DNA of 52,027 nt, taken from NCBI GenBank assembly GCA_964536205.1, contig CAZHVT010000002.1:67982-120008 (forward strand). The letters are read 5' to 3'. A program made the position numbers and the translations under genes. This document shows, one piece after another, positions 1 to 52,027 of the stretch. This stretch comes from an uncultured Gammaproteobacteria bacterium. GTDB taxonomy: Bacteria > Patescibacteriota > Patescibacteriia > Magasanikbacterales > GCA-002688135. Each line of letters opens with the position of its first letter. Position 1 is the stretch's first letter. The notes under the pieces are model-generated. The model was not told where the DNA came from and ran no database searches. It saw only the letters and a program-made list of their open reading frames with translations.

Positions 1-1146
1 CATGGGGGAGAGATTGTTGTAGCAGGAGAAACGCAAAAACTACTAAAATCAAATAACAAGAATAAATCACTCACATTAGATTATCTCCAGAAAAAAGAAA
101 GCATTCCAATCCCAGAACGGCGAAGATACAAAAATTTGGATGTCATAAAGGTGATTGGGGCTCATGCAAATAATCTGAAAAACATAGATGTTGAAATTCC
201 ATTGCGTCGATTGGTGTGTGTGACAGGAGTTTCAGGTTCAGGAAAATCTACGTTGGTAAATCACACACTTCATAAAACACTGTTGAATCGCTTGCGACAT
301 CTTAACAAAAAAGTAGGAGATGCCAAAGCAGTTTTGGGAACAGAATACATCGATAAAATCGCCCGCGTTTCACAATCTGCAATCGGACGAACACCTCGTT
401 CAAATCCTGTAACATACACAGGAGCATTCACGCACATCCGAGAATTATTTGCATTAACCGCAGACTCCAGAATGCGCGGGTGGAAACCAGGAAGATTCTC
501 ATTCAACGTCAAGCGAGAGCGCGGCGGCGGAAGATGTGCAAATTGTGAGGGAAACGGATTCCTCTCAATAGAAATGCATTTCTTGCCGACGGTATATGTC
601 ACATGCGATGTCTGTCACGGCAAAAGATTCGATCATGAAACGCTCGCTGTAAAATACAACAAAAAATCTATCGCTGATGTATTGGAAATGACTATCGAAG
701 AAGCTGCAGTATTCTTCAAAGACGTTCCAGCTGTGTTCGATAAAATGAAAGTTCTCAATGAAGTAGGTTTGGGTTATCTACAATTAGGACAATCCGCACG
801 CACACTCTCCGGCGGAGAAGCACAACGCGTAAAACTCGCAACACATCTCTCAAAACGCGACACCAGAAAAACATTATTCATTTTGGATGAGCCTACCGTA
901 GGATTGCATTATGAAGATGTGAAAAAACTTATTGATGTATTGCAAAGGTTAGTCGATCGAGGAAATACTGTTTTGGTTATCGAACATAACCTCGAAGTCA
1001 TCAAATGCGCTGACTGGATCATCGACCTAGGCCCTGAAGGAGGCGATCGCGGCGGAGAAGTAGTCGCAACAGGAACCCCAGAAGACGTATCAAAAAAAGC
1101 TGGAAGTTACACAGGAAAATACCTCAAGAAGGTACTCAGCGGTTGA
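1..1146 (+). CDS. uvrA: excinuclease ABC subunit A, C-terminal half (5' end outside window)
   Basis: Frame 1 open from base 1; Walker [10 protein letters not shown], Zn module [20 protein letters not shown] signature LSGGEAQR, Walker B LFILDEPT; TGA stop 1144-1146. Confidence 0.95.
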
Positions 1147-1200
1147 CACAGCTGAAAATCCATGATAGCGTAACGCCAGTTATTTTAAATGGGGTAAGAA

Positions 1201-1602
1201 ATGCCAATACTGACAATTCCAAATTGTGAGATTAGTTTTGAAAACAAATTGACTCCTGAATGGGAAATTATCGTCACGAAGCGTGATCATAAGGGGCTTT
1301 CCGCTGCCTATGGATTTGCGTTTGACCTCATCCGAGCACAGATCTGCGGAGGATTCTCTGAAGAAGAAGTCCCTCAAGAGGGGTCGCGGAAAAAATACTT
1401 GGTTGGTCGTTGGAGTGAATACTCATCTTTTCAAATGGAATTCAGGAAAGCGGAGCACATCAAGATCACACTCTCGATGTTCACGCCAGATGATGTGCGG
1501 GTTACCGTATCTCTGGTGCTCCCCGATGATAAGTATCACAAGGTCGATGCGTCTTTCAATGTTGAGACGGGTCTCTGTACTTCTTTGGGAGGAAGTAATT
1601 AG
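1201..1602 (+). CDS. hypothetical protein (133 aa) lying between two copies of the uvrA 3' end
   Basis: Only sizeable ORF in the 1147-1620 insert; same frame as uvrA; no recognisable motif, weak RBS. Confidence 0.45.
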   Translation: MPILTIPNCEISFENKLTPEWEIIVTKRDHKGLSAAYGFAFDLIRAQICGGFSEEEVPQEGSRKKYLVGRWSEYSSFQMEFRKAEHIKITLSMFTPDDVRVTVSLVLPDDKYHKVDASFNVETGLCTSLGGSN

Positions 1603-1620
1603 GGGGAGAAAAGCATGTCG

Positions 1621-1673
1621 AAAGCTGGAAGTTACACAGGAAAATACCTCAAGAAAGCGCTCAAGGGTTGACA
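1621..1673 (+). repeat. second (relic) copy of the uvrA 3' end
   Basis: 35 nt identical to 1096-1130 (aaagctggaagttacacaggaaaatacctcaagaa), then 13/18 matches through a TGA; translates [16 protein letters not shown] versus uvr[17 protein letters not shown]. Confidence 0.85.
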
Positions 1674-1738
1674 AGGAGAGTAAAAGATGATAGATTGATG
1701 TTGGTGTTCATTAATCAAAATGATTGAGTGGGGATAAG

Positions 1739-1903
1739 GTGAGAATTAAACGAAATGGGAAAGCTCGCTCAAAAAGAAAGCGGGCCATGAAAAAGCTCAC
1801 AAAAAAATTGTCACAAGTCGATATGAGCGACCCAAAGTTCCGCGCTCAACTGCAAGCAGCCTTGGAAAAAGAAGGTCTTGCAGATAAAGTAAAATTTGAT
1901 TAA
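1739..1903 (+). CDS. small basic hypothetical protein (54 aa from GTG; ATG alternative at 1787)
   Basis: Below the ORF-track cutoff; open frame VRIKRNGKARSKRKRAMKKL... ending TAA 1901-1903, followed directly by an intrinsic terminator. Confidence 0.3.
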   Translation: MRIKRNGKARSKRKRAMKKLTKKLSQVDMSDPKFRAQLQAALEKEGLADKVKFD

Positions 1904-1916
1904 ATCCTCGCGTAGG

Positions 1917-1942
1917 AAATCCGGTACATCCGGATTTTTTTA
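1917..1942 (+). terminator. intrinsic terminator
   Basis: aaatccgg-tacat-ccggattt followed by T-run. Confidence 0.6.
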
Positions 1943-1944
1943 TT

Positions 1945-1969
1945 AAAAAATCCGAGCATTTTCTCGGAT
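1945..1969 (-). terminator. intrinsic terminator for the 1974-2348 gene
   Basis: atccgag-catttt-ctcggat; on the minus strand it is followed by TTTTTT. Confidence 0.55.
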
Positions 1970-1973
1970 ATGT

Positions 1974-2348
1974 TTACGAAACAGCTGTGTCGGGGGCTGT
2001 TTCTGTTCCTTCGACCTGATGTTTCACTGTGTCATTTTCCGCTGGGTCAGGAGGATCCAAGCGAATAAATTGCATGAGTTTACTCAGGTCTATGCAAGAA
2101 TCTGGATTGTGATGTAAGCGAAAATTGCAGCCGTTTTCATCAACACTGATGACGCCATCCAGAAGACCAAACAAGGCGCTATGAACCTCTGCATCTTGGT
2201 AGACAAAATGCTCGCCAAGATGTTCTCTTAGCTCTCGAGCAATACCACTTGGGAACAACATGCAGTTAGGCTTTTTGACACGAATCAATTGTAGAATGAG
2301 TAGTTCAATGAAGCTTTTTCTGAAGTTATCTTGTGTAACATCTGACAT
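1974..2348 (-). CDS. hypothetical protein (124 aa), possibly a winged-helix fold
   Basis: AAGGAG RBS upstream of ATG 2348; N-terminal FIELLILQLI resembles PadR-like helices (weak). Confidence 0.6.
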   Translation of the reverse strand: MSDVTQDNFRKSFIELLILQLIRVKKPNCMLFPSGIARELREHLGEHFVYQDAEVHSALFGLLDGVISVDENGCNFRLHHNPDSCIDLSKLMQFIRLDPPDPAENDTVKHQVEGTETAPDTAVS

Positions 2349-2455
2349 GTCTACTTCTCCTTAAAGATCGATCTTACAGAATGTATCATACGTAAAAGAA
2401 ATCGTCAATAATAGCTGGTTGTGTTAGAAATGTTGAGGTGGTAGGTTGGTCATCT

Positions 2456-3709
2456 ATGAGAAAGAAACTACAAAGAAAATTAATTCGTGAGATTGCAGAT
2501 GAGCAGCCACAGATTGAACCGAAATGTCCATACTTTGGGAAGTGTGGGGGCTGTTTTATGCAAGATGTGGATTATGAACATCAGAAAATCGTGAAGCAGA
2601 AATTTTTACAGAAATTGTTTGATGATGCAGAAATCGAAATTGAAGTACCGCTTCCAGAATCATCTCCAGATATTTTTTATTATCGAAACAGAATGGATTT
2701 TCCGATTGGTGAAAATCAGGAAATTGGATTGAAACCAATGGGGCGATGGATGGATGTGTTGAATTTAGAGATTTGTTTTCTACAATCCGAACCTTCACAT
2801 GAAATCACAGATATCGTCAGAGGTTGGATAAAGAAATGGAAATTGCCAGGATGGAATGTGGTACGTCATAAAGGGTATGCGCGCTATGTCGTCATTCGCG
2901 AAGGAAAAAATACAGGAGAGCGAATGGTGATTCTTGTGACTCATAAAGATGAACGAGCGGGGGATACTGATCTCGTAAAAGCTTTTGAAGATCTGGTTGA
3001 AAGATTGAAACCACTCGCAACAACAATCTATCACGCCATCAATCCACGTGTCACAGATATCTCAATCGGAGATGAAATGAAATTATTGCATGGCGATCCA
3101 TTATTAAAAGAAGAAGTAAATGGACTCACATATTTCATTTCACCATTCTCATTTTTTCAGACGAATACAGAAGCTGCAGCACTTTTACAAGAATATGTAG
3201 TTGGTCTTGTCATCCCGGCGCAGGCCGGGATCCAGGATTCTAAAGGCATGGATCCCGGCCTGCGCCGAGATGACAGGCTAAAAGTCCTCGATTTGTATTG
3301 CGGTTCAGGATTTTTTACTTTGCCATTAGCAAAAGCAGGAATTGACGTCGTCGGCGTAGAACTCGACCCAGCATCAATAGAAATGGCAGAAAAAAACGCA
3401 AAAGAAAACGACATAACAAACGCAACATTCCACGCCATCGACGCAAAACTCCACACAAAAGAATTACAGAAAAGACAGTACGATACCATCATAGTAGATC
3501 CACCCCGCGCCGGCCTCCATCCCAAAGTAATCCGCAAACTCATTGAAATTGAGCCACAAGAAATAATATATGTCTCATGTGGCCCTGCACGCCTCACACA
3601 CGAACTCCCGCAATTCCTCGAGCACTTCAATCTCACATCAATCAAAACATTCGACATGTTCCCACACACGCCACATGTCGAAACAGTCATAACTCTGAAA
3701 AGAAAATAA
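2456..3709 (+). CDS. RumA/TrmA-family RNA (uracil-C5)-methyltransferase carrying an in-frame palindromic insert
   Basis: Fe-S Cys cluster CPYFGKCGGC, SAM motif VLDLYCGSGFF, DPPRAG, catalytic-region YVSCGP; GTG 2438 is an alternative start. Confidence 0.88.
   Translation: MRKKLQRKLIREIADEQPQIEPKCPYFGKCGGCFMQDVDYEHQKIVKQKFLQKLFDDAEIEIEVPLPESSPDIFYYRNRMDFPIGENQEIGLKPMGRWMDVLNLEICFLQSEPSHEITDIVRGWIKKWKLPGWNVVRHKGYARYVVIREGKNTGERMVILVTHKDERAGDTDLVKAFEDLVERLKPLATTIYHAINPRVTDISIGDEMKLLHGDPLLKEEVNGLTYFISPFSFFQTNTEAAALLQEYVVGLVIPAQAGIQDSKGMDPGLRRDDRLKVLDLYCGSGFFTLPLAKAGIDVVGVELDPASIEMAEKNAKENDITNATFHAIDAKLHTKELQKRQYDTIIVDPPRAGLHPKVIRKLIEIEPQEIIYVSCGPARLTHELPQFLEHFNLTSIKTFDMFPHTPHVETVITLKRK
3209..3274. 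repeat. 66-bp GTCAT...ATGAC palindromic element inserted in frame in the methyltransferase gene
   Basis: Arms gtcatcccggcgcaggccgggatcc (3209-3233) and ggatcccggcctgcgccgagatgac (3250-3274) are complementary with 1 mismatch; 22 codons = VIPAQAGIQDSKGMDPGLRRDD. Confidence 0.9.
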
Positions 3710-3713
3710 AATA

Positions 3714-3744
3714 AAAAACCTGCATAGACTATGCAGGTTTTTTG
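3714..3744. terminator. bidirectional intrinsic terminator
   Basis: cctgcata-gac-tatgcagg flanked by A-run and T-run, between convergent genes. Confidence 0.75.
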
Positions 3745-3768
3745 ATCGAAATAACAATCAGGCAAACA

Positions 3769-4560
3769 CTATTCTGAAACAGTGACAGTGTGTGTATAGG
3801 TTTTCAAGATATTTTCGTCATTGTCGAGAATATGGACAGTGAGAGTTTTTTGACCAGCGGAATCAACTGGAACACTGATAATCTGGTCGCCAGACGTTCC
3901 TGTCCAAAATGTGGTGATGTGTTGCGTGCCATCATATGTGTCGGAAGTTCCGAAGGTTTGAATAGATCCGGAAAATGTTGCGCCAGTATTTGTCCACTCA
4001 AATGTTGATCTTGGAACAAATTCTCCTACAGTAAATGTGTCACCATCAAATGATCCACTGAACTTGGAAATATCGATAGATGCAGCCGCTGCTTCAGTTG
4101 CCGTGAAAGAATGGGTAAATGTTTTGAGTAGATTACCATCTTCATCAAGAAGGTTAATATTAAGTGGTACTACTCCTGCATTATCGAGTGTCAGATAGAT
4201 GAAGCTTGTTCCACTTTTTGTTTTCGAGAAGCTAGTTTTGGATGAGTGAGGATAGTAGTAGTCTGAAGCATCTGCTGTAACAAGTTCTCCCGAGAAATCA
4301 TCACCGCCATAGGTATATGTGAATTCCACATATGCATTTTCCTGGCCAACTGAAAAGGCATCACCCAAGAATGTTACTTTAAATGTTGATACATCGATTG
4401 AAGTACTCGGAACATCACTTACCCATTTTTTTCCAGCCTTGGCAGCTTTTGCCTTAAGTAGTTTATTGATACTGGTATATCGAGCCTTCATCTCATCCTT
4501 ATGAGTGGCACTAATACCTGCATCCAATTTAAGAGGGTGATCACTTACTTTATAATTCAC
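3769..4560 (-). CDS. distal part of a secreted tandem-domain surface protein (continues in frame from 4702-5049 across one TAG)
   Basis: Two roughly 100-aa repeats each ending ...L(L/H)ILD(E/N)D(G/E)N(L/I)LKT(F/Y)THxxT; frame stays open upstream to the TAG at 4702-4704. Confidence 0.7.
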   Translation of the reverse strand: MNYKVSDHPLKLDAGISATHKDEMKARYTSINKLLKAKAAKAGKKWVSDVPSTSIDVSTFKVTFLGDAFSVGQENAYVEFTYTYGGDDFSGELVTADASDYYYPHSSKTSFSKTKSGTSFIYLTLDNAGVVPLNINLLDEDGNLLKTFTHSFTATEAAAASIDISKFSGSFDGDTFTVGEFVPRSTFEWTNTGATFSGSIQTFGTSDTYDGTQHITTFWTGTSGDQIISVPVDSAGQKTLTVHILDNDENILKTYTHTVTVSE

Positions 4561-4701
4561 AAAAAAACCATCAGGAATATCATCAACATGTTTTGCCCAA
4601 TTATTTCCGTAGTGGAAGCGAGCGGTTTCTTCATTTGCAATAGCGGATAACGAACCATCATATCCTACAAAATATACAGTCGGATCAGAGGTGATTTTTA
4701 C

Positions 4702-5049
4702 CTATCGCGTACCAGGGCGATACGTCACATTTCCACCAATTTTATAAGACGCAAGTTTGGCTGGAGTAACGACACTAATATCTCCCAAAATATCCTTCCA
4801 TGAGTTGTAGATCTTTTCATTGGGAAATACATAGCGCTTAGAATCTTCCGCTACGTAGTACACAGCTGGATGATCAGCCGTTTTGATGAGTGTGCCTGTA
4901 TCTGATGCAGCTTGTGCATGATTTACAAACATAATACTCATAGCCAAACACATGGCAGAAAGTATCAAGCCACGATAAAACGAGGCAACATGAATGCTCA
5001 TAGAAAGTAGATAATAAATAGTAGATAAGTATAACACAGATATTGACAA
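4702..5049 (-). CDS. proximal part of the same surface protein (signal peptide plus start of a conserved domain), ended by an in-frame TAG
   Basis: Signal-like MSIHVASFYRGLILSAMCLAMSIMFVNHAQA|AS (likely ATG at 5001); same frame as 3769-4560. Confidence 0.65.
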   Translation of the reverse strand: MSISVLYLSTIYYLLSMSIHVASFYRGLILSAMCLAMSIMFVNHAQAASDTGTLIKTADHPAVYYVAEDSKRYVFPNEKIYNSWKDILGDISVVTPAKLASYKIGGNVTYRPGTR

Positions 5050-5071
5050 AAAAATAAAAAAAGGTTAGATT
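5043..5071 (+). promoter_or_regulatory. sigma70-type promoter
   Basis: TTGACA-17 nt-TAGATT, 27 nt before ATG 5099 with an AGAGGA RBS. Confidence 0.6.
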
Positions 5072-5098
5072 GTATTCGCTCATTAACAAGAGGAAAAC

Positions 5099-5779
5099 AT
5101 GGAAATCAGATATATCGTAACGGATGTCGATGGGGTAATTCTCGATCGAATGCACATGTTCGCGGAAATTTTTGCACAACTTGCATCTCAGAAATGGGGA
5201 GCGCAAAAAGTGCTTGCTAGCGAGTACTATCTTTCAACAGCAGGTACGCCGCTGCCAGATCAACTTCGTGGCTTTGCAGAAATTTGTTCGCAAAAGCCGA
5301 AAAATGAAGAAATCAAATTGCTCGAGAAAAACTTTTTCGCAGAGGTTCAAAAGCGGCGAGTTCCAGTTTTCGAAGGTGCTGTAGCGACGATCACATCACT
5401 ACATCGCATGGGAAAACGCTTCTTCGCAACAACAGGATCGCAAACCGCCGAAATCGTACGAATTTTCAAGGCGATCGAAATCTTCGATTGTTATGAAAAA
5501 ATCATGGGGTCTGACAAGATTCCAAAAAGCGCAACACATATTCTAGGGTTTGCGATTCATCTACGAATCCCACTCGAGGATTTCGCTACTCATGTGATAT
5601 ACGTTGGCGATGGTCCATACGATATGGAAATCGCAAAAAGTTGTGGTATTGTAGGAGTCGGCATTCCATCAACAGTTCCAGAGGATAGACTTCGCGAAGC
5701 TGGAGCTTCACACATCATCCAATCATTCGCAGAACTTCCTGCATTGATCGAAAAACTAGAAGGAGAAAAACTTGAATGA
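5099..5779 (+). CDS. HAD-superfamily hydrolase
   Basis: Motif I VTDVDGVILD, motif III/IV VGDGPYDMEIAKSCG. Confidence 0.85.
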   Translation: MEIRYIVTDVDGVILDRMHMFAEIFAQLASQKWGAQKVLASEYYLSTAGTPLPDQLRGFAEICSQKPKNEEIKLLEKNFFAEVQKRRVPVFEGAVATITSLHRMGKRFFATTGSQTAEIVRIFKAIEIFDCYEKIMGSDKIPKSATHILGFAIHLRIPLEDFATHVIYVGDGPYDMEIAKSCGIVGVGIPSTVPEDRLREAGASHIIQSFAELPALIEKLEGEKLE

Positions 5780-5978
5780 GTTCTATCATTGGTACGATCA
5801 TCTTGACGTCAACTCCCCGTTGTTCGGGAGTCTGACCAAAATCGCTGTCATGTTCGCACTCATCATGGTGCCCATGGCAGCGCTGACCAACGGCGATACA
5901 ACATGGATCAAACTTGTTGGAGCAGCTGCGCTTGGTTTTATCACCATTTCGAGGATCCGTTACGTCAATAACTGGTAG
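5772..5978 (+). CDS. small membrane protein (68 aa, TTG start overlapping the HAD stop)
   Basis: Two hydrophobic segments; followed by a clean terminator. Confidence 0.45.
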   Translation: MNEFYHWYDHLDVNSPLFGSLTKIAVMFALIMVPMAALTNGDTTWIKLVGAAALGFITISRIRYVNNW

Positions 5979-5984
5979 TACTCT

Positions 5985-6009
5985 ATCCCGACACGATCGG
6001 GATTTTTTA
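5985..6009 (+). terminator. intrinsic terminator
   Basis: atcccga-cacga-tcgggat plus T-run. Confidence 0.7.
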
Positions 6010-6038
6010 TTGACAAGGTTTGAAATAAGTGGTAGTGT
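6010..6038 (+). promoter_or_regulatory. candidate promoter
   Basis: TTGACA-17 nt-TAGTGT upstream of the 6074 gene. Confidence 0.4.
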
Positions 6039-6073
6039 ATCGAGTCGATCATTAAATACAAAGGATTGAAATA

Positions 6074-6634
6074 ATGAGCACTTCAAAGTACAGGTTTGAT
6101 GCACAATCAGATCCTCCGACTACGCATCCCTTTCGGATCATCATGCCTGCTGCTGCGCGAAGGCGGTTGCAGCACACGTGTTTTCGAAACGGAGATTCGG
6201 GTTCGGGAAAATTTCGTTTCTGGACAAATTTCTGGGCGGTGTTACAGCACTACGATGTGCGTGTCAGGTTGATTGAGGAAATCTCTGACATTCTCGAAAA
6301 TGAAGAGAATCCCTATGGCACATGGGATTTCACCATCAAACATCCGGATATGTGGATTGGCTGGGCATCAACCATGTCACTAGAAAAGCTTCCACGAGGA
6401 ACCAGAATTAAGCCATTCAAACCAAATAAAAGAACGAATGCGTTCGCGGTATCGAGTAAAAAATTCAAAGCACCGCGCACGCGAGCAATCACATTTGTAG
6501 TGAATATCAAAGAAGATGATCCGCTGGATGTAGTCATCGTCTACTCAATCTATCCCGGACAAGCCGTAGAACTCAACAGGCGAATCCCCGCCGAAGAAGC
6601 AGTTTTCATTCCGCTTGAACACAAAGGAGTTTAA
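6074..6634 (+). CDS. hypothetical protein (186 aa)
   Basis: AAGGA RBS before ATG; no recognisable domain. Confidence 0.65.
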   Translation: MSTSKYRFDAQSDPPTTHPFRIIMPAAARRRLQHTCFRNGDSGSGKFRFWTNFWAVLQHYDVRVRLIEEISDILENEENPYGTWDFTIKHPDMWIGWASTMSLEKLPRGTRIKPFKPNKRTNAFAVSSKKFKAPRTRAITFVVNIKEDDPLDVVIVYSIYPGQAVELNRRIPAEEAVFIPLEHKGV

Positions 6635-6861
6635 ATGAAAGATCTCGTAGGAAAAAACGTTCATATCATACACAACGCACCGATGGAAGGGGGGGTGACG
6701 AATTAGTCCGGCAAGTTTTGCCGTGCAAGGTAGTGACAGTCGACAATCACATGATTCGCGTAGAATATGTGAATGAGGGATATCGCAGAGGTGACGACAC
6801 GACAGAATACAGGTGGTTCAATACCCACGCCAGCTCATTCATTTCCATCGACGAAAGGTAA
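6635..6861 (+). pseudogene. small gene (about 75 codons) broken by a frameshift at a G7 run
   Basis: ATG 6635 frame stops at TAG 6704-6706. The frame entered by adding one G to the G-run 6689-6695 reads on ...GGDELVRQVLPCKVVTVDNHMIRVEYVNEGYRRGDDTTEYRWFNTHASSFISIDER* to 6861, then a terminator. Confidence 0.4.
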
Positions 6862-6866
6862 ACAAA

Positions 6867-6893
6867 AATCCCGATTGCTCGGGATTATTTTTT
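6867..6893. terminator. bidirectional intrinsic terminator
   Basis: aatcccga-ttgc-tcgggatt with flanking A/T runs. Confidence 0.7.
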
Positions 6894-6901
6894 TGTTTAA
6901 A

Positions 6902-7288
6902 TTACAAGTACCACGCTACGTATCCGAGATATAAACCAATCACAAGAGAAGCAAACAACCATGGTCGAAGCGCATCACCCTTACCAAACTTCTTGAGCAT
7001 TCGTTTTGAGAAACCTGGATTTGCAAGACGAACAACTCCTTTGGCAAGTGCCATCCAACCAAGTAATGTCACCAAACCACGCCAATCAGCTTCCCACACA
7101 TTATAACTTAATATGTGCAAAATACCGATCAACAAAGAAAGAAAACCTGTGCCAAGTAAAAATGCATCGTTTGATGCAAATGACATCATGGTTTTCACGG
7201 CCTTTCTGTTGAACAAAAACGCGAGCGAAATAATGACGAGGTACAAAGACCAAGCCTTCGCTAAAAAGAGTCCTACCTCCATAAGCAT
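6902..7288 (-). CDS. integral membrane protein (128 aa)
   Basis: Four hydrophobic segments. Confidence 0.7.
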   Translation of the reverse strand: MLMEVGLFLAKAWSLYLVIISLAFLFNRKAVKTMMSFASNDAFLLGTGFLSLLIGILHILSYNVWEADWRGLVTLLGWMALAKGVVRLANPGFSKRMLKKFGKGDALRPWLFASLVIGLYLGYVAWYL

Positions 7289-7300
7289 AGGGGTTAAATA

Positions 7301-7621
7301 TTAGTTTTCAATTGTACCATTATTTGACGCCGCCAACAATGCATTCTTCAATTTCTTCAACAACTCCTCCATATCAAAAAAAGCGAGCGCAGGCCCAGAT
7401 ACATCAGCAGTATAGGTTTTCACAAGCGCCCAGCTATGCCATTTCGCAACAGGATTGATGGCTTCTGCAAATTTCTTTTCATGATATGCAGTTTCTGCAG
7501 CATTAAAATCATCAATAAAAACATGCACATGCTGTTTCGGATAATGCGGTGCAAATGTCTGATTCCACATCACGCGAGCTTCATCAAACATCTCATCTAT
7601 TGTTTTCGATTCTTCAGCCAT
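7301..7621 (-). CDS. hypothetical protein (106 aa)
   Basis: ATG start, last gene of a minus-strand operon. Confidence 0.6.
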   Translation of the reverse strand: MAEESKTIDEMFDEARVMWNQTFAPHYPKQHVHVFIDDFNAAETAYHEKKFAEAINPVAKWHSWALVKTYTADVSGPALAFFDMEELLKKLKNALLAASNNGTIEN

Positions 7622-7863
7622 AATGTTTTGAAAATCGGCATGGTGAGCGTAGACAGAATAAAAGCTCCGGCAGGGACAAGTGAATTGACAAAAGGTCTCG
7701 GTAAATCAGCCACCAAAAAAAACGCAACCACAACAAAATAAGTCAATACAAATATCAATATCCTTCGCGTCCAGCTTGTCTCCCAAGCCTTATCAGCTTC
7801 GACACGCTTATTTCGTTTGTGAAGTTTTAAAATAACCTGTTTTAATTTGTCGACATCTTCCAT
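7597..7863 (-). CDS. small two-TM membrane protein (88 aa)
   Basis: Charged N-terminus then two hydrophobic helices; abuts the msrB stop. Confidence 0.6.
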   Translation of the reverse strand: MEDVDKLKQVILKLHKRNKRVEADKAWETSWTRRILIFVLTYFVVVAFFLVADLPRPFVNSLVPAGAFILSTLTMPIFKTLWLKNRKQ

Positions 7864-7864
7864 A

Positions 7865-8230
7865 TTATTCCTTCAATTCAAAGTTGAGTGAAATCGAATT
7901 CACACAATGTCGAATATTTTTTGGGGTGAGTCCTTCGCCTTCAAATACATGTCCGAGATGCCCACCGCAATTAGCACAAGTAATTTCTGTGCGTTGTCCA
8001 TCTGCATCCAAAGTCCGCACAATCGCTCCTTCTATCTCATCATCAAAACTCGGCCATCCACAACCTGAATCAAACTTCTGATCAGAATGATACAGCTTTG
8101 TATCGCATTTTTTACATGTATATACGCCCTTCTCATCATGCTCATAGTATACACCAGAATATGGTGCTTCTGTACCTTTATCATCTATAACTTCTTTTTC
8201 TTCAGGCGTGAGTTCATTGTAGTCATCCAT
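7865..8230 (-). CDS. msrB: peptide-methionine (R)-S-oxide reductase
   Basis: CxxC...CxxC zinc site ([20 protein letters not shown]), CGWPSF, catalytic RHCVNS. Confidence 0.95.
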
Positions 8231-8232
8231 AT

Positions 8233-9276
8233 TTACAAAACAGGCGGCAACAAACCTTTAAATTGCTCTGCATGTTTTTTTGCTCGTTTCATTAATAATT
8301 CCTGTGCGCTGTTTGGCTCCACTTTTTCGCCGCCACCATATTCACGAACTAAAAGCGCATCCGGGACATTCTCCAAATCTTTCACAAGAGGACGCACAGA
8401 TCGGACATATTCGCGAAAACCTCCATCAGAAGTTTTGTGATCCCAATCCATTTCCCGCATCATCCACTGAATCACTTCTTCCAATTTTCTTGGTGTGAAT
8501 GTAGTGAATACACGAATCAATTCGTCTTTCAAAGGAATGTTTCCATCCGTTTTCATATCAAAGACATCAATAAGTGCGAGTAAGTGCCAATGCTCAATTT
8601 TCGGATCTTCGAAATAATCAGTTTTGCGTGATCCATAATAAAGATCAACGGTGATCAAATCTCGCAGTAATGACTCTTCATCAAACACATTCTCATAGAT
8701 CAAATAACTTGAGCGTGAATCTTTCTCGATAGCATCTTGGCGCTCATTAAGTGCAACAGAGGTATCTTGAGAATCCGATATCGGGGATGCACCACTCAGC
8801 GCAGCGATGTCTCTATTCATGCGATCGACAACAGATTCATAATCATCGAATAACTGAGGGGCATCACGGCTGACAGACATGAAGGGTAAATTTTTTGCAT
8901 CATGATCTGCATCTGCGGGATATACAACGCCAGCAGATTGTAAATAATCAATCTTGTCCACATCTGACATCGTGATGACATTACCCCATCTATCTGTCCC
9001 CGCACCTGTCTCCCAGTCGACCCACGGAATAACAAAACCCTTATCTTTAAAAAAAGCAAAAGCATCGTGGGCAGCTTTTTTGATCTTCGGTTCATATGTA
9101 GCCTCAATCTTTTCTTTTTGTTTCTCGAGCTCGCGCGCATCCTCTACATAGTCATCCCACGGCGCATGGCGTTTGCGCAACACTAAAAAATCCTCAACAA
9201 AATTCGGCCATTCTTTGTCAGCTCGCGAGGGGCTGAATGAGAAATAATCTACATCTACGCTCATATTGAATATCAT
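8233..9276 (-). CDS. hypothetical protein (about 347 aa)
   Basis: Start taken at ATG 9276 ([10 protein letters not shown]; ATG 9264 also possible); the longer ORF to 9666 runs antisense through uvrC. Confidence 0.65.
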
Positions 9277-9300
9277 GATGGAATAAAGTATCCTCATTCT

Positions 9301-10692
9301 ATGACCGATACTATCAAAAAGCAAATCCAAAATCTCCCACGCACGCCTGGTGTGTATCTTTTTCGTGGGACAAAAGGGACGGTGTTGTATGTAGGGAAGG
9401 CGACTGTTTTGAAAACGCGAGTTTCTTCGTATTGGCAGAAATCGAAATCTCGTGAGACACGGCCGATTGAAGAGGCGATGGATCAAGTGGTGAATATAGA
9501 TGCAATCAAAACAGAAACAGTGATTGAGGCTTTGATGCTCGAAGCAGTTTTGATAAAAAAATATTGGCCGAAATATAATGTATTGGGGAAGGATGGACGA
9601 AGTTTTTTGTATGTGGGGGTGACGCGAGATGATTTTCCGAAGGTTTTGTTGATTCGTGGTAAACAATTAGAGGATGGTGAATATGATGAGAAAAAAGATT
9701 TTGTCGCGTTGTTTGGGCCATACACACAAGCGACATCAATTCGAAACGCGCTCAAGATTGTGCGTAAGATTTTTAAATTTAGTAGCTGCAAGCCTCCCAA
9801 ACCCTCCCCTGACCCCTCCCTGAAAGGGAGGGGAACAGCTACTCATGTTGATGCTGAAACCAAGCAATTAGAAAAGCTCCCCACCTTAACAAGGGGGGGC
9901 AAGGGGGGGTCTGAAAGAAAGCCGCGTGCATGTTTTTACAGAGGAATTGGATTGTGTCCGGGCGTATGCACAGGTGAAATAAAAAAACGTCCATACAGAA
10001 AAACAATTCGACATCTCATCAAATTTTTCCAGGGTAAACGAAAAGAAGTTATCATCGACCTAAAAAAAGAAATGAAAAAAGCTTCCGAGTTGATGGATTT
10101 TGAGAGAGCAGGGGAATTACGAAATCAAATAAAATCGTTAGAACATATTCATGATATCGCGGTGCTCGGGGCAGAACGACATGGATTCAAGCGTACTGAT
10201 ATTGGAATTGATGTGTTTGGACGAATTGAAGGATACGATATTTCAAATATTCAAGGGAAGTTTGCGGTGGGATCGATGGTGGTTGCGGTCGGCGGTCATC
10301 CAGAAAAACAAGAATACAGAAAATTCACCATAAAAGATGTGAAGGGTTCAAATGATGTTGCGATGTTAGAAGAGGTTATCAGAAGACGTTTCACACATGA
10401 TGGATGGGAACGCCCAGAATTATTATTGATAGACGGAGGACTCCCGCAAGTAAACCGCGTCAAAAAAGTATTACGAGAACTTGATATAGAAATTCCGGTC
10501 ATGGGTATCGCAAAAGGCGCAGCGCGCAAAAAAAATCAATTCGTCATCCCCAAACAAAAAAAGACCATCCAAGAAGATCTCAAACAAATCGCGCGTTTAT
10601 ATCCGCACATCTTAATTGCATTACGAGATGAATCCCACAGATTCGCACAAAGTTTTTACCGCTCAAAACACCGCAAGGCCATGAAAGGCTAA
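9301..10692 (+). CDS. uvrC: excinuclease ABC subunit C, short form without a C-terminal (HhH)2 domain, with an in-frame repeat insert
   Basis: GIY-YIG GVYLFRG..VLYVGKA, UVR-like MDFERAGELRNQIKSLE, endonuclease-domain end DESHRFA; 463 aa. Confidence 0.9.
   Translation: MTDTIKKQIQNLPRTPGVYLFRGTKGTVLYVGKATVLKTRVSSYWQKSKSRETRPIEEAMDQVVNIDAIKTETVIEALMLEAVLIKKYWPKYNVLGKDGRSFLYVGVTRDDFPKVLLIRGKQLEDGEYDEKKDFVALFGPYTQATSIRNALKIVRKIFKFSSCKPPKPSPDPSLKGRGTATHVDAETKQLEKLPTLTRGGKGGSERKPRACFYRGIGLCPGVCTGEIKKRPYRKTIRHLIKFFQGKRKEVIIDLKKEMKKASELMDFERAGELRNQIKSLEHIHDIAVLGAERHGFKRTDIGIDVFGRIEGYDISNIQGKFAVGSMVVAVGGHPEKQEYRKFTIKDVKGSNDVAMLEEVIRRRFTHDGWERPELLLIDGGLPQVNRVKKVLRELDIEIPVMGIAKGAARKKNQFVIPKQKKTIQEDLKQIARLYPHILIALRDESHRFAQSFYRSKHRKAMKG
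9793..9910. repeat. C/G-word repeat insert inside uvrC
   Basis: Hairpin cccctccct-gaa-agggagggg (9813-9833) and tandem aaggggggg units with two G7 runs (9893-9899, 9903-9909); encodes PPKPSPDPSLKGRG...LPTLTRGGKGG. Confidence 0.7.
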
Positions 10693-10988
10693 GCAGCCTT
10701 CTGTTTCGGGAAATCCGGTCGCATGTCATGAAAGAGAGAGACTGCTTTTGCAATATCATCCTTCAAGCATGCAAACATAATGGCGCGTTTGGCCAAAATA
10801 GTTTGCGCATCTTCTCCAGGCTGCTCGGTGACAGTATCTCGAAAATCCGCTCCATATGTTTCAATCCATTCCATCTCATCCATCCCAGATTCCTGAATCA
10901 TCTGAAATTGCATTAAATTTTGCGCGCGCATTAATTTCTCAGCACGTTCTTTTTGAGGATCTATTGCAGGGAGATCTTGTATAGTCAT
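10689..10988 (-). CDS. hypothetical protein (99 aa)
   Basis: Convergent with uvrC, 4-nt overlap. Confidence 0.6.
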   Translation of the reverse strand: MTIQDLPAIDPQKERAEKLMRAQNLMQFQMIQESGMDEMEWIETYGADFRDTVTEQPGEDAQTILAKRAIMFACLKDDIAKAVSLFHDMRPDFPKQKAA

Positions 10989-11031
10989 ATCGATGGATTA
11001 TATATAACTTCATTATAGTTAAATTTCAAAT

Positions 11032-11060
11032 ATTGACAATGATGCACGATTTTGCTAACG
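11032..11060 (+). promoter_or_regulatory. candidate promoter
   Basis: TTGACA-17 nt-TAACGT ahead of an AAAGGAG RBS and ATG 11089. Confidence 0.5.
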
Positions 11061-11088
11061 TCTTTAAGGTCATTCAAAAGGAGTCAGA

Positions 11089-11364
11089 ATGAAAGTTCGT
11101 TTACTAGTGCATGTATATGAGATGATTAATCGTAGGCATGTTCCCAGATATATTTTCATTGGGCAGTTCATTACAGACGTTATCGTAATTAGTTCGCATA
11201 AGCGCCTGCCAAGCTTTTGTATGAATCAAAACATTATAAATAATGATGGTTGGCAATCGAAGGGAATAAGGCAATTGGGTAGTGAGAAAGGAGAGCGCAT
11301 GAAGGAAATGCATCAATATGATTTTCGAATCATGCAGGTAATCAACGTGGGGGAGAGCAAATGA
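11089..11364 (+). CDS. hypothetical protein (91 aa), first gene of a two-gene cassette
   Basis: Strong RBS AAAGGAG; stop overlaps the next start (ATGA). Confidence 0.6.
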   Translation: MKVRLLVHVYEMINRRHVPRYIFIGQFITDVIVISSHKRLPSFCMNQNIINNDGWQSKGIRQLGSEKGERMKEMHQYDFRIMQVINVGESK

Positions 11365-11621
11365 AGTTATTTGAACTGAAACGTCGGAATCTGACACTCG
11401 GAGCAACAAGGCCACGAAAAATGATTGTGGCAGCTCACACAGAAGAAAGAGCACGCCAGTTAGCAAATCAATACGTCCAGCCATTTGGGGATGCTCTTGA
11501 TGAGGAGCGGGTGAGTTGCATTATGGTTGCACATGATTGCAATTATCCAAGTGAGCGTGTCATTACTGCATTTCGTAGTGATAGTGGATTAAATATAATT
11601 CCATCAAAGGAGACAGAATGA
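11361..11621 (+). CDS. hypothetical protein (86 aa), second gene of the cassette
   Basis: Translationally coupled; followed by a terminator. Confidence 0.6.
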   Translation: MKLFELKRRNLTLGATRPRKMIVAAHTEERARQLANQYVQPFGDALDEERVSCIMVAHDCNYPSERVITAFRSDSGLNIIPSKETE

Positions 11622-11622
11622 T

Positions 11623-11649
11623 GACCTCGTAATGCGGGGTCTTTTTTTA
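11623..11649 (+). terminator. intrinsic terminator
   Basis: gacctcg-taatg-cggggtc (one G-U) plus T7. Confidence 0.65.
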
Positions 11650-11670
11650 TTTGCCTGTGGATGAATCGTG

Positions 11671-11699
11671 TTGACACGAAGGTATTCGTGGGATATTAT
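11671..11699 (+). promoter_or_regulatory. mra (dcw) promoter
   Basis: TTGACA-17 nt-TATTAT. Confidence 0.65.
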
Positions 11700-11733
11700 A
11701 AGTATGTAGTGGTGAATTGTGGGGAATGGTGGG
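11688..11733 (+). promoter_or_regulatory. MraZ-type operator: GTGGG-like direct repeats
   Basis: GTGGT (11709), GTGGG (11719), GTGGG (11729) at exact 10-bp spacing just downstream of the -10, plus GTGGG at 11688 in the spacer. Confidence 0.55.
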
Positions 11734-12104
11734 TGATCTAAAGTTTCTTGTGAATGAGGTCTCGTATTTGAAAACCGTTGGTAACGGACCCACGAATGCG
11801 ATCTCACAAAGAAGGTGATTCACAAGGCTTACACTCGCAAAGAATTCCAAGAATCAAGAAGCCCTACGTTACAACATGCAATGCGTAGTATTGCAGAGCA
11901 CAACGTCGTGACAGATATATTGTTGTCGCTAACTGGCGAAACAGCGTAGAAGTTTTTTCTACAAGCTGCGTCCAAGTCTGTATTTCTCCTCCACGACTCT
12001 CAGAGACGTTGCTCAATCCTATGCGATATCGTGCAAAGTAATAGTGCGCACGTATGACGTATCGTAGGGTCTTGATTTGCGGATCAATTCCATAATGTTC
12101 CACT

Positions 12105-12536
12105 ATGTTCATCGGAGAGTATTCACACTCAGTCGACCAAAAAGGCCGGCTCGCAGTGCCCACAAAATTCAGAAAGTTACTCGGCTCAAACGCCGTTGTT
12201 ACGCGTGGGTTAGATAACTCACTGTTCTTGTACACAAACAAAGAATGGAAAAAACTCGCAGAGAAACTTGCTGCTCTCCCATTCTCACACAAACAATCAC
12301 GTGCATTCGCACGTTTAATGTTGGCAGGTGCCATGGAGGTAACCATCGATAAACAGGGACGCATTATGCTCCCAGATTATCTGCGTACATTTGCCAAGAT
12401 CAAAAAGAAAGCGGTCATGGCTGGCCTTTATAATCGTATTGAAATTTGGGATAAAGCTGCATGGGAGAAATACAAGAAAGCAACAGAGAAAGAAAGCGGA
12501 GTTATTGCTGAAGATCTATTTGAACTGGGAATATGA
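12105..12536 (+). CDS. mraZ: transcriptional regulator MraZ
   Basis: MFIGEYSHSVDQKGRLAVPTKFR and a second DKQGRIMLP SpoVT/AbrB repeat. Confidence 0.95.
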   Translation: MFIGEYSHSVDQKGRLAVPTKFRKLLGSNAVVTRGLDNSLFLYTNKEWKKLAEKLAALPFSHKQSRAFARLMLAGAMEVTIDKQGRIMLPDYLRTFAKIKKKAVMAGLYNRIEIWDKAAWEKYKKATEKESGVIAEDLFELGI

Positions 12537-13384
12537 GACACGTCCCCGTACTAGCAAGGGAGGTGCTTCAACATTTAGATCTAAAAGATGGCGATCATAT
12601 TATTGACGCTACACTTGGTGACGGCGGACATGCTGAATTGATCCTTTCAAAATTAGGTGATGGGAAATTATTGGGAATTGATACAGACCCAGAATCACTC
12701 AAACGTGCAGAAGAATTTCTCAAAGATCATAACAATCTCATCCTAAAGCAAGGAAACTTTCGTGAACTGAAATCACTCATCCCCGAGGATTTTGGCGACG
12801 TTCATGGAATTCTCTTTGACTTAGGGTGGTCTTCACCGCAATTTTCAGATCGCAATCGAGGGTTTTCTTTTCAAAAAGATGAACCACTCGATATGCGCAT
12901 GGATCCGAGTCAAACGAAAACCGCAGCCGACATCATTAACAACATGTATGAAGATGAAATCGGCCGCATCATTCGAACCTACGGCGAAGATCGTCGTTGG
13001 CGCACAATTGCACAATCAATCGTCAAAGCACGAAAAGAAATGAAAATCGAAACCACGCTGCAGCTGGTAGACATAATCGGCGGCAATCGACGTGGATCGA
13101 TCCATCCTGCAACACGAACGTTTCAAGCATTACGCATCGCGGTCAACGATGAGCTTGCTGCGCTCAAGGATGGGCTTGCTGACGCAATTGAAATCCTAGC
13201 CCCCGGTGGAACCATCATGGTGATTAGTTTCCACTCTGGCGAAGATCGAATTGTAAAGCAGATGTTCAAAAAAGATGATCGATTGGACGTTCTCACAAAA
13301 CGACCAATCACAGCTTCAGACGATGAGATAAAAGAAAATCCGCGATCACGAAGCGCAAAACTTCGCGTCGCAACCAAAAAGTAG
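12533..13384 (+). CDS. rsmH: 16S rRNA (cytosine1402-N4)-methyltransferase
   Basis: HVPVL, DATLGDGGH, DLGWSSPQ, SFHSGEDR motifs. Confidence 0.95.
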   Translation: MRHVPVLAREVLQHLDLKDGDHIIDATLGDGGHAELILSKLGDGKLLGIDTDPESLKRAEEFLKDHNNLILKQGNFRELKSLIPEDFGDVHGILFDLGWSSPQFSDRNRGFSFQKDEPLDMRMDPSQTKTAADIINNMYEDEIGRIIRTYGEDRRWRTIAQSIVKARKEMKIETTLQLVDIIGGNRRGSIHPATRTFQALRIAVNDELAALKDGLADAIEILAPGGTIMVISFHSGEDRIVKQMFKKDDRLDVLTKRPITASDDEIKENPRSRSAKLRVATKK

Positions 13385-13407
13385 CATTACTTTTCACTAC
13401 CAACGTA

Positions 13408-13758
13408 ATGTCACCATTTATAAAATCGCACCGTTCACGTGCGTACACTCGTAAAAAAAGATTAAAAAAGACGGATACTTCATCCGCAAAATTTCGTGTT
13501 GGATTGTTGATAATTCTCGCAACAGCGATGATCGCATATGTCTGGCAAATCAATAATGTTTCTGTAAAAGGATTCGCAATCTACGAAATCGAACAAAGAA
13601 ACACGCAGCTCACTCGCGAAAATCAGCGACTCGAATTGCATGTCGCGCAACTACAATCAACATCAAACGTAAAAAACAACATCGATTCTTTGGGGATGGT
13701 CGATGATGGTGAAACCGTATATATCACACTCACAGACGACGCGGTAGCAAAGAAGTAG
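13408..13758 (+). CDS. FtsL-like cell-division protein
   Basis: Position after rsmH; basic N-terminus, one TM (FRVGLLIILATAMIAYVWQI), then coiled coil. Confidence 0.6.
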   Translation: MSPFIKSHRSRAYTRKKRLKKTDTSSAKFRVGLLIILATAMIAYVWQINNVSVKGFAIYEIEQRNTQLTRENQRLELHVAQLQSTSNVKNNIDSLGMVDDGETVYITLTDDAVAKK

Positions 13759-13824
13759 AACCCATAACAATTAAGGTGAGAGCCTGATTTTTTTTTCGCA
13801 AAAAAAATGCTATACTAGATCACT

Positions 13825-14193
13825 ATGCTAGTACTCAAGTACACACTATTCGCGCTCGCAAAAGATATCTTGTACGCACCGATGTGGTGGTACACTCGCG
13901 GCGCGCTTTTTATATACAAATGGTTGGTGAATACAAGCATAAGTACATGGAGGCAGATGGGGTTGGGTGTGTGGATCAAAAATCTGTTTGTACCCATGTT
14001 CCAGCAATACGACTGGCAGGGGAGGATCATCAGTTTTTTCATGCGCCTATTTCAGATTATTTTTCGGTTCATCGGATTTATTATCATGTTTGCGATCTAT
14101 CTTGTGATATTTTTAGGTTGGTTTGCATTGCCTGCACTTGCGGTTTATATGTTCATGCAATCGACGTTCAATACGTACATCCCACTTATCTAA
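13825..14193 (+). CDS. integral membrane protein (122 aa)
   Basis: Hydrophobic segments; stop 1 nt before the next ATG. Confidence 0.6.
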   Translation: MLVLKYTLFALAKDILYAPMWWYTRGALFIYKWLVNTSISTWRQMGLGVWIKNLFVPMFQQYDWQGRIISFFMRLFQIIFRFIGFIIMFAIYLVIFLGWFALPALAVYMFMQSTFNTYIPLI

Positions 14194-14194
14194 C

Positions 14195-16894
14195 ATGGAA
14201 GAAGAAATTCCAAAAGTACCATTACTCATCTGCGACAAAAGTGACGAAGGTCACATTCGTAAAGCATGCCGCGGAAGTTGGATGGGTTTTTCTGTACACC
14301 ATCATTTTTTTGCATGGCAACGCGATCTATCTGATGAAGCAATTAAAGGACGACGAATTGAAGAGATCTTTGATAGCATTGTGAATTTTGTGTTGATGTT
14401 AGTGGGAGTAGTTGGTTTGTTGCACATGGGAATCTTGAAGCTCATGAACTTCTATGTTCCAGAATACCTCGAGTACATTCCGACATCCTTACAAAAAACA
14501 TACATTCCGTTGTGGTTGCTGATATTACTTATCATGTTTGTGATGTCTCGGTTGGTGCGAACTGCGCTCACCATCGAGTTTGTAAAATCAGATGCAGTCG
14601 ATCATCCATACGATGATGGAACGTCATGGGAATCAGTTGCAAAATATCATCGCGGATCATTCCACAATATTGCACACGCATTTGCTCCGCGAGCTATGGT
14701 CGCTTTTGAGGAAGCTGCGCTCAAGTCTCACAAAGCTGGCGTAGAATTTTCACTCTACACATTATTTGAACATCTCCTAAAAACTCCAGATGTAAAATCA
14801 ATTTTAATCAGATTTGAATTACCGCCAGATCAGGTCGTGAAAGTTTTTCATGAACAATTTTTACAAGATGGCGCGGATCATGCTGGCGCTAATGGCGCGA
14901 TGTGGCAAGTTATTGCAAAAGCATATTTGGATGCAGCGAAAAATGACGATCCGAAAGTGACGGTGTTTCATCTGTTTGATGCATGTTTGATGGTAGACCC
15001 TCGATTCACAGAATTTTTCGAACGTCTCGGAGTACAACCAAAAGTTTTGGATAATGGTGTACAGTGGTTCAGATTCATGAATCATCTTTCTGGTGAAATG
15101 AGATCATTCCGTCGCGCAGCATTCAAAAAAAATACAAGCGATACTGGCGCAGCAATGACAGGATTAGCAACACCACTTATCAATTCAATTGGAGAAGATT
15201 TAACAAAAGCTGCAAAATTTGGATACTTACCAGTTACTGTCGGCAGAAAATCAGAAATAAGTTCAATGTTGCGCGCACTAGAATCTGGCGCATCATCTGT
15301 CATTTTGACTGGTCAGCAAGGTGTGGGAAAAATGAGTATCGTAGAAGGGTTGGCTGAACGAATGGTTACAGAAGATGTCCCAGAAGTTTTGAAAGACAAA
15401 CGATTAATTCGAATTCCAATCACACACATTGTTTCAGGGTCAGATCCCGGACAATATCAACAACGCTTAATGCAAGTGATGGTAGAAGCTGTAAGATCTG
15501 GAAACACAGTTTTGGCGTTTGAAGGTATTGAGGGATTATTTGGTGTGCGAGTTGGTGGTGGAACAAGTCAGGATTTATCCGACACACTCGCAGAGCTGTT
15601 AGAAAAAACAAGATTAACTGCAATTACAACAACAACAAACGAAGCATTCAGAACGGCGATTTCAGGAACTAGATTTGGATCAATGTCGACAAAACTTGAA
15701 GTGAATCAAGTTGAGGATAACGACGCAATTCAAATTCTAGAATCCAGAGTTTTTGCAATTGAAGCACAGCACACAGTGTATTTTACGTATCGCGCAATCG
15801 AACAATGCGTAACTATGGCGCGCAGATTTTTACAAGATGAAGCTCTCCCAGAAAACGCCATCAAGCTCATGCAAGAAACTGCGGTATACGTACGCAATAA
15901 ACGCGGTGCAAATCAGCTGGTGCGATCAGAAGATGTCGGATTTGTCATCACAGAAAAAACCAACATTCCGACAGAAGCCGTCAATCAGGATGAAAAAGAT
16001 AAATTGATGAGATTAGAAGAGATTATGCATGAGCGTGTGGTGGGACAAAATGAAGCAGTTAAAGCAGTTTCAGCAGCGCTTCGTCGCGCGCGCGCGGATT
16101 TATCAGGAGGAAAACGTCCGATTGCAAATTTCTTATTTCTCGGTCCAACTGGTGTAGGAAAAACAGAAACAGCAAAAACGCTCGCAGAAGTTTATTTTGG
16201 CGGAGAAGATCGCATGACACGATTCGACATGTCAGAATTTCAAGATGCACAATCAATCTATCGATTAATCGGACAGCCCGGACAACAAGGAACAGGATTG
16301 CTCACAGAAGCGATCCGACAAAATCCATTCACATTATTATTGCTTGATGAATTTGAAAAAGCAGATGCAAGTTTACTAAATGTATTTTTGCAGATTTTCG
16401 ATGATGGGCGAGTGACAGATTCCGTCGGTCGCGTAGTAGATTTCACAAACACTATTATTATTTGTACATCAAATGCAGGAAGTAGTTACATTCAAGATGA
16501 GGTAAAAGCTGGAACAGGAACAGAAATCATCAAACAAGGATTACTCGATCAGGAATTGAAAAAGTATTTCCGCCCAGAACTTATCAATCGTTTTGATGGT
16601 GTGATTGTGTACACACCGCTCAATGAGGAGCAAATTGAGGATATAGCACATCTCATGATCGGAGGAATAGAAAAACGACTCTACGAACAAAAGGGAATTC
16701 ATTTAGATGTGACCGAACGCGCTGTCGCACAGCTAGCGAAAAAAGGATATTCTCCAGAATTTGGTGCGCGTCCAATGCGTCGTGTTATTCAATCTGATGT
16801 TGAGGATGTGCTGGCGAACATTCTTTTGGAAGGAAATGTGGGTCGTAATCAAACGATTGTGATTGATGCAGATGGCGGTGTGCACATCGAATAA
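14195..16894 (+). CDS. membrane-anchored ClpC/ClpB-like AAA+ protein with a degenerate first nucleotide-binding domain
   Basis: NBD2 intact (GPTGVGKTETAK, LLLLDEFEKA, sensor GARPMRR). NBD1 has GQQGVGKMS and VLAFEGIEG in place of Walker A/B. Two N-terminal TM helices. Confidence 0.8.
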   Translation: MEEEIPKVPLLICDKSDEGHIRKACRGSWMGFSVHHHFFAWQRDLSDEAIKGRRIEEIFDSIVNFVLMLVGVVGLLHMGILKLMNFYVPEYLEYIPTSLQKTYIPLWLLILLIMFVMSRLVRTALTIEFVKSDAVDHPYDDGTSWESVAKYHRGSFHNIAHAFAPRAMVAFEEAALKSHKAGVEFSLYTLFEHLLKTPDVKSILIRFELPPDQVVKVFHEQFLQDGADHAGANGAMWQVIAKAYLDAAKNDDPKVTVFHLFDACLMVDPRFTEFFERLGVQPKVLDNGVQWFRFMNHLSGEMRSFRRAAFKKNTSDTGAAMTGLATPLINSIGEDLTKAAKFGYLPVTVGRKSEISSMLRALESGASSVILTGQQGVGKMSIVEGLAERMVTEDVPEVLKDKRLIRIPITHIVSGSDPGQYQQRLMQVMVEAVRSGNTVLAFEGIEGLFGVRVGGGTSQDLSDTLAELLEKTRLTAITTTTNEAFRTAISGTRFGSMSTKLEVNQVEDNDAIQILESRVFAIEAQHTVYFTYRAIEQCVTMARRFLQDEALPENAIKLMQETAVYVRNKRGANQLVRSEDVGFVITEKTNIPTEAVNQDEKDKLMRLEEIMHERVVGQNEAVKAVSAALRRARADLSGGKRPIANFLFLGPTGVGKTETAKTLAEVYFGGEDRMTRFDMSEFQDAQSIYRLIGQPGQQGTGLLTEAIRQNPFTLLLLDEFEKADASLLNVFLQIFDDGRVTDSVGRVVDFTNTIIICTSNAGSSYIQDEVKAGTGTEIIKQGLLDQELKKYFRPELINRFDGVIVYTPLNEEQIEDIAHLMIGGIEKRLYEQKGIHLDVTERAVAQLAKKGYSPEFGARPMRRVIQSDVEDVLANILLEGNVGRNQTIVIDADGGVHIE

Positions 16895-17354
16895 CCAATG
16901 ATCAAATAACAAATGACAAACAAAATTCAAATATCAAACTCCAAAAAAACCGCTGTGTATGATTTGGAGCCGAGAACAGCGGAGTTTGCTTTTTCGTGTC
17001 GAAATTTGATAAAACAATTGAAACGAAATGTCACAAATATAGAATACGCAAAACAGCTGGCACGATCTTCAGGTTCAGTAGCGGCAAATTACATAGAGGC
17101 CAATGAGGCACTGAGTAAAAAGGATTTCGTCTATCGGGTAAGAATTGTGAGAAAGGAGGTCAAAGAATCTGGGTTGTGGTTGCGATTGATTGAAATAGAT
17201 AAAGTCTACGAACAAACGAGAATGACATTACTAAAGGAGACTATAGAACTAACGAAGATAATGAGTAGAATTATTACGAATAGTACAGCGAAGTAATTGG
17301 AATTTATGATTTGGAATTTGTTTGAAAATTGTGATTTGGTAATTGGTAATTGGT
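16893..17354. repeat. long imperfect inverted repeat of caaat/ccaat words enclosing the four-helix-bundle gene
   Basis: Left arm 16893-16950 (aaccaatgatcaaataacaaatgacaaacaaaattcaaatatcaaactccaaa) versus the reverse complement of right arm 17295-17354 (accaattaccaattaccaaatcacaattttcaaacaaattccaaatcataaattccaa). Confidence 0.6.
16913..17296 (+). CDS. four-helix-bundle protein (23S rRNA intervening-sequence protein family)
   Basis: LARSSGSVAANYIEANEA and RIVRKEVKESGLWLRLI match the family hallmarks. Confidence 0.85.
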   Translation: MTNKIQISNSKKTAVYDLEPRTAEFAFSCRNLIKQLKRNVTNIEYAKQLARSSGSVAANYIEANEALSKKDFVYRVRIVRKEVKESGLWLRLIEIDKVYEQTRMTLLKETIELTKIMSRIITNSTAK

Positions 17355-17364
17355 ACTTACTCAT

Positions 17365-18417
17365 ATGAGTCCAATATTTTTGATTGTATTTGGTGGGGCA
17401 GCTGCGGCTGTTTCTTATGTATTAACACAACTCACCATAAAAAAAGCAATACAATGGAAGATAGTAGATAAACCAACAGGCGGTAGAAAAATCCACAAAA
17501 AACCAATTCCATTACTCGGAGGCGTGCCAATTATGGTCACGTTCTTTTTAATCGGATTCATTGCACTTCAAATAATAGATATCACCATCACTATCCCCAT
17601 AACTCGAATCGGCGCAATTCTCATAGGATCCTTCGTGATTTTATTATTAGGAGTCATTGATGATCAAAAAAACCTCAAAGCGCACTGGCAGCTCGGTGGA
17701 ATTATCTTCGCAGTTTTAATTGCAACACTGTTAGGAACAAATCTCACACACATCTCAAATCCATTTGGAGGAATCCTAACGCTCACAGAACCAAACATCA
17801 CATTCGGTCCATTCGCAATTTTTATCGTCGCCGATGCTATAGTTTTCACATGGCTTATACTCATGACAGGAACAACAAAATTACTGGATGGACTCGATGG
17901 ATTGGTCACAGGAATTGTCTCAATAGGCGCAATCCTCATCGCAGGCTTCTCAATGTTCTCACGATACTACCAACCAGACATCGCGCTCGCAGCAGCAATC
18001 CTCGCTGGAAGTTGTGTCGGATTTTTGATCTTAAATCATCACCCTGCAAAAATATTTTTAGGAAGTGTGGGAAGTATTTGGCTCGGATATATTCTTGGAG
18101 TTCTCGCGGTCATATCCGGCGGAAAAATCGCAATTGCATTATTAGTCCTCGGCGTGCCACTCATCGACATGATTTTTGTAGTGCTCCGAAGAATGAAAAA
18201 AGGGAAATCACCACTCGCCGGCGATGCAACACATTTACACTTCAGATTAATGAAACAAATCGGTCACAAAAAAACCGTATACCTTTATTGGATGCTCGCT
18301 GCTGGATTTGGTGGCCTAACGGTGGTAGCACAAAGCACAGGAAAAATGGTAACATTTATAACACTCGTATTATTTACATTTTTAATCATCACACTAATAA
18401 CAAGAAAATATGAATAA
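17365..18417 (+). CDS. polyprenyl-phosphate sugar-phosphate transferase, GT4 MraY/WecA family (WecA-like)
   Basis: VIDDQKNL, TKLLDGLDGLVTG, HLHFRL (WecA-type His motif); about 10 TM segments. Confidence 0.8.
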   Translation: MSPIFLIVFGGAAAAVSYVLTQLTIKKAIQWKIVDKPTGGRKIHKKPIPLLGGVPIMVTFFLIGFIALQIIDITITIPITRIGAILIGSFVILLLGVIDDQKNLKAHWQLGGIIFAVLIATLLGTNLTHISNPFGGILTLTEPNITFGPFAIFIVADAIVFTWLILMTGTTKLLDGLDGLVTGIVSIGAILIAGFSMFSRYYQPDIALAAAILAGSCVGFLILNHHPAKIFLGSVGSIWLGYILGVLAVISGGKIAIALLVLGVPLIDMIFVVLRRMKKGKSPLAGDATHLHFRLMKQIGHKKTVYLYWMLAAGFGGLTVVAQSTGKMVTFITLVLFTFLIITLITRKYE

Positions 18418-18862
18418 GGTATACATAATTTCTGCGATGTTGTTGCTCGGAGCGGGGTGTGCGAATACACCAGCGCCGCCTGCGGATGCAGCACAGCGCT
18501 TGGGATCGAGCGAGCCGGGAAATGCAATACAAGAATTAGTCGATGGAAAAGAAAAATCAATTCCACAAATGACAAATTGGATTTTGAATAAAAATGTGAT
18601 TTGCAAAAACAAATTGGATCACATAGTTTTGCTTCCGGAAATCGGAGGGAAGGATGCTGCGATCGCTTTGAATCTAGCTTTGTTGTCAGATGATTTGGGA
18701 TCAAAATGTCGACAACAGGCAGCGTTTGAGGCAACAAAGTTGAATGATGCGCAAACAATCAAAATCTTAAAGTCTTTGGCAAAAAATGATAAAGATAAGG
18801 ATGTAAGATATGCCGCAGAGACATCTCACAAGAAATTAGTTCCAGAGGATTACGAGGAATAG
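18410..18862 (+). CDS. lipoprotein with HEAT-like repeats
   Basis: Lipobox LLLGAG|C; ...KDKDVRYAAE. Confidence 0.65.
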   Translation: MNKVYIISAMLLLGAGCANTPAPPADAAQRLGSSEPGNAIQELVDGKEKSIPQMTNWILNKNVICKNKLDHIVLLPEIGGKDAAIALNLALLSDDLGSKCRQQAAFEATKLNDAQTIKILKSLAKNDKDKDVRYAAETSHKKLVPEDYEE

Positions 18863-18868
18863 AATCAC

Positions 18869-18897
18869 TTGACATATTTTCGCGATCTCTATATAAT
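18869..18897 (+). promoter_or_regulatory. consensus promoter of rplU (near-leaderless)
   Basis: TTGACA-17 nt-TATAAT; only 8 nt between the -10 and ATG 18906. Confidence 0.7.
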
Positions 18898-18905
18898 CCT
18901 GCCAT

Positions 18906-19223
18906 ATGAATGCTGTAATAAAAACGGGCGGAAAACAATATCTGGTGAAAGCTGGAGATTCGCTCACAATTGAGAAGATCGAAGGCGAAGCAGGGGCCAA
19001 GGTCACGTTCGACGCTGTCCTCCTCGCATTCGACGACAAAGCTGCTGATGTCAAAATCGGCACACCGACCCTTAGCGGGGCATCGGTAACCGCAACGATT
19101 GAAGAGCAGGGAAGAGGGAAAAAGATTCCTGTCATCAAATACAAACCAAAGACGCGGTATCGACGTAACGTCGGACATCGCCAACACTTCACAAAGGTGA
19201 AAATCGGCGAAATTAAAGCGTAG
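18906..19223 (+). CDS. rplU: 50S ribosomal protein L21
   Basis: MNAVIKTGGKQYLVKAGD...GHRQHFTKVKI. Confidence 0.95.
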   Translation: MNAVIKTGGKQYLVKAGDSLTIEKIEGEAGAKVTFDAVLLAFDDKAADVKIGTPTLSGASVTATIEEQGRGKKIPVIKYKPKTRYRRNVGHRQHFTKVKIGEIKA

Positions 19224-19230
19224 CTGAAGA

Positions 19231-19256
19231 TAAAACCGCCGCTCGGCGGTTTTTTG
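19231..19256 (+). terminator. intrinsic terminator
   Basis: aaaaccgcc-gctc-ggcggtttt plus T-run. Confidence 0.8.
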
Positions 19257-19290
19257 ACACACAAATAAAACAAATGTAATATGAATTCAT

Positions 19291-19608
19291 ATGGAAAAAC
19301 TTGAAAAAAAATTGGATGACGTTGTTGAAATGGTAACGTTTCTAAAAGACAGCGCAATCACGCGTAACGAATTTCAAGGTGCGCTGTTAGGTATGCGCGA
19401 AGAAATTAGCGGTGCGATAAAAGAAAGTGAAGATCGTATCAAAACGGAAGTCATGACTCATATAGATACATTTATTGCTTTGCATCAAAAGCTGGATCTT
19501 GAATTAGTTGCCTTGCGTGCAAAGTATCAAAGACTTGAGGAAGAGCATCAAAAGCTCAAAACACAAATGGGAGTAATCATGAAACATCTACAGATGGAGC
19601 CAGCGTAA
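19291..19608 (+). CDS. coiled-coil hypothetical protein (105 aa)
   Basis: Heptad-rich, own terminator. Confidence 0.6.
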   Translation: MEKLEKKLDDVVEMVTFLKDSAITRNEFQGALLGMREEISGAIKESEDRIKTEVMTHIDTFIALHQKLDLELVALRAKYQRLEEEHQKLKTQMGVIMKHLQMEPA

Positions 19609-19678
19609 AAAACCGCCGTGACTCCACGTCATTCCGAGCGAAGTCGAGGGATCTCGTGAGAATCATCAGGCGGTTTTT
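19607..19678 (+). terminator. terminator stem split by a half-copy of a GTCAT repeat
   Basis: aaaaaccgcc (19607-19616) pairs with ggcggttttt (19669-19678). The 52-nt loop contains gtcattccgagcgaagtcgagggatctcgt, related to 43928-43957. Confidence 0.5.
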
Positions 19679-19692
19679 TGGTTGTTGTATAG

Positions 19693-19721
19693 TTGACAAA
19701 AAGCTGGAATCAATCTATGCT
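19693..19721 (+). promoter_or_regulatory. candidate promoter
   Basis: TTGACA-17 nt-TATGCT, then AAAGGAG RBS. Confidence 0.55.
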
Positions 19722-19750
19722 GAAAATATCGAATATTCAAAGGAGTACTC

Positions 19751-20089
19751 ATGAAATCGATCGCAGCAGATGTGAACAAGTTGGTATGCGATGGTGCAGA
19801 GCATCATCCAGAAGATACACGGTTGGCGCTCAAAGCGCTCAAGTCGTGCACAACATTCGATGCGCTGGATGCAGCAGCTCAAGAGCTTCCAGTCACATGC
19901 CGCGCACGTGCACAACGCATTCTCCGTCGCGCAAAAAAAGATGGCACAACGCCCATGGCGCTACTCAACCATCTCGACGCCGCGCAAGCAACGCACATGC
20001 CGAAAACACTCACCGCACAAGAAGCACTGGATCAGTACGTGCAAGGAAACTGCTCTCTCGAAGAAGCAGGATTCTACTACCAAACCTGA
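19751..20089 (+). CDS. hypothetical protein (112 aa) in a GC-richer islet
   Basis: Best RBS (AAAGGAG) among three overlapping frames. Confidence 0.55.
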   Translation: MKSIAADVNKLVCDGAEHHPEDTRLALKALKSCTTFDALDAAAQELPVTCRARAQRILRRAKKDGTTPMALLNHLDAAQATHMPKTLTAQEALDQYVQGNCSLEEAGFYYQT

Positions 20090-20096
20090 ACCAAAA

Positions 20097-20122
20097 AGAG
20101 CTCCACGGAGCTCTGTTTTTTT
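20097..20122 (+). terminator. intrinsic terminator
   Basis: agagctc-cacg-gagctct plus T7. Confidence 0.75.
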
Positions 20123-20154
20123 ACTAAAATGAGGAATACACAAATCGAAAAGTC

Positions 20155-20183
20155 TTGACAGGCTGGTCAAATTATGGTACATT
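20155..20183 (+). promoter_or_regulatory. candidate promoter
   Basis: TTGACA-17 nt-TACATT. Confidence 0.55.
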
Positions 20184-20228
20184 TACAGCAGTTCACAAAA
20201 ATACAATTCAAAAAAGGAGCGGGGTGTC

Positions 20229-21392
20229 ATGTATATGAATTGGCGCATGCACAGGACAAGGCTTGGAGATCGAGTCGTTGTCTCAAGGCATGAGGGGGTC
20301 ATAACATCCGAATTTCATCTGAATTACGCGTACGAATTGGATGTGTTGGTGATCAGGACGACTGACTACTCGTGTTTGCGAAAAATCATGCAGTGGGCCT
20401 ACTGGCATGCGCGCAACTATCATGTTCGGCGTGATTACAGAAGCCTGATTGATCACACTATCGAGCGGCAAGAGCGAGTAACGTTGAATGCCAGTTGGAG
20501 CTTCTTCGAGCATCCAGATGTACCAGAAAGTGTGAGTCAGCTGAGAGATGACGAGATCCTCAATGGACTTCTCCCGCTGGTAAAGATCATTCACGCGAAT
20601 ACAGATTCGTACGAATCCGGACTCAATCGAATTCGCACGATCATGCGAGAGACACATGATGTGGATATTACGTGGGACGCAAAGGAATGGTCGCACATGA
20701 CTTCGCGGATGAATGTAATGTTTGCAGTAAAAGACAGAAAGTTCTGTTTCTGGAAGGGCCTGCTTGGCGCAGAAAACATGCTTGAGCGGAAACACGATGC
20801 GTTCAATCTCGTGCCGCCATACCATCCAGCTCGATTGGGGCACAAGGTTGCCTTTATGGTGAACGGCGCAACAGACGCTGTGCTCAATGGTAACAGAGGT
20901 GCACCGCTTGCACAGCGAGCTTTCATCAGCGTACATTCGCCGCCAGAATCGCGTGTAAAGCATGACGAAAAGGTGTACGGCCGGAGCTGGAACTACATGA
21001 AGCATCCATTCAAGGCTGAAGGCTCGTCATTCGTACTCACACTCGACAAGATCGACCTGCTCGGAGTATCACTTCAGGAAGATATTATCAAAATCCTGAC
21101 GTCATTGCTCGGACTTGATGAAACATTCATGGAAATCGGACAGGCATTCAACTCTCCATATCCGCATTACGAAAACGTTCTGAGTCGAAAAAAACTTCAG
21201 ACACCTTATCCACACCCGACAAGAGATCATAGAGGGCGAGGATGCGAAAGCCGGTGCGTCTGGCAGTATCATTTCCTCAAGGAAGAAGGGGTGTTGGAGG
21301 AATCGCTGATTCCGCCATGGTTCTTGACAGAGGAATGGCTCAGTATCTTCGAGGGTGAACAAGCACACGAAGGCCCACGACCCATCAGGTAG
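20229..21392 (+). CDS. hypothetical protein (387 aa) in a GC-richer islet
   Basis: AAGGAG RBS; no recognisable domain. Confidence 0.65.
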   Translation: MYMNWRMHRTRLGDRVVVSRHEGVITSEFHLNYAYELDVLVIRTTDYSCLRKIMQWAYWHARNYHVRRDYRSLIDHTIERQERVTLNASWSFFEHPDVPESVSQLRDDEILNGLLPLVKIIHANTDSYESGLNRIRTIMRETHDVDITWDAKEWSHMTSRMNVMFAVKDRKFCFWKGLLGAENMLERKHDAFNLVPPYHPARLGHKVAFMVNGATDAVLNGNRGAPLAQRAFISVHSPPESRVKHDEKVYGRSWNYMKHPFKAEGSSFVLTLDKIDLLGVSLQEDIIKILTSLLGLDETFMEIGQAFNSPYPHYENVLSRKKLQTPYPHPTRDHRGRGCESRCVWQYHFLKEEGVLEESLIPPWFLTEEWLSIFEGEQAHEGPRPIR

Positions 21393-21401
21393 TAATTATG
21401 A

Positions 21402-21432
21402 GACTCGATTTCTACGGAAGTCGAGTTTTTTT
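21402..21432 (+). terminator. intrinsic terminator
   Basis: actcgatttc-tacg-gaagtcgagt (1 mismatch) plus T7. Confidence 0.7.
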
Positions 21433-22027
21433 AATTCATCTCCTTTCGATCGCGCAGTGCGTTTGAAAGTGTTGCATCATCTGCATACTCAACAGAGGCT
21501 CCCATCGGGAGGCCGCGCGCAATGCGGGAAACCTTCACAGGAAACTGCTGTAATAATTTTGATAAATACACGCCGGTTACTTCTCCTTCCACTGATGGAT
21601 CAAATCCTAAAATTAATTCTTTCACAATTTCTGTTTTAGATCGCACACACAATTGCTGAACTTTCAATTTCTCTGGTCCAATATCATCTATGGGATTAAT
21701 CAAACCGCACAACACATGATACACACCTTTAAAATCTCCAACTCGTTCATACGCTTCAACATCCGGCGAGCCAGCAACAACCAGTACCAAAGATTGATCT
21801 CGATTCAAATCTGAACAAATAGTACATGGATCACAATCCGCAACACGAAAACATACTGAACATTGTAAGGTCGCAGCTTTCGCTTTCGCCAAAGATTCCA
21901 ACAAATGTTCTGCATCACCAGGTCTATAATGACACAAATGGAGCGCATAGCGCTCGGCTGTCTTAGGGCCAACACCAGGGAGTCGCTTAAGAGATTCGAT
22001 GAGTTGTCGGAGCTGTTCAGGATACAT
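21431..22027 (-). CDS. recR: recombination protein RecR
   Basis: HhH LPGVGPKTAER, C4 zinc finger CSVCFRV..CTIC, Toprim. Confidence 0.95.
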   Translation of the reverse strand: MYPEQLRQLIESLKRLPGVGPKTAERYALHLCHYRPGDAEHLLESLAKAKAATLQCSVCFRVADCDPCTICSDLNRDQSLVLVVAGSPDVEAYERVGDFKGVYHVLCGLINPIDDIGPEKLKVQQLCVRSKTEIVKELILGFDPSVEGEVTGVYLSKLLQQFPVKVSRIARGLPMGASVEYADDATLSNALRDRKEMN

Positions 22028-22035
22028 ACCGATTA

Positions 22036-22159
22036 AACAACAATTACCAAATTACAAAAAAACAAATTTCAAATTCTAAGCGTCACTTCGAGACAGTTTG
22101 ATATTTAGAAATTCGAATTTTGAATTTGTTTGGAAATTGAGATTTGGTCATTGGTCATT
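22036..22159. repeat. cargo-less hairpin of the same word family as the four-helix-bundle element
   Basis: Left arm ...caattaccaaattacaaaaaaacaaatttcaaattctaa, loop gcgtcacttcgagacagtttgatat, right arm ttagaaattcgaattttgaatttgtttggaaattgagatttggtcattggtcatt; inner 16 nt pair 13/16. Confidence 0.6.
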
Positions 22160-22166
22160 AAATCTT

Positions 22167-22460
22167 TTAGGACATCCCTGGCATATCAAACCCATCCATT
22201 CCCTTCATCTTCTCCGCCATCTTACGATGTCCTTTTTTCACTGCATCGTTAAATGCATCTTTGAGAGAATCTTGTAATTTTGATTTGTTCTCGAGCATGG
22301 AATCATCAATCTCTACAGCTTGTGCAGTTTGATTGCCATCCATTTTAACTTTTACTTTTCCAAACGATGCAGAACCTTCAACACTGATTTCTCCCAAAGC
22401 ACTCTGCAATGTTTTTGCTTTATTTCGCAAATCCTTAAATTGTTTTAGCTTGTTAAACAT
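22167..22460 (-). CDS. ybaB: YbaB/EbfC-family nucleoid-associated protein
   Basis: Size, position next to recR, ...GKVKVKMDGNQ...IDDS motif pattern. Confidence 0.85.
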   Translation of the reverse strand: MFNKLKQFKDLRNKAKTLQSALGEISVEGSASFGKVKVKMDGNQTAQAVEIDDSMLENKSKLQDSLKDAFNDAVKKGHRKMAEKMKGMDGFDMPGMS

Positions 22461-22543
22461 ACATTATGAATCATGAATTATGAATCTAGAATAACGGAAA
22501 TATGGACAAATGTCAATAGAAGGCTCGAATGACAGCGCAGTAA

Positions 22544-22607
22544 ATAGGCGGAAGGAAAAGCTCTGCGCAGTGAAACGGAGCATAGTTTTCCGTTACTATA
22601 AGTGCCG
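22544..22607. repeat. 64-nt conserved hairpin element, copy 1
   Basis: 58/64 identical to 51964-52027; 4 of the 6 differences are two compensatory stem pairs. Confidence 0.85.
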
Positions 22608-22701
22608 AAGCTCTGCAAAGCAGAGCGGAGCCATAAAAATTCGCCCGAAGCGGCGCATCCGCCCGGAGTGAAACGGAGGCAAAGCGCGATTCGAGCAGCA
22701 T

Positions 22702-22726
22702 GGATCCCGGCCTGCGCCGGGATGAC
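22702..22726. repeat. solo arm of the GTCAT palindromic element
   Basis: ggatcccggcctgcgccgggatgac is the exact reverse complement of 3209-3233. Confidence 0.85.
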
Positions 22727-22733
22727 AGTCAGC

Positions 22734-24245
22734 CTACATCGGCGGGGTAGAAGGCCGTGGAGGAACAGCCTGCGTAGAAGGCCGTGGTGGATACTGCCGC
22801 GGATTCGGAGCCTTCGAATAACCCCCAGCCGGCGCCTTAACTTTCTGCGGATAACTCGCCGGCTTGGGCGCATGCGCACGATCCAAATTCCGAAACGAAA
22901 CACGCGCAGAATCAAAAAACAATTTCACCACTCCAGTCGGACCATTTCGATGTTTCGCAATATGAATCTCACCAATATTCCGTTCCTCCGGTGCAATATC
23001 TTCAGGACGATAATTTTTATCAGCAGCCTTTCGATACAAAAACATCACCACATCTGCATCCTGCTCAATCGCACCCGAATCTCGCAAATGAGACAACTTC
23101 GGAATTGCAGGTTTCGTCGACTCAACAGAACGCGACAACTGCGACAACGCAATCACTGGAATATTCAACTCACGAGCAAGCTGTTTCAAAGAACGCGAAA
23201 TCATGGCAACCTCTTGCACACGATTATCAACTCGAGTTTTCGAATCAATCAACTGCAAATAATCAATCACGACCAATCCCAAACCATGCTCCTGTTTCAG
23301 CCGTCGTGCTTTGGTTCGAATCGTAGTCACTGTACAACAAGGATCATCATCAATAAAAATCGATGCTTCAGATAACGTCCCAAGCGCATGACCAATCCGC
23401 GCAAAATCATCTGTATCACCCTTTTCAGACAATCGCCCTGTACGCATTTTCCACAAATCCACATTCGCCTCCGCACAAATCATACGATCAACCAACTGCT
23501 CCTTACTCATCTCCAAACTAAATAACCCAACCGCTTGCTTAGATTTCAGCGCAGCTTGTCGAGCCAAATCCAACACAAACGCAGTTTTACCAACAGAAGG
23601 CCGCGCCGCAATAATCACCAAATCAGATTTCTGCATGCCTCCCAAAAGTGAATCCAATCCATTAAACCCCGTCGGAATCCCACGCAACTTTCCCTTCTCG
23701 CGATGCAACTCATCAATCCGCTCAAACGCATCACTCAAAATATTCGCAACCGGCACAAACGCCCGGGTATTTAATTTATTCGAAACTGCAAACAGCGCCT
23801 GCTCCGACCGATCAATAATCGTCTCAACATCCTCTTGCTCATCATAACTATTATCAACAATCTCACACGCCGCTGCCAGCAATCGCCGCAAGGTCGCTTT
23901 TTTGGAAATAATTGTGGCATAATGTTTGGCATGAGAAGATGTCGCAACCAAATTCGATAATTCCACTAAATACGCTTTTCCACCCGCATCTTTCAATCGC
24001 TCAGTCTCATCAAGCCGATTCCCCAGCGAAACCACATCAATCGGTTGATTTTTATTGAACAACTCCGCAACAGTACGATAGATGATTTCATGAGACTTAA
24101 TATAAAAATCCTCGCTCGTGATCGTATCACCAACTTTGACAAACGCATTAGAATCAATTAAAAGACATGATAATAGAGACTTCTCGGCTTCCTCATTATG
24201 TGGGGGGACTTTGGCAGGGTCGGACATAGTCTTGGATTGTGCCAC
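22734..24245 (-). CDS. dnaB: replicative DNA helicase with a Pro-rich C-terminal extension
   Basis: PPHNEEAEKSLL, Walker A ARPSVGKTAF, VVIDYLQL, RSLK.LARELN; GTG start 24245 (ATG 24227 alternative). Confidence 0.93.
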   Translation of the reverse strand: MAQSKTMSDPAKVPPHNEEAEKSLLSCLLIDSNAFVKVGDTITSEDFYIKSHEIIYRTVAELFNKNQPIDVVSLGNRLDETERLKDAGGKAYLVELSNLVATSSHAKHYATIISKKATLRRLLAAACEIVDNSYDEQEDVETIIDRSEQALFAVSNKLNTRAFVPVANILSDAFERIDELHREKGKLRGIPTGFNGLDSLLGGMQKSDLVIIAARPSVGKTAFVLDLARQAALKSKQAVGLFSLEMSKEQLVDRMICAEANVDLWKMRTGRLSEKGDTDDFARIGHALGTLSEASIFIDDDPCCTVTTIRTKARRLKQEHGLGLVVIDYLQLIDSKTRVDNRVQEVAMISRSLKQLARELNIPVIALSQLSRSVESTKPAIPKLSHLRDSGAIEQDADVVMFLYRKAADKNYRPEDIAPEERNIGEIHIAKHRNGPTGVVKLFFDSARVSFRNLDRAHAPKPASYPQKVKAPAGGYSKAPNPRQYPPRPSTQAVPPRPSTPPM

Positions 24246-24290
24246 GCGGCTTAGACACGATCAAGAGGATAACATGGGGATAGGAGATGA

Positions 24291-24348
24291 GTATATAGTA
24301 TTTGGTATGCAACTTTGTTGCGGTTGCTGAATACCAAATACTATATAC
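24291..24348. repeat. hairpin element with gcaaccgcaacRaagttgc core, copy 1 (reverse orientation)
   Basis: 18-bp perfect stem gtatatagtatttggtat/ataccaaatactatatac around core gcaactttgttgcggttgc. Confidence 0.8.
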
Positions 24349-24370
24349 CAAATACCAGATACCGTTTTTT

Positions 24371-25408
24371 ATGAAAAAATTAATCATCACTAATTTATAC
24401 GGAAAATATGCACGCGGCGGAGCCGAATCTGTTGTGGCACAGCAAGTCGCTCGCGAAAAAGAAACGGGGAATGAGGTTGTATTGTTGACCGCACGACCGA
24501 CCAGTATCATCCCAAAAAAGGATGGTAATATCTGGCATCTCCGCCCGCTGAATATTTTTTTCTACACAAACGATCACAAACACAATGCATTCATCAGAGC
24601 GATCTGGCACTTCATCGACATATTCAATTTCCACACATGGCTTGAAACAATGATCATCATAAAAAGAGAAAAACCAGATGTCGTACATACACACAATTTG
24701 AAAGGACTGGGATATTTGATTCCTTGGGCAATAAAATTGATGGGCAAAAAACACATCCACACCATCCACGACATCCAACTCATAACCCCATCAGGATTGA
24801 TGATGGTCGGACAAGAAAACCACTGGCATCACACAGGCCCACTCACAAAATTGTATCGCTGGATCACACGCAAACTTTTCGGATCCCCACAAATCATAAC
24901 TTCGCCATCACAATGGGCACTCGACGAACACACAAAACATGGATTCTTCAAAAACTCAAAAACCTACGTCGTCCCAAACCAACCCGACCCCATCTTCGCT
25001 CAAACAAAAAGCGAAGCGTCATTGCGAGGAGAGACGAATGAACGACGCGGCAATCTATATATTTATGCCGGCCAACTCGAACCACACAAAGGAATATTCA
25101 ACTTAATAGACGAATTCACACAAAAAAAAGATGCACAACTGCACATTTACGGTGATGGATCATTATTGCAATACACAAAAGCTGTTGCACACATGCACCC
25201 GCATATCACCTTCCACGGAAAAGTAACAAAACAACAACTAGCAAAAGCCTACACACAAGCAACCTACTTCATATACCCATCCCTCTGCTACGAAAACGCC
25301 CCCATGGCAATCCTCGAAGCACAAGCCGCCAGACTCACGATCATCGCTTCCAACCATGGTGGTATAGGAGACATACTTGAAGTATGGACTGTTAAAATAG
25401 CAAAATAG
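24371..25408 (+). CDS. GT4-family (GT-B fold) glycosyltransferase with an in-frame repeat insert
   Basis: GGAESVV N-terminus, EPHKG, C-terminal PSLCYENAPMAILEAQA (E-x7-E region). Confidence 0.85.
   Translation: MKKLIITNLYGKYARGGAESVVAQQVAREKETGNEVVLLTARPTSIIPKKDGNIWHLRPLNIFFYTNDHKHNAFIRAIWHFIDIFNFHTWLETMIIIKREKPDVVHTHNLKGLGYLIPWAIKLMGKKHIHTIHDIQLITPSGLMMVGQENHWHHTGPLTKLYRWITRKLFGSPQIITSPSQWALDEHTKHGFFKNSKTYVVPNQPDPIFAQTKSEASLRGETNERRGNLYIYAGQLEPHKGIFNLIDEFTQKKDAQLHIYGDGSLLQYTKAVAHMHPHITFHGKVTKQQLAKAYTQATYFIYPSLCYENAPMAILEAQAARLTIIASNHGGIGDILEVWTVKIAK
25010..25056. repeat. GTCATTGC...GCAATC-type short element in frame in the GT4 gene
   Basis: gcgaagcgtcattgcgaggagagacgaatgaacgacgcggcaatc encodes SEASLRGETNERRGNL at the inter-domain linker. 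Confidence 0.6.
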
Positions 25409-25432
25409 TTAATTTTTTTAAGCCTCATTATT

Positions 25433-25963
25433 ATGAATCAAGACAATAAAGATGAAAGCGCAAGTATGGAAAAAAAGAATGTAAATGATAGAGAATACAA
25501 AATATGGAAGGTGGATTCGTTTTGGCAGGGTGTTAAGAATTCAAATAAAAGAGAAAATGAAATATCCGACATGTCAATCAAAGCTCAGATTCAAGCCTCA
25601 GCAATTTTTGTAGCAATTTTGGGTGTGTTGCTTCGTAATCAAAACGAATCAATTATTGTAAAGATAGGCGTTGTCTCGGCGTTCATCTTATTTGGGGCAA
25701 ATATATGCATGGGTATTTTTGCTCTTTATAAAAAAGAGTCTTTTTGGCAAAACATGGCAAGAAAGAATCATTTGTGCATGAAGGAATGGATTGCCTGTTG
25801 GAAGAAGGAGGTTGATGATGTACACGCGGATAAGGCGTGCGGGTTAATCATAGGCGGAAGTCCTCATCTCAATACAAGGAGATGGCCAGTGAATGTACAA
25901 TCAATATTTTTTGTTTTAGCCGTTGTGGTTTCTCTAACAAGCTTAGCATTGTCTATTTTCTAG
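25433..25963 (+). CDS. membrane protein (176 aa), AT-rich
   Basis: Three hydrophobic segments; low GC like the adjacent R-M genes. Confidence 0.6.
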   Translation: MNQDNKDESASMEKKNVNDREYKIWKVDSFWQGVKNSNKRENEISDMSIKAQIQASAIFVAILGVLLRNQNESIIVKIGVVSAFILFGANICMGIFALYKKESFWQNMARKNHLCMKEWIACWKKEVDDVHADKACGLIIGGSPHLNTRRWPVNVQSIFFVLAVVVSLTSLALSIF

Positions 25964-25969
25964 AAAATT

Positions 25970-25998
25970 TTGACCCAAAACGTGAAAAAAGTTAGAAT
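25970..25998 (+). promoter_or_regulatory. candidate promoter of the endonuclease gene
   Basis: TTGACC-17 nt-TAGAAT. Confidence 0.55.
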
Positions 25999-26025
25999 TA
26001 TATAACTACAACCTCATGTCACATT

Positions 26026-26943
26026 ATGTACAGATACAACCCACCAAAGCCTATAATCATTAAGTTGATTGATGAGTGGGGATTCGAGATGCGCGAAGCT
26101 GCTGCGAAATTTGTTGATGAGAATCGTAACACAACCGGGGCTGAACGCGGAAATATCATGCAGCAAGGGTTTGGTGCGCTAGCAGAAATAGTTATTCGAA
26201 ACAAATTAGGTATGCCAAATATCAATCCCGCTGAACATCCAGTAGGTTATGATGTACTGCTTCCATCCGGAGTGAAAGTTGATGTAAAGTGCAGAGGTGG
26301 GCAAAAAGCATTTCAGGAAGAATATGAAGGAAGTGATGGATTGAAAAGAGAGGCAAAGCACAACTTGTTTGCACGGCAGGTTTTTAATGAGGATTTGGAT
26401 ACAGATCTATATGTCATGACTCATCTTGAGTCACCAAAAGATGCTGCACTTCCGGGAACGAAGCGGCAGCGCAAATGGACATTGTATATTTGCGGATGGG
26501 TCTCAAAAAAAAGAGTCTTGCGAGAAGGAGTCTATTTACCGCGCGGCTCAATAACTGAGCGCGGAAGATCATGGTTTGCTTACAGAGGGCAAGAGATCGA
26601 ATTTTATAATAAAAACTTAAACGGATTTGATGATCTCACTGATTTACATAAATTAGAGCCAACAGATGTTGAGAGTGACTCAATATACCTAGGCGAGCTG
26701 AACATGACAACAGTAGATGCTATTCGAATCGCTTATGATCTTATTGGAAGAGGGGTATTGCAAAAAAAGCATGTTGATTTTATCAAAACAAAAAACAATC
26801 TAGAACAGGTCGTAAAACCAATCCTCAATGCAAATCAATACTTTCATCTTCTTGGGTGGCTGAAAAAAAATGAGCAGATTTCGGACATTGAAGTACAGAA
26901 AGCTCAGGAAATAATGAGCAGAGAAGAGTATGATGGAATTTAA
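26026..26943 (+). CDS. candidate type II restriction endonuclease (PD-(D/E)xK)
   Basis: GYDVLLPSGVKVDVKCR fits D...(D/E)xK; convergent with the methyltransferase gene, 4-nt overlap. Confidence 0.55.
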   Translation: MYRYNPPKPIIIKLIDEWGFEMREAAAKFVDENRNTTGAERGNIMQQGFGALAEIVIRNKLGMPNINPAEHPVGYDVLLPSGVKVDVKCRGGQKAFQEEYEGSDGLKREAKHNLFARQVFNEDLDTDLYVMTHLESPKDAALPGTKRQRKWTLYICGWVSKKRVLREGVYLPRGSITERGRSWFAYRGQEIEFYNKNLNGFDDLTDLHKLEPTDVESDSIYLGELNMTTVDAIRIAYDLIGRGVLQKKHVDFIKTKNNLEQVVKPILNANQYFHLLGWLKKNEQISDIEVQKAQEIMSREEYDGI

Positions 26944-28049
26944 AGAAGGGAGGGTTGGCTATTTTCAATGATGTATTGTTCGCGTGCTTTTTTAATTCGC
27001 TGTTCACAAATTTCTATATAGTCAACCTTCTTTTTCTTAAACTGGAAAACTTCTTTGTTTTTTTCTATTCCAATAAATTTTCTATTTTCTAGAACAGCGG
27101 ATACAAGGAAACTGCCACTTCCACAAGTATTATCGAGTACAATTTCGCCGGGTTGCGTAAAGGTACGGATCAAATACCTACCTAACTCTACAGGTTTTTG
27201 CGTTGGATGATACACAGCCCCTTCTGATTCTGGCGTTTTGAAATATACTACATCAGTAGGATAGCGATCACCGTCACTTTTAACTTCAACGGTTCCAAAG
27301 TCCCCATAGCTCCCGGTTAATTGATTTTTTCGAAAACCTTTATTGTAGGGGATCCCTTTTGTCATTTGAGGGGTATATTTAGGTTGTTTTTTGTAGAAGA
27401 TTAGAACATCTTCATGTCTGCGGAGCGGCTGTTTTTTGGCGTTGAGAAAATTAGTAGCTTTTGATTTGACCCAAACAATTTTATATTTGAAATTTGATGG
27501 ATTTGACAGAATAAGTTTTGCGGTAAAAATACCTTGGCCAGTGAGGGCAACTGCTCCGTTATCCTTAATTACGCGATTATATTCTCGCCACAGTAGATGA
27601 AGGGGTATGACGCAATCCCATTTATTTTGTGTGGTTCCGTATGGCAGATCACACAAGATCATATCAATCGATTTTGATGGAATAGTTTTCATAATATCTA
27701 AACAATCACCTTCAATAATACGGTCGATAAGACTATTAGTGGATCGCTCAAGTTTTTGTTGCTTTTCTGGATTCCTGTGAAAGGAGCTGGATCTCTTTAC
27801 AGTCTTAATAATATCTGTAGGAGGTGTGGTAATTGAGGATTTGTCCGCGGGAACGGATATAGATCTAGGTTTGTTTGCCACGCGCATGAGATATCCAGAA
27901 TCTTGGAGTCGCGATACATGAAAATGTGCCGTGGAAACAGATGCGAGTTTAAAATTCCTTCGAATGTCCTCAAGAGAAGGAGCGTATTCGAATTTAGAAG
28001 AATATATTTTGATGAAGTCGAGAACCTCTTTTTGACGTTTAGTAAGCAT
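26940..28049 (-). CDS. DNA methyltransferase (beta-class N6A/N4C) fused to an N-terminal LexA-type winged-helix domain
   Basis: N-terminus MLTKRQKEVLDFIKIY..APSLEDIRRNF..SVSTAHFHVSRLQDSGYLMR; motif IV ILCDLPYG precedes motif I VLDNTCGSGSF. Confidence 0.85.
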   Translation of the reverse strand: MLTKRQKEVLDFIKIYSSKFEYAPSLEDIRRNFKLASVSTAHFHVSRLQDSGYLMRVANKPRSISVPADKSSITTPPTDIIKTVKRSSSFHRNPEKQQKLERSTNSLIDRIIEGDCLDIMKTIPSKSIDMILCDLPYGTTQNKWDCVIPLHLLWREYNRVIKDNGAVALTGQGIFTAKLILSNPSNFKYKIVWVKSKATNFLNAKKQPLRRHEDVLIFYKKQPKYTPQMTKGIPYNKGFRKNQLTGSYGDFGTVEVKSDGDRYPTDVVYFKTPESEGAVYHPTQKPVELGRYLIRTFTQPGEIVLDNTCGSGSFLVSAVLENRKFIGIEKNKEVFQFKKKKVDYIEICEQRIKKAREQYIIENSQPSLL

Positions 28050-28054
28050 GGATT

Positions 28055-28083
28055 TTGATTATCAGTTCAATTTTAGTATACTA
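28055..28083. promoter_or_regulatory. divergent control region: plus-strand promoter and a 10-bp perfect palindrome
   Basis: TTGATT-16 nt-TATACT (plus strand). TAGTATACTA (28074-28083) is self-complementary and gives TATACT on both strands. Confidence 0.4.
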
Positions 28084-28140
28084 GAAAAAAAATAGAACAT
28101 CGAGTGCGTTTGTCCACATTTCTTGAAATCAAAAAAGAGT

Positions 28141-28830
28141 ATGAAAAACAAAGAAGGGTTGTGGAAGTTGAGTCCGAGTTCGCTGAGGAAGTTTGATGAG
28201 TGTGGAGCTTGCTTTTGGGTTGATAATAATTTCAAGAAGCAGCCGGGGTTGCCGTGGACGTTGAATAGTGCGATGGATAGTATTTGTAAGTTTCGGTATG
28301 ATAAATATCGGAAGAAAAATACATTTCCGCCGGAGGTTAAGGAATTGGAGAAGGAGGGGATTGTGCCGTTTGAAGATATTGATCAGCTTGAGATTTGGCG
28401 GGAGAGTATGAATTCGCTTCGCGTTATTGATGAAAAGGTTGGGTATGCGTTGCGGGGGAAGATTGATGATGTTTTGGTTGAATCTGATGGGCGACTCATT
28501 CCTGCAGATTACAAATCATCGGGAAATGCACCGGCCGAGGACAAGCAAAAATTTTATGTCGATCAATTGCAGGCGTATGGATTTATGTTTTCCAAGCATG
28601 GTTACGAAGTTTCAGATCGCGCGTATCTCTTGCATTATTTTGTGAAGGATAAAACTGATACATCACTCAAAGTCACATTTGATTCACATGTCGATCTCGT
28701 GAAAATTGACATCAAGAAATTTGAAAAAAAATTAAAGAAGATGGTGAAATTACTAAATGGGAAATATCCGGGAGATAATGCGGATTGTAAGCATTGTGGG
28801 TATTTTGAGGGGAGAAGGAAATCTAAATAG
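28141..28830 (+). CDS. Cas4/RecB-like PD-(D/E)xK nuclease with a four-Cys cluster
   Basis: N-terminal CGAC, IDDVLVE, ADYKSS, QLQAY, C-terminal CKHC; TTG 28123 alternative start. Confidence 0.75.
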   Translation: MKNKEGLWKLSPSSLRKFDECGACFWVDNNFKKQPGLPWTLNSAMDSICKFRYDKYRKKNTFPPEVKELEKEGIVPFEDIDQLEIWRESMNSLRVIDEKVGYALRGKIDDVLVESDGRLIPADYKSSGNAPAEDKQKFYVDQLQAYGFMFSKHGYEVSDRAYLLHYFVKDKTDTSLKVTFDSHVDLVKIDIKKFEKKLKKMVKLLNGKYPGDNADCKHCGYFEGRRKSK

Positions 28831-28858
28831 ATTGCTTCGCTGAAACGCTTGCAATGAC
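28830..28858. repeat. short GATTGC...GCAATGAC element, upstream flank of the HD gene
   Basis: gattgcttcgctgaaacgcttgcaatgac; shares aaatagattgct...aatgac with 29530-29564. Confidence 0.6.
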
Positions 28859-28874
28859 GCGCTTAATTTCTATT

Positions 28875-29531
28875 ATGGATAACAAGGAAAAAATAATCGA
28901 AGCTACGATGAAGTATGCGAAGGAGACGCTTGAAGGCGAAGGATCAGGACATGATTGGTGGCATATATGGCGGGTGTGGAAGAATGCAAAGCATATTGGT
29001 GAGACAGAGGATTGCGATATGTTTGTTGTCGAGCTTGCGGCGCTGCTCCACGATATTGCCGATTTTAAGTTTCATGATGGTGATCTTACTGTTGGGCCAA
29101 GGGTTGCGTGTGAGTGGTTGGAAAGTCAGAATGTTGATGAGGGTGTTGTAAAACATGTATGCGACATAATTGCATCAACATCATTCAAGGGCGCGCAAGT
29201 TGATGCATCAGTTCACACAAAAGAAGCGATGGTAGTACAGGATGCAGATAGATTGGACGCGATGGGAGCAATTGGAATCGGACGCGCATTTGCATACGGC
29301 GGACACAAAAATCGCGAGATGTATAATCCAAACATCAAACCGGAACAGCACGATTCATTTGAGAAATACGCAAACAACAATAGCCCAACCCTCAATCATT
29401 TCTACGAAAAACTTCTCCTACTCAAAGATTTGATGAACACACAAACCGCAAAAAAAATCGCGCAGGGTAGGCACGATTTTATGGAGATGTACTTAGAACA
29501 GTTTTATAAGGAATGGGATGGGGAGTTGTAA
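28875..29531 (+). CDS. HD-domain phosphohydrolase
   Basis: GHDWWHIWRV, LLHDIAD, DADRLDAMGAIG. Confidence 0.88.
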   Translation: MDNKEKIIEATMKYAKETLEGEGSGHDWWHIWRVWKNAKHIGETEDCDMFVVELAALLHDIADFKFHDGDLTVGPRVACEWLESQNVDEGVVKHVCDIIASTSFKGAQVDASVHTKEAMVVQDADRLDAMGAIGIGRAFAYGGHKNREMYNPNIKPEQHDSFEKYANNNSPTLNHFYEKLLLLKDLMNTQTAKKIAQGRHDFMEMYLEQFYKEWDGEL

Positions 29532-29534
29532 ATA

Positions 29535-29564
29535 GATTGCTACGTCGTTCCTTCTCGTAATGAC
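29535..29564. repeat. short GATTGC...TAATGAC element, downstream flank of the HD gene
   Basis: gattgctacgtcgttccttctcgtaatgac, same orientation as 28830-28858. Confidence 0.6.
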
Positions 29565-29567
29565 AGA

Positions 29568-31652
29568 CTAATTGCCGAATACAAAAACTTTATTGGTCCA
29601 ATCGAGTTGGAATGAGTCGGATGAGTTTGCGAGGGCGAGCTTTGTGATTTTTTCAGAATCCCACCAATAATCATTTACGACAAAATATACGCGGTCGACA
29701 TTCATGTATGACATAACTGCGTTGGCAACTTCTGGAGATGGATCGCCGTAAATCATTGTCAAAAAATATTCATACAACTTCCCGCCGGTTGGGATGGGAT
29801 AAAAATATTGTTCGCCATCAACTGTCTCAACATATCGATCAAAACCAACAGACTGAATCGCCGCCGCACTAACTGCTTGATTCGCCAGCACAACATACGA
29901 CGCGCCATCGGCGTGTTTTTCAATTTCAGAAACAGTATCAAAATCTGCTGTTGCAACAGAATATCCATGCGCGCGCTCAACAGGATTATTGCGCGGATAG
30001 GAAAAGTATAATCCGCCAGCCATCGCAACTGAAATCATTCCCAATCCAATTAATCGCACGGTTGATTCTGCATGATACAAACGATGAAACACGCGCTGCG
30101 ACAACAACAACAAAATAGGAAACAGCACGATCAAAGCAATTTCCATCACACGGATACTATAATTTCCTTGTTCATAATCGATCACAAGCGGGAGTTCCAT
30201 ACCAGAAGCGAGTAAAGATGCATTGACGACAAGTACAATAAAAAGTCCGGTCAAAATTCCTACAATGCCTTTGAATCGAGATCGTGAAAGCGCGATACGA
30301 ATGCCATACGCAAAAATCCCAACAACCATAAACACTAAAAAGAATCGATAGGTGTAGAGAATATCTAATGTCGGATCAAGCGGCCGCAGCCACGCAAGTC
30401 CCCACGCAAAAGAGGGAAGTGTGATATGTGAAAGTTGCTCGGATAATCCAGAAACTCCTTTTGATCCAAACAATAAAAGCGCCGGCAAAATCACACATGA
30501 AGCCGCATATACAAAACTTAACAAAACTCCTCGCGCGCTCGCTGCCAATCCAGAATTCCAAATCCGCAAAAGCAAAACAAATATGAAAGCCGGAATTCCG
30601 GTAAGCGGATGTATTAACAAGGTTGCAAGAGCAAGAACCCACAAATACACGCGCGGTATCGGCCGATCAGTAATCATCGTCAAACTCAAAATCACCAGCG
30701 CGGCAAAAAAAGTATTCGCCAAGCCTTGCGGAGTCGTCACAATAAAAGAAGAAAAGGGGAGTAAAAACAACATCATCCCGGAAAGCGCCACACCCAAATC
30801 AAATCCTAATCGACGTAAACTATATACAGAAGATGCAAGCAAGATAAGCGCAGCAAAAAGTGGAACAAATAATCGATCTAATAATGAAAGTACTGCAGGG
30901 GAAACCAATCGCGCTCCAGTGACAACTGTCATATATTGCCCGATGTAATACGGTGTCTTTGGCGTAATAACATCATGCTCCAAAATATGTGATTCAGCCG
31001 CGCGATGAATAAACGGATCAAATCCATATCCATTCGGGAAAATCATAAACGCAATACCAAGCATCATCACCACATGCAAAAATCCCAAAAAGAAATGCGT
31101 TTTATGTCGATACAGTAAATAATGAAGCGCGAGCAAAAAAGTTGTCACAACAAACAGCGGGAAAAAATAGGAAGGCAGTGCCTCCCAAGGTGAAATTATG
31201 GCATGTGTGACAGAAGATCGAATCACAGCAGAAAACAACACAAGTTGCAGCGCCAAAACAAACAATCCAAAAAATGAATGTCCGGAAGTTGAAAAATGCA
31301 GAGAAATAACTTGCGGCTCTTTTACAAATGTATGAGTTTGTTTCGGGAGTAATCCGAGCAAAAGAGGAAGCGCCATAATCGTCATGCCCATCGCAAGGGT
31401 CGACCAGCTCGCTCCATAATAGATCAAGCTCGCGACGATAATAAACACACTCAAAGCACCCAATAATCCCAAAGTAAATCCCATCACAGAACGAACCAGC
31501 GGAAACAGCCGACGTTTCACAATTAAAGAGGTGCTGGTAACATACAAAAGCAACACAAAAGCACCCAACCACGCAGACTGGATCGTTGCGTGATTAAGTA
31601 GTAAGATAATTGCCCAGAACTCGGAGAGGACGATGAGTGGTCGGATTTTCAT
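29568..31652 (-). CDS. large polytopic membrane protein, probable GT-C-type glycosyltransferase
   Basis: At least 14 predicted TM segments followed by a soluble C-terminal domain; neighbours are glycosylation genes. Confidence 0.6.
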   Translation of the reverse strand: MKIRPLIVLSEFWAIILLLNHATIQSAWLGAFVLLLYVTSTSLIVKRRLFPLVRSVMGFTLGLLGALSVFIIVASLIYYGASWSTLAMGMTIMALPLLLGLLPKQTHTFVKEPQVISLHFSTSGHSFFGLFVLALQLVLFSAVIRSSVTHAIISPWEALPSYFFPLFVVTTFLLALHYLLYRHKTHFFLGFLHVVMMLGIAFMIFPNGYGFDPFIHRAAESHILEHDVITPKTPYYIGQYMTVVTGARLVSPAVLSLLDRLFVPLFAALILLASSVYSLRRLGFDLGVALSGMMLFLLPFSSFIVTTPQGLANTFFAALVILSLTMITDRPIPRVYLWVLALATLLIHPLTGIPAFIFVLLLRIWNSGLAASARGVLLSFVYAASCVILPALLLFGSKGVSGLSEQLSHITLPSFAWGLAWLRPLDPTLDILYTYRFFLVFMVVGIFAYGIRIALSRSRFKGIVGILTGLFIVLVVNASLLASGMELPLVIDYEQGNYSIRVMEIALIVLFPILLLLSQRVFHRLYHAESTVRLIGLGMISVAMAGGLYFSYPRNNPVERAHGYSVATADFDTVSEIEKHADGASYVVLANQAVSAAAIQSVGFDRYVETVDGEQYFYPIPTGGKLYEYFLTMIYGDPSPEVANAVMSYMNVDRVYFVVNDYWWDSEKITKLALANSSDSFQLDWTNKVFVFGN

Positions 31653-31660
31653 ATTAAACA

Positions 31661-31750
31661 GTATCTAGTATATGGTATGTAGTATATAGTATTGCGCAAC
31701 CGCAACGAAGTTGCATACCACATACTATATACTACATACAACATACTACT
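31661..31750. repeat. hairpin element with gcaaccgcaacRaagttgc core, copy 2
   Basis: 18-bp stem gtatgtagtatatagtat/atactatatactacatac around core gcaaccgcaacgaagttgc (31696-31714). Confidence 0.8.
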
Positions 31751-31753
31751 GTC

Positions 31754-33451
31754 ATGTTCGCACAAATTAAGGAATTGGTAAACAAAAACAAGCAAAAAAC
31801 AGCGATGGCGGCGATTGCGGTGGTTATGTTTGTATTGTATCTCATCATGCCCATGACAACACCGGAAACCTATATTTCACCGGATGAAACAGCAAATGCA
31901 TACTTCGCCACAACTTTCGCAGAAGAAGGGAAGCTGTGGTACACAGAGCCACTCAATCTCGATGCATTCGATCGACTCCATCCACGCGCAACAGAATCCC
32001 ACGGCGGCCTTGTCTCGCCAAGCGGATTTTGGGGGATGAGTTTCATATATGGATTAATCGGCGGACTCACATCAGTTTCATTCATGCATATCCTCACCGC
32101 ACTCATAGCAATCATCGCCAGCTTTCTTTTCAAAACAACAATCGCAAAAGTATGTGATGAGAAAATCGCATGGATTTCATGGGTGTTATTACTCACACAT
32201 CCAGCATGGTGGTATTACGCAATGCGCGGCTGGCATCACAACATATTATTTGTATCGCTTCTCATCACACTTTTATACGGAATAATTGTCAGACCATTCA
32301 CCAGTCATGCGAGTCATTCTCCATCAGTAGGAGTGATGATGGATAAAATTTTGATTGCAAGTTCTGCTGCGCTCGCGATTTTCGTCAGACCGTCTGCAAT
32401 ATTGTGGCTCATTCCAATCTTAGCGATCGCAACACACCTCGCATCACGTCGAACAAAAAAGTTGCTCATCGCTGCAATCGTCACATCACTCATCGCAGCC
32501 GCAGCGTTATGGATGGTGAATACAAGTGTTTTTGGATCACTTTCACATCTTCGCGCAAGCTCATCAGTACCTGCACATGAATCATCATTCATCACACAGA
32601 TTTTCCCAGATGGATTTCAAATAAAAACAGTCGCACGCTCAATCGGATATTATTTCTTCATCAAAATTTGGTGGTTTACAATCCCGATGCTCATTGCACT
32701 CACAGCCTTCATCCCAAAACATAAAAAAATTCTCGGACAACTATTCAAAAAAACAAGTAACAATTTTGGAGAAAGACGAAATCTATCAGATTCACCTTTT
32801 GCATTTGGACGACGCGCACAACCAACACAACAAAAAGACAATTCACTCAAAGATAGATATCTTTTGCTGTTCGCCGGCGTAACAGTGATGTTATTGTTGT
32901 GGTACGGAAGTTGGAACATCAGCGACAATCCAGACCCAAGAAATATTTCACTCGCAAACTCATACATGCGCTATTGGCTGCCGGCATTTGTATTAAGTAT
33001 TCCATGTGTCGCAATCGGAATTCAAGCAATCAGCAAAAAAATAAATCACACAAAAGGGCTTGCGGGATTACTTGTGGTGATGATAGGAATCTCTGGATAT
33101 ACTGTCGCATCAGGAAATGACGGTGTCATAAACAACATCTCACAACTCAAAACAAATCATGAAATTTCACAAAAAGTAAATGGATTGATTCCATCACAAA
33201 GCATTATAATCACAAACCGTCACGACAAATTATTTTTTCCAGATCACAAAATTCTATTTCCCATCGACGACCCAGGAACATTCGAAACAATCCGCGCGCT
33301 AAAAAGAACGTCACCAATATTCGTCTACAATCTCAAATTTTCAGAAGATGAATTAAGTGGATACAACGGAGTTCTTAAACAGCTCGGCCTCCGACTCCAA
33401 CCATTGCAAGAATTCGGAAACGAACAATTGTATCGCATCACATCAATATGA
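31754..33451 (+). CDS. GT-C (ArnT/PMT, GT39-like) membrane glycosyltransferase
   Basis: First-loop SPDETANAYFA motif after TM1, multiple TM segments, C-terminal soluble domain. Confidence 0.65.
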   Translation: MFAQIKELVNKNKQKTAMAAIAVVMFVLYLIMPMTTPETYISPDETANAYFATTFAEEGKLWYTEPLNLDAFDRLHPRATESHGGLVSPSGFWGMSFIYGLIGGLTSVSFMHILTALIAIIASFLFKTTIAKVCDEKIAWISWVLLLTHPAWWYYAMRGWHHNILFVSLLITLLYGIIVRPFTSHASHSPSVGVMMDKILIASSAALAIFVRPSAILWLIPILAIATHLASRRTKKLLIAAIVTSLIAAAALWMVNTSVFGSLSHLRASSSVPAHESSFITQIFPDGFQIKTVARSIGYYFFIKIWWFTIPMLIALTAFIPKHKKILGQLFKKTSNNFGERRNLSDSPFAFGRRAQPTQQKDNSLKDRYLLLFAGVTVMLLLWYGSWNISDNPDPRNISLANSYMRYWLPAFVLSIPCVAIGIQAISKKINHTKGLAGLLVVMIGISGYTVASGNDGVINNISQLKTNHEISQKVNGLIPSQSIIITNRHDKLFFPDHKILFPIDDPGTFETIRALKRTSPIFVYNLKFSEDELSGYNGVLKQLGLRLQPLQEFGNEQLYRITSI

Positions 33452-33987
33452 CACGCACAATATGTTGGACAATAAATGTGATAATAATCCTCATGCTTGT
33501 ATGGGCTAATTTTGTACCAAGCGGAGAATTAAAAATTGATTACAAAGTCGGAGAATCATCGGCAAGTGTCACGGATTTCCGACCAGGAGAAAAGCTGCAT
33601 GCATTTCAAAAAGATGATCGAGAATTTCACACACTCATCGGAAGTCCAATATTTTTCCACATCCGCACACCACGACCATTTCAGAAATTAGATGCGGAAA
33701 TCACTTATCGAGCGAATGAACCAGCGACAGTGCAATTCGGCGAGCAAACAGGCCCAGAGCTATATGAGTTTGCATATGACACACTAGAAATCATCCCAGA
33801 CGGAAAATGGCACACCACAACAGTTTCTCTAGACCTCGGACGTATGTATTATCATGAGGATACAAAGCGTTATCAATTCTCATTCATCACAGACAAAAAC
33901 ATCGATATTTCGGGAATAAACGCCACTTTTACAAAGCCTCCAATTACTCTCAACAGAATACTTGATAAATTTCGTCCATCCAGCTAA
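33448..33987 (+). CDS. membrane-anchored hypothetical protein (179 aa)
   Basis: N-terminal TM; start overlaps the previous stop (ATGA). Confidence 0.6.
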   Translation: MTRTICWTINVIIILMLVWANFVPSGELKIDYKVGESSASVTDFRPGEKLHAFQKDDREFHTLIGSPIFFHIRTPRPFQKLDAEITYRANEPATVQFGEQTGPELYEFAYDTLEIIPDGKWHTTTVSLDLGRMYYHEDTKRYQFSFITDKNIDISGINATFTKPPITLNRILDKFRPSS

Positions 33988-33988
33988 T

Positions 33989-34168
33989 ATGAAAACGCAA
34001 TACAGAGAAATACTCATCGCATCCACAAGTCTGACGGTAATTCTATTTCTATTGGAAAAATATTCCCCCGGCTTTGTTCTGATGCACATGCGTATTTCTT
34101 ATGTGGCGATCGTAGCAGTCATCTCGCTCATCGCATATTTATCAAAACAAACAGAGACATATGTCTGA
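33989..34168 (+). CDS. small two-TM membrane protein (59 aa)
   Basis: ATG 33989 directly after the TAA of the previous gene. Confidence 0.45.
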   Translation: MKTQYREILIASTSLTVILFLLEKYSPGFVLMHMRISYVAIVAVISLIAYLSKQTETYV

Positions 34169-34577
34169 TTGTATTTTTTGCAAAATCATAAAAAAGGAAT
34201 TGCCCGCAGATATTGTACATGAGGATGAGCACACCATTTCTTTTTTAAGTATCAATCCAGATAATGACGGGCATACGCTCGTAGTTCCAAAAGAACATCA
34301 CGTCGATCTTATAACTACACCACTTCCAGCACTCACACAGCTCATGAATGCATGTCAAAAAGTTGCGGCGGGTGTTATGAAAGGAATGGAAGTTGATGGA
34401 TACAATCTCATTCAAAATAACGGATCAGTTGCAGGACAAGTAATTTTCCATATTCATTTCCATATCATTCCGCGATTGCCCGACGATGGTTTCAAACATT
34501 GGAAAGGCGTCCCGTATGAAAGTGCGGAGCACTCAGCAGGAGTTGCAGCTAAAATCAGCGAAGCGATTCTCACATAG
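34161..34577 (+). CDS. HIT-family (histidine triad) protein
   Basis: CIFCKI..., HIHFHIIPR triad. Confidence 0.92.
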   Translation: MSDCIFCKIIKKELPADIVHEDEHTISFLSINPDNDGHTLVVPKEHHVDLITTPLPALTQLMNACQKVAAGVMKGMEVDGYNLIQNNGSVAGQVIFHIHFHIIPRLPDDGFKHWKGVPYESAEHSAGVAAKISEAILT

Positions 34578-34677
34578 AATAATGAAGTATGAATAAGGAA
34601 TCATGGAAATGTGTCGCGAAGCGACGATTTATAATCATTCATACCTCATACCTCATAATTCATAATTCAAAAATTGT
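34578..34677. repeat. hairpin element with aaatgtgtcgcgaagcgacgatt core, copy 1
   Basis: Core 34607-34629 is identical to 50455-50477; arms are built from tatgaat-type words. Confidence 0.75.
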
Positions 34678-36642
34678 ATGACAATTTTCATCACCGGCGG
34701 AGCAGGCTTCATCGGATCAAACTTCTGCCACCTCGTAAAACGAGTTTCACCAGAAACAAAGCTGGTAATTTTTGATGCACTCACATACGCCGGAAATCTA
34801 CAGAATCTACAAGGTGTTATAGGAAGCCCAGGAGTTTCATTTGTACACGGATCAATCACAAACGAACCACTCGTGCATCGCCTCATGGAAGAATATCAAC
34901 CAGACATAATCATCAATTTCGCAGCCGAAACTCATGTCGACAGATCAGTTCACAATGGCGGCGCAGATTTCGTTGATACAAATATTAAGGGCGTACAAAT
35001 CTTACTCGATGCAACAAAAAAATTCGGCATCAAAAAAATGATTCAAGTTTCAACAGACGAAGTGTACGGAACACTTTCACTAGAATCACGAGAACGATTC
35101 AATGAAGACTCACGTCTCGCACCAAACTCTCCATACTCATCAAGTAAAGCTGCGGGAGATTTATTATGCCGATCATATTTTGAAACATACGGAACGCCAG
35201 TTTTGATTACGCGATGCACAAACAATTTCGGACCACGACAATTCCCAGAAAAAGTTCTCCCATACTGGATTACATTGTTGATGACTGACAGAAAAATTCC
35301 ATTATATGGAGATGGAAAAAATGTACGAGATTGGATCCATGTAAATGATCATTGTGGTGCAATCTGGTCGCTCATCGAAAAAGGAGAAGCAGGAGAAATC
35401 TACAACATCGGCGTGGGAAATGAATGGTCAAATAAAGATCTTGCAGATATGGTCGTCAAAGAAATGGGTGTAGGGCAAGAGGGGATTCGATATGTCACAG
35501 ATCGTCCAGCTCATGATAGACGATATGCGCTAGACGCCTCAAAACTTTTCAAAGCAGTCGGATTCCAACCACAATACTCACGAAATAAATTCCAAGAAGC
35601 AGTGCGCGAAACAATCAATTGGTATAAATCAAATGAAGATTGGATTGCAGCAATCCGCGATCGCGTCGGAGAATTCAATCCTCACATCGCACCAGAACCA
35701 AAAGCAAAAGTCCTCGTGTTAGGAACAGGATTTTTAGGAAGCCAATACGTTTCATATTTCAAAAATAATGGATATGAAGTTGAGGGCGCAGATCGCGATA
35801 AAATGGATGTGACAAATCTGGAAACATTACGAGAATTTATCACGCAATCAAATCCAGATATTGTAATCAATGCAGTGGCGATGACAGACATTGATTGGTG
35901 TGAGAAAAATAAAAAACAAACACTAGATGTAAACACAGTTGGTGCAGATAACGTCGCGCAAGTGTGCCAAGAGCTCGGAAAATATTTAGTACACATCTCA
36001 AGTGGTTGTATCCAAGAATCCCCAACAAAAGAAACCGTTCACACAGAAGCAGATCCAGTTTCACCTGTATGTTTCTACGCATGGACAAAAGCATTCGCAG
36101 ATCAAATCATAATGCATCGCATGCAAAATAAAGGCTTGAAAGCATTATTGCTGCGACCGCGACAATTGCTATCAGCAGAACTTTCACCGCGAAACGCGCT
36201 GGCTAAAATGCTCTCATACACAAAATTCATCGACAAAGATAACTCATGCACAGTTGTTGATGACCTTTTGAGGGCAACATTTGAATTAGTAGAAAAAGAA
36301 GCAACCGGAATTATCAACATCGTAAATCCGGGCGTCACATCCCCATACAGAATCGCACAACAATTAAAACGAATTATCAAACCAGACATGCAATTGCAAA
36401 TCATTTCAAAACAAGAATTAAACGAAATGACATTTGCACAACGCATTGATTCAGTTTTATCCGGAGAAAAATTGAGAAGCTACGGAATTGAATTAGCATC
36501 TATCGATCAACGCGTCCCAGAAATCATCACAGATCTCAAACAAAAACTCGCCACTCAAGAAGGCCAGCAAATCATGGGTAAAGTCCACAGCGACACAAAA
36601 GAAAAACTTGCAATCAAACAACGTGAGCCACAGGTGGCGTAG
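34678..36642 (+). CDS. fused dTDP-glucose 4,6-dehydratase (RfbB-like) / dTDP-4-dehydrorhamnose reductase (RfbD-like)
   Basis: N-terminal half: ITGGAGFIGSNF, YSSSKAAGD. C-terminal half: VLGTGFLGSQY, NAVAMTDIDWCE, VHISSG. Confidence 0.8.
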   Translation: MTIFITGGAGFIGSNFCHLVKRVSPETKLVIFDALTYAGNLQNLQGVIGSPGVSFVHGSITNEPLVHRLMEEYQPDIIINFAAETHVDRSVHNGGADFVDTNIKGVQILLDATKKFGIKKMIQVSTDEVYGTLSLESRERFNEDSRLAPNSPYSSSKAAGDLLCRSYFETYGTPVLITRCTNNFGPRQFPEKVLPYWITLLMTDRKIPLYGDGKNVRDWIHVNDHCGAIWSLIEKGEAGEIYNIGVGNEWSNKDLADMVVKEMGVGQEGIRYVTDRPAHDRRYALDASKLFKAVGFQPQYSRNKFQEAVRETINWYKSNEDWIAAIRDRVGEFNPHIAPEPKAKVLVLGTGFLGSQYVSYFKNNGYEVEGADRDKMDVTNLETLREFITQSNPDIVINAVAMTDIDWCEKNKKQTLDVNTVGADNVAQVCQELGKYLVHISSGCIQESPTKETVHTEADPVSPVCFYAWTKAFADQIIMHRMQNKGLKALLLRPRQLLSAELSPRNALAKMLSYTKFIDKDNSCTVVDDLLRATFELVEKEATGIINIVNPGVTSPYRIAQQLKRIIKPDMQLQIISKQELNEMTFAQRIDSVLSGEKLRSYGIELASIDQRVPEIITDLKQKLATQEGQQIMGKVHSDTKEKLAIKQREPQVA

Positions 36643-36643
36643 T

Positions 36644-37246
36644 ATGAAAAAAAAGCACATTCTTTTCGATACAGACGGAGTGATCGTACACAGCGAGATG
36701 TTCAGTGTGCAGTATCAAAAAGAAACCGGAATCACGGCCGATGAAATGCTTCCTTTTTATAAGGGGGTGTTTGGACAATGTATAACTGGACAAGCTGATC
36801 TCAAAGAGGAGATTAAGCCGTGGCTGGCAAAATGGAAATGGGAAGGCACGGTAGATGAATTTCTAAAAAGATGGTTTAATGCGGAAAATAATGTTGATGA
36901 TCGCGTCATAGATCTCATTAAGAAATTACGCGAAGCAGGATTTGGATGTCATCTCGCAACAAATCAAGAAAAATATCGCACAGCTTTTCTGAAAGACGAG
37001 ATGGGTTTTGCAGAGCTCTTTGATACGATATATTCTTCCGCTGAACTTGGATGCAAAAAACCAAACCCAGAATTCTACAAACATATTCTTGATGATCTTA
37101 ATAAGCGATTTGGTACAGCTCCAGAAGATGTGATATATCTCGATGATGATGAGGAAAATGTCGCTGCAGCGCATAAGCTGGAAATTAAAGCAATACAATA
37201 CAGAGAATTTTCCGATGCAATACCTGTCGAGGCACTTCTACAATAG
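36644..37246 (+). CDS. HAD-superfamily hydrolase
   Basis: ILFDTDGVIV, ATNQ, YLDDDEENV. Confidence 0.85.
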   Translation: MKKKHILFDTDGVIVHSEMFSVQYQKETGITADEMLPFYKGVFGQCITGQADLKEEIKPWLAKWKWEGTVDEFLKRWFNAENNVDDRVIDLIKKLREAGFGCHLATNQEKYRTAFLKDEMGFAELFDTIYSSAELGCKKPNPEFYKHILDDLNKRFGTAPEDVIYLDDDEENVAAAHKLEIKAIQYREFSDAIPVEALLQ

Positions 37247-37261
37247 AATAAAACCGCGTGC

Positions 37262-37292
37262 AAAATAAGGATTGACAAGATCCTTATTTTTA
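37262..37292 (+). terminator. intrinsic terminator whose loop carries the next -35 box
   Basis: aataaggat-tgacaag-atccttatt plus T-run. Confidence 0.6.
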
Positions 37293-37300
37293 TATACTAT
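37272..37300 (+). promoter_or_regulatory. candidate promoter
   Basis: TTGACA-17 nt-TACTAT. Confidence 0.55.
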
Positions 37301-37389
37301 TTCGACAGTTCTTAAACAACCAATAGCAGGTGTAGTATGTGAACCATGTGAACAAACGCATGCTCATACGAACCTGGAAAGAGGTGAGA

Positions 37390-38562
37390 ATGACTGATTT
37401 TACATCAGAATCCATGGCCCACTTTTATAAACTCGGACGAAGCGGCGCGATCACGCAGGAGCAATTCGACGCATTCTGTAAAGATCCAAATGCCATTTTC
37501 GAAGTAAAGTGGCGCGAGCTGTTCTTGAGGAAGATTCCTGCGGATATTGGAGCTTTCGGATTTCAAGTCATCGATGATGTGGTTTTGTATGAGGGAACTC
37601 GTGCAGATCGAGAGCTTGTTGTATACGGCGAACATTCATCACATGAGTTCGATGAGGTGAGTGAGGTTGCTACGGCTGTCGACGGAAAATCATTGTTTGT
37701 CGCCGAGGTCGGTTCAAATGTATTCACTGTATGGGGAGATTGGCACAAATCGACACAAGCTGTAAATCTTGAGGATATCAGATGCCTTTCGGTCGCAGGC
37801 GGAAAATTTCTACACATTGTTGAAGACAATGGGGTGGATAAGAGCACTATTGTCTGGGGTGGGGAAATCATCGCAGCGCACCATCATGTGGACTTTCTGT
37901 CCTATATAGGCGGGAAGCTGCTTTATGCATCAAAGGATAAAGACCATGAGTGGACTATTGTCTGGGGCGAAAAAAAATTTCCAGTTGGCAGGTTCAATGA
38001 TATGTGTCATCTAGAAATCGTTGATGGAAAGCCGATGTGCTGTGGTGATCTTTTTGATCGGGGAGGTAGTTCTATTGTGTGGGGTGATGAGGTTATCGCA
38101 CATCATGATCATATCTCGAGATTCATGTTAGCCGGTGGTCTACCTATGTACGTGGCGGACAATGAGTCTGAGTACATGGTGGTACACGGTGCAGACAAAT
38201 ATCGAACTCACGCAAGAATTTGGGATCTTAGGTGGTCTGGCGGGAAGCCGTTGTACTGCGCTTCATCAACAGAGGAGCGAAATAGATTTAAAACTACTGC
38301 AGACCCAAGCTTCATTGTGCATGGAACCACCACACACACCACAAACTACACTGAAATCGATGATCCATGCTGCGTCGGCGATACAGTTGTATTTCGTGCA
38401 CAGGTCAATAAGAATACACAGAAGTTCGTTGTTGTGGTAGGAAACGAAGAATCGAAACAATATGACGAGATCTTCGAACTCCGCGTTGATGGCAACACAG
38501 TCATCTTCCACGCTCGAAAAGGCCGCAAGCTCTATCGCGTGACCAGAACAGTTTCGCAATAG
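37390..38562 (+). CDS. repeat protein (about seven 35-40-aa (I/V)VWG/VHG repeats, beta-propeller-like)
   Basis: RBS GAAAGAGGTG before ATG 37390; repeats TVWGDW, TIVWGGE, TIVWGEK, SIVWGDE, MVVHGAD, FIVHGTT, VVVVGNE. Confidence 0.65.
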   Translation: MTDFTSESMAHFYKLGRSGAITQEQFDAFCKDPNAIFEVKWRELFLRKIPADIGAFGFQVIDDVVLYEGTRADRELVVYGEHSSHEFDEVSEVATAVDGKSLFVAEVGSNVFTVWGDWHKSTQAVNLEDIRCLSVAGGKFLHIVEDNGVDKSTIVWGGEIIAAHHHVDFLSYIGGKLLYASKDKDHEWTIVWGEKKFPVGRFNDMCHLEIVDGKPMCCGDLFDRGGSSIVWGDEVIAHHDHISRFMLAGGLPMYVADNESEYMVVHGADKYRTHARIWDLRWSGGKPLYCASSTEERNRFKTTADPSFIVHGTTTHTTNYTEIDDPCCVGDTVVFRAQVNKNTQKFVVVVGNEESKQYDEIFELRVDGNTVIFHARKGRKLYRVTRTVSQ

Positions 38563-38568
38563 TACACG

Positions 38569-38596
38569 AACCGACTCTACGGAGTTGGTTTTTTAT
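38569..38596 (+). terminator. intrinsic terminator
   Basis: aaccgactc-tacg-gagttggtt plus T-run. Confidence 0.75.
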
Positions 38597-38601
38597 TACC
38601 T

Positions 38602-38630
38602 TTGACAATAAGATGAACTGTTGCTAGCAT
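38602..38630 (+). promoter_or_regulatory. candidate promoter
   Basis: TTGACA-17 nt-TAGCAT. Confidence 0.55.
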
Positions 38631-38660
38631 TGATATATTCGCTCATTAAAGGAGGAAACG

Positions 38661-38978
38661 TTGTCAGTCGAAGTTGGCACACGTGTAATAATTGTAATCG
38701 GAGGTGCTGGGCAGTTTGTAGAATGCTCGGTTTCAGAGTGCGTGGATGAGAATGGAAAAACATACATTCTCAAACCAGTCGAGCGGGAATTTAAACCGCC
38801 GACTGCTGAAAATCTCGAAAAGAAAAAACCGAAGAAAAAACAACCTCTTCAAATGCGATTACACCCCACATCGCAAGTGAAGGATCCAGATGAAATTCGA
38901 CGATATGGACAATGGTGCATATCATCACAAGTGAAGAAAAAGAAAGCAAAACTAATTGGAGGATTGGCGAGTGTTTAG
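38661..38978 (+). CDS. hypothetical protein (105 aa, TTG start), paralogue 1
   Basis: RBS AAAGGAGG; C-terminal QWC...KKKKAK. Confidence 0.6.
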   Translation: MSVEVGTRVIIVIGGAGQFVECSVSECVDENGKTYILKPVEREFKPPTAENLEKKKPKKKQPLQMRLHPTSQVKDPDEIRRYGQWCISSQVKKKKAKLIGGLASV

Positions 38979-39273
38979 TCCAATAGAAACGGATGACATT
39001 ATTCACAAATGCGTAGGCACTTCCACGCCGGTGAAAATTCGCGTACTGGAGGCAACGCAAGACAAAGATGTATTCTTGGTTGAGCAAGTTGCAGATGACA
39101 AGCGCGAAGGAAAGGATAAGGTTGGGCCGTTGCGCACATGTATTCGTCGTGCAGAGCATGTAGAGAAATTGATGTGGATACGTTCTGCCAATCAATGGTG
39201 CTTTGACGACAAGACAGCAAAGAGAAAGAAAAAAAATAAAACGGCTGATGTAATCGATCTGCCGCGACGATAA
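38971..39273 (+). CDS. hypothetical protein (about 100 aa, GTG start), paralogue 2
   Basis: RBS GGAGG 7 nt before GTG 38971; C-terminal QWC...KRKKKNK. Confidence 0.55.
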   Translation: MFSPIETDDIIHKCVGTSTPVKIRVLEATQDKDVFLVEQVADDKREGKDKVGPLRTCIRRAEHVEKLMWIRSANQWCFDDKTAKRKKKNKTADVIDLPRR

Positions 39274-39278
39274 ATTCA

Positions 39279-39304
39279 ACACCTCCATGTGAGGTGTATT
39301 TTTA
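39279..39304 (+). terminator. intrinsic terminator
   Basis: acacctc-catgt-gaggtgt plus T-run. Confidence 0.65.
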
Positions 39305-39333
39305 TTGACAAGATATCATATATATGATATAGT
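39305..39333 (+). promoter_or_regulatory. candidate promoter
   Basis: TTGACA-17 nt-TATAGT. Confidence 0.6.
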
Positions 39334-39365
39334 CCTGTTAATTCTTCAGTAGATAGGAATAAGGT

Positions 39366-39599
39366 ATGGTCGAAGAGGATCGGAAAAAAAGAGTAAAGAA
39401 AAGGGTGGAAGCCCATAACAGTGTCAAGGAAATACTCGGTTCACAGATTCAGCGAATTGAGAGTATATTGCACGAAGCAGGGGAGTCGGGATATATAACA
39501 TTAAAACTGACAATGAGTGATGAGGTTGATGGTCCGGTCAAGCGAGCTATCATGTCAGCGCGATTGATTGGAGAATCAAATACAAACACTTCTATGTGA
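39366..39599 (+). CDS. hypothetical protein (77 aa)
   Basis: Own promoter and terminator. Confidence 0.55.
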   Translation: MVEEDRKKRVKKRVEAHNSVKEILGSQIQRIESILHEAGESGYITLKLTMSDEVDGPVKRAIMSARLIGESNTNTSM

Positions 39600-39615
39600 G
39601 GTGTTCGCATGTAAC

Positions 39616-39644
39616 AAAAAACCAACCGAGCGGTTGGTTTTTTC
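39616..39644. terminator. bidirectional intrinsic terminator
   Basis: accaacc-gagc-ggttggt flanked by A5 and T6. Confidence 0.8.
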
Positions 39645-39651
39645 CTTCACA

Positions 39652-41241
39652 TTATTCAACCCATCTTCCATTCTCCTCATGAGGATAATCAAATTCATCT
39701 CCTGAATACGGATCATTCGCAGGATCATAATTCTCATCATGATCATCCGGATATCTACCTGCATCAGCTGGAGGAGGGAAATGATCTGGATTTCCATCAT
39801 CATAATATTCCTCATCCTCATAATCCTCATAATCACGCCGATCTTCCTCATCTAACATTCGCTCACATTCCGCATCACACGGACGATTGAAAATCTGCTC
39901 CCAAAATTCCTGTCCGGGGCATCCTTCTTGTCCAATACAATCCGGAACATTATCCCCATCCTTATCAAACTCCGCGGCAATCAATTCAAATTCATATGAA
40001 CCACCCATATCTTCCGGCATAGGAGGAAATTCATCGTGACGTGCATCATCATCATAATAATCATCCCGACCCTCAAAACGATAATCATCTCGACGCGCAC
40101 TTTCCTCAAAAAATTCCTCTGCTGTCATCGTAATCCACTGTCGACCATCAAAACATTCAATCAATGTCTCATCATCTAATGGATGACAATCTCCCTCTTG
40201 CGCATGCGCATCAAAATCATCTTTACCTTCATCAATCCACGGACCATCATATTCTAAATCCTCATACTGCTCGTCAGAGAAATGATCTTCAAGCGATGCA
40301 AATGCCTCATGAATATCGTGGCCTTGATCCGCATCCTCAATCAAATCATGTAAAGCAATCGGATCAAAATTTGGATCAGCGATAAGCGCTTCAACTCGAT
40401 CTGCAAAAGCCTGCGCTGCTGCTAAATCCTGTCGAGCAGCTTCTGCAACCGCAGCACTCTCTCGATCAACTGTTGTGGCGAAATTCAATCCACCTTCAAG
40501 CATACTTAAATACTGCAATTCTTTCGCTAACTCCTCTCGCATTTGTTCTTGAATTTGAGTTTTCAATGCAGCCGTTGGGTTCGCTTCATATCGATCCATC
40601 AAAATCGCCATAAACTCATCATCATGTTCCAGATTTGAACTTACTACATGTTGCGCAACATCATCGTAGTGATCACGCTGTTCTGATGGAATCTGCTTAA
40701 ATGCATCCACATAATCATCAGTAGATTCATTTGCACGCATTGCAATTTCTACAACCGTTTCATGATCTCCAATTTCATGTGCCATAACTTCCACATCATC
40801 CATCAAATCAGACAACAAGGTTTGCGTCTCACGAACCAATTCTGGCGTAACATCTCCCGAATTAATCAACGCTTGCAACTCATCAACACGACGTTGGGCA
40901 TATTTTAAATGTAAATCAGCTTTTTCCGCCTTGTCGCCCTTCAAAGCAACACTCACTTTTTCAGATGCAATTTTGACACCATATAATGGTTGTCCTGGAA
41001 GCGCATCTTGAGATGCATACACCGTTCCTCCAGTCATCGTTCCCAACACAAGCACAATCGCGAGCGCTGCAAACGCGGGTTTTCTCAATGTCATAGAAAT
41101 AGAGTTTAGTAAGTTAGTGAATATAGAACGATCGGCGGACGATGTTCTTTCTATATGCGAAATCAACTGCAATTTCACAGATTGTTTCTCCGACGCGCTC
41201 AATGTTGCGTCATCCTTAAGTTGTTTGAAGTTCTTGTTCAT
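39652..41241 (-). CDS. membrane-anchored anti-sigma-like protein with an acidic C-terminal tail
   Basis: Overlaps the sigma gene 3' end; one TM (AFAALAIVLVLG), then LPGQPLYGVKIASEK helical domain, then a D/E/Y-rich tail. Confidence 0.65.
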   Translation of the reverse strand: MNKNFKQLKDDATLSASEKQSVKLQLISHIERTSSADRSIFTNLLNSISMTLRKPAFAALAIVLVLGTMTGGTVYASQDALPGQPLYGVKIASEKVSVALKGDKAEKADLHLKYAQRRVDELQALINSGDVTPELVRETQTLLSDLMDDVEVMAHEIGDHETVVEIAMRANESTDDYVDAFKQIPSEQRDHYDDVAQHVVSSNLEHDDEFMAILMDRYEANPTAALKTQIQEQMREELAKELQYLSMLEGGLNFATTVDRESAAVAEAARQDLAAAQAFADRVEALIADPNFDPIALHDLIEDADQGHDIHEAFASLEDHFSDEQYEDLEYDGPWIDEGKDDFDAHAQEGDCHPLDDETLIECFDGRQWITMTAEEFFEESARRDDYRFEGRDDYYDDDARHDEFPPMPEDMGGSYEFELIAAEFDKDGDNVPDCIGQEGCPGQEFWEQIFNRPCDAECERMLDEEDRRDYEDYEDEEYYDDGNPDHFPPPADAGRYPDDHDENYDPANDPYSGDEFDYPHEENGRWVE

Positions 41242-41737
41242 ATAAATTCTTGAGTGATTTCAGTGCGCGATGAATCCGCAGCGATACATTATTTTTTGAA
41301 ATAGATAGTACGTCAGAAATCTCCTCAATTGTTTTATCTTCAATAAATCGTAATTGGATCACTTCTATATATGTGTCTGGTAATGACACCAACAAGTTCT
41401 TGCATACCTCCAAAGCCAATTGATGATCCAGAAAATCCACAATCTCACCGTCACGATCATCAGGAGCATCAAAATCCTCATCCATCTGAAACTCTCTCTG
41501 CGTTGAAGCTTTTTTAATATGATCAATCACCAAATTCCGCGCGACTTTATATAAGAACGCCTGCTCATGCTCAAACCCACCCTTTTGTTTGAACGACTTC
41601 CATGCATTACAAAACGTCTGCGCAAGAATATCTTGAGCCAATTCATGATTCTGCCGCACCTTAAAATAGATAAAGCGATAGATCGCATCTGCAAACTGTT
41701 CGTACAGCACGAGAAATTGTTGATCAAGAGATGACAT
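41216..41737 (-). CDS. ECF-type RNA polymerase sigma-70 factor
   Basis: Region 2 (ELAQDILAQTF) and region 4 HTH (IEEISDVLSISKNNVSLRIHRA). Confidence 0.9.
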   Translation of the reverse strand: MSSLDQQFLVLYEQFADAIYRFIYFKVRQNHELAQDILAQTFCNAWKSFKQKGGFEHEQAFLYKVARNLVIDHIKKASTQREFQMDEDFDAPDDRDGEIVDFLDHQLALEVCKNLLVSLPDTYIEVIQLRFIEDKTIEEISDVLSISKNNVSLRIHRALKSLKNLYEQELQTT

Positions 41738-41813
41738 CTTCTGTTATTTATGACGAATGATAGGAAACAATCTTTCAATGCGTTATAACCTATAAATTAG
41801 GATTTGGCAAGGG

Positions 41814-41842
41814 TTGACAAAGTGAGCAAAATGGTGTACATT
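41814..41842 (+). promoter_or_regulatory. candidate promoter
   Basis: TTGACA-17 nt-TACATT. Confidence 0.5.
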
Positions 41843-41874
41843 TGCACGCATCCAACTATCATGCGGAGAAACAA

Positions 41875-42159
41875 GTGCTGCCACAGCTTAAGCAAGAAAA
41901 AAAGAATGTTGTTGTGACATGGAAGAGGGGAGTTACCCCGACCGACATTTCGCCGACCACATGTCAACGAAGTGGTTTTGATTTCAATTCCATGTCATCG
42001 ACCTTTGGGATTTTCAGGGGCGACATGCCAACGATCAACCGTTTCTTTCAGAAGTACGATGTGACGTACTACGAATTGGATGACTCAACGCAACTTCAAA
42101 AGCTTGCGGAGGATCATCCAGCAGCTCGTTCCTTGGTCGAGATACGACTCGGCATCTGA
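41875..42159 (+). CDS. hypothetical protein (about 94 aa)
   Basis: GTG 41875 preceded by GGAGA; the TTG 41842 start of the ORF track overlaps the -10 box. Confidence 0.45.
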   Translation: MLPQLKQEKKNVVVTWKRGVTPTDISPTTCQRSGFDFNSMSSTFGIFRGDMPTINRFFQKYDVTYYELDDSTQLQKLAEDHPAARSLVEIRLGI

Positions 42160-42172
42160 TTATCATTCAGTA

Positions 42173-42201
42173 GGCGTTCTCACAAGAGAGCGCTTTTTTT
42201 A
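42173..42201 (+). terminator. intrinsic terminator
   Basis: gcgttctc-acaa-gagagcgc plus T7. Confidence 0.7.
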
Positions 42202-42229
42202 TTGACTAAAACAAGTAAAATGCTAAGAT
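42202..42229 (+). promoter_or_regulatory. promoter giving a leaderless GT2 mRNA
   Basis: TTGACT-16 nt-(TGc)TAAGAT; 6 nt between the -10 and ATG 42236. Confidence 0.6.
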
Positions 42230-42235
42230 TTCCGC

Positions 42236-43009
42236 ATGAAAGACATCTCTATTATTATTGTATCTTGGAATGTAAGGGAGAAACTGGCCGAATGTCTCAC
42301 ATCCATTGAAAAAGCCTCACAAAACCTCAATGTGGAGGTTTTTGTTGTGGATAACTTTTCACATGATGGATCAGCAGATATGGTCGAGAAAGATTTTCCA
42401 CATGTTGAATTGATAAGAAATAATTACAATGCAGGATGCGCACGCGCAGTAAATCGAGCGCTCAAACGAGCAACAGGAGATTTGATATTGTGGATGAATC
42501 CAGATATGCGATTATTCGATGACACACTCGATCACGTAAAAAAAGTCGCACGAGAAAATCCTCAAGCCGGAGTTATTGGTGCAAAACTAGAAAATGAAAA
42601 AGGAGAAATTGTTCCACATATCAGAAATTTCCCCACCACAAAAGATCAGCTCGCCATCGCAACGAAATTTGCAAAACTTTTTCCATCTACGCTCAATTCA
42701 TATTTGCAAAAAGATTTCGATTACACCAAACCAGCATACGTCGATTCCATTCGCGGATCATTCTTCTGCATCCCACGCCACATCATCGAAAATATCGGCG
42801 AACTCGACGAACAATTTTTCATTTGGTTTGAAGAGGTTGATTATTGCAAACGCGTCGTCAATGCCGGTTACAAAGTATTATACCATCCACGCATTCGCGC
42901 AATCGATTACGTCGGACAATCGTTCGCACAAGTCCCCACTGCAAAAAAACAAAAGATGTTTCTCTCGAGCATGAAGAAATATATGAAAAAACATGTATGG
43001 CAAAAGTAG
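42236..43009 (+). CDS. family 2 glycosyltransferase
   Basis: ISIIIVSWN, VVDNFSHDGS, NPD, EEVDYC. Confidence 0.9.
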   Translation: MKDISIIIVSWNVREKLAECLTSIEKASQNLNVEVFVVDNFSHDGSADMVEKDFPHVELIRNNYNAGCARAVNRALKRATGDLILWMNPDMRLFDDTLDHVKKVARENPQAGVIGAKLENEKGEIVPHIRNFPTTKDQLAIATKFAKLFPSTLNSYLQKDFDYTKPAYVDSIRGSFFCIPRHIIENIGELDEQFFIWFEEVDYCKRVVNAGYKVLYHPRIRAIDYVGQSFAQVPTAKKQKMFLSSMKKYMKKHVWQK

Positions 43010-43923
43010 CAGTTCACATTCTCACATACAATGGCCTAAAATACCTTCCAGAACTTTTTGCGTCCATCGCGTCGCAATCTTATAAAGATGTGCAGATAAG
43101 AATTCACGATAACAATTCAGATGATGGAACACGAGAATGGATCGCACAATACGCACAACAATTTATCCCACATGCAGAAATTGAATTATCAAAAAAAAAT
43201 ACAGGATTTGTCAGTGGCCACAACAAACTTTTCAAAAAAATCACAGATGAAAAATATGTATTGCTGGTGAATCAGGATACAAAACTCGAATCAGATTACA
43301 TCGAAAAATTGGTAGATCATCTTGAAACATATCCAACAGTCGCAGCAGCTTCAGGATTAATATTGAGATTCGATGGTAAAGATGATAACAGAGGATCAAT
43401 CGATTCAGCCGGTATCACGCTCAAACGAAATCGTTATGCACGCGATCGCAACGCCGGCGACTACATTGAAAAACATCACATTTCAGACTATCCTCCGTAT
43501 GAGCACGTTTTTGGTGTTTCTGGAACCTTGCCAATGTATCGCGTCAGTGCCATCGACACATTATTTGATGAAGATTTTGTGATGTATAAAGAAGATGTAG
43601 ATTTGGCATATCGATTACAAGCCAAAGGATATAAAGCATCTGTGGTAAACTATGCCATTGCATATCACGATAGAACCGTAGGATTAGACAAACCACGAGC
43701 GCGCAGAACATATGCATCCCGCTACAACTCATACAGAAATCATATGTGGATGTTAATCAAAAACGAAACAGGTAAAACATTCTGGCCGGACGCCCCATAT
43801 ATCATTTCTCATGAAATCGGAAAATTTTTCTATCTACTTTTCCGAGAACCTCGAACACTTCTTGCGTGGCGTGAAATAATAATGAAAGCATCAAAGATGC
43901 GCCGCAAAGCAAAAACAACATAA
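42997..43923 (+). CDS. family 2 glycosyltransferase
   Basis: VAVHILTYNG, IHDNNSDDGT, NQD, YKEDVDL; ATG 42997 overlaps the previous gene's end. Confidence 0.88.
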   Translation: MAKVAVHILTYNGLKYLPELFASIASQSYKDVQIRIHDNNSDDGTREWIAQYAQQFIPHAEIELSKKNTGFVSGHNKLFKKITDEKYVLLVNQDTKLESDYIEKLVDHLETYPTVAAASGLILRFDGKDDNRGSIDSAGITLKRNRYARDRNAGDYIEKHHISDYPPYEHVFGVSGTLPMYRVSAIDTLFDEDFVMYKEDVDLAYRLQAKGYKASVVNYAIAYHDRTVGLDKPRARRTYASRYNSYRNHMWMLIKNETGKTFWPDAPYIISHEIGKFFYLLFREPRTLLAWREIIMKASKMRRKAKTT

Positions 43924-43927
43924 GCTT

Positions 43928-43999
43928 GTCATCCTGAGCCTGTCGAAGGATCTCGTCAGAATTACCACGAGATCCTTCGACTAAAACGCTCAGGATGAC
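43928..43999. repeat. 72-bp nested GTCAT...ATGAC palindrome between two GT2 genes
   Basis: Outer stem gtcatcctgagc/gctcaggatgac (12 bp), inner stem gtcgaaggatctcgt/acgagatccttcgac (15 bp), loop cagaattacc. Confidence 0.9.
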
Positions 44000-44009
44000 A
44001 CGTTGAAAT

Positions 44010-44822
44010 ATGCACGACATATCAATCATCATCGTAAACTACAAAATGGCGGACTTTGTGCGCGATTGTTTAGCTGGTCTCAAAAAACAATGTGAGTCAT
44101 CAAAACTAAATATCAGAATCGTTGTTGTTGATAATAATTCAGACGATCATCTCCGCAATGTCATCACACAAAGCAATTGCCCAAACATTACATCAGTATT
44201 TCTCAAAGAAAATCTCGGGTATGGCGGGGGAGTGAATGAGGGAATCCGCGCAGTCAAAGCAGATTACTATTTTGTCGTAAATCCAGACTTAGTATTTTTT
44301 GACGAAAACACATTGGATAGGCTGCATGCATTTATGGAAAAAAATAAAAAAATCGGCATGGCAGCGCCGAAATTAATTAATACAGATGGATCATTGCAGT
44401 ATTCATGTTGGCGATTTCCAAAACGACTTGTGCCATTGTATCGCCGCACAAAACTTGGAAACACAAAACGAGGGAAAAAAGCGCTGCGACATTTTTTGAT
44501 GGAAGATTGGGATCACAATCAAACACGCCCAGTGGAATGCATTATGGGATCAGCAATGTTTGTGCGAGGGGAGGCTCTCAAAGAAGTCGGATTAATGAGC
44601 GAAGAATATTTTATGTATTTTGAAGATATGGATTGGTGCCGACAATTTTGGAATGCACACAAACCAATTTATTATGTGCATGATGTGCGGATTCGGCATC
44701 ATTGGCAAAGAGATTCAGCAAAGGTGAAAGGGATAAAAGCGATTGCACTAAATAGGCTTACACGTATTCATATTAAGAGTTGGGTGAAGTATATGTGGAA
44801 GTGGCGAAAAGTAAGGGATTAA
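44010..44822 (+). CDS. family 2 glycosyltransferase
   Basis: ISIIIVNYK, VVDNNSDD, NPD, FEDMDWC. Confidence 0.9.
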   Translation: MHDISIIIVNYKMADFVRDCLAGLKKQCESSKLNIRIVVVDNNSDDHLRNVITQSNCPNITSVFLKENLGYGGGVNEGIRAVKADYYFVVNPDLVFFDENTLDRLHAFMEKNKKIGMAAPKLINTDGSLQYSCWRFPKRLVPLYRRTKLGNTKRGKKALRHFLMEDWDHNQTRPVECIMGSAMFVRGEALKEVGLMSEEYFMYFEDMDWCRQFWNAHKPIYYVHDVRIRHHWQRDSAKVKGIKAIALNRLTRIHIKSWVKYMWKWRKVRD

Positions 44823-44964
44823 TGGGGGGTGCGCCCCAAAGACCAGGTTCATTCGCAGGCTTTTCAATTTTCTGCAGGAGTTATATATATTATTCTTAAA
44901 AAATTGTGGCGGGTCTTTGGTGCATGGTTAAAACTTACGAAATCGAAGATTTCTGGTTTTAACT

Positions 44965-45232
44965 AAAAACCGGCCCAGACCCCATGGAGTCAATTGCCGG
45001 TAAACTGAAGGACCCCGAAGGGGTTAAAAGTAGTTTGGAGCCCCCGTATCCTTGTTTTTTAGCCAATCATCCATGACGTCTAAGATGACCAACCTTTTGT
45101 GGTGCCGCGCATTGTTGCGATCACCGCTGTCATATGAGCCTTGTGTGCACTACCATCATCGTGATGCTTGTTGTAGTATTTTCCAACCCATACAACTCAG
45201 TTTCAATCCCCAACTGGTGGGGAGCAGTGCTG
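44965..45232 (-). ncRNA. candidate structured RNA, unit 2 (about 260 nt)
   Basis: Minus-strand TTGACA-17-TATCCT promoter upstream; cccc-UUCG-gggg hairpin; 3' hairpin ccggc...gccgg plus TTTTT (45000-44965); no credible ORF. Confidence 0.35.
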
Positions 45233-45237
45233 AATTA

Positions 45238-45266
45238 AGGATATACATATAAAGTTCTGGTGTCAA
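45238..45266 (-). promoter_or_regulatory. candidate promoter of RNA unit 2
   Basis: TTGACA (45266-45261), 17 nt, TATCCT (45243-45238) read on the minus strand. Confidence 0.4.
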
Positions 45267-45405
45267 CTGCGTCGCCTCTCAGCCATGTTCATCATTGCTT
45301 TTTAATAACTATGCAGAAGATTGAAATACGCAGTTTCTTTGTATCCCTACCAGGCTGTCGATGCATAGTAAATCGTCGCAAAATCAAAGATTTTGGCGGT
45401 TAACT

Positions 45406-45602
45406 AAAAACCGGCAATTATTCATTCCTTGAATAATTGCCGGCCACAAGCTGTCTGTGTCTACACAGCTTGTAGTGATGAGCAAATTGGTGGTAGGCAC
45501 ATCACTATCCTCACAACGATGAAAGGCGCGAATGACCACACAACCCCCGTTGTGTGATCCGGATACCATCGTTGCAAAGGGATCTTTCCCTAAAGATCTA
45601 CA
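45406..45602 (-). ncRNA. candidate structured RNA, unit 1 (about 190 nt)
   Basis: Minus-strand TTGACA-17-TATTCT promoter; five hairpins; ends in the 14-bp perfect stem ccggcaattattca/tgaataattgccgg plus TTTTT. Confidence 0.45.
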
Positions 45603-45608
45603 ATAGGT

Positions 45609-45637
45609 AGAATAGAGGAGAATCAAGCATATGTCAA
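45609..45637 (-). promoter_or_regulatory. candidate promoter of RNA unit 1
   Basis: TTGACA (45637-45632, overlapping the ATG of the plus-strand GT2 gene), 17 nt, TATTCT (45614-45609). Confidence 0.45.
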
Positions 45638-46704
45638 CAGGATACCAAATAGGAATCATACTCGTGAATTACAAGCATTATTGTGATCGTTTTTTGGCTG
45701 ATGCTCGAAATACATTGCGTAAACAAACATATCCGAAAGATTTATTCAAAGTATATATCATAGATAATGTTTCAACAGCCGAATCATTTAATAAACTTCA
45801 GGAAATGTATCCCGAGGCAGCAGTTGTCGCAACACAAGGAAATGGATGGGGGCATGCAAATAATCTTGGCATGAAAATGGCTTGGCATGATGGCTGTGAT
45901 GCAGCAGCACTCGTAAACATGGACACAGAGTTTGATGAAAACTGGCTCACAGAATTAGTTGATGCAGCATATTCAGATAACAAAATTGGAATCACACAAG
46001 CAAAAATAATGCTGTGGGAACTCAATCACAAAAAATCAAAAATAAATTCTGTGGGCAATCTCATGCATTATCTCGGATTTAGTTTTTGCGATGGGTATAA
46101 ACAAGAAAACGAGAAAACGGTAAATCAAGAAATCAAAGATATTTATTCAGCGTCAGGGGCTTCAATGCTTATTAAACGAAATGTCGCTGAATTAATTGGA
46201 GGATGTGATGAAGAATATTTTATGTATCATGATGATTTGGAGTTATCACTCAAAGCACGACTCGCAGGATTCAGAATCGTTCTCGCGCCACAATCAATCA
46301 TGTATCACAAATACGAATTCGGAAGATCAATCAAACAGGTGTATTACATGGAACGAAATCGATATCTCACCATGAATATTTTTTATAGCTGGCGAACGAG
46401 ATTGCTATTACTCCCAGCCACATTCGTAATGGATATTGGTATGTGGTTCTATGCGCTTGTGAAAGGATGGGCTGGCGCAAAATTTCGAGTATTTGTATAT
46501 TTCTTGAAACCATCAACAGCAAAACATATCAGAGAACAAAGAAAAAAATTGAAAAAAATCAGAACAATAAAAGATCGCGAATTACTGAATGACGCTGTCG
46601 GAAAAGTAGAGTTTCAGGAGATTGATAATCCAGTTTTAAAATACATAGCGAACCCGATATTGAATGCCTACTGGCGGCTTGTCAAAAAGCTCATAATCTG
46701 GTAA
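45631..46704 (+). CDS. family 2 glycosyltransferase with a C-terminal membrane segment
   Basis: IGIILVNYK, IIDNVSTAES, MDTE, HDDLELS; RBS AGAGGAG. Confidence 0.88.
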   Translation: MSTGYQIGIILVNYKHYCDRFLADARNTLRKQTYPKDLFKVYIIDNVSTAESFNKLQEMYPEAAVVATQGNGWGHANNLGMKMAWHDGCDAAALVNMDTEFDENWLTELVDAAYSDNKIGITQAKIMLWELNHKKSKINSVGNLMHYLGFSFCDGYKQENEKTVNQEIKDIYSASGASMLIKRNVAELIGGCDEEYFMYHDDLELSLKARLAGFRIVLAPQSIMYHKYEFGRSIKQVYYMERNRYLTMNIFYSWRTRLLLLPATFVMDIGMWFYALVKGWAGAKFRVFVYFLKPSTAKHIREQRKKLKKIRTIKDRELLNDAVGKVEFQEIDNPVLKYIANPILNAYWRLVKKLIIW

Positions 46705-46716
46705 CACAGAGGTTCT

Positions 46717-47805
46717 ATGAAAGCACTTATTACAGCCGGCGGCCATGCAACCCGCCTGCGCCCCATAACCTGGAACCGAAACAAACACCTCATCCCCATG
46801 GCAAACAAATCCATGCTCGCTTATGCTATCGATAAAATTGTAGATGCGGGAATTACAGACATCGCTATCAACATCAATCCGGGAGAATCAGAAATACAAA
46901 ACGCCATTGGAGATGGCTCACAACATGGATGCGCTATAACCTATATAGAACAGCAGGGTGGCGCAAAAGGTTTAGCGCACATCGTTAAAAACGCAAAAGA
47001 TCATGGATTCTTAGATGGCACGCCTTTTTTAATGTATCTCGGAGATAATATTTTACTGGCAGATTTATCAGCAATGGTAAAAAGATTCAAAGAAGATGAA
47101 ATGAACTGTTTGTTGGCATTATCAAAAGTCCCAGATCCAGAACGATTCGGAGTCCCAGAAATTATCGATGGAAAAATCGTACGAGTCGAAGAAAAACCAA
47201 GCGATCCAAAATCTGACTACGCAATCACAGGAATTTATTTATACGATCAACATGCGTTGGATGCAGTTGAAAACATGCAACTTTCAGATCGCGGAGAATA
47301 CGAAATCACCGACATTCATCAACATTATATAGATAACGATTTAACCATCGGATACGAAGAAATCACTGGATGGTGGAAAGACACCGGAAAGCCGGAAGAT
47401 TTGTTGATCGGAAATCAATTTATTTTAGATGAAATTAAAACTGGCGATGTTGGTATTGATGCAGAAGCAAAAGTTGCACAAAGCGCAAACATCCAAGGAA
47501 AAGTCGCAATTGGAAAGGGTACAGTAATTGCAGATGGCGTTTTGATCCGCGGCCCTGTCACCATCGGAGAAAATTGTGTGATTCATAATGCATACATCGG
47601 CCCCTACACCTCAATCGGAAATTCATGCGAGATTTATGAAACAGAAATCGAACACTCTATTATTTTCGATGATGTTACGATAAAATGTGGAAAGCGAATC
47701 GCAGATTCAATTATCGGAAAAGGCGCAACAGTTGTAGCAGCATCAGAATCAAAACCTTCCGGACACAAACTTATTATTGGAGATAACTCGCTCGTAGAAT
47801 TATAG
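46717..47805 (+). CDS. sugar-1-phosphate nucleotidyltransferase, long form with a left-handed beta-helix C-terminus (glucose-1-P thymidylyltransferase-like)
   Basis: ITAGGHATRLRPIT..NKHLIP, GDN, EKP; hexapeptide repeats in the C-terminal third. Confidence 0.85.
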   Translation: MKALITAGGHATRLRPITWNRNKHLIPMANKSMLAYAIDKIVDAGITDIAININPGESEIQNAIGDGSQHGCAITYIEQQGGAKGLAHIVKNAKDHGFLDGTPFLMYLGDNILLADLSAMVKRFKEDEMNCLLALSKVPDPERFGVPEIIDGKIVRVEEKPSDPKSDYAITGIYLYDQHALDAVENMQLSDRGEYEITDIHQHYIDNDLTIGYEEITGWWKDTGKPEDLLIGNQFILDEIKTGDVGIDAEAKVAQSANIQGKVAIGKGTVIADGVLIRGPVTIGENCVIHNAYIGPYTSIGNSCEIYETEIEHSIIFDDVTIKCGKRIADSIIGKGATVVAASESKPSGHKLIIGDNSLVEL

Positions 47806-47806
47806 G

Positions 47807-47835
47807 TTGACAAAACCGCACAGAGCATGTATTAT
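47807..47835 (+). promoter_or_regulatory. consensus promoter firing antisense into the PemK-like gene
   Basis: TTGACA-17 nt-TATTAT; the predicted transcript starts near 47842 with a ggc-UUCG-gcc hairpin and runs into the 3' end of the minus-strand gene at 47875. Confidence 0.5.
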
Positions 47836-47874
47836 CAAAATATAAATGGGCTTCGGCCTCCGAAATACCTGCGA

Positions 47875-48294
47875 TCATTGATCGTGGGTATTGTCTTTTA
47901 AAATGAGAAATAGTTTGTCTTGAATATGTGTCATTTCATCAATACCTAACATTCTAATTTTCCGTCGCAAACGTTTACTTGAAAAGAGGCGAACTTGTGA
48001 GAGGATTGCGTACGAGATGTAATTATTGTGGGTAAGTAGAGCATGGCATCTTTCATGTCCTTTTTGAGAGGTAAGTGGGATTCCGAGAAATACATGTTTA
48101 TTGAATTTTCGCAAAATAAGAACCGGCCGCTCAAAATGATCATGTTTACCATTTTGCTCAAATCCGATATTATGACCAACACTTGCCCACCACAGCTCGC
48201 GTTCATAGAAATACACGGGTTGATCAGCTGAGAGATGAAGTCGAATTTTACGCTTTGTCCAATCAACAAAGGGCTTGATAGTTTCATCGTTCAT
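47875..48294 (-). CDS. PemK/MazF-family toxin-like protein, no adjacent antitoxin gene
   Basis: ELWWASVGHNIGFEQNGKHDHFERPVLILRKF...GIPLTS...ILSQVRLFSSKRL; start ATG 48294 (48318/48327 alternatives). Confidence 0.7.
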   Translation of the reverse strand: MNDETIKPFVDWTKRKIRLHLSADQPVYFYERELWWASVGHNIGFEQNGKHDHFERPVLILRKFNKHVFLGIPLTSQKGHERCHALLTHNNYISYAILSQVRLFSSKRLRRKIRMLGIDEMTHIQDKLFLILKDNTHDQ

Positions 48295-48311
48295 ATATCC
48301 TAGTATATCGT

Positions 48312-48659
48312 ATGTCATCAAAAACAAACATCGAGTGCATCGGCAAGTCTGAAGACTTCCCCGAAGGCAAAGGAAAAAAAGTAGTCATCGGATTCGTCGA
48401 CTGCGCAGTCTTCCGCAAAAACGGAGAACTCGGATGCGTCACATCAAACTGCGTCCATAAAGGAGGCCCTCTATGCGACGGCTGGATGAAAGGCGATAAA
48501 ATCGTATGCCCATGGCACTTCTGGGAATTTGATTTCAAAACAGGAAAAGGAGATGGAAACGAATCTCAAGGCTCGTACAAAATCTGGGAAGAAGATGGAA
48601 AGGTGTATGTGGAAACAAAGAAAATGGAAACAGAACGTAAAGAGTATCCTGCATTTTAA
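48312..48659 (+). CDS. Rieske [2Fe-2S] domain protein (NirD-like small subunit type)
   Basis: CVHKGGPL ... CPWHFWEF. Confidence 0.88.
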   Translation: MSSKTNIECIGKSEDFPEGKGKKVVIGFVDCAVFRKNGELGCVTSNCVHKGGPLCDGWMKGDKIVCPWHFWEFDFKTGKGDGNESQGSYKIWEEDGKVYVETKKMETERKEYPAF

Positions 48660-48661
48660 TA

Positions 48662-48690
48662 TTGACAAAAAAAATTGGAAGTAATAGTAT
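48662..48690 (+). promoter_or_regulatory. candidate promoter
   Basis: TTGACA-17 nt-TAGTAT. Confidence 0.6.
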
Positions 48691-48717
48691 GCTGGCAGAC
48701 TTAAAAAGGAGAGAGGG

Positions 48718-49092
48718 ATGAGCGAGCATATCCTTGGTTATCTGAAGGTAAATGTGGGGCAGGTTCGCAGCGAGCTGGAAACTCAGGTATATCTGCGACG
48801 AAAGGATGAGGAGTTCCTCAATTCCGCCGAGGGAATTGATCATACATTCTGTATTCGCATGAAAGCAGAAGTTGTAGGAGAAAAGGACACAGAACTCGAT
48901 TCTGGTGGACTCATCCGAGATGCAATATTCGCTGCGTGCGAGTATTTCAAACAGCAAAACAATCGTAGTAACGTGCAAGCACAATGCACAGTACATGTTC
49001 TTTTCCCAAGCGGATTTGAGATGCTGCTTCCAGCTCGATTCTGGCACAAGTGGTTCGATGAGTATCGGAAACCACTCAAAGAAGTTGCATGA
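48718..49092 (+). CDS. hypothetical protein (124 aa)
   Basis: RBS AAAAAGGAGAG; own promoter and terminator. Confidence 0.65.
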   Translation: MSEHILGYLKVNVGQVRSELETQVYLRRKDEEFLNSAEGIDHTFCIRMKAEVVGEKDTELDSGGLIRDAIFAACEYFKQQNNRSNVQAQCTVHVLFPSGFEMLLPARFWHKWFDEYRKPLKEVA

Positions 49093-49098
49093 TGTAAG

Positions 49099-49122
49099 CC
49101 GAGGAACATCCTCGGTTTTTTA
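49099..49122. terminator. bidirectional intrinsic terminator
   Basis: ccgagga-aca-tcctcgg plus T6. Confidence 0.75.
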
Positions 49123-49129
49123 TTTCAGA

Positions 49130-50422
49130 TTATTCCTCTCGTAAATCAAGAGTAAAGAAACCAGTTTTATTTTTGATAGTTCCCGAGAGATAGACGGATA
49201 AACCTTTTTCATCACTCACAATTTCGTCAATCGAAACATCTTGCAATAAGCCGGTTGTTTGATGTTCAGATTCTTGTGTATTAAACGCAATCAATTCATT
49301 CCCACGAGAAACTAAAATATATTCCGTGCCATGCAAAGGTTCGACAGTTCGAATATCTCCGCCATATCGCGCAATAGTCCGTAATTGATCGTCAGAAACA
49401 TCCCATCGAATAATCTCAAATCGATTATAAAAATACGCAACATTTTCATTTTTCCAAACAACGGTATATCGATCATATGGCATCAGTGAAACCAATCCAG
49501 TCTCATCAACGTAACTCACGCGATTATCATGTACAAACAATGTTCGAAAATCAGATTCAAGAAGAAAAGTAGATTTTTTTTCATCAATAAACACTATCTC
49601 CTGATCATCAAGCGAAACCTCCACAAGTTGGCCAACGCGATCAACATCTCGCAAAATAAAAGCAGAATCATCAGACAGTCCGATAATCTGTGTCGCATGA
49701 GTAATGACTTCCGGATCATGCGCACGGCTGACAGAAATACGCACAAGCCGATCTGAAATATCAATCACATACACATCGTCAGATGAAGTTTTTGACCAAA
49801 CAATTTGTCCATACGAAAGCGGCACAATCGGACGATCATCCACAAAAATAACTCGATGGGCATTTCCAGTACGCAACAAAATCGCAGAAGAATCATTATT
49901 CAAAGAAAATTCCCAATCAGCTACAAAATCTGTTTTGTATAATGAATCCCAAGTACTCGATTCTGGTGTGTAAAGAAATAATTCTTTCCCTGTCGGATTT
50001 TTAGTCTCAACGACAAATTTTTTGTATGAAGGATGCGGAGTGATAGAAACAATCTCTGAATCACGAAGAAGTTCTGGCGCAGATTGCTTCAGTAAAAAAA
50101 CCGGAGAAATAACTAAACTTTCTCCAGCTCGAACATCTCGCGCAAACCAAACCTCATGATATCCCTCACTCTTCAAAACGATATTATAAAAGTTGGGCGC
50201 AACTCCTTTTTGTTTCAATGGCAGACGATCAGAAACCTTTTTATCATCCAAATAAACTTGCGTATTGCGCGGCTCTCCATCAACAATAATAATCCCAACT
50301 CGAGAAACTAACCCAGATTTAAAATCAAACCGATAACCTGAAGCATAAAAAATCAGCGCAGGCGCTGCGATGAAGAAAAGTAGTAGAAAGATGGGGAATA
50401 CGAATTTTGGAAGTTTGGACAT
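49130..50422 (-). CDS. PEGA-domain membrane-anchored protein
   Basis: ATG 50422 (MSKLPKFVFPIFLLLFFIAAPALIF TM), then IIVDGEPRNTQVYLDDKKV PEGA-like module. Confidence 0.7.
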   Translation of the reverse strand: MSKLPKFVFPIFLLLFFIAAPALIFYASGYRFDFKSGLVSRVGIIIVDGEPRNTQVYLDDKKVSDRLPLKQKGVAPNFYNIVLKSEGYHEVWFARDVRAGESLVISPVFLLKQSAPELLRDSEIVSITPHPSYKKFVVETKNPTGKELFLYTPESSTWDSLYKTDFVADWEFSLNNDSSAILLRTGNAHRVIFVDDRPIVPLSYGQIVWSKTSSDDVYVIDISDRLVRISVSRAHDPEVITHATQIIGLSDDSAFILRDVDRVGQLVEVSLDDQEIVFIDEKKSTFLLESDFRTLFVHDNRVSYVDETGLVSLMPYDRYTVVWKNENVAYFYNRFEIIRWDVSDDQLRTIARYGGDIRTVEPLHGTEYILVSRGNELIAFNTQESEHQTTGLLQDVSIDEIVSDEKGLSVYLSGTIKNKTGFFTLDLREE

Positions 50423-50546
50423 ATTTTTTCGTAACTCGTAAAGCATAAAGAGTAAAATGTGTCGCGAAGCGACGATTATAGATGTGTCGCTTCGCGACCC
50501 CTTAAACCGCATTACGAGTTACGCTTTACGCTTTACGATTCCTATG
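50423..50546. repeat. hairpin element with aaatgtgtcgcgaagcgacgatt core, copy 2
   Basis: Core 50455-50477 followed by its inverted copy gtcgcttcgcgac (50487-50499); arms built from ttacg words. Confidence 0.75.
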
Positions 50547-50575
50547 TTGACCTTCAGCGATCTATGCTATACTAT
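50547..50575 (+). promoter_or_regulatory. candidate murA promoter
   Basis: TTGACC-17 nt-TACTAT. Confidence 0.5.
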
Positions 50576-50610
50576 ACCGCACCTAGAAACGACAGATAAG
50601 AATAACACCT

Positions 50611-51897
50611 ATGCCATCAGTAACAATAAAAGGGGGGGTAAAACTACGCGGCGAAGTGCCTATTTTTGGTATGAAAAACGCTGTATTGCCGTGTATTGCA
50701 GCGACAATTCTAACATCTCAACCAGTAACGCTCAAGAATGTACCACGAATCACAGATGCTATCAATATGCTCAAGATCATCGAGAGTTTGGGCGGTACTG
50801 TTGAGTGGATTGAGGAGCACACCGTGAAAATTCAATGCGATAATCTGAACATTGACACACTTGATAAAAAACAGGTGAAATCAATGCGCTCAAGTGTGTT
50901 ATTGATGGGGCCGCTTATGGCGCGCTTTAATCAGATCGAACTTTCAGAGCCAGGTGGATGCATTATTGGAAATCGTCCGATGGATGATCATATTGCGGTG
51001 TTCAAAGGTTTTGGTGCAGAGATAAATCGTATTGAGGGCGGATTACAATTACGTGCAACAAAACTACAAGGATCAACATTCTTTGCGAGATTTTCAGTTA
51101 CTGCAACAGAAAATGCTTTGATGGCAGCATCACTTGCAGAAGGGACAACAACAATTAAATTAGCAGCCCGCGAACCACATGTCTGTAATCTTATCGATAT
51201 GTTGGTAGCAATGGGGGCAAAAATTTCAGGACGTGGCACATCAACCTTAACTATTGTTGGAGTCGAAAAATTACATGGATGCGATCACGAAATAATCCCA
51301 GACCAAATCGAAATCGGAACATTCATTGCCGCAGCAGCCGCAACACGAGGTGAATTATTTTTAAAACCAATTGTCGCAGAACACTTAGATGCAATATTCG
51401 CACTCATGGAAAAAATGAAGCTTCCTTATGAAGTAAAAGGCGACACATTACACATCATGCCAAACGGTTCGCTCAAATCATTCAAATTACAAACCGGCCC
51501 ATACCCATCATTCCCAACAGATTTACAGGCTCCATTTGGAGTGATAGCCATGCAAGCTTCAGGCACATCTTTAATTCACGACACCATGTTTGAGGGAAGA
51601 TTAGGATACATCAATGAATTGATTAAGATGGGGGCCAACGCAACCATCTGTGATCCACATCGCGTTTTAATTACTGGTCCTACGCCGCTATATGGAACAG
51701 AAATCAGATCGTTAGATTTACGAGCTGGCGTAACATTGGTAATCGCCGCATTAGTTGCAGAAGGACAAACAACAATCCACGACGCCCAAATTTTGGATCG
51801 TGGATACTACAAATGGCGCGAAAGATTCCAGGCAATCGGAGCAGAGATTAAGACAGAAATGCCCAAAGAAGTTGAAAGTTTAGTACGAACAATGTAA
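50611..51897 (+). CDS. murA: UDP-N-acetylglucosamine 1-carboxyvinyltransferase
   Basis: ISGAKNA-equivalent GMKNAVLP, active-site loop EPGGCIIGNRPMD, FPTDLQAP. Confidence 0.95.
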   Translation: MPSVTIKGGVKLRGEVPIFGMKNAVLPCIAATILTSQPVTLKNVPRITDAINMLKIIESLGGTVEWIEEHTVKIQCDNLNIDTLDKKQVKSMRSSVLLMGPLMARFNQIELSEPGGCIIGNRPMDDHIAVFKGFGAEINRIEGGLQLRATKLQGSTFFARFSVTATENALMAASLAEGTTTIKLAAREPHVCNLIDMLVAMGAKISGRGTSTLTIVGVEKLHGCDHEIIPDQIEIGTFIAAAAATRGELFLKPIVAEHLDAIFALMEKMKLPYEVKGDTLHIMPNGSLKSFKLQTGPYPSFPTDLQAPFGVIAMQASGTSLIHDTMFEGRLGYINELIKMGANATICDPHRVLITGPTPLYGTEIRSLDLRAGVTLVIAALVAEGQTTIHDAQILDRGYYKWRERFQAIGAEIKTEMPKEVESLVRTM

Positions 51898-51963
51898 ATG
51901 AATCGGAGTCCATAATATTCGCACCAAACCTGTCTAGATTCAGCCCAGTTAAGCACGAACAAT

Positions 51964-52027
51964 ATAGGCGGAAGGAAAACGTATTCGCAGTGAAACGGAG
52001 AATACTTTTCCGTTACTATAAGTGCCG
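51964..52027. repeat. 64-nt conserved hairpin element, copy 2 (runs to the window edge)
   Basis: 58/64 identical to 22544-22607. Confidence 0.85.

Follow-up and report, generated by a model that had tools for sequence, protein, structure and literature searches.

What does an 808-nt gap (44823-45630) contribute to a glycosyltransferase cluster when it is flanked on both sides by plus-strand GT2 glycosyltransferase genes and seems to encode no protein? Patescibacteria are uncultivated, have tiny genomes, and need their cell envelope for host attachment; to our knowledge, very few regulatory RNAs are known in this Candidate Phyla Radiation. The gap lies in what we call the window, i.e., the whole 52,027-nt stretch of DNA that was analyzed, from an uncultivated Parcubacteria/Patescibacteria bacterium with a genome of roughly 1 Mb. 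Here, we report that the minus strand of the gap carries two predicted RNA units, the first of which (unit 1) is a solid but lineage-restricted candidate for a new regulator that belongs to no known RNA family. The cluster around the gap is as follows.

Positions 42236 to 47805, plus strand: glycosyltransferase cluster that holds the gap, with GT2 and nucleotidyltransferase genes downstream of the gap.

There is no credible ORF in the gap, only short frames, among them the 66-aa frame (plus strand, TTG start) and the 91-aa frame (minus strand) that the initial annotation had listed. The same annotation described the gap as clearly richer in G+C than its surroundings; the gap is indeed above the window (0.441 versus 0.417), but the enrichment is modest, since 16% of 808-nt windows are equally high, and the word clearly has to be dropped. 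The predicted RNA bodies have a G+C of 0.46-0.49 and the tails described below one of 0.38-0.40. Six further contigs carry the same locus with a gap that is 100% identical, and they are therefore uninformative on variation.

The motif TTGACA-N17-TAnnnT occurs 19 times in the window, versus 0.68 copies expected over about 104 kb of strand, and 15 of the 19 copies sit 8-45 nt 5' of an ORF that is 50 aa or longer and in most cases has a Shine-Dalgarno sequence. Judging from this number and placement, the motif is a genuine promoter consensus of the window organism, of the housekeeping type; it reads off promoters with near-certainty and is usable across the rest of the genome. Two copies are located inside the gap, both on the minus strand and both found where they had been proposed (45637-45609 and 45266-45238). 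In contrast to the 15 copies mentioned above, these two have no conserved ORF after them. The unit 1 promoter meets the downstream GT2 gene at both elements: -35 shares bases with the gene start (ATG-TCA-A), and -10 directly adjoins the gene's Shine-Dalgarno sequence. Ordinary genes in the window usually have a clear AGGAG-type site.

Positions 45609 to 45637, minus strand: unit 1 promoter TTGACA-17-TATTCT, a consensus match that is kept in the Parcubacteria MAG ARS125.
Positions 45238 to 45266, minus strand: unit 2 promoter TTGACA-17-TATCCT, a consensus match with no ORF of at least 50 aa after it.

Downstream of the first promoter, a series of hairpins leads to an intrinsic terminator. All the hairpins that had been listed by eye are present, including in unit 1 a 14-bp perfect stem (45411-45424/45430-45443) followed by T5. 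This terminator is the strongest terminator-like site within 33000-52027, and similar terminators close ordinary genes in the window. The fold of unit 1 has a z of -6.9 versus shuffles, equal on both strands, because the stems are perfect, i.e., a single sequence does not tell the strands apart.

Positions 45406 to 45602, minus strand: predicted unit 1 RNA, about 197 nt, fold z -6.9, with a homologue in ARS125 (contig L019, 1-227).
Positions 45581 to 45598, minus strand: 5' hairpin of unit 1, from the fold.
Positions 45566 to 45579 and 45509 to 45522, minus strand: long stem of unit 1, enclosing the hairpin at 45527-45561.
Positions 45474 to 45506 and 45446 to 45473, minus strand: two further hairpins of unit 1, from the fold.
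Positions 45406 to 45445, minus strand: intrinsic terminator of unit 1, with a stem of 14-16 bp, a 5-nt loop, and U5 (-23.3 kcal/mol).

ARS125 is the only closer relative that was found via both flanking GT2 proteins (92% and 83% amino-acid identity); with the next-nearest relative (84%/66%), the gap can no longer be aligned. Please note that the ARS125 assembly is broken on both sides of its gap. Unit 1 and its ARS125 homologue share 71% identity over aligned columns, versus 51% at the 4-fold sites of the adjacent gene. The indels between them are 1, 2, 2, 4, 5, and 8 nt long, i.e., not multiples of three, the mismatches are spread over the three phases as 20/22/21 without a codon phase, and the 38-aa and 61-aa frames of unit 1 are lost in ARS125, where no ORF survives on either strand. 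The substitution pattern looks non-coding, and the codon-type conservation that would have pointed to a decayed or small protein gene was not seen. ARS125 keeps the unit 1 promoter, with both hexamers and the 17-nt spacing, and the 22 nt directly 5' of the GT2 start are invariant between the two genomes.

The hairpin series of unit 1 forms in both sequences, and the strand becomes visible once they are folded together: the minus-strand consensus fold reaches -44.3 kcal/mol (z -5.95) and the plus-strand one -31.7 kcal/mol (z -4.7). Of the one-sided changes, about nine remain paired as G·U on the minus strand only, and the ARS125 terminator stem is maintained via two compensatory pairs and one G·U; this is a comparison of two distinct sequences, in which two compensatory and about nine G·U-preserving changes leave the covariation statistically insecure. 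What the sequences show are thus the promoter and terminator signals of both units and, for unit 1, a non-coding, conserved stretch with a hairpin structure that folds better on the minus strand. The family appears confined so far to two related marine Parcubacteria genomes, i.e., to one lineage.

Unit 2 is a single sequence. Its prediction draws on good signals at both ends, i.e., promoter and terminator, and it lacks any ORF with a Shine-Dalgarno sequence; its fold is weak (z -2.06 versus shuffles). The UUCG hairpin that had been assigned to it is present (45024-45012), and, as had been argued for the orientation of both units, U-tracts trail the terminator hairpins on the minus strand only. 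One 34-aa hydrophobic ORF (45134-45238, plus strand), beginning MSLVCTTIIVMLVVVF..., lies wholly under the predicted unit 2 RNA.

Positions 44965 to 45231, minus strand: predicted unit 2 RNA, about 267 nt, 49% G+C, with promoter and terminator signals.
Positions 45012 to 45024, minus strand: CCCC-UUCG-GGGG hairpin of unit 2, confirmed in the sequence.
Positions 44965 to 45000, minus strand: terminator of unit 2, with a stem in two parts (CCGGCA.../...GGCCGG around an inner helix of 5 bp) and U5 (-16.9 kcal/mol).

Are the two units copies of each other? The initial annotation called them paralogous, a term that fits the 3' module only; between the two bodies there is no relationship, with no similarity in global or local alignment beyond that of shuffles. 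The 16-mer TTAACTAAAAACCGGC, on which that claim was built, does have exactly two copies in the window (0.04 expected), and the unit 1 and unit 2 terminators have CCGGCAATT and GCCGGTTTTTAGTTAA in common. The real extent of the shared module is larger, however, i.e., a direct repeat of about 170 nt (44831-45000 versus 45272-45443, period 441 nt) with an alignment score of 60 versus 23 +/- 3.7 for shuffles, and most of it lies past the terminators, in two tails that are outside the predicted RNAs.

Positions 45272 to 45405, unstranded: tail A1, downstream of the unit 1 terminator, with the palindrome CAAAATC-AAA-GATTTTG (45379-45395) and a long-range stem.
Positions 44831 to 44964, unstranded: tail A2, diverged from its copy A1 and beginning 8 nt past the stop of the upstream GT2 gene, with the palindrome GAAATC-GAA-GATTTC (44939-44953).

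The 18-mer around the A1 palindrome is identical in ARS125, and the far end of A1, cgcctctcagcca, is present at the end of ARS125 contig L023. The ORFs in A1 and A2 differ in frame relative to homologous bases. We also considered the 18-mer palindrome as a viral link, and rejected it; it recurs in an unrelated phage repeat and a giant-virus MAG as chance hits.

Neither the gap nor the window matched a known RNA family. Rfam 15 at gathering thresholds gave no match over the whole window (including 6S, tmRNA, RNase P, SRP, GOLLD, ROOL, OLE, raiA, HEARO, and riboswitches), and the search of 44600-45900 with E up to 10 gave only eight chance-level matches, the best at 20.9 bits versus a threshold of 92, in line with the initial annotation, in which no common RNA core had been recognized by eye. 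At permissive E-values, the Rfam search of the gaps of two relatives (L016 and L018) and of nine further loci returned nothing, and ARAGORN found no tRNA or tmRNA in the window or in 14 loci. Likenesses to RNase P, CsrB-type RNAs, and ops/JUMPstart (GGGAAAGAUCC, GGA loops, GGCGGT) were followed by eye and discarded as partial, not enriched, or absent from the second copy. Measured against a generic bacterial sRNA gene, as predicted from a sigma-70-type promoter, an intrinsic terminator 50-400 nt further along the same strand, and conservation, both units have the sequence signals, and unit 1 is in addition conserved above the neutral rate; the gap units differ from such genes in that they belong to no described family and that the conserved module runs past the terminators.

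How could such units act where they are? No plus-strand consensus promoter or terminator was found between 42229 and 47807, and the downstream GT2 and nucleotidyltransferase genes, with no such signal of their own strand in the gap, are therefore probably expressed by read-through across it; conceivably, the downstream GT2 gene also has a plus-strand promoter that departs from the consensus. We infer cis-antisense control of this gap-crossing operon mRNA as the most likely role. The corresponding reading, that the gap consists of two independently transcribed minus-strand non-coding RNA genes with a cis-antisense role on the operon, is held tentatively, with a chance that we put a little short of even. 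Also in its favor, the two GT2 genes are direct neighbors, with 1-27 nt between them, in the relatives L013, L021, L022, and L024 and in about 40 of 64 evaluable metagenome loci. Unit 1 (about 45602-45406) and unit 2 (about 45231-44965) would each be transcribed from their own housekeeping-type promoter to their intrinsic terminator, head-on against the operon, giving two RNAs whose complementarity to the spacer, an untranslated part of the operon mRNA, would be perfect. Control may then work via duplex formation and cleavage, via polymerase collision, or via both, and the downstream genes would be uncoupled from the upstream ones or tuned relative to them. Expression of both RNAs, read-through of the operon, and the regulatory mechanism are likewise what we infer from the sequence.

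The closest known arrangement is GadY of Escherichia coli, a cis-encoded antisense sRNA opposite the gadX-gadW intercistronic region. GadY and the gap units have in common their own promoter and terminator, a strand opposite to the operon, a position over an untranslated intercistronic spacer, and full complementarity to the polycistronic mRNA; the gap units are encoded opposite the spacer of two co-oriented GT2 cistrons that are adjacent in relatives. By analogy, the expected outcome for the gap would be processing or uncoupling of the operon halves. This likeness is one of arrangement, as there is no sequence or Rfam relationship between GadY and the gap units, and the gap differs in having two tandem units instead of one, longer, multi-hairpin RNAs, and a Parcubacteria/Patescibacteria host. 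The locus is a well-delimited candidate, combining the promoter consensus of the organism with a strong terminator and with conservation that exceeds the neutral rate, and its position inside a glycosyltransferase cluster makes it a concrete case for metatranscriptomics on antisense control of envelope glycosylation. Nothing about the locus breaks known principles, and the family is so far found in one lineage.

The same signals and the same conservation would be expected if the two minus-strand RNAs exist but work in trans, by base-pairing or protein-binding on targets elsewhere, with the operon position being an incidental slot. Both RNAs would end inside the gap, at their terminators, and in distant Patescibacteria the same junction holds different minus-strand RNA-like genes, a small membrane-protein ORF (roughly 110 aa), or nothing, and this variation suggests a permissive insertion slot. 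However, blastn found no complementary target of the RNAs in the 52-kb window, which covers about 5% of the genome, and any RNA from the gap is, by its position alone, complementary to an operon transcript that reads through. We consider action in trans unlikely, although it deserves real weight.

The tails bring in a different view, i.e., that function lies with the operon mRNA, on the plus strand, and that the gap is a structured spacer or leader of the downstream GT2 gene, stabilizing, processing, or attenuating it, with the minus-strand signals being secondary. Folded as a consensus, A1/A2 reach -25.2 kcal/mol (z -9.2) on the plus strand, far better than the -10.6 kcal/mol (z -3.2) of the minus strand, with several plus-specific G·U pairs, and in the ARS125 fragment two pairs of the extended tail hairpin are kept by compensatory change; a model of two minus-strand RNAs leaves this better plus-strand fold unexplained. 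The invariant 22 nt upstream of the GT2 start would fit as well. So would a known parallel: EAR (eps-associated RNA) of Bacillales is a structured element inside an exopolysaccharide/glycosyltransferase operon, on the sense strand and part of the mRNA, and the gap too is a conserved structured non-coding element in a polysaccharide-type cluster, the plus fold of A1/A2 being what such an element may look like. This is in contrast to the signals and the unit 1 structure of the gap, which point to the antisense strand; please note that the Rfam 15 null makes no statement on the EAR model. The long stem of unit 1 is complete on the minus strand only, three of its G·U pairs becoming A·C mismatches on the plus strand with a poorer consensus energy, it is only on the minus strand that U-tracts come after the hairpins, and two perfect promoter motifs would have to be there by chance where about 0.68 are expected per 104 kb of strand. 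As an account of the whole gap, a plus-strand element is quite unlikely; for the tails only, it may coexist with cis-antisense control.

Could the gap be non-functional debris, left by the decay of a gene or by local duplication, or else a non-autonomous mobile element (e.g., a MITE or an IS200/IS605-type end)? The gap is missing in several relatives and varies in length and content by lineage, the 170-nt direct repeat with its 441-nt period suggests local duplication, and the ARS125 assembly breaks on either side of the gap. Unit 1, however, is conserved above neutral sites (71% versus 51%). We found no gene trace by tblastn of the neighboring proteins and of the roughly 110-aa junction membrane ORF against the gap (best E 0.2-1), no terminal inverted repeats flanking it, and no transposase, TnpB, IscB, or reverse-transcriptase domain (the scanned window proteins against Pfam, and precomputed Pfam of the flanking genes). 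The search for extra copies (16-mer, blastn with word size 7, covariance model R1) over the window and about 150 loci returned only the weak 3'-module paralogue. Phage and plasmid BLAST gave no match, and scans of viral contigs with three conserved words gave chance hits only, without a meaningful viral match. The mobile-element origin that had been named early as the competing explanation has thus left no IS200/IS605 or MITE signs in the window or the fetched loci, and we regard debris as very improbable.

Slightly less probable still is a coding role of the gap, for small proteins or for a type I toxin-antitoxin pair: type I modules are often structured, antisense-paired, and locally duplicated, and the hydrophobic 34-aa ORF is fully overlapped by the predicted unit 2 RNA, but this ORF has neither a Shine-Dalgarno sequence, in a window where genes usually have one of the AGGAG type, nor a plus-strand promoter, the unit 1 ORFs are lost in ARS125 with mismatches that have no codon phase, and the A1 and A2 ORFs are in different frames over homologous bases.

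Does cis-antisense control, as favored above, extend beyond this lineage? A broader reading is that the junction of the third and fourth GT2 genes is a recurrent, selected site of antisense RNA "insulators" in Patescibacteria cell-envelope operons, with unrelated minus-strand units in at least three lineages (window and ARS125, L016, L018), tRNA-like and partner RNAs in others, and a two-layered arrangement in the window lineage, where antisense RNAs would be combined with a duplicated sense-mRNA element (A1/A2). We judge this generalization decidedly unlikely; if true, it would mean a new kind of intra-operon switch, beyond two ordinary small RNAs. The gaps of L016 and L018 are 250 nt long and show no remote homology to unit 1, either in a MAFFT alignment or with covariance model R1 with filters off. 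On the minus strand of these two unrelated gaps, a promoter-like site lies at the GT2 start, which in L018 reads TTGACA-17-TATGTT, in the same position as the unit 1 promoter, and a terminator lies at the upstream stop codon; we count this arrangement also in favor of cis-antisense control in the window.

The initial annotation read the gap as two minus-strand structured RNA genes; the sequence elements it described are all present at the coordinates it gave, and its interpretation holds in part: unit 1 is well supported as a new, lineage-restricted small-RNA gene known from two genomes (that of the window and ARS125, a related Parcubacteria MAG), unit 2 is plausible as another such gene, and paralogy is limited to the 3' module. 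The source bacterium belongs to the Patescibacteria (Parcubacteria-group), and the neighbourhood consists of housekeeping genes (uvrC, rsmH, clpB, recR, dnaB, and a murA-like gene).

Features of the locus (window coordinates)
42236-47805, plus strand: glycosyltransferase cluster, four GT2 genes and a nucleotidyltransferase gene
44010-44822, plus strand: upstream GT2 glycosyltransferase gene, bordering the gap
45631-46704, plus strand: downstream GT2 glycosyltransferase gene, bordering the gap
44823-45630: the gap, 808 nt
about 45602-45406, minus strand: unit 1, predicted RNA
about 45231-44965, minus strand: unit 2, predicted RNA
45272-45405: tail A1, beyond the unit 1 terminator
44831-44964: tail A2, diverged copy of A1

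All ORFs in the gap are short, and the longest are exactly the two that had been named when it was described as lacking a credible ORF, i.e., a 66-aa frame (plus strand, TTG start) and a 91-aa frame (minus strand). The gap had also been called clearly richer in G+C than its surroundings; it is slightly richer (0.441 vs 0.417 for the window), but this enrichment is modest, being equalled by 16% of 808-nt windows. G+C is 0.46 and 0.49 in the two predicted RNA bodies and 0.38-0.40 in the tails past the terminators.

Both minus-strand TTGACA-17-TATyCT sites proposed for the gap are in place. In its strict form, TTGACA-N17-TAnnnT, the motif has 19 copies in the window vs 0.68 ± 0.83 in shuffles, and 15 of the 19 copies lie 8-45 nt upstream of a same-strand ORF of at least 50 aa, mostly with an AGGAG-type ribosome-binding site; because of this excess and this position ahead of ORFs, the motif is the housekeeping promoter consensus of the organism, chance copies are rare, and the two gap promoters are very likely real. 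Both point to the minus strand with no gene behind them: after the unit 2 promoter no ORF reaches 50 aa, and the unit 1 promoter is followed by just a 61-aa frame, which has no ribosome-binding site, crosses the terminator hairpin, and stops after 7 codons in ARS125. Unit 1 ends, as had been described, in a 14-bp perfect stem with T5, the strongest terminator site within 33000-52027, and unit 2 in a two-part stem (-16.9 kcal/mol) followed by U5; intrinsic terminators of like type close ordinary genes of the window at 42172, 38568, 39279, and 49096.

Relatives were sought with both flanking GT2 proteins, and one genome was informative, that of ARS125, whose GT2 proteins share 92% and 83% identity with their window counterparts; six further contigs with the locus are 100% identical across the gap and thus uninformative. 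ARS125 contig NZCD01000021.1 begins 243 nt ahead of the downstream GT2 gene, and this stretch is the homologue of window 45378-45630, i.e., unit 1. Unit 1 is under purifying selection, since its identity (71% of aligned columns) exceeds the 51% at 4-fold degenerate sites in the neighbouring gene. The initial annotation had set against its own reading a decayed or small protein gene, to be recognized by codon-type conservation; such conservation is absent in unit 1, where the indels are 1, 2, 2, 4, 5, and 8 nt long and the 63 mismatches are distributed 20/22/21 by phase. The promoter retains both hexamers and the 17-nt spacing around a variable spacer sequence, and the terminator stem is preserved by two compensatory pairs and one G·U. 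The ARS125 homologue has a matching hairpin series (fold z -5.3), in which other sequences take the place of the hairpin 45474-45506 and the inner hairpin 45527-45561 with pairing retained. The ARS125 assembly is broken within the homologous gap on both sides (NZCD01000008.1, locus L023 4814-4872, ends at the start of an A-type tail; NZCD01000021.1, locus L019 1-243, starts at the palindrome), so that the gap centre, including any unit 2 equivalent, is missing from it; the break may itself stem from a repeat.

The hairpins listed for the two units, the UUCG hairpin included, were all found. For unit 1 (45400-45610) the fold has a z of -6.9, and the plus strand reaches an equal z because the stems are perfect; unit 2 does not stand out on either strand (minus, z -2.06; plus, z -1.26). 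The long stem of unit 1, pairing 45566-45579 with 45509-45522, comprises 13-14 bp (three of them G·U) on the minus strand, and on the plus strand its 8-bp core alone can form. About nine one-sided substitutions between the window and ARS125 keep pairing as G·U on the minus strand only, and the consensus fold of the two sequences has a minus-strand energy of -44.3 kcal/mol (z -5.95 vs column shuffles) and a plus-strand energy of -31.7 kcal/mol (z -4.7). Please note that a comparison of two sequences is suggestive, not statistical; it would favour the minus strand for unit 1, which fits the promoter and terminator orientation.

The two GT2 genes lie 1-27 nt apart in four of the compared loci (L013, L021, L022, and L024) and in ~40 of the 64 metagenome loci that could be evaluated; they thus belong to one operon ancestrally. 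Where a gap is present, its content varies by lineage. Two loci (L016 and L018) have ~250-nt gaps unrelated in sequence to that of the window. In each, the minus strand has a terminator right against the upstream stop and a promoter-like site where the downstream gene starts; the L018 site has a perfect TTGACA over ATG-TCA-A, exactly as in the window and ARS125. The junction is thus a recurrent home of small genes, often minus-strand and RNA-like. Six loci of distant Patescibacteria (e.g., L044 2212-2492, minus strand) carry at the GT2-GT2 junction a 78-nt tRNA-like element whose acceptor-like stem has 12 bp and whose T-arm (CGGGG-UUCAAUC-CCCCG) is canonical; ARAGORN makes no call on it, and its best Rfam match is sub-threshold (mascRNA, E 0.005). 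Behind it stand a perfect TTGACA-17-TATAAT promoter and a ~70-nt RNA with a terminator, whose body is complementary in trans to the D-/anticodon-arm region of the element (15 + 12 bp); L062 and L065 have this second RNA only. In eight other loci the gap ahead of the GT2 match holds a conserved ORF (plus strand, ~107-118 aa) for a small multi-pass membrane protein (MTIFQIL...GRGVDL...), of which no trace is detectable in the window gap.

Between 42229 and 47807 the cluster has no plus-strand consensus promoter, and between 42195 and 47864 no plus-strand terminator, because of which the downstream GT2 and nucleotidyltransferase genes probably need read-through of the 808-nt spacer. RNAs from the minus-strand units would be perfectly complementary to this spacer, and their synthesis would run head-on against operon transcription. 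The most parsimonious model is cis-antisense control, in which the downstream genes would be tuned relative to the upstream ones by pairing into a duplex that is then cleaved, by polymerase collision, or by both, and the strong terminators would hold the antisense transcripts off the upstream coding region. The layout is comparable to that of GadY in E. coli, which lies opposite the gadX-gadW spacer as the two units lie opposite the GT2-GT2 spacer. We infer expression, read-through, and regulatory outcome alike; the main rival is that the unit RNAs act in trans. The locus is of value mainly for offering a testable case of RNA regulation within an operon for envelope glycosylation in a CPR bacterium.

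For tails A1 and A2, and for no other part of the gap, a role on the sense strand is to be taken seriously. The units had been taken as paralogous, and their 3' modules do share a direct repeat of ~170 nt (44831-45000 vs 45272-45443; alignment score 60 vs 23 ± 3.7 for shuffles), within which the 16-mer reported to occur twice was confirmed, but the bodies align no better than shuffles. The repeat comprises the terminator base and ~135 nt past it, and most of it thus lies outside the predicted RNAs. The tails are nevertheless constrained: the 18-mer around the palindrome CAAAATC-AAA-GATTTTG of tail A1 is unchanged in ARS125; NZCD01000008.1 ends 45 nt past the upstream GT2 stop with cgcctctcagccag, agreeing in 13 of 14 positions with the far end of A1; and between A1 and A2 a long-range stem and an extended hairpin are preserved by many compensatory changes. 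The consensus fold of the tails reaches -25.2 kcal/mol (z -9.2) on the plus strand and only -10.6 kcal/mol (z -3.2) on the minus strand. So large a plus-strand advantage is unexpected and may reflect action inside the sense operon mRNA; alternatively, the palindrome may be a protein-binding DNA site. The 18-mer palindrome CCAAAATCTTTGATTTTG also occurs within a segment that is repeated in an unrelated phage contig (L110 2637-2654 and 3685-3702) and several times in the giant-virus MAG GVMAG-S-3300013131-116 (six loci); these matches were judged coincidental, their flanks having nothing in common with the window.

Known identities fared poorly. The Rfam search, which followed a failure to match known RNAs by eye, gave no family for the gap even with relaxed thresholds, and neither a tRNA nor a tmRNA was found. 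By tblastn the gap bears no trace of the neighbouring genes or of the ~110-aa membrane-protein ORF borne by other lineages at the junction, and is rejected as a remnant of either. No transposase, TnpB/IscB, reverse-transcriptase, or Cas domains were found (Pfam scan of window proteins; precomputed annotation of flanking genes), no further copies of any gap part occur in the window or ~150 other loci, and the gap has no phage or plasmid similarity, word matches to viral contigs being chance.

Several other features of the window deserve mention. Bordering the upstream side of the glycosyltransferase cluster, and transcribed away from it on the minus strand, are genes for an ECF-like sigma factor (41216-41737) and a DUF5667 protein (39652-41241), possibly a dedicated regulator pair of the cluster. 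A perfect plus-strand promoter (TTGACA-17-TATTAT) without an ORF behind it begins 2 nt past the nucleotidyltransferase stop (47807-47900); with the 13-bp hairpin and T-rich tail downstream at 47864-47892, it predicts a plus-strand RNA of ~55-60 nt, convergent with and overlapping the 3' end of a minus-strand PemK/MazF-like toxin gene (47875-48327), which could be an antisense RNA in a toxin-antitoxin locus. A fourth "orphan" promoter motif (11671-11699, plus strand), with 30-44-aa frames only and no ORF reaching 50 aa within 90 nt downstream, may drive another small RNA or small-protein gene. At 18869-19608 lie two tandem ORFs of 105 aa (18906-19223 and 19291-19608), each served by a perfect promoter motif of its own and with its ATG just 8 nt past the -10 hexamer; they are apparently leaderless mRNAs from a duplicated small gene. 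Finally, one protein (26940-28049, minus strand) joins an N-terminal LexA-type DNA-binding domain to an N6/N4 DNA methyltransferase domain, an unusual fusion, and its gene adjoins that of a PD-(D/E)XK nuclease-family protein (28123-28830).
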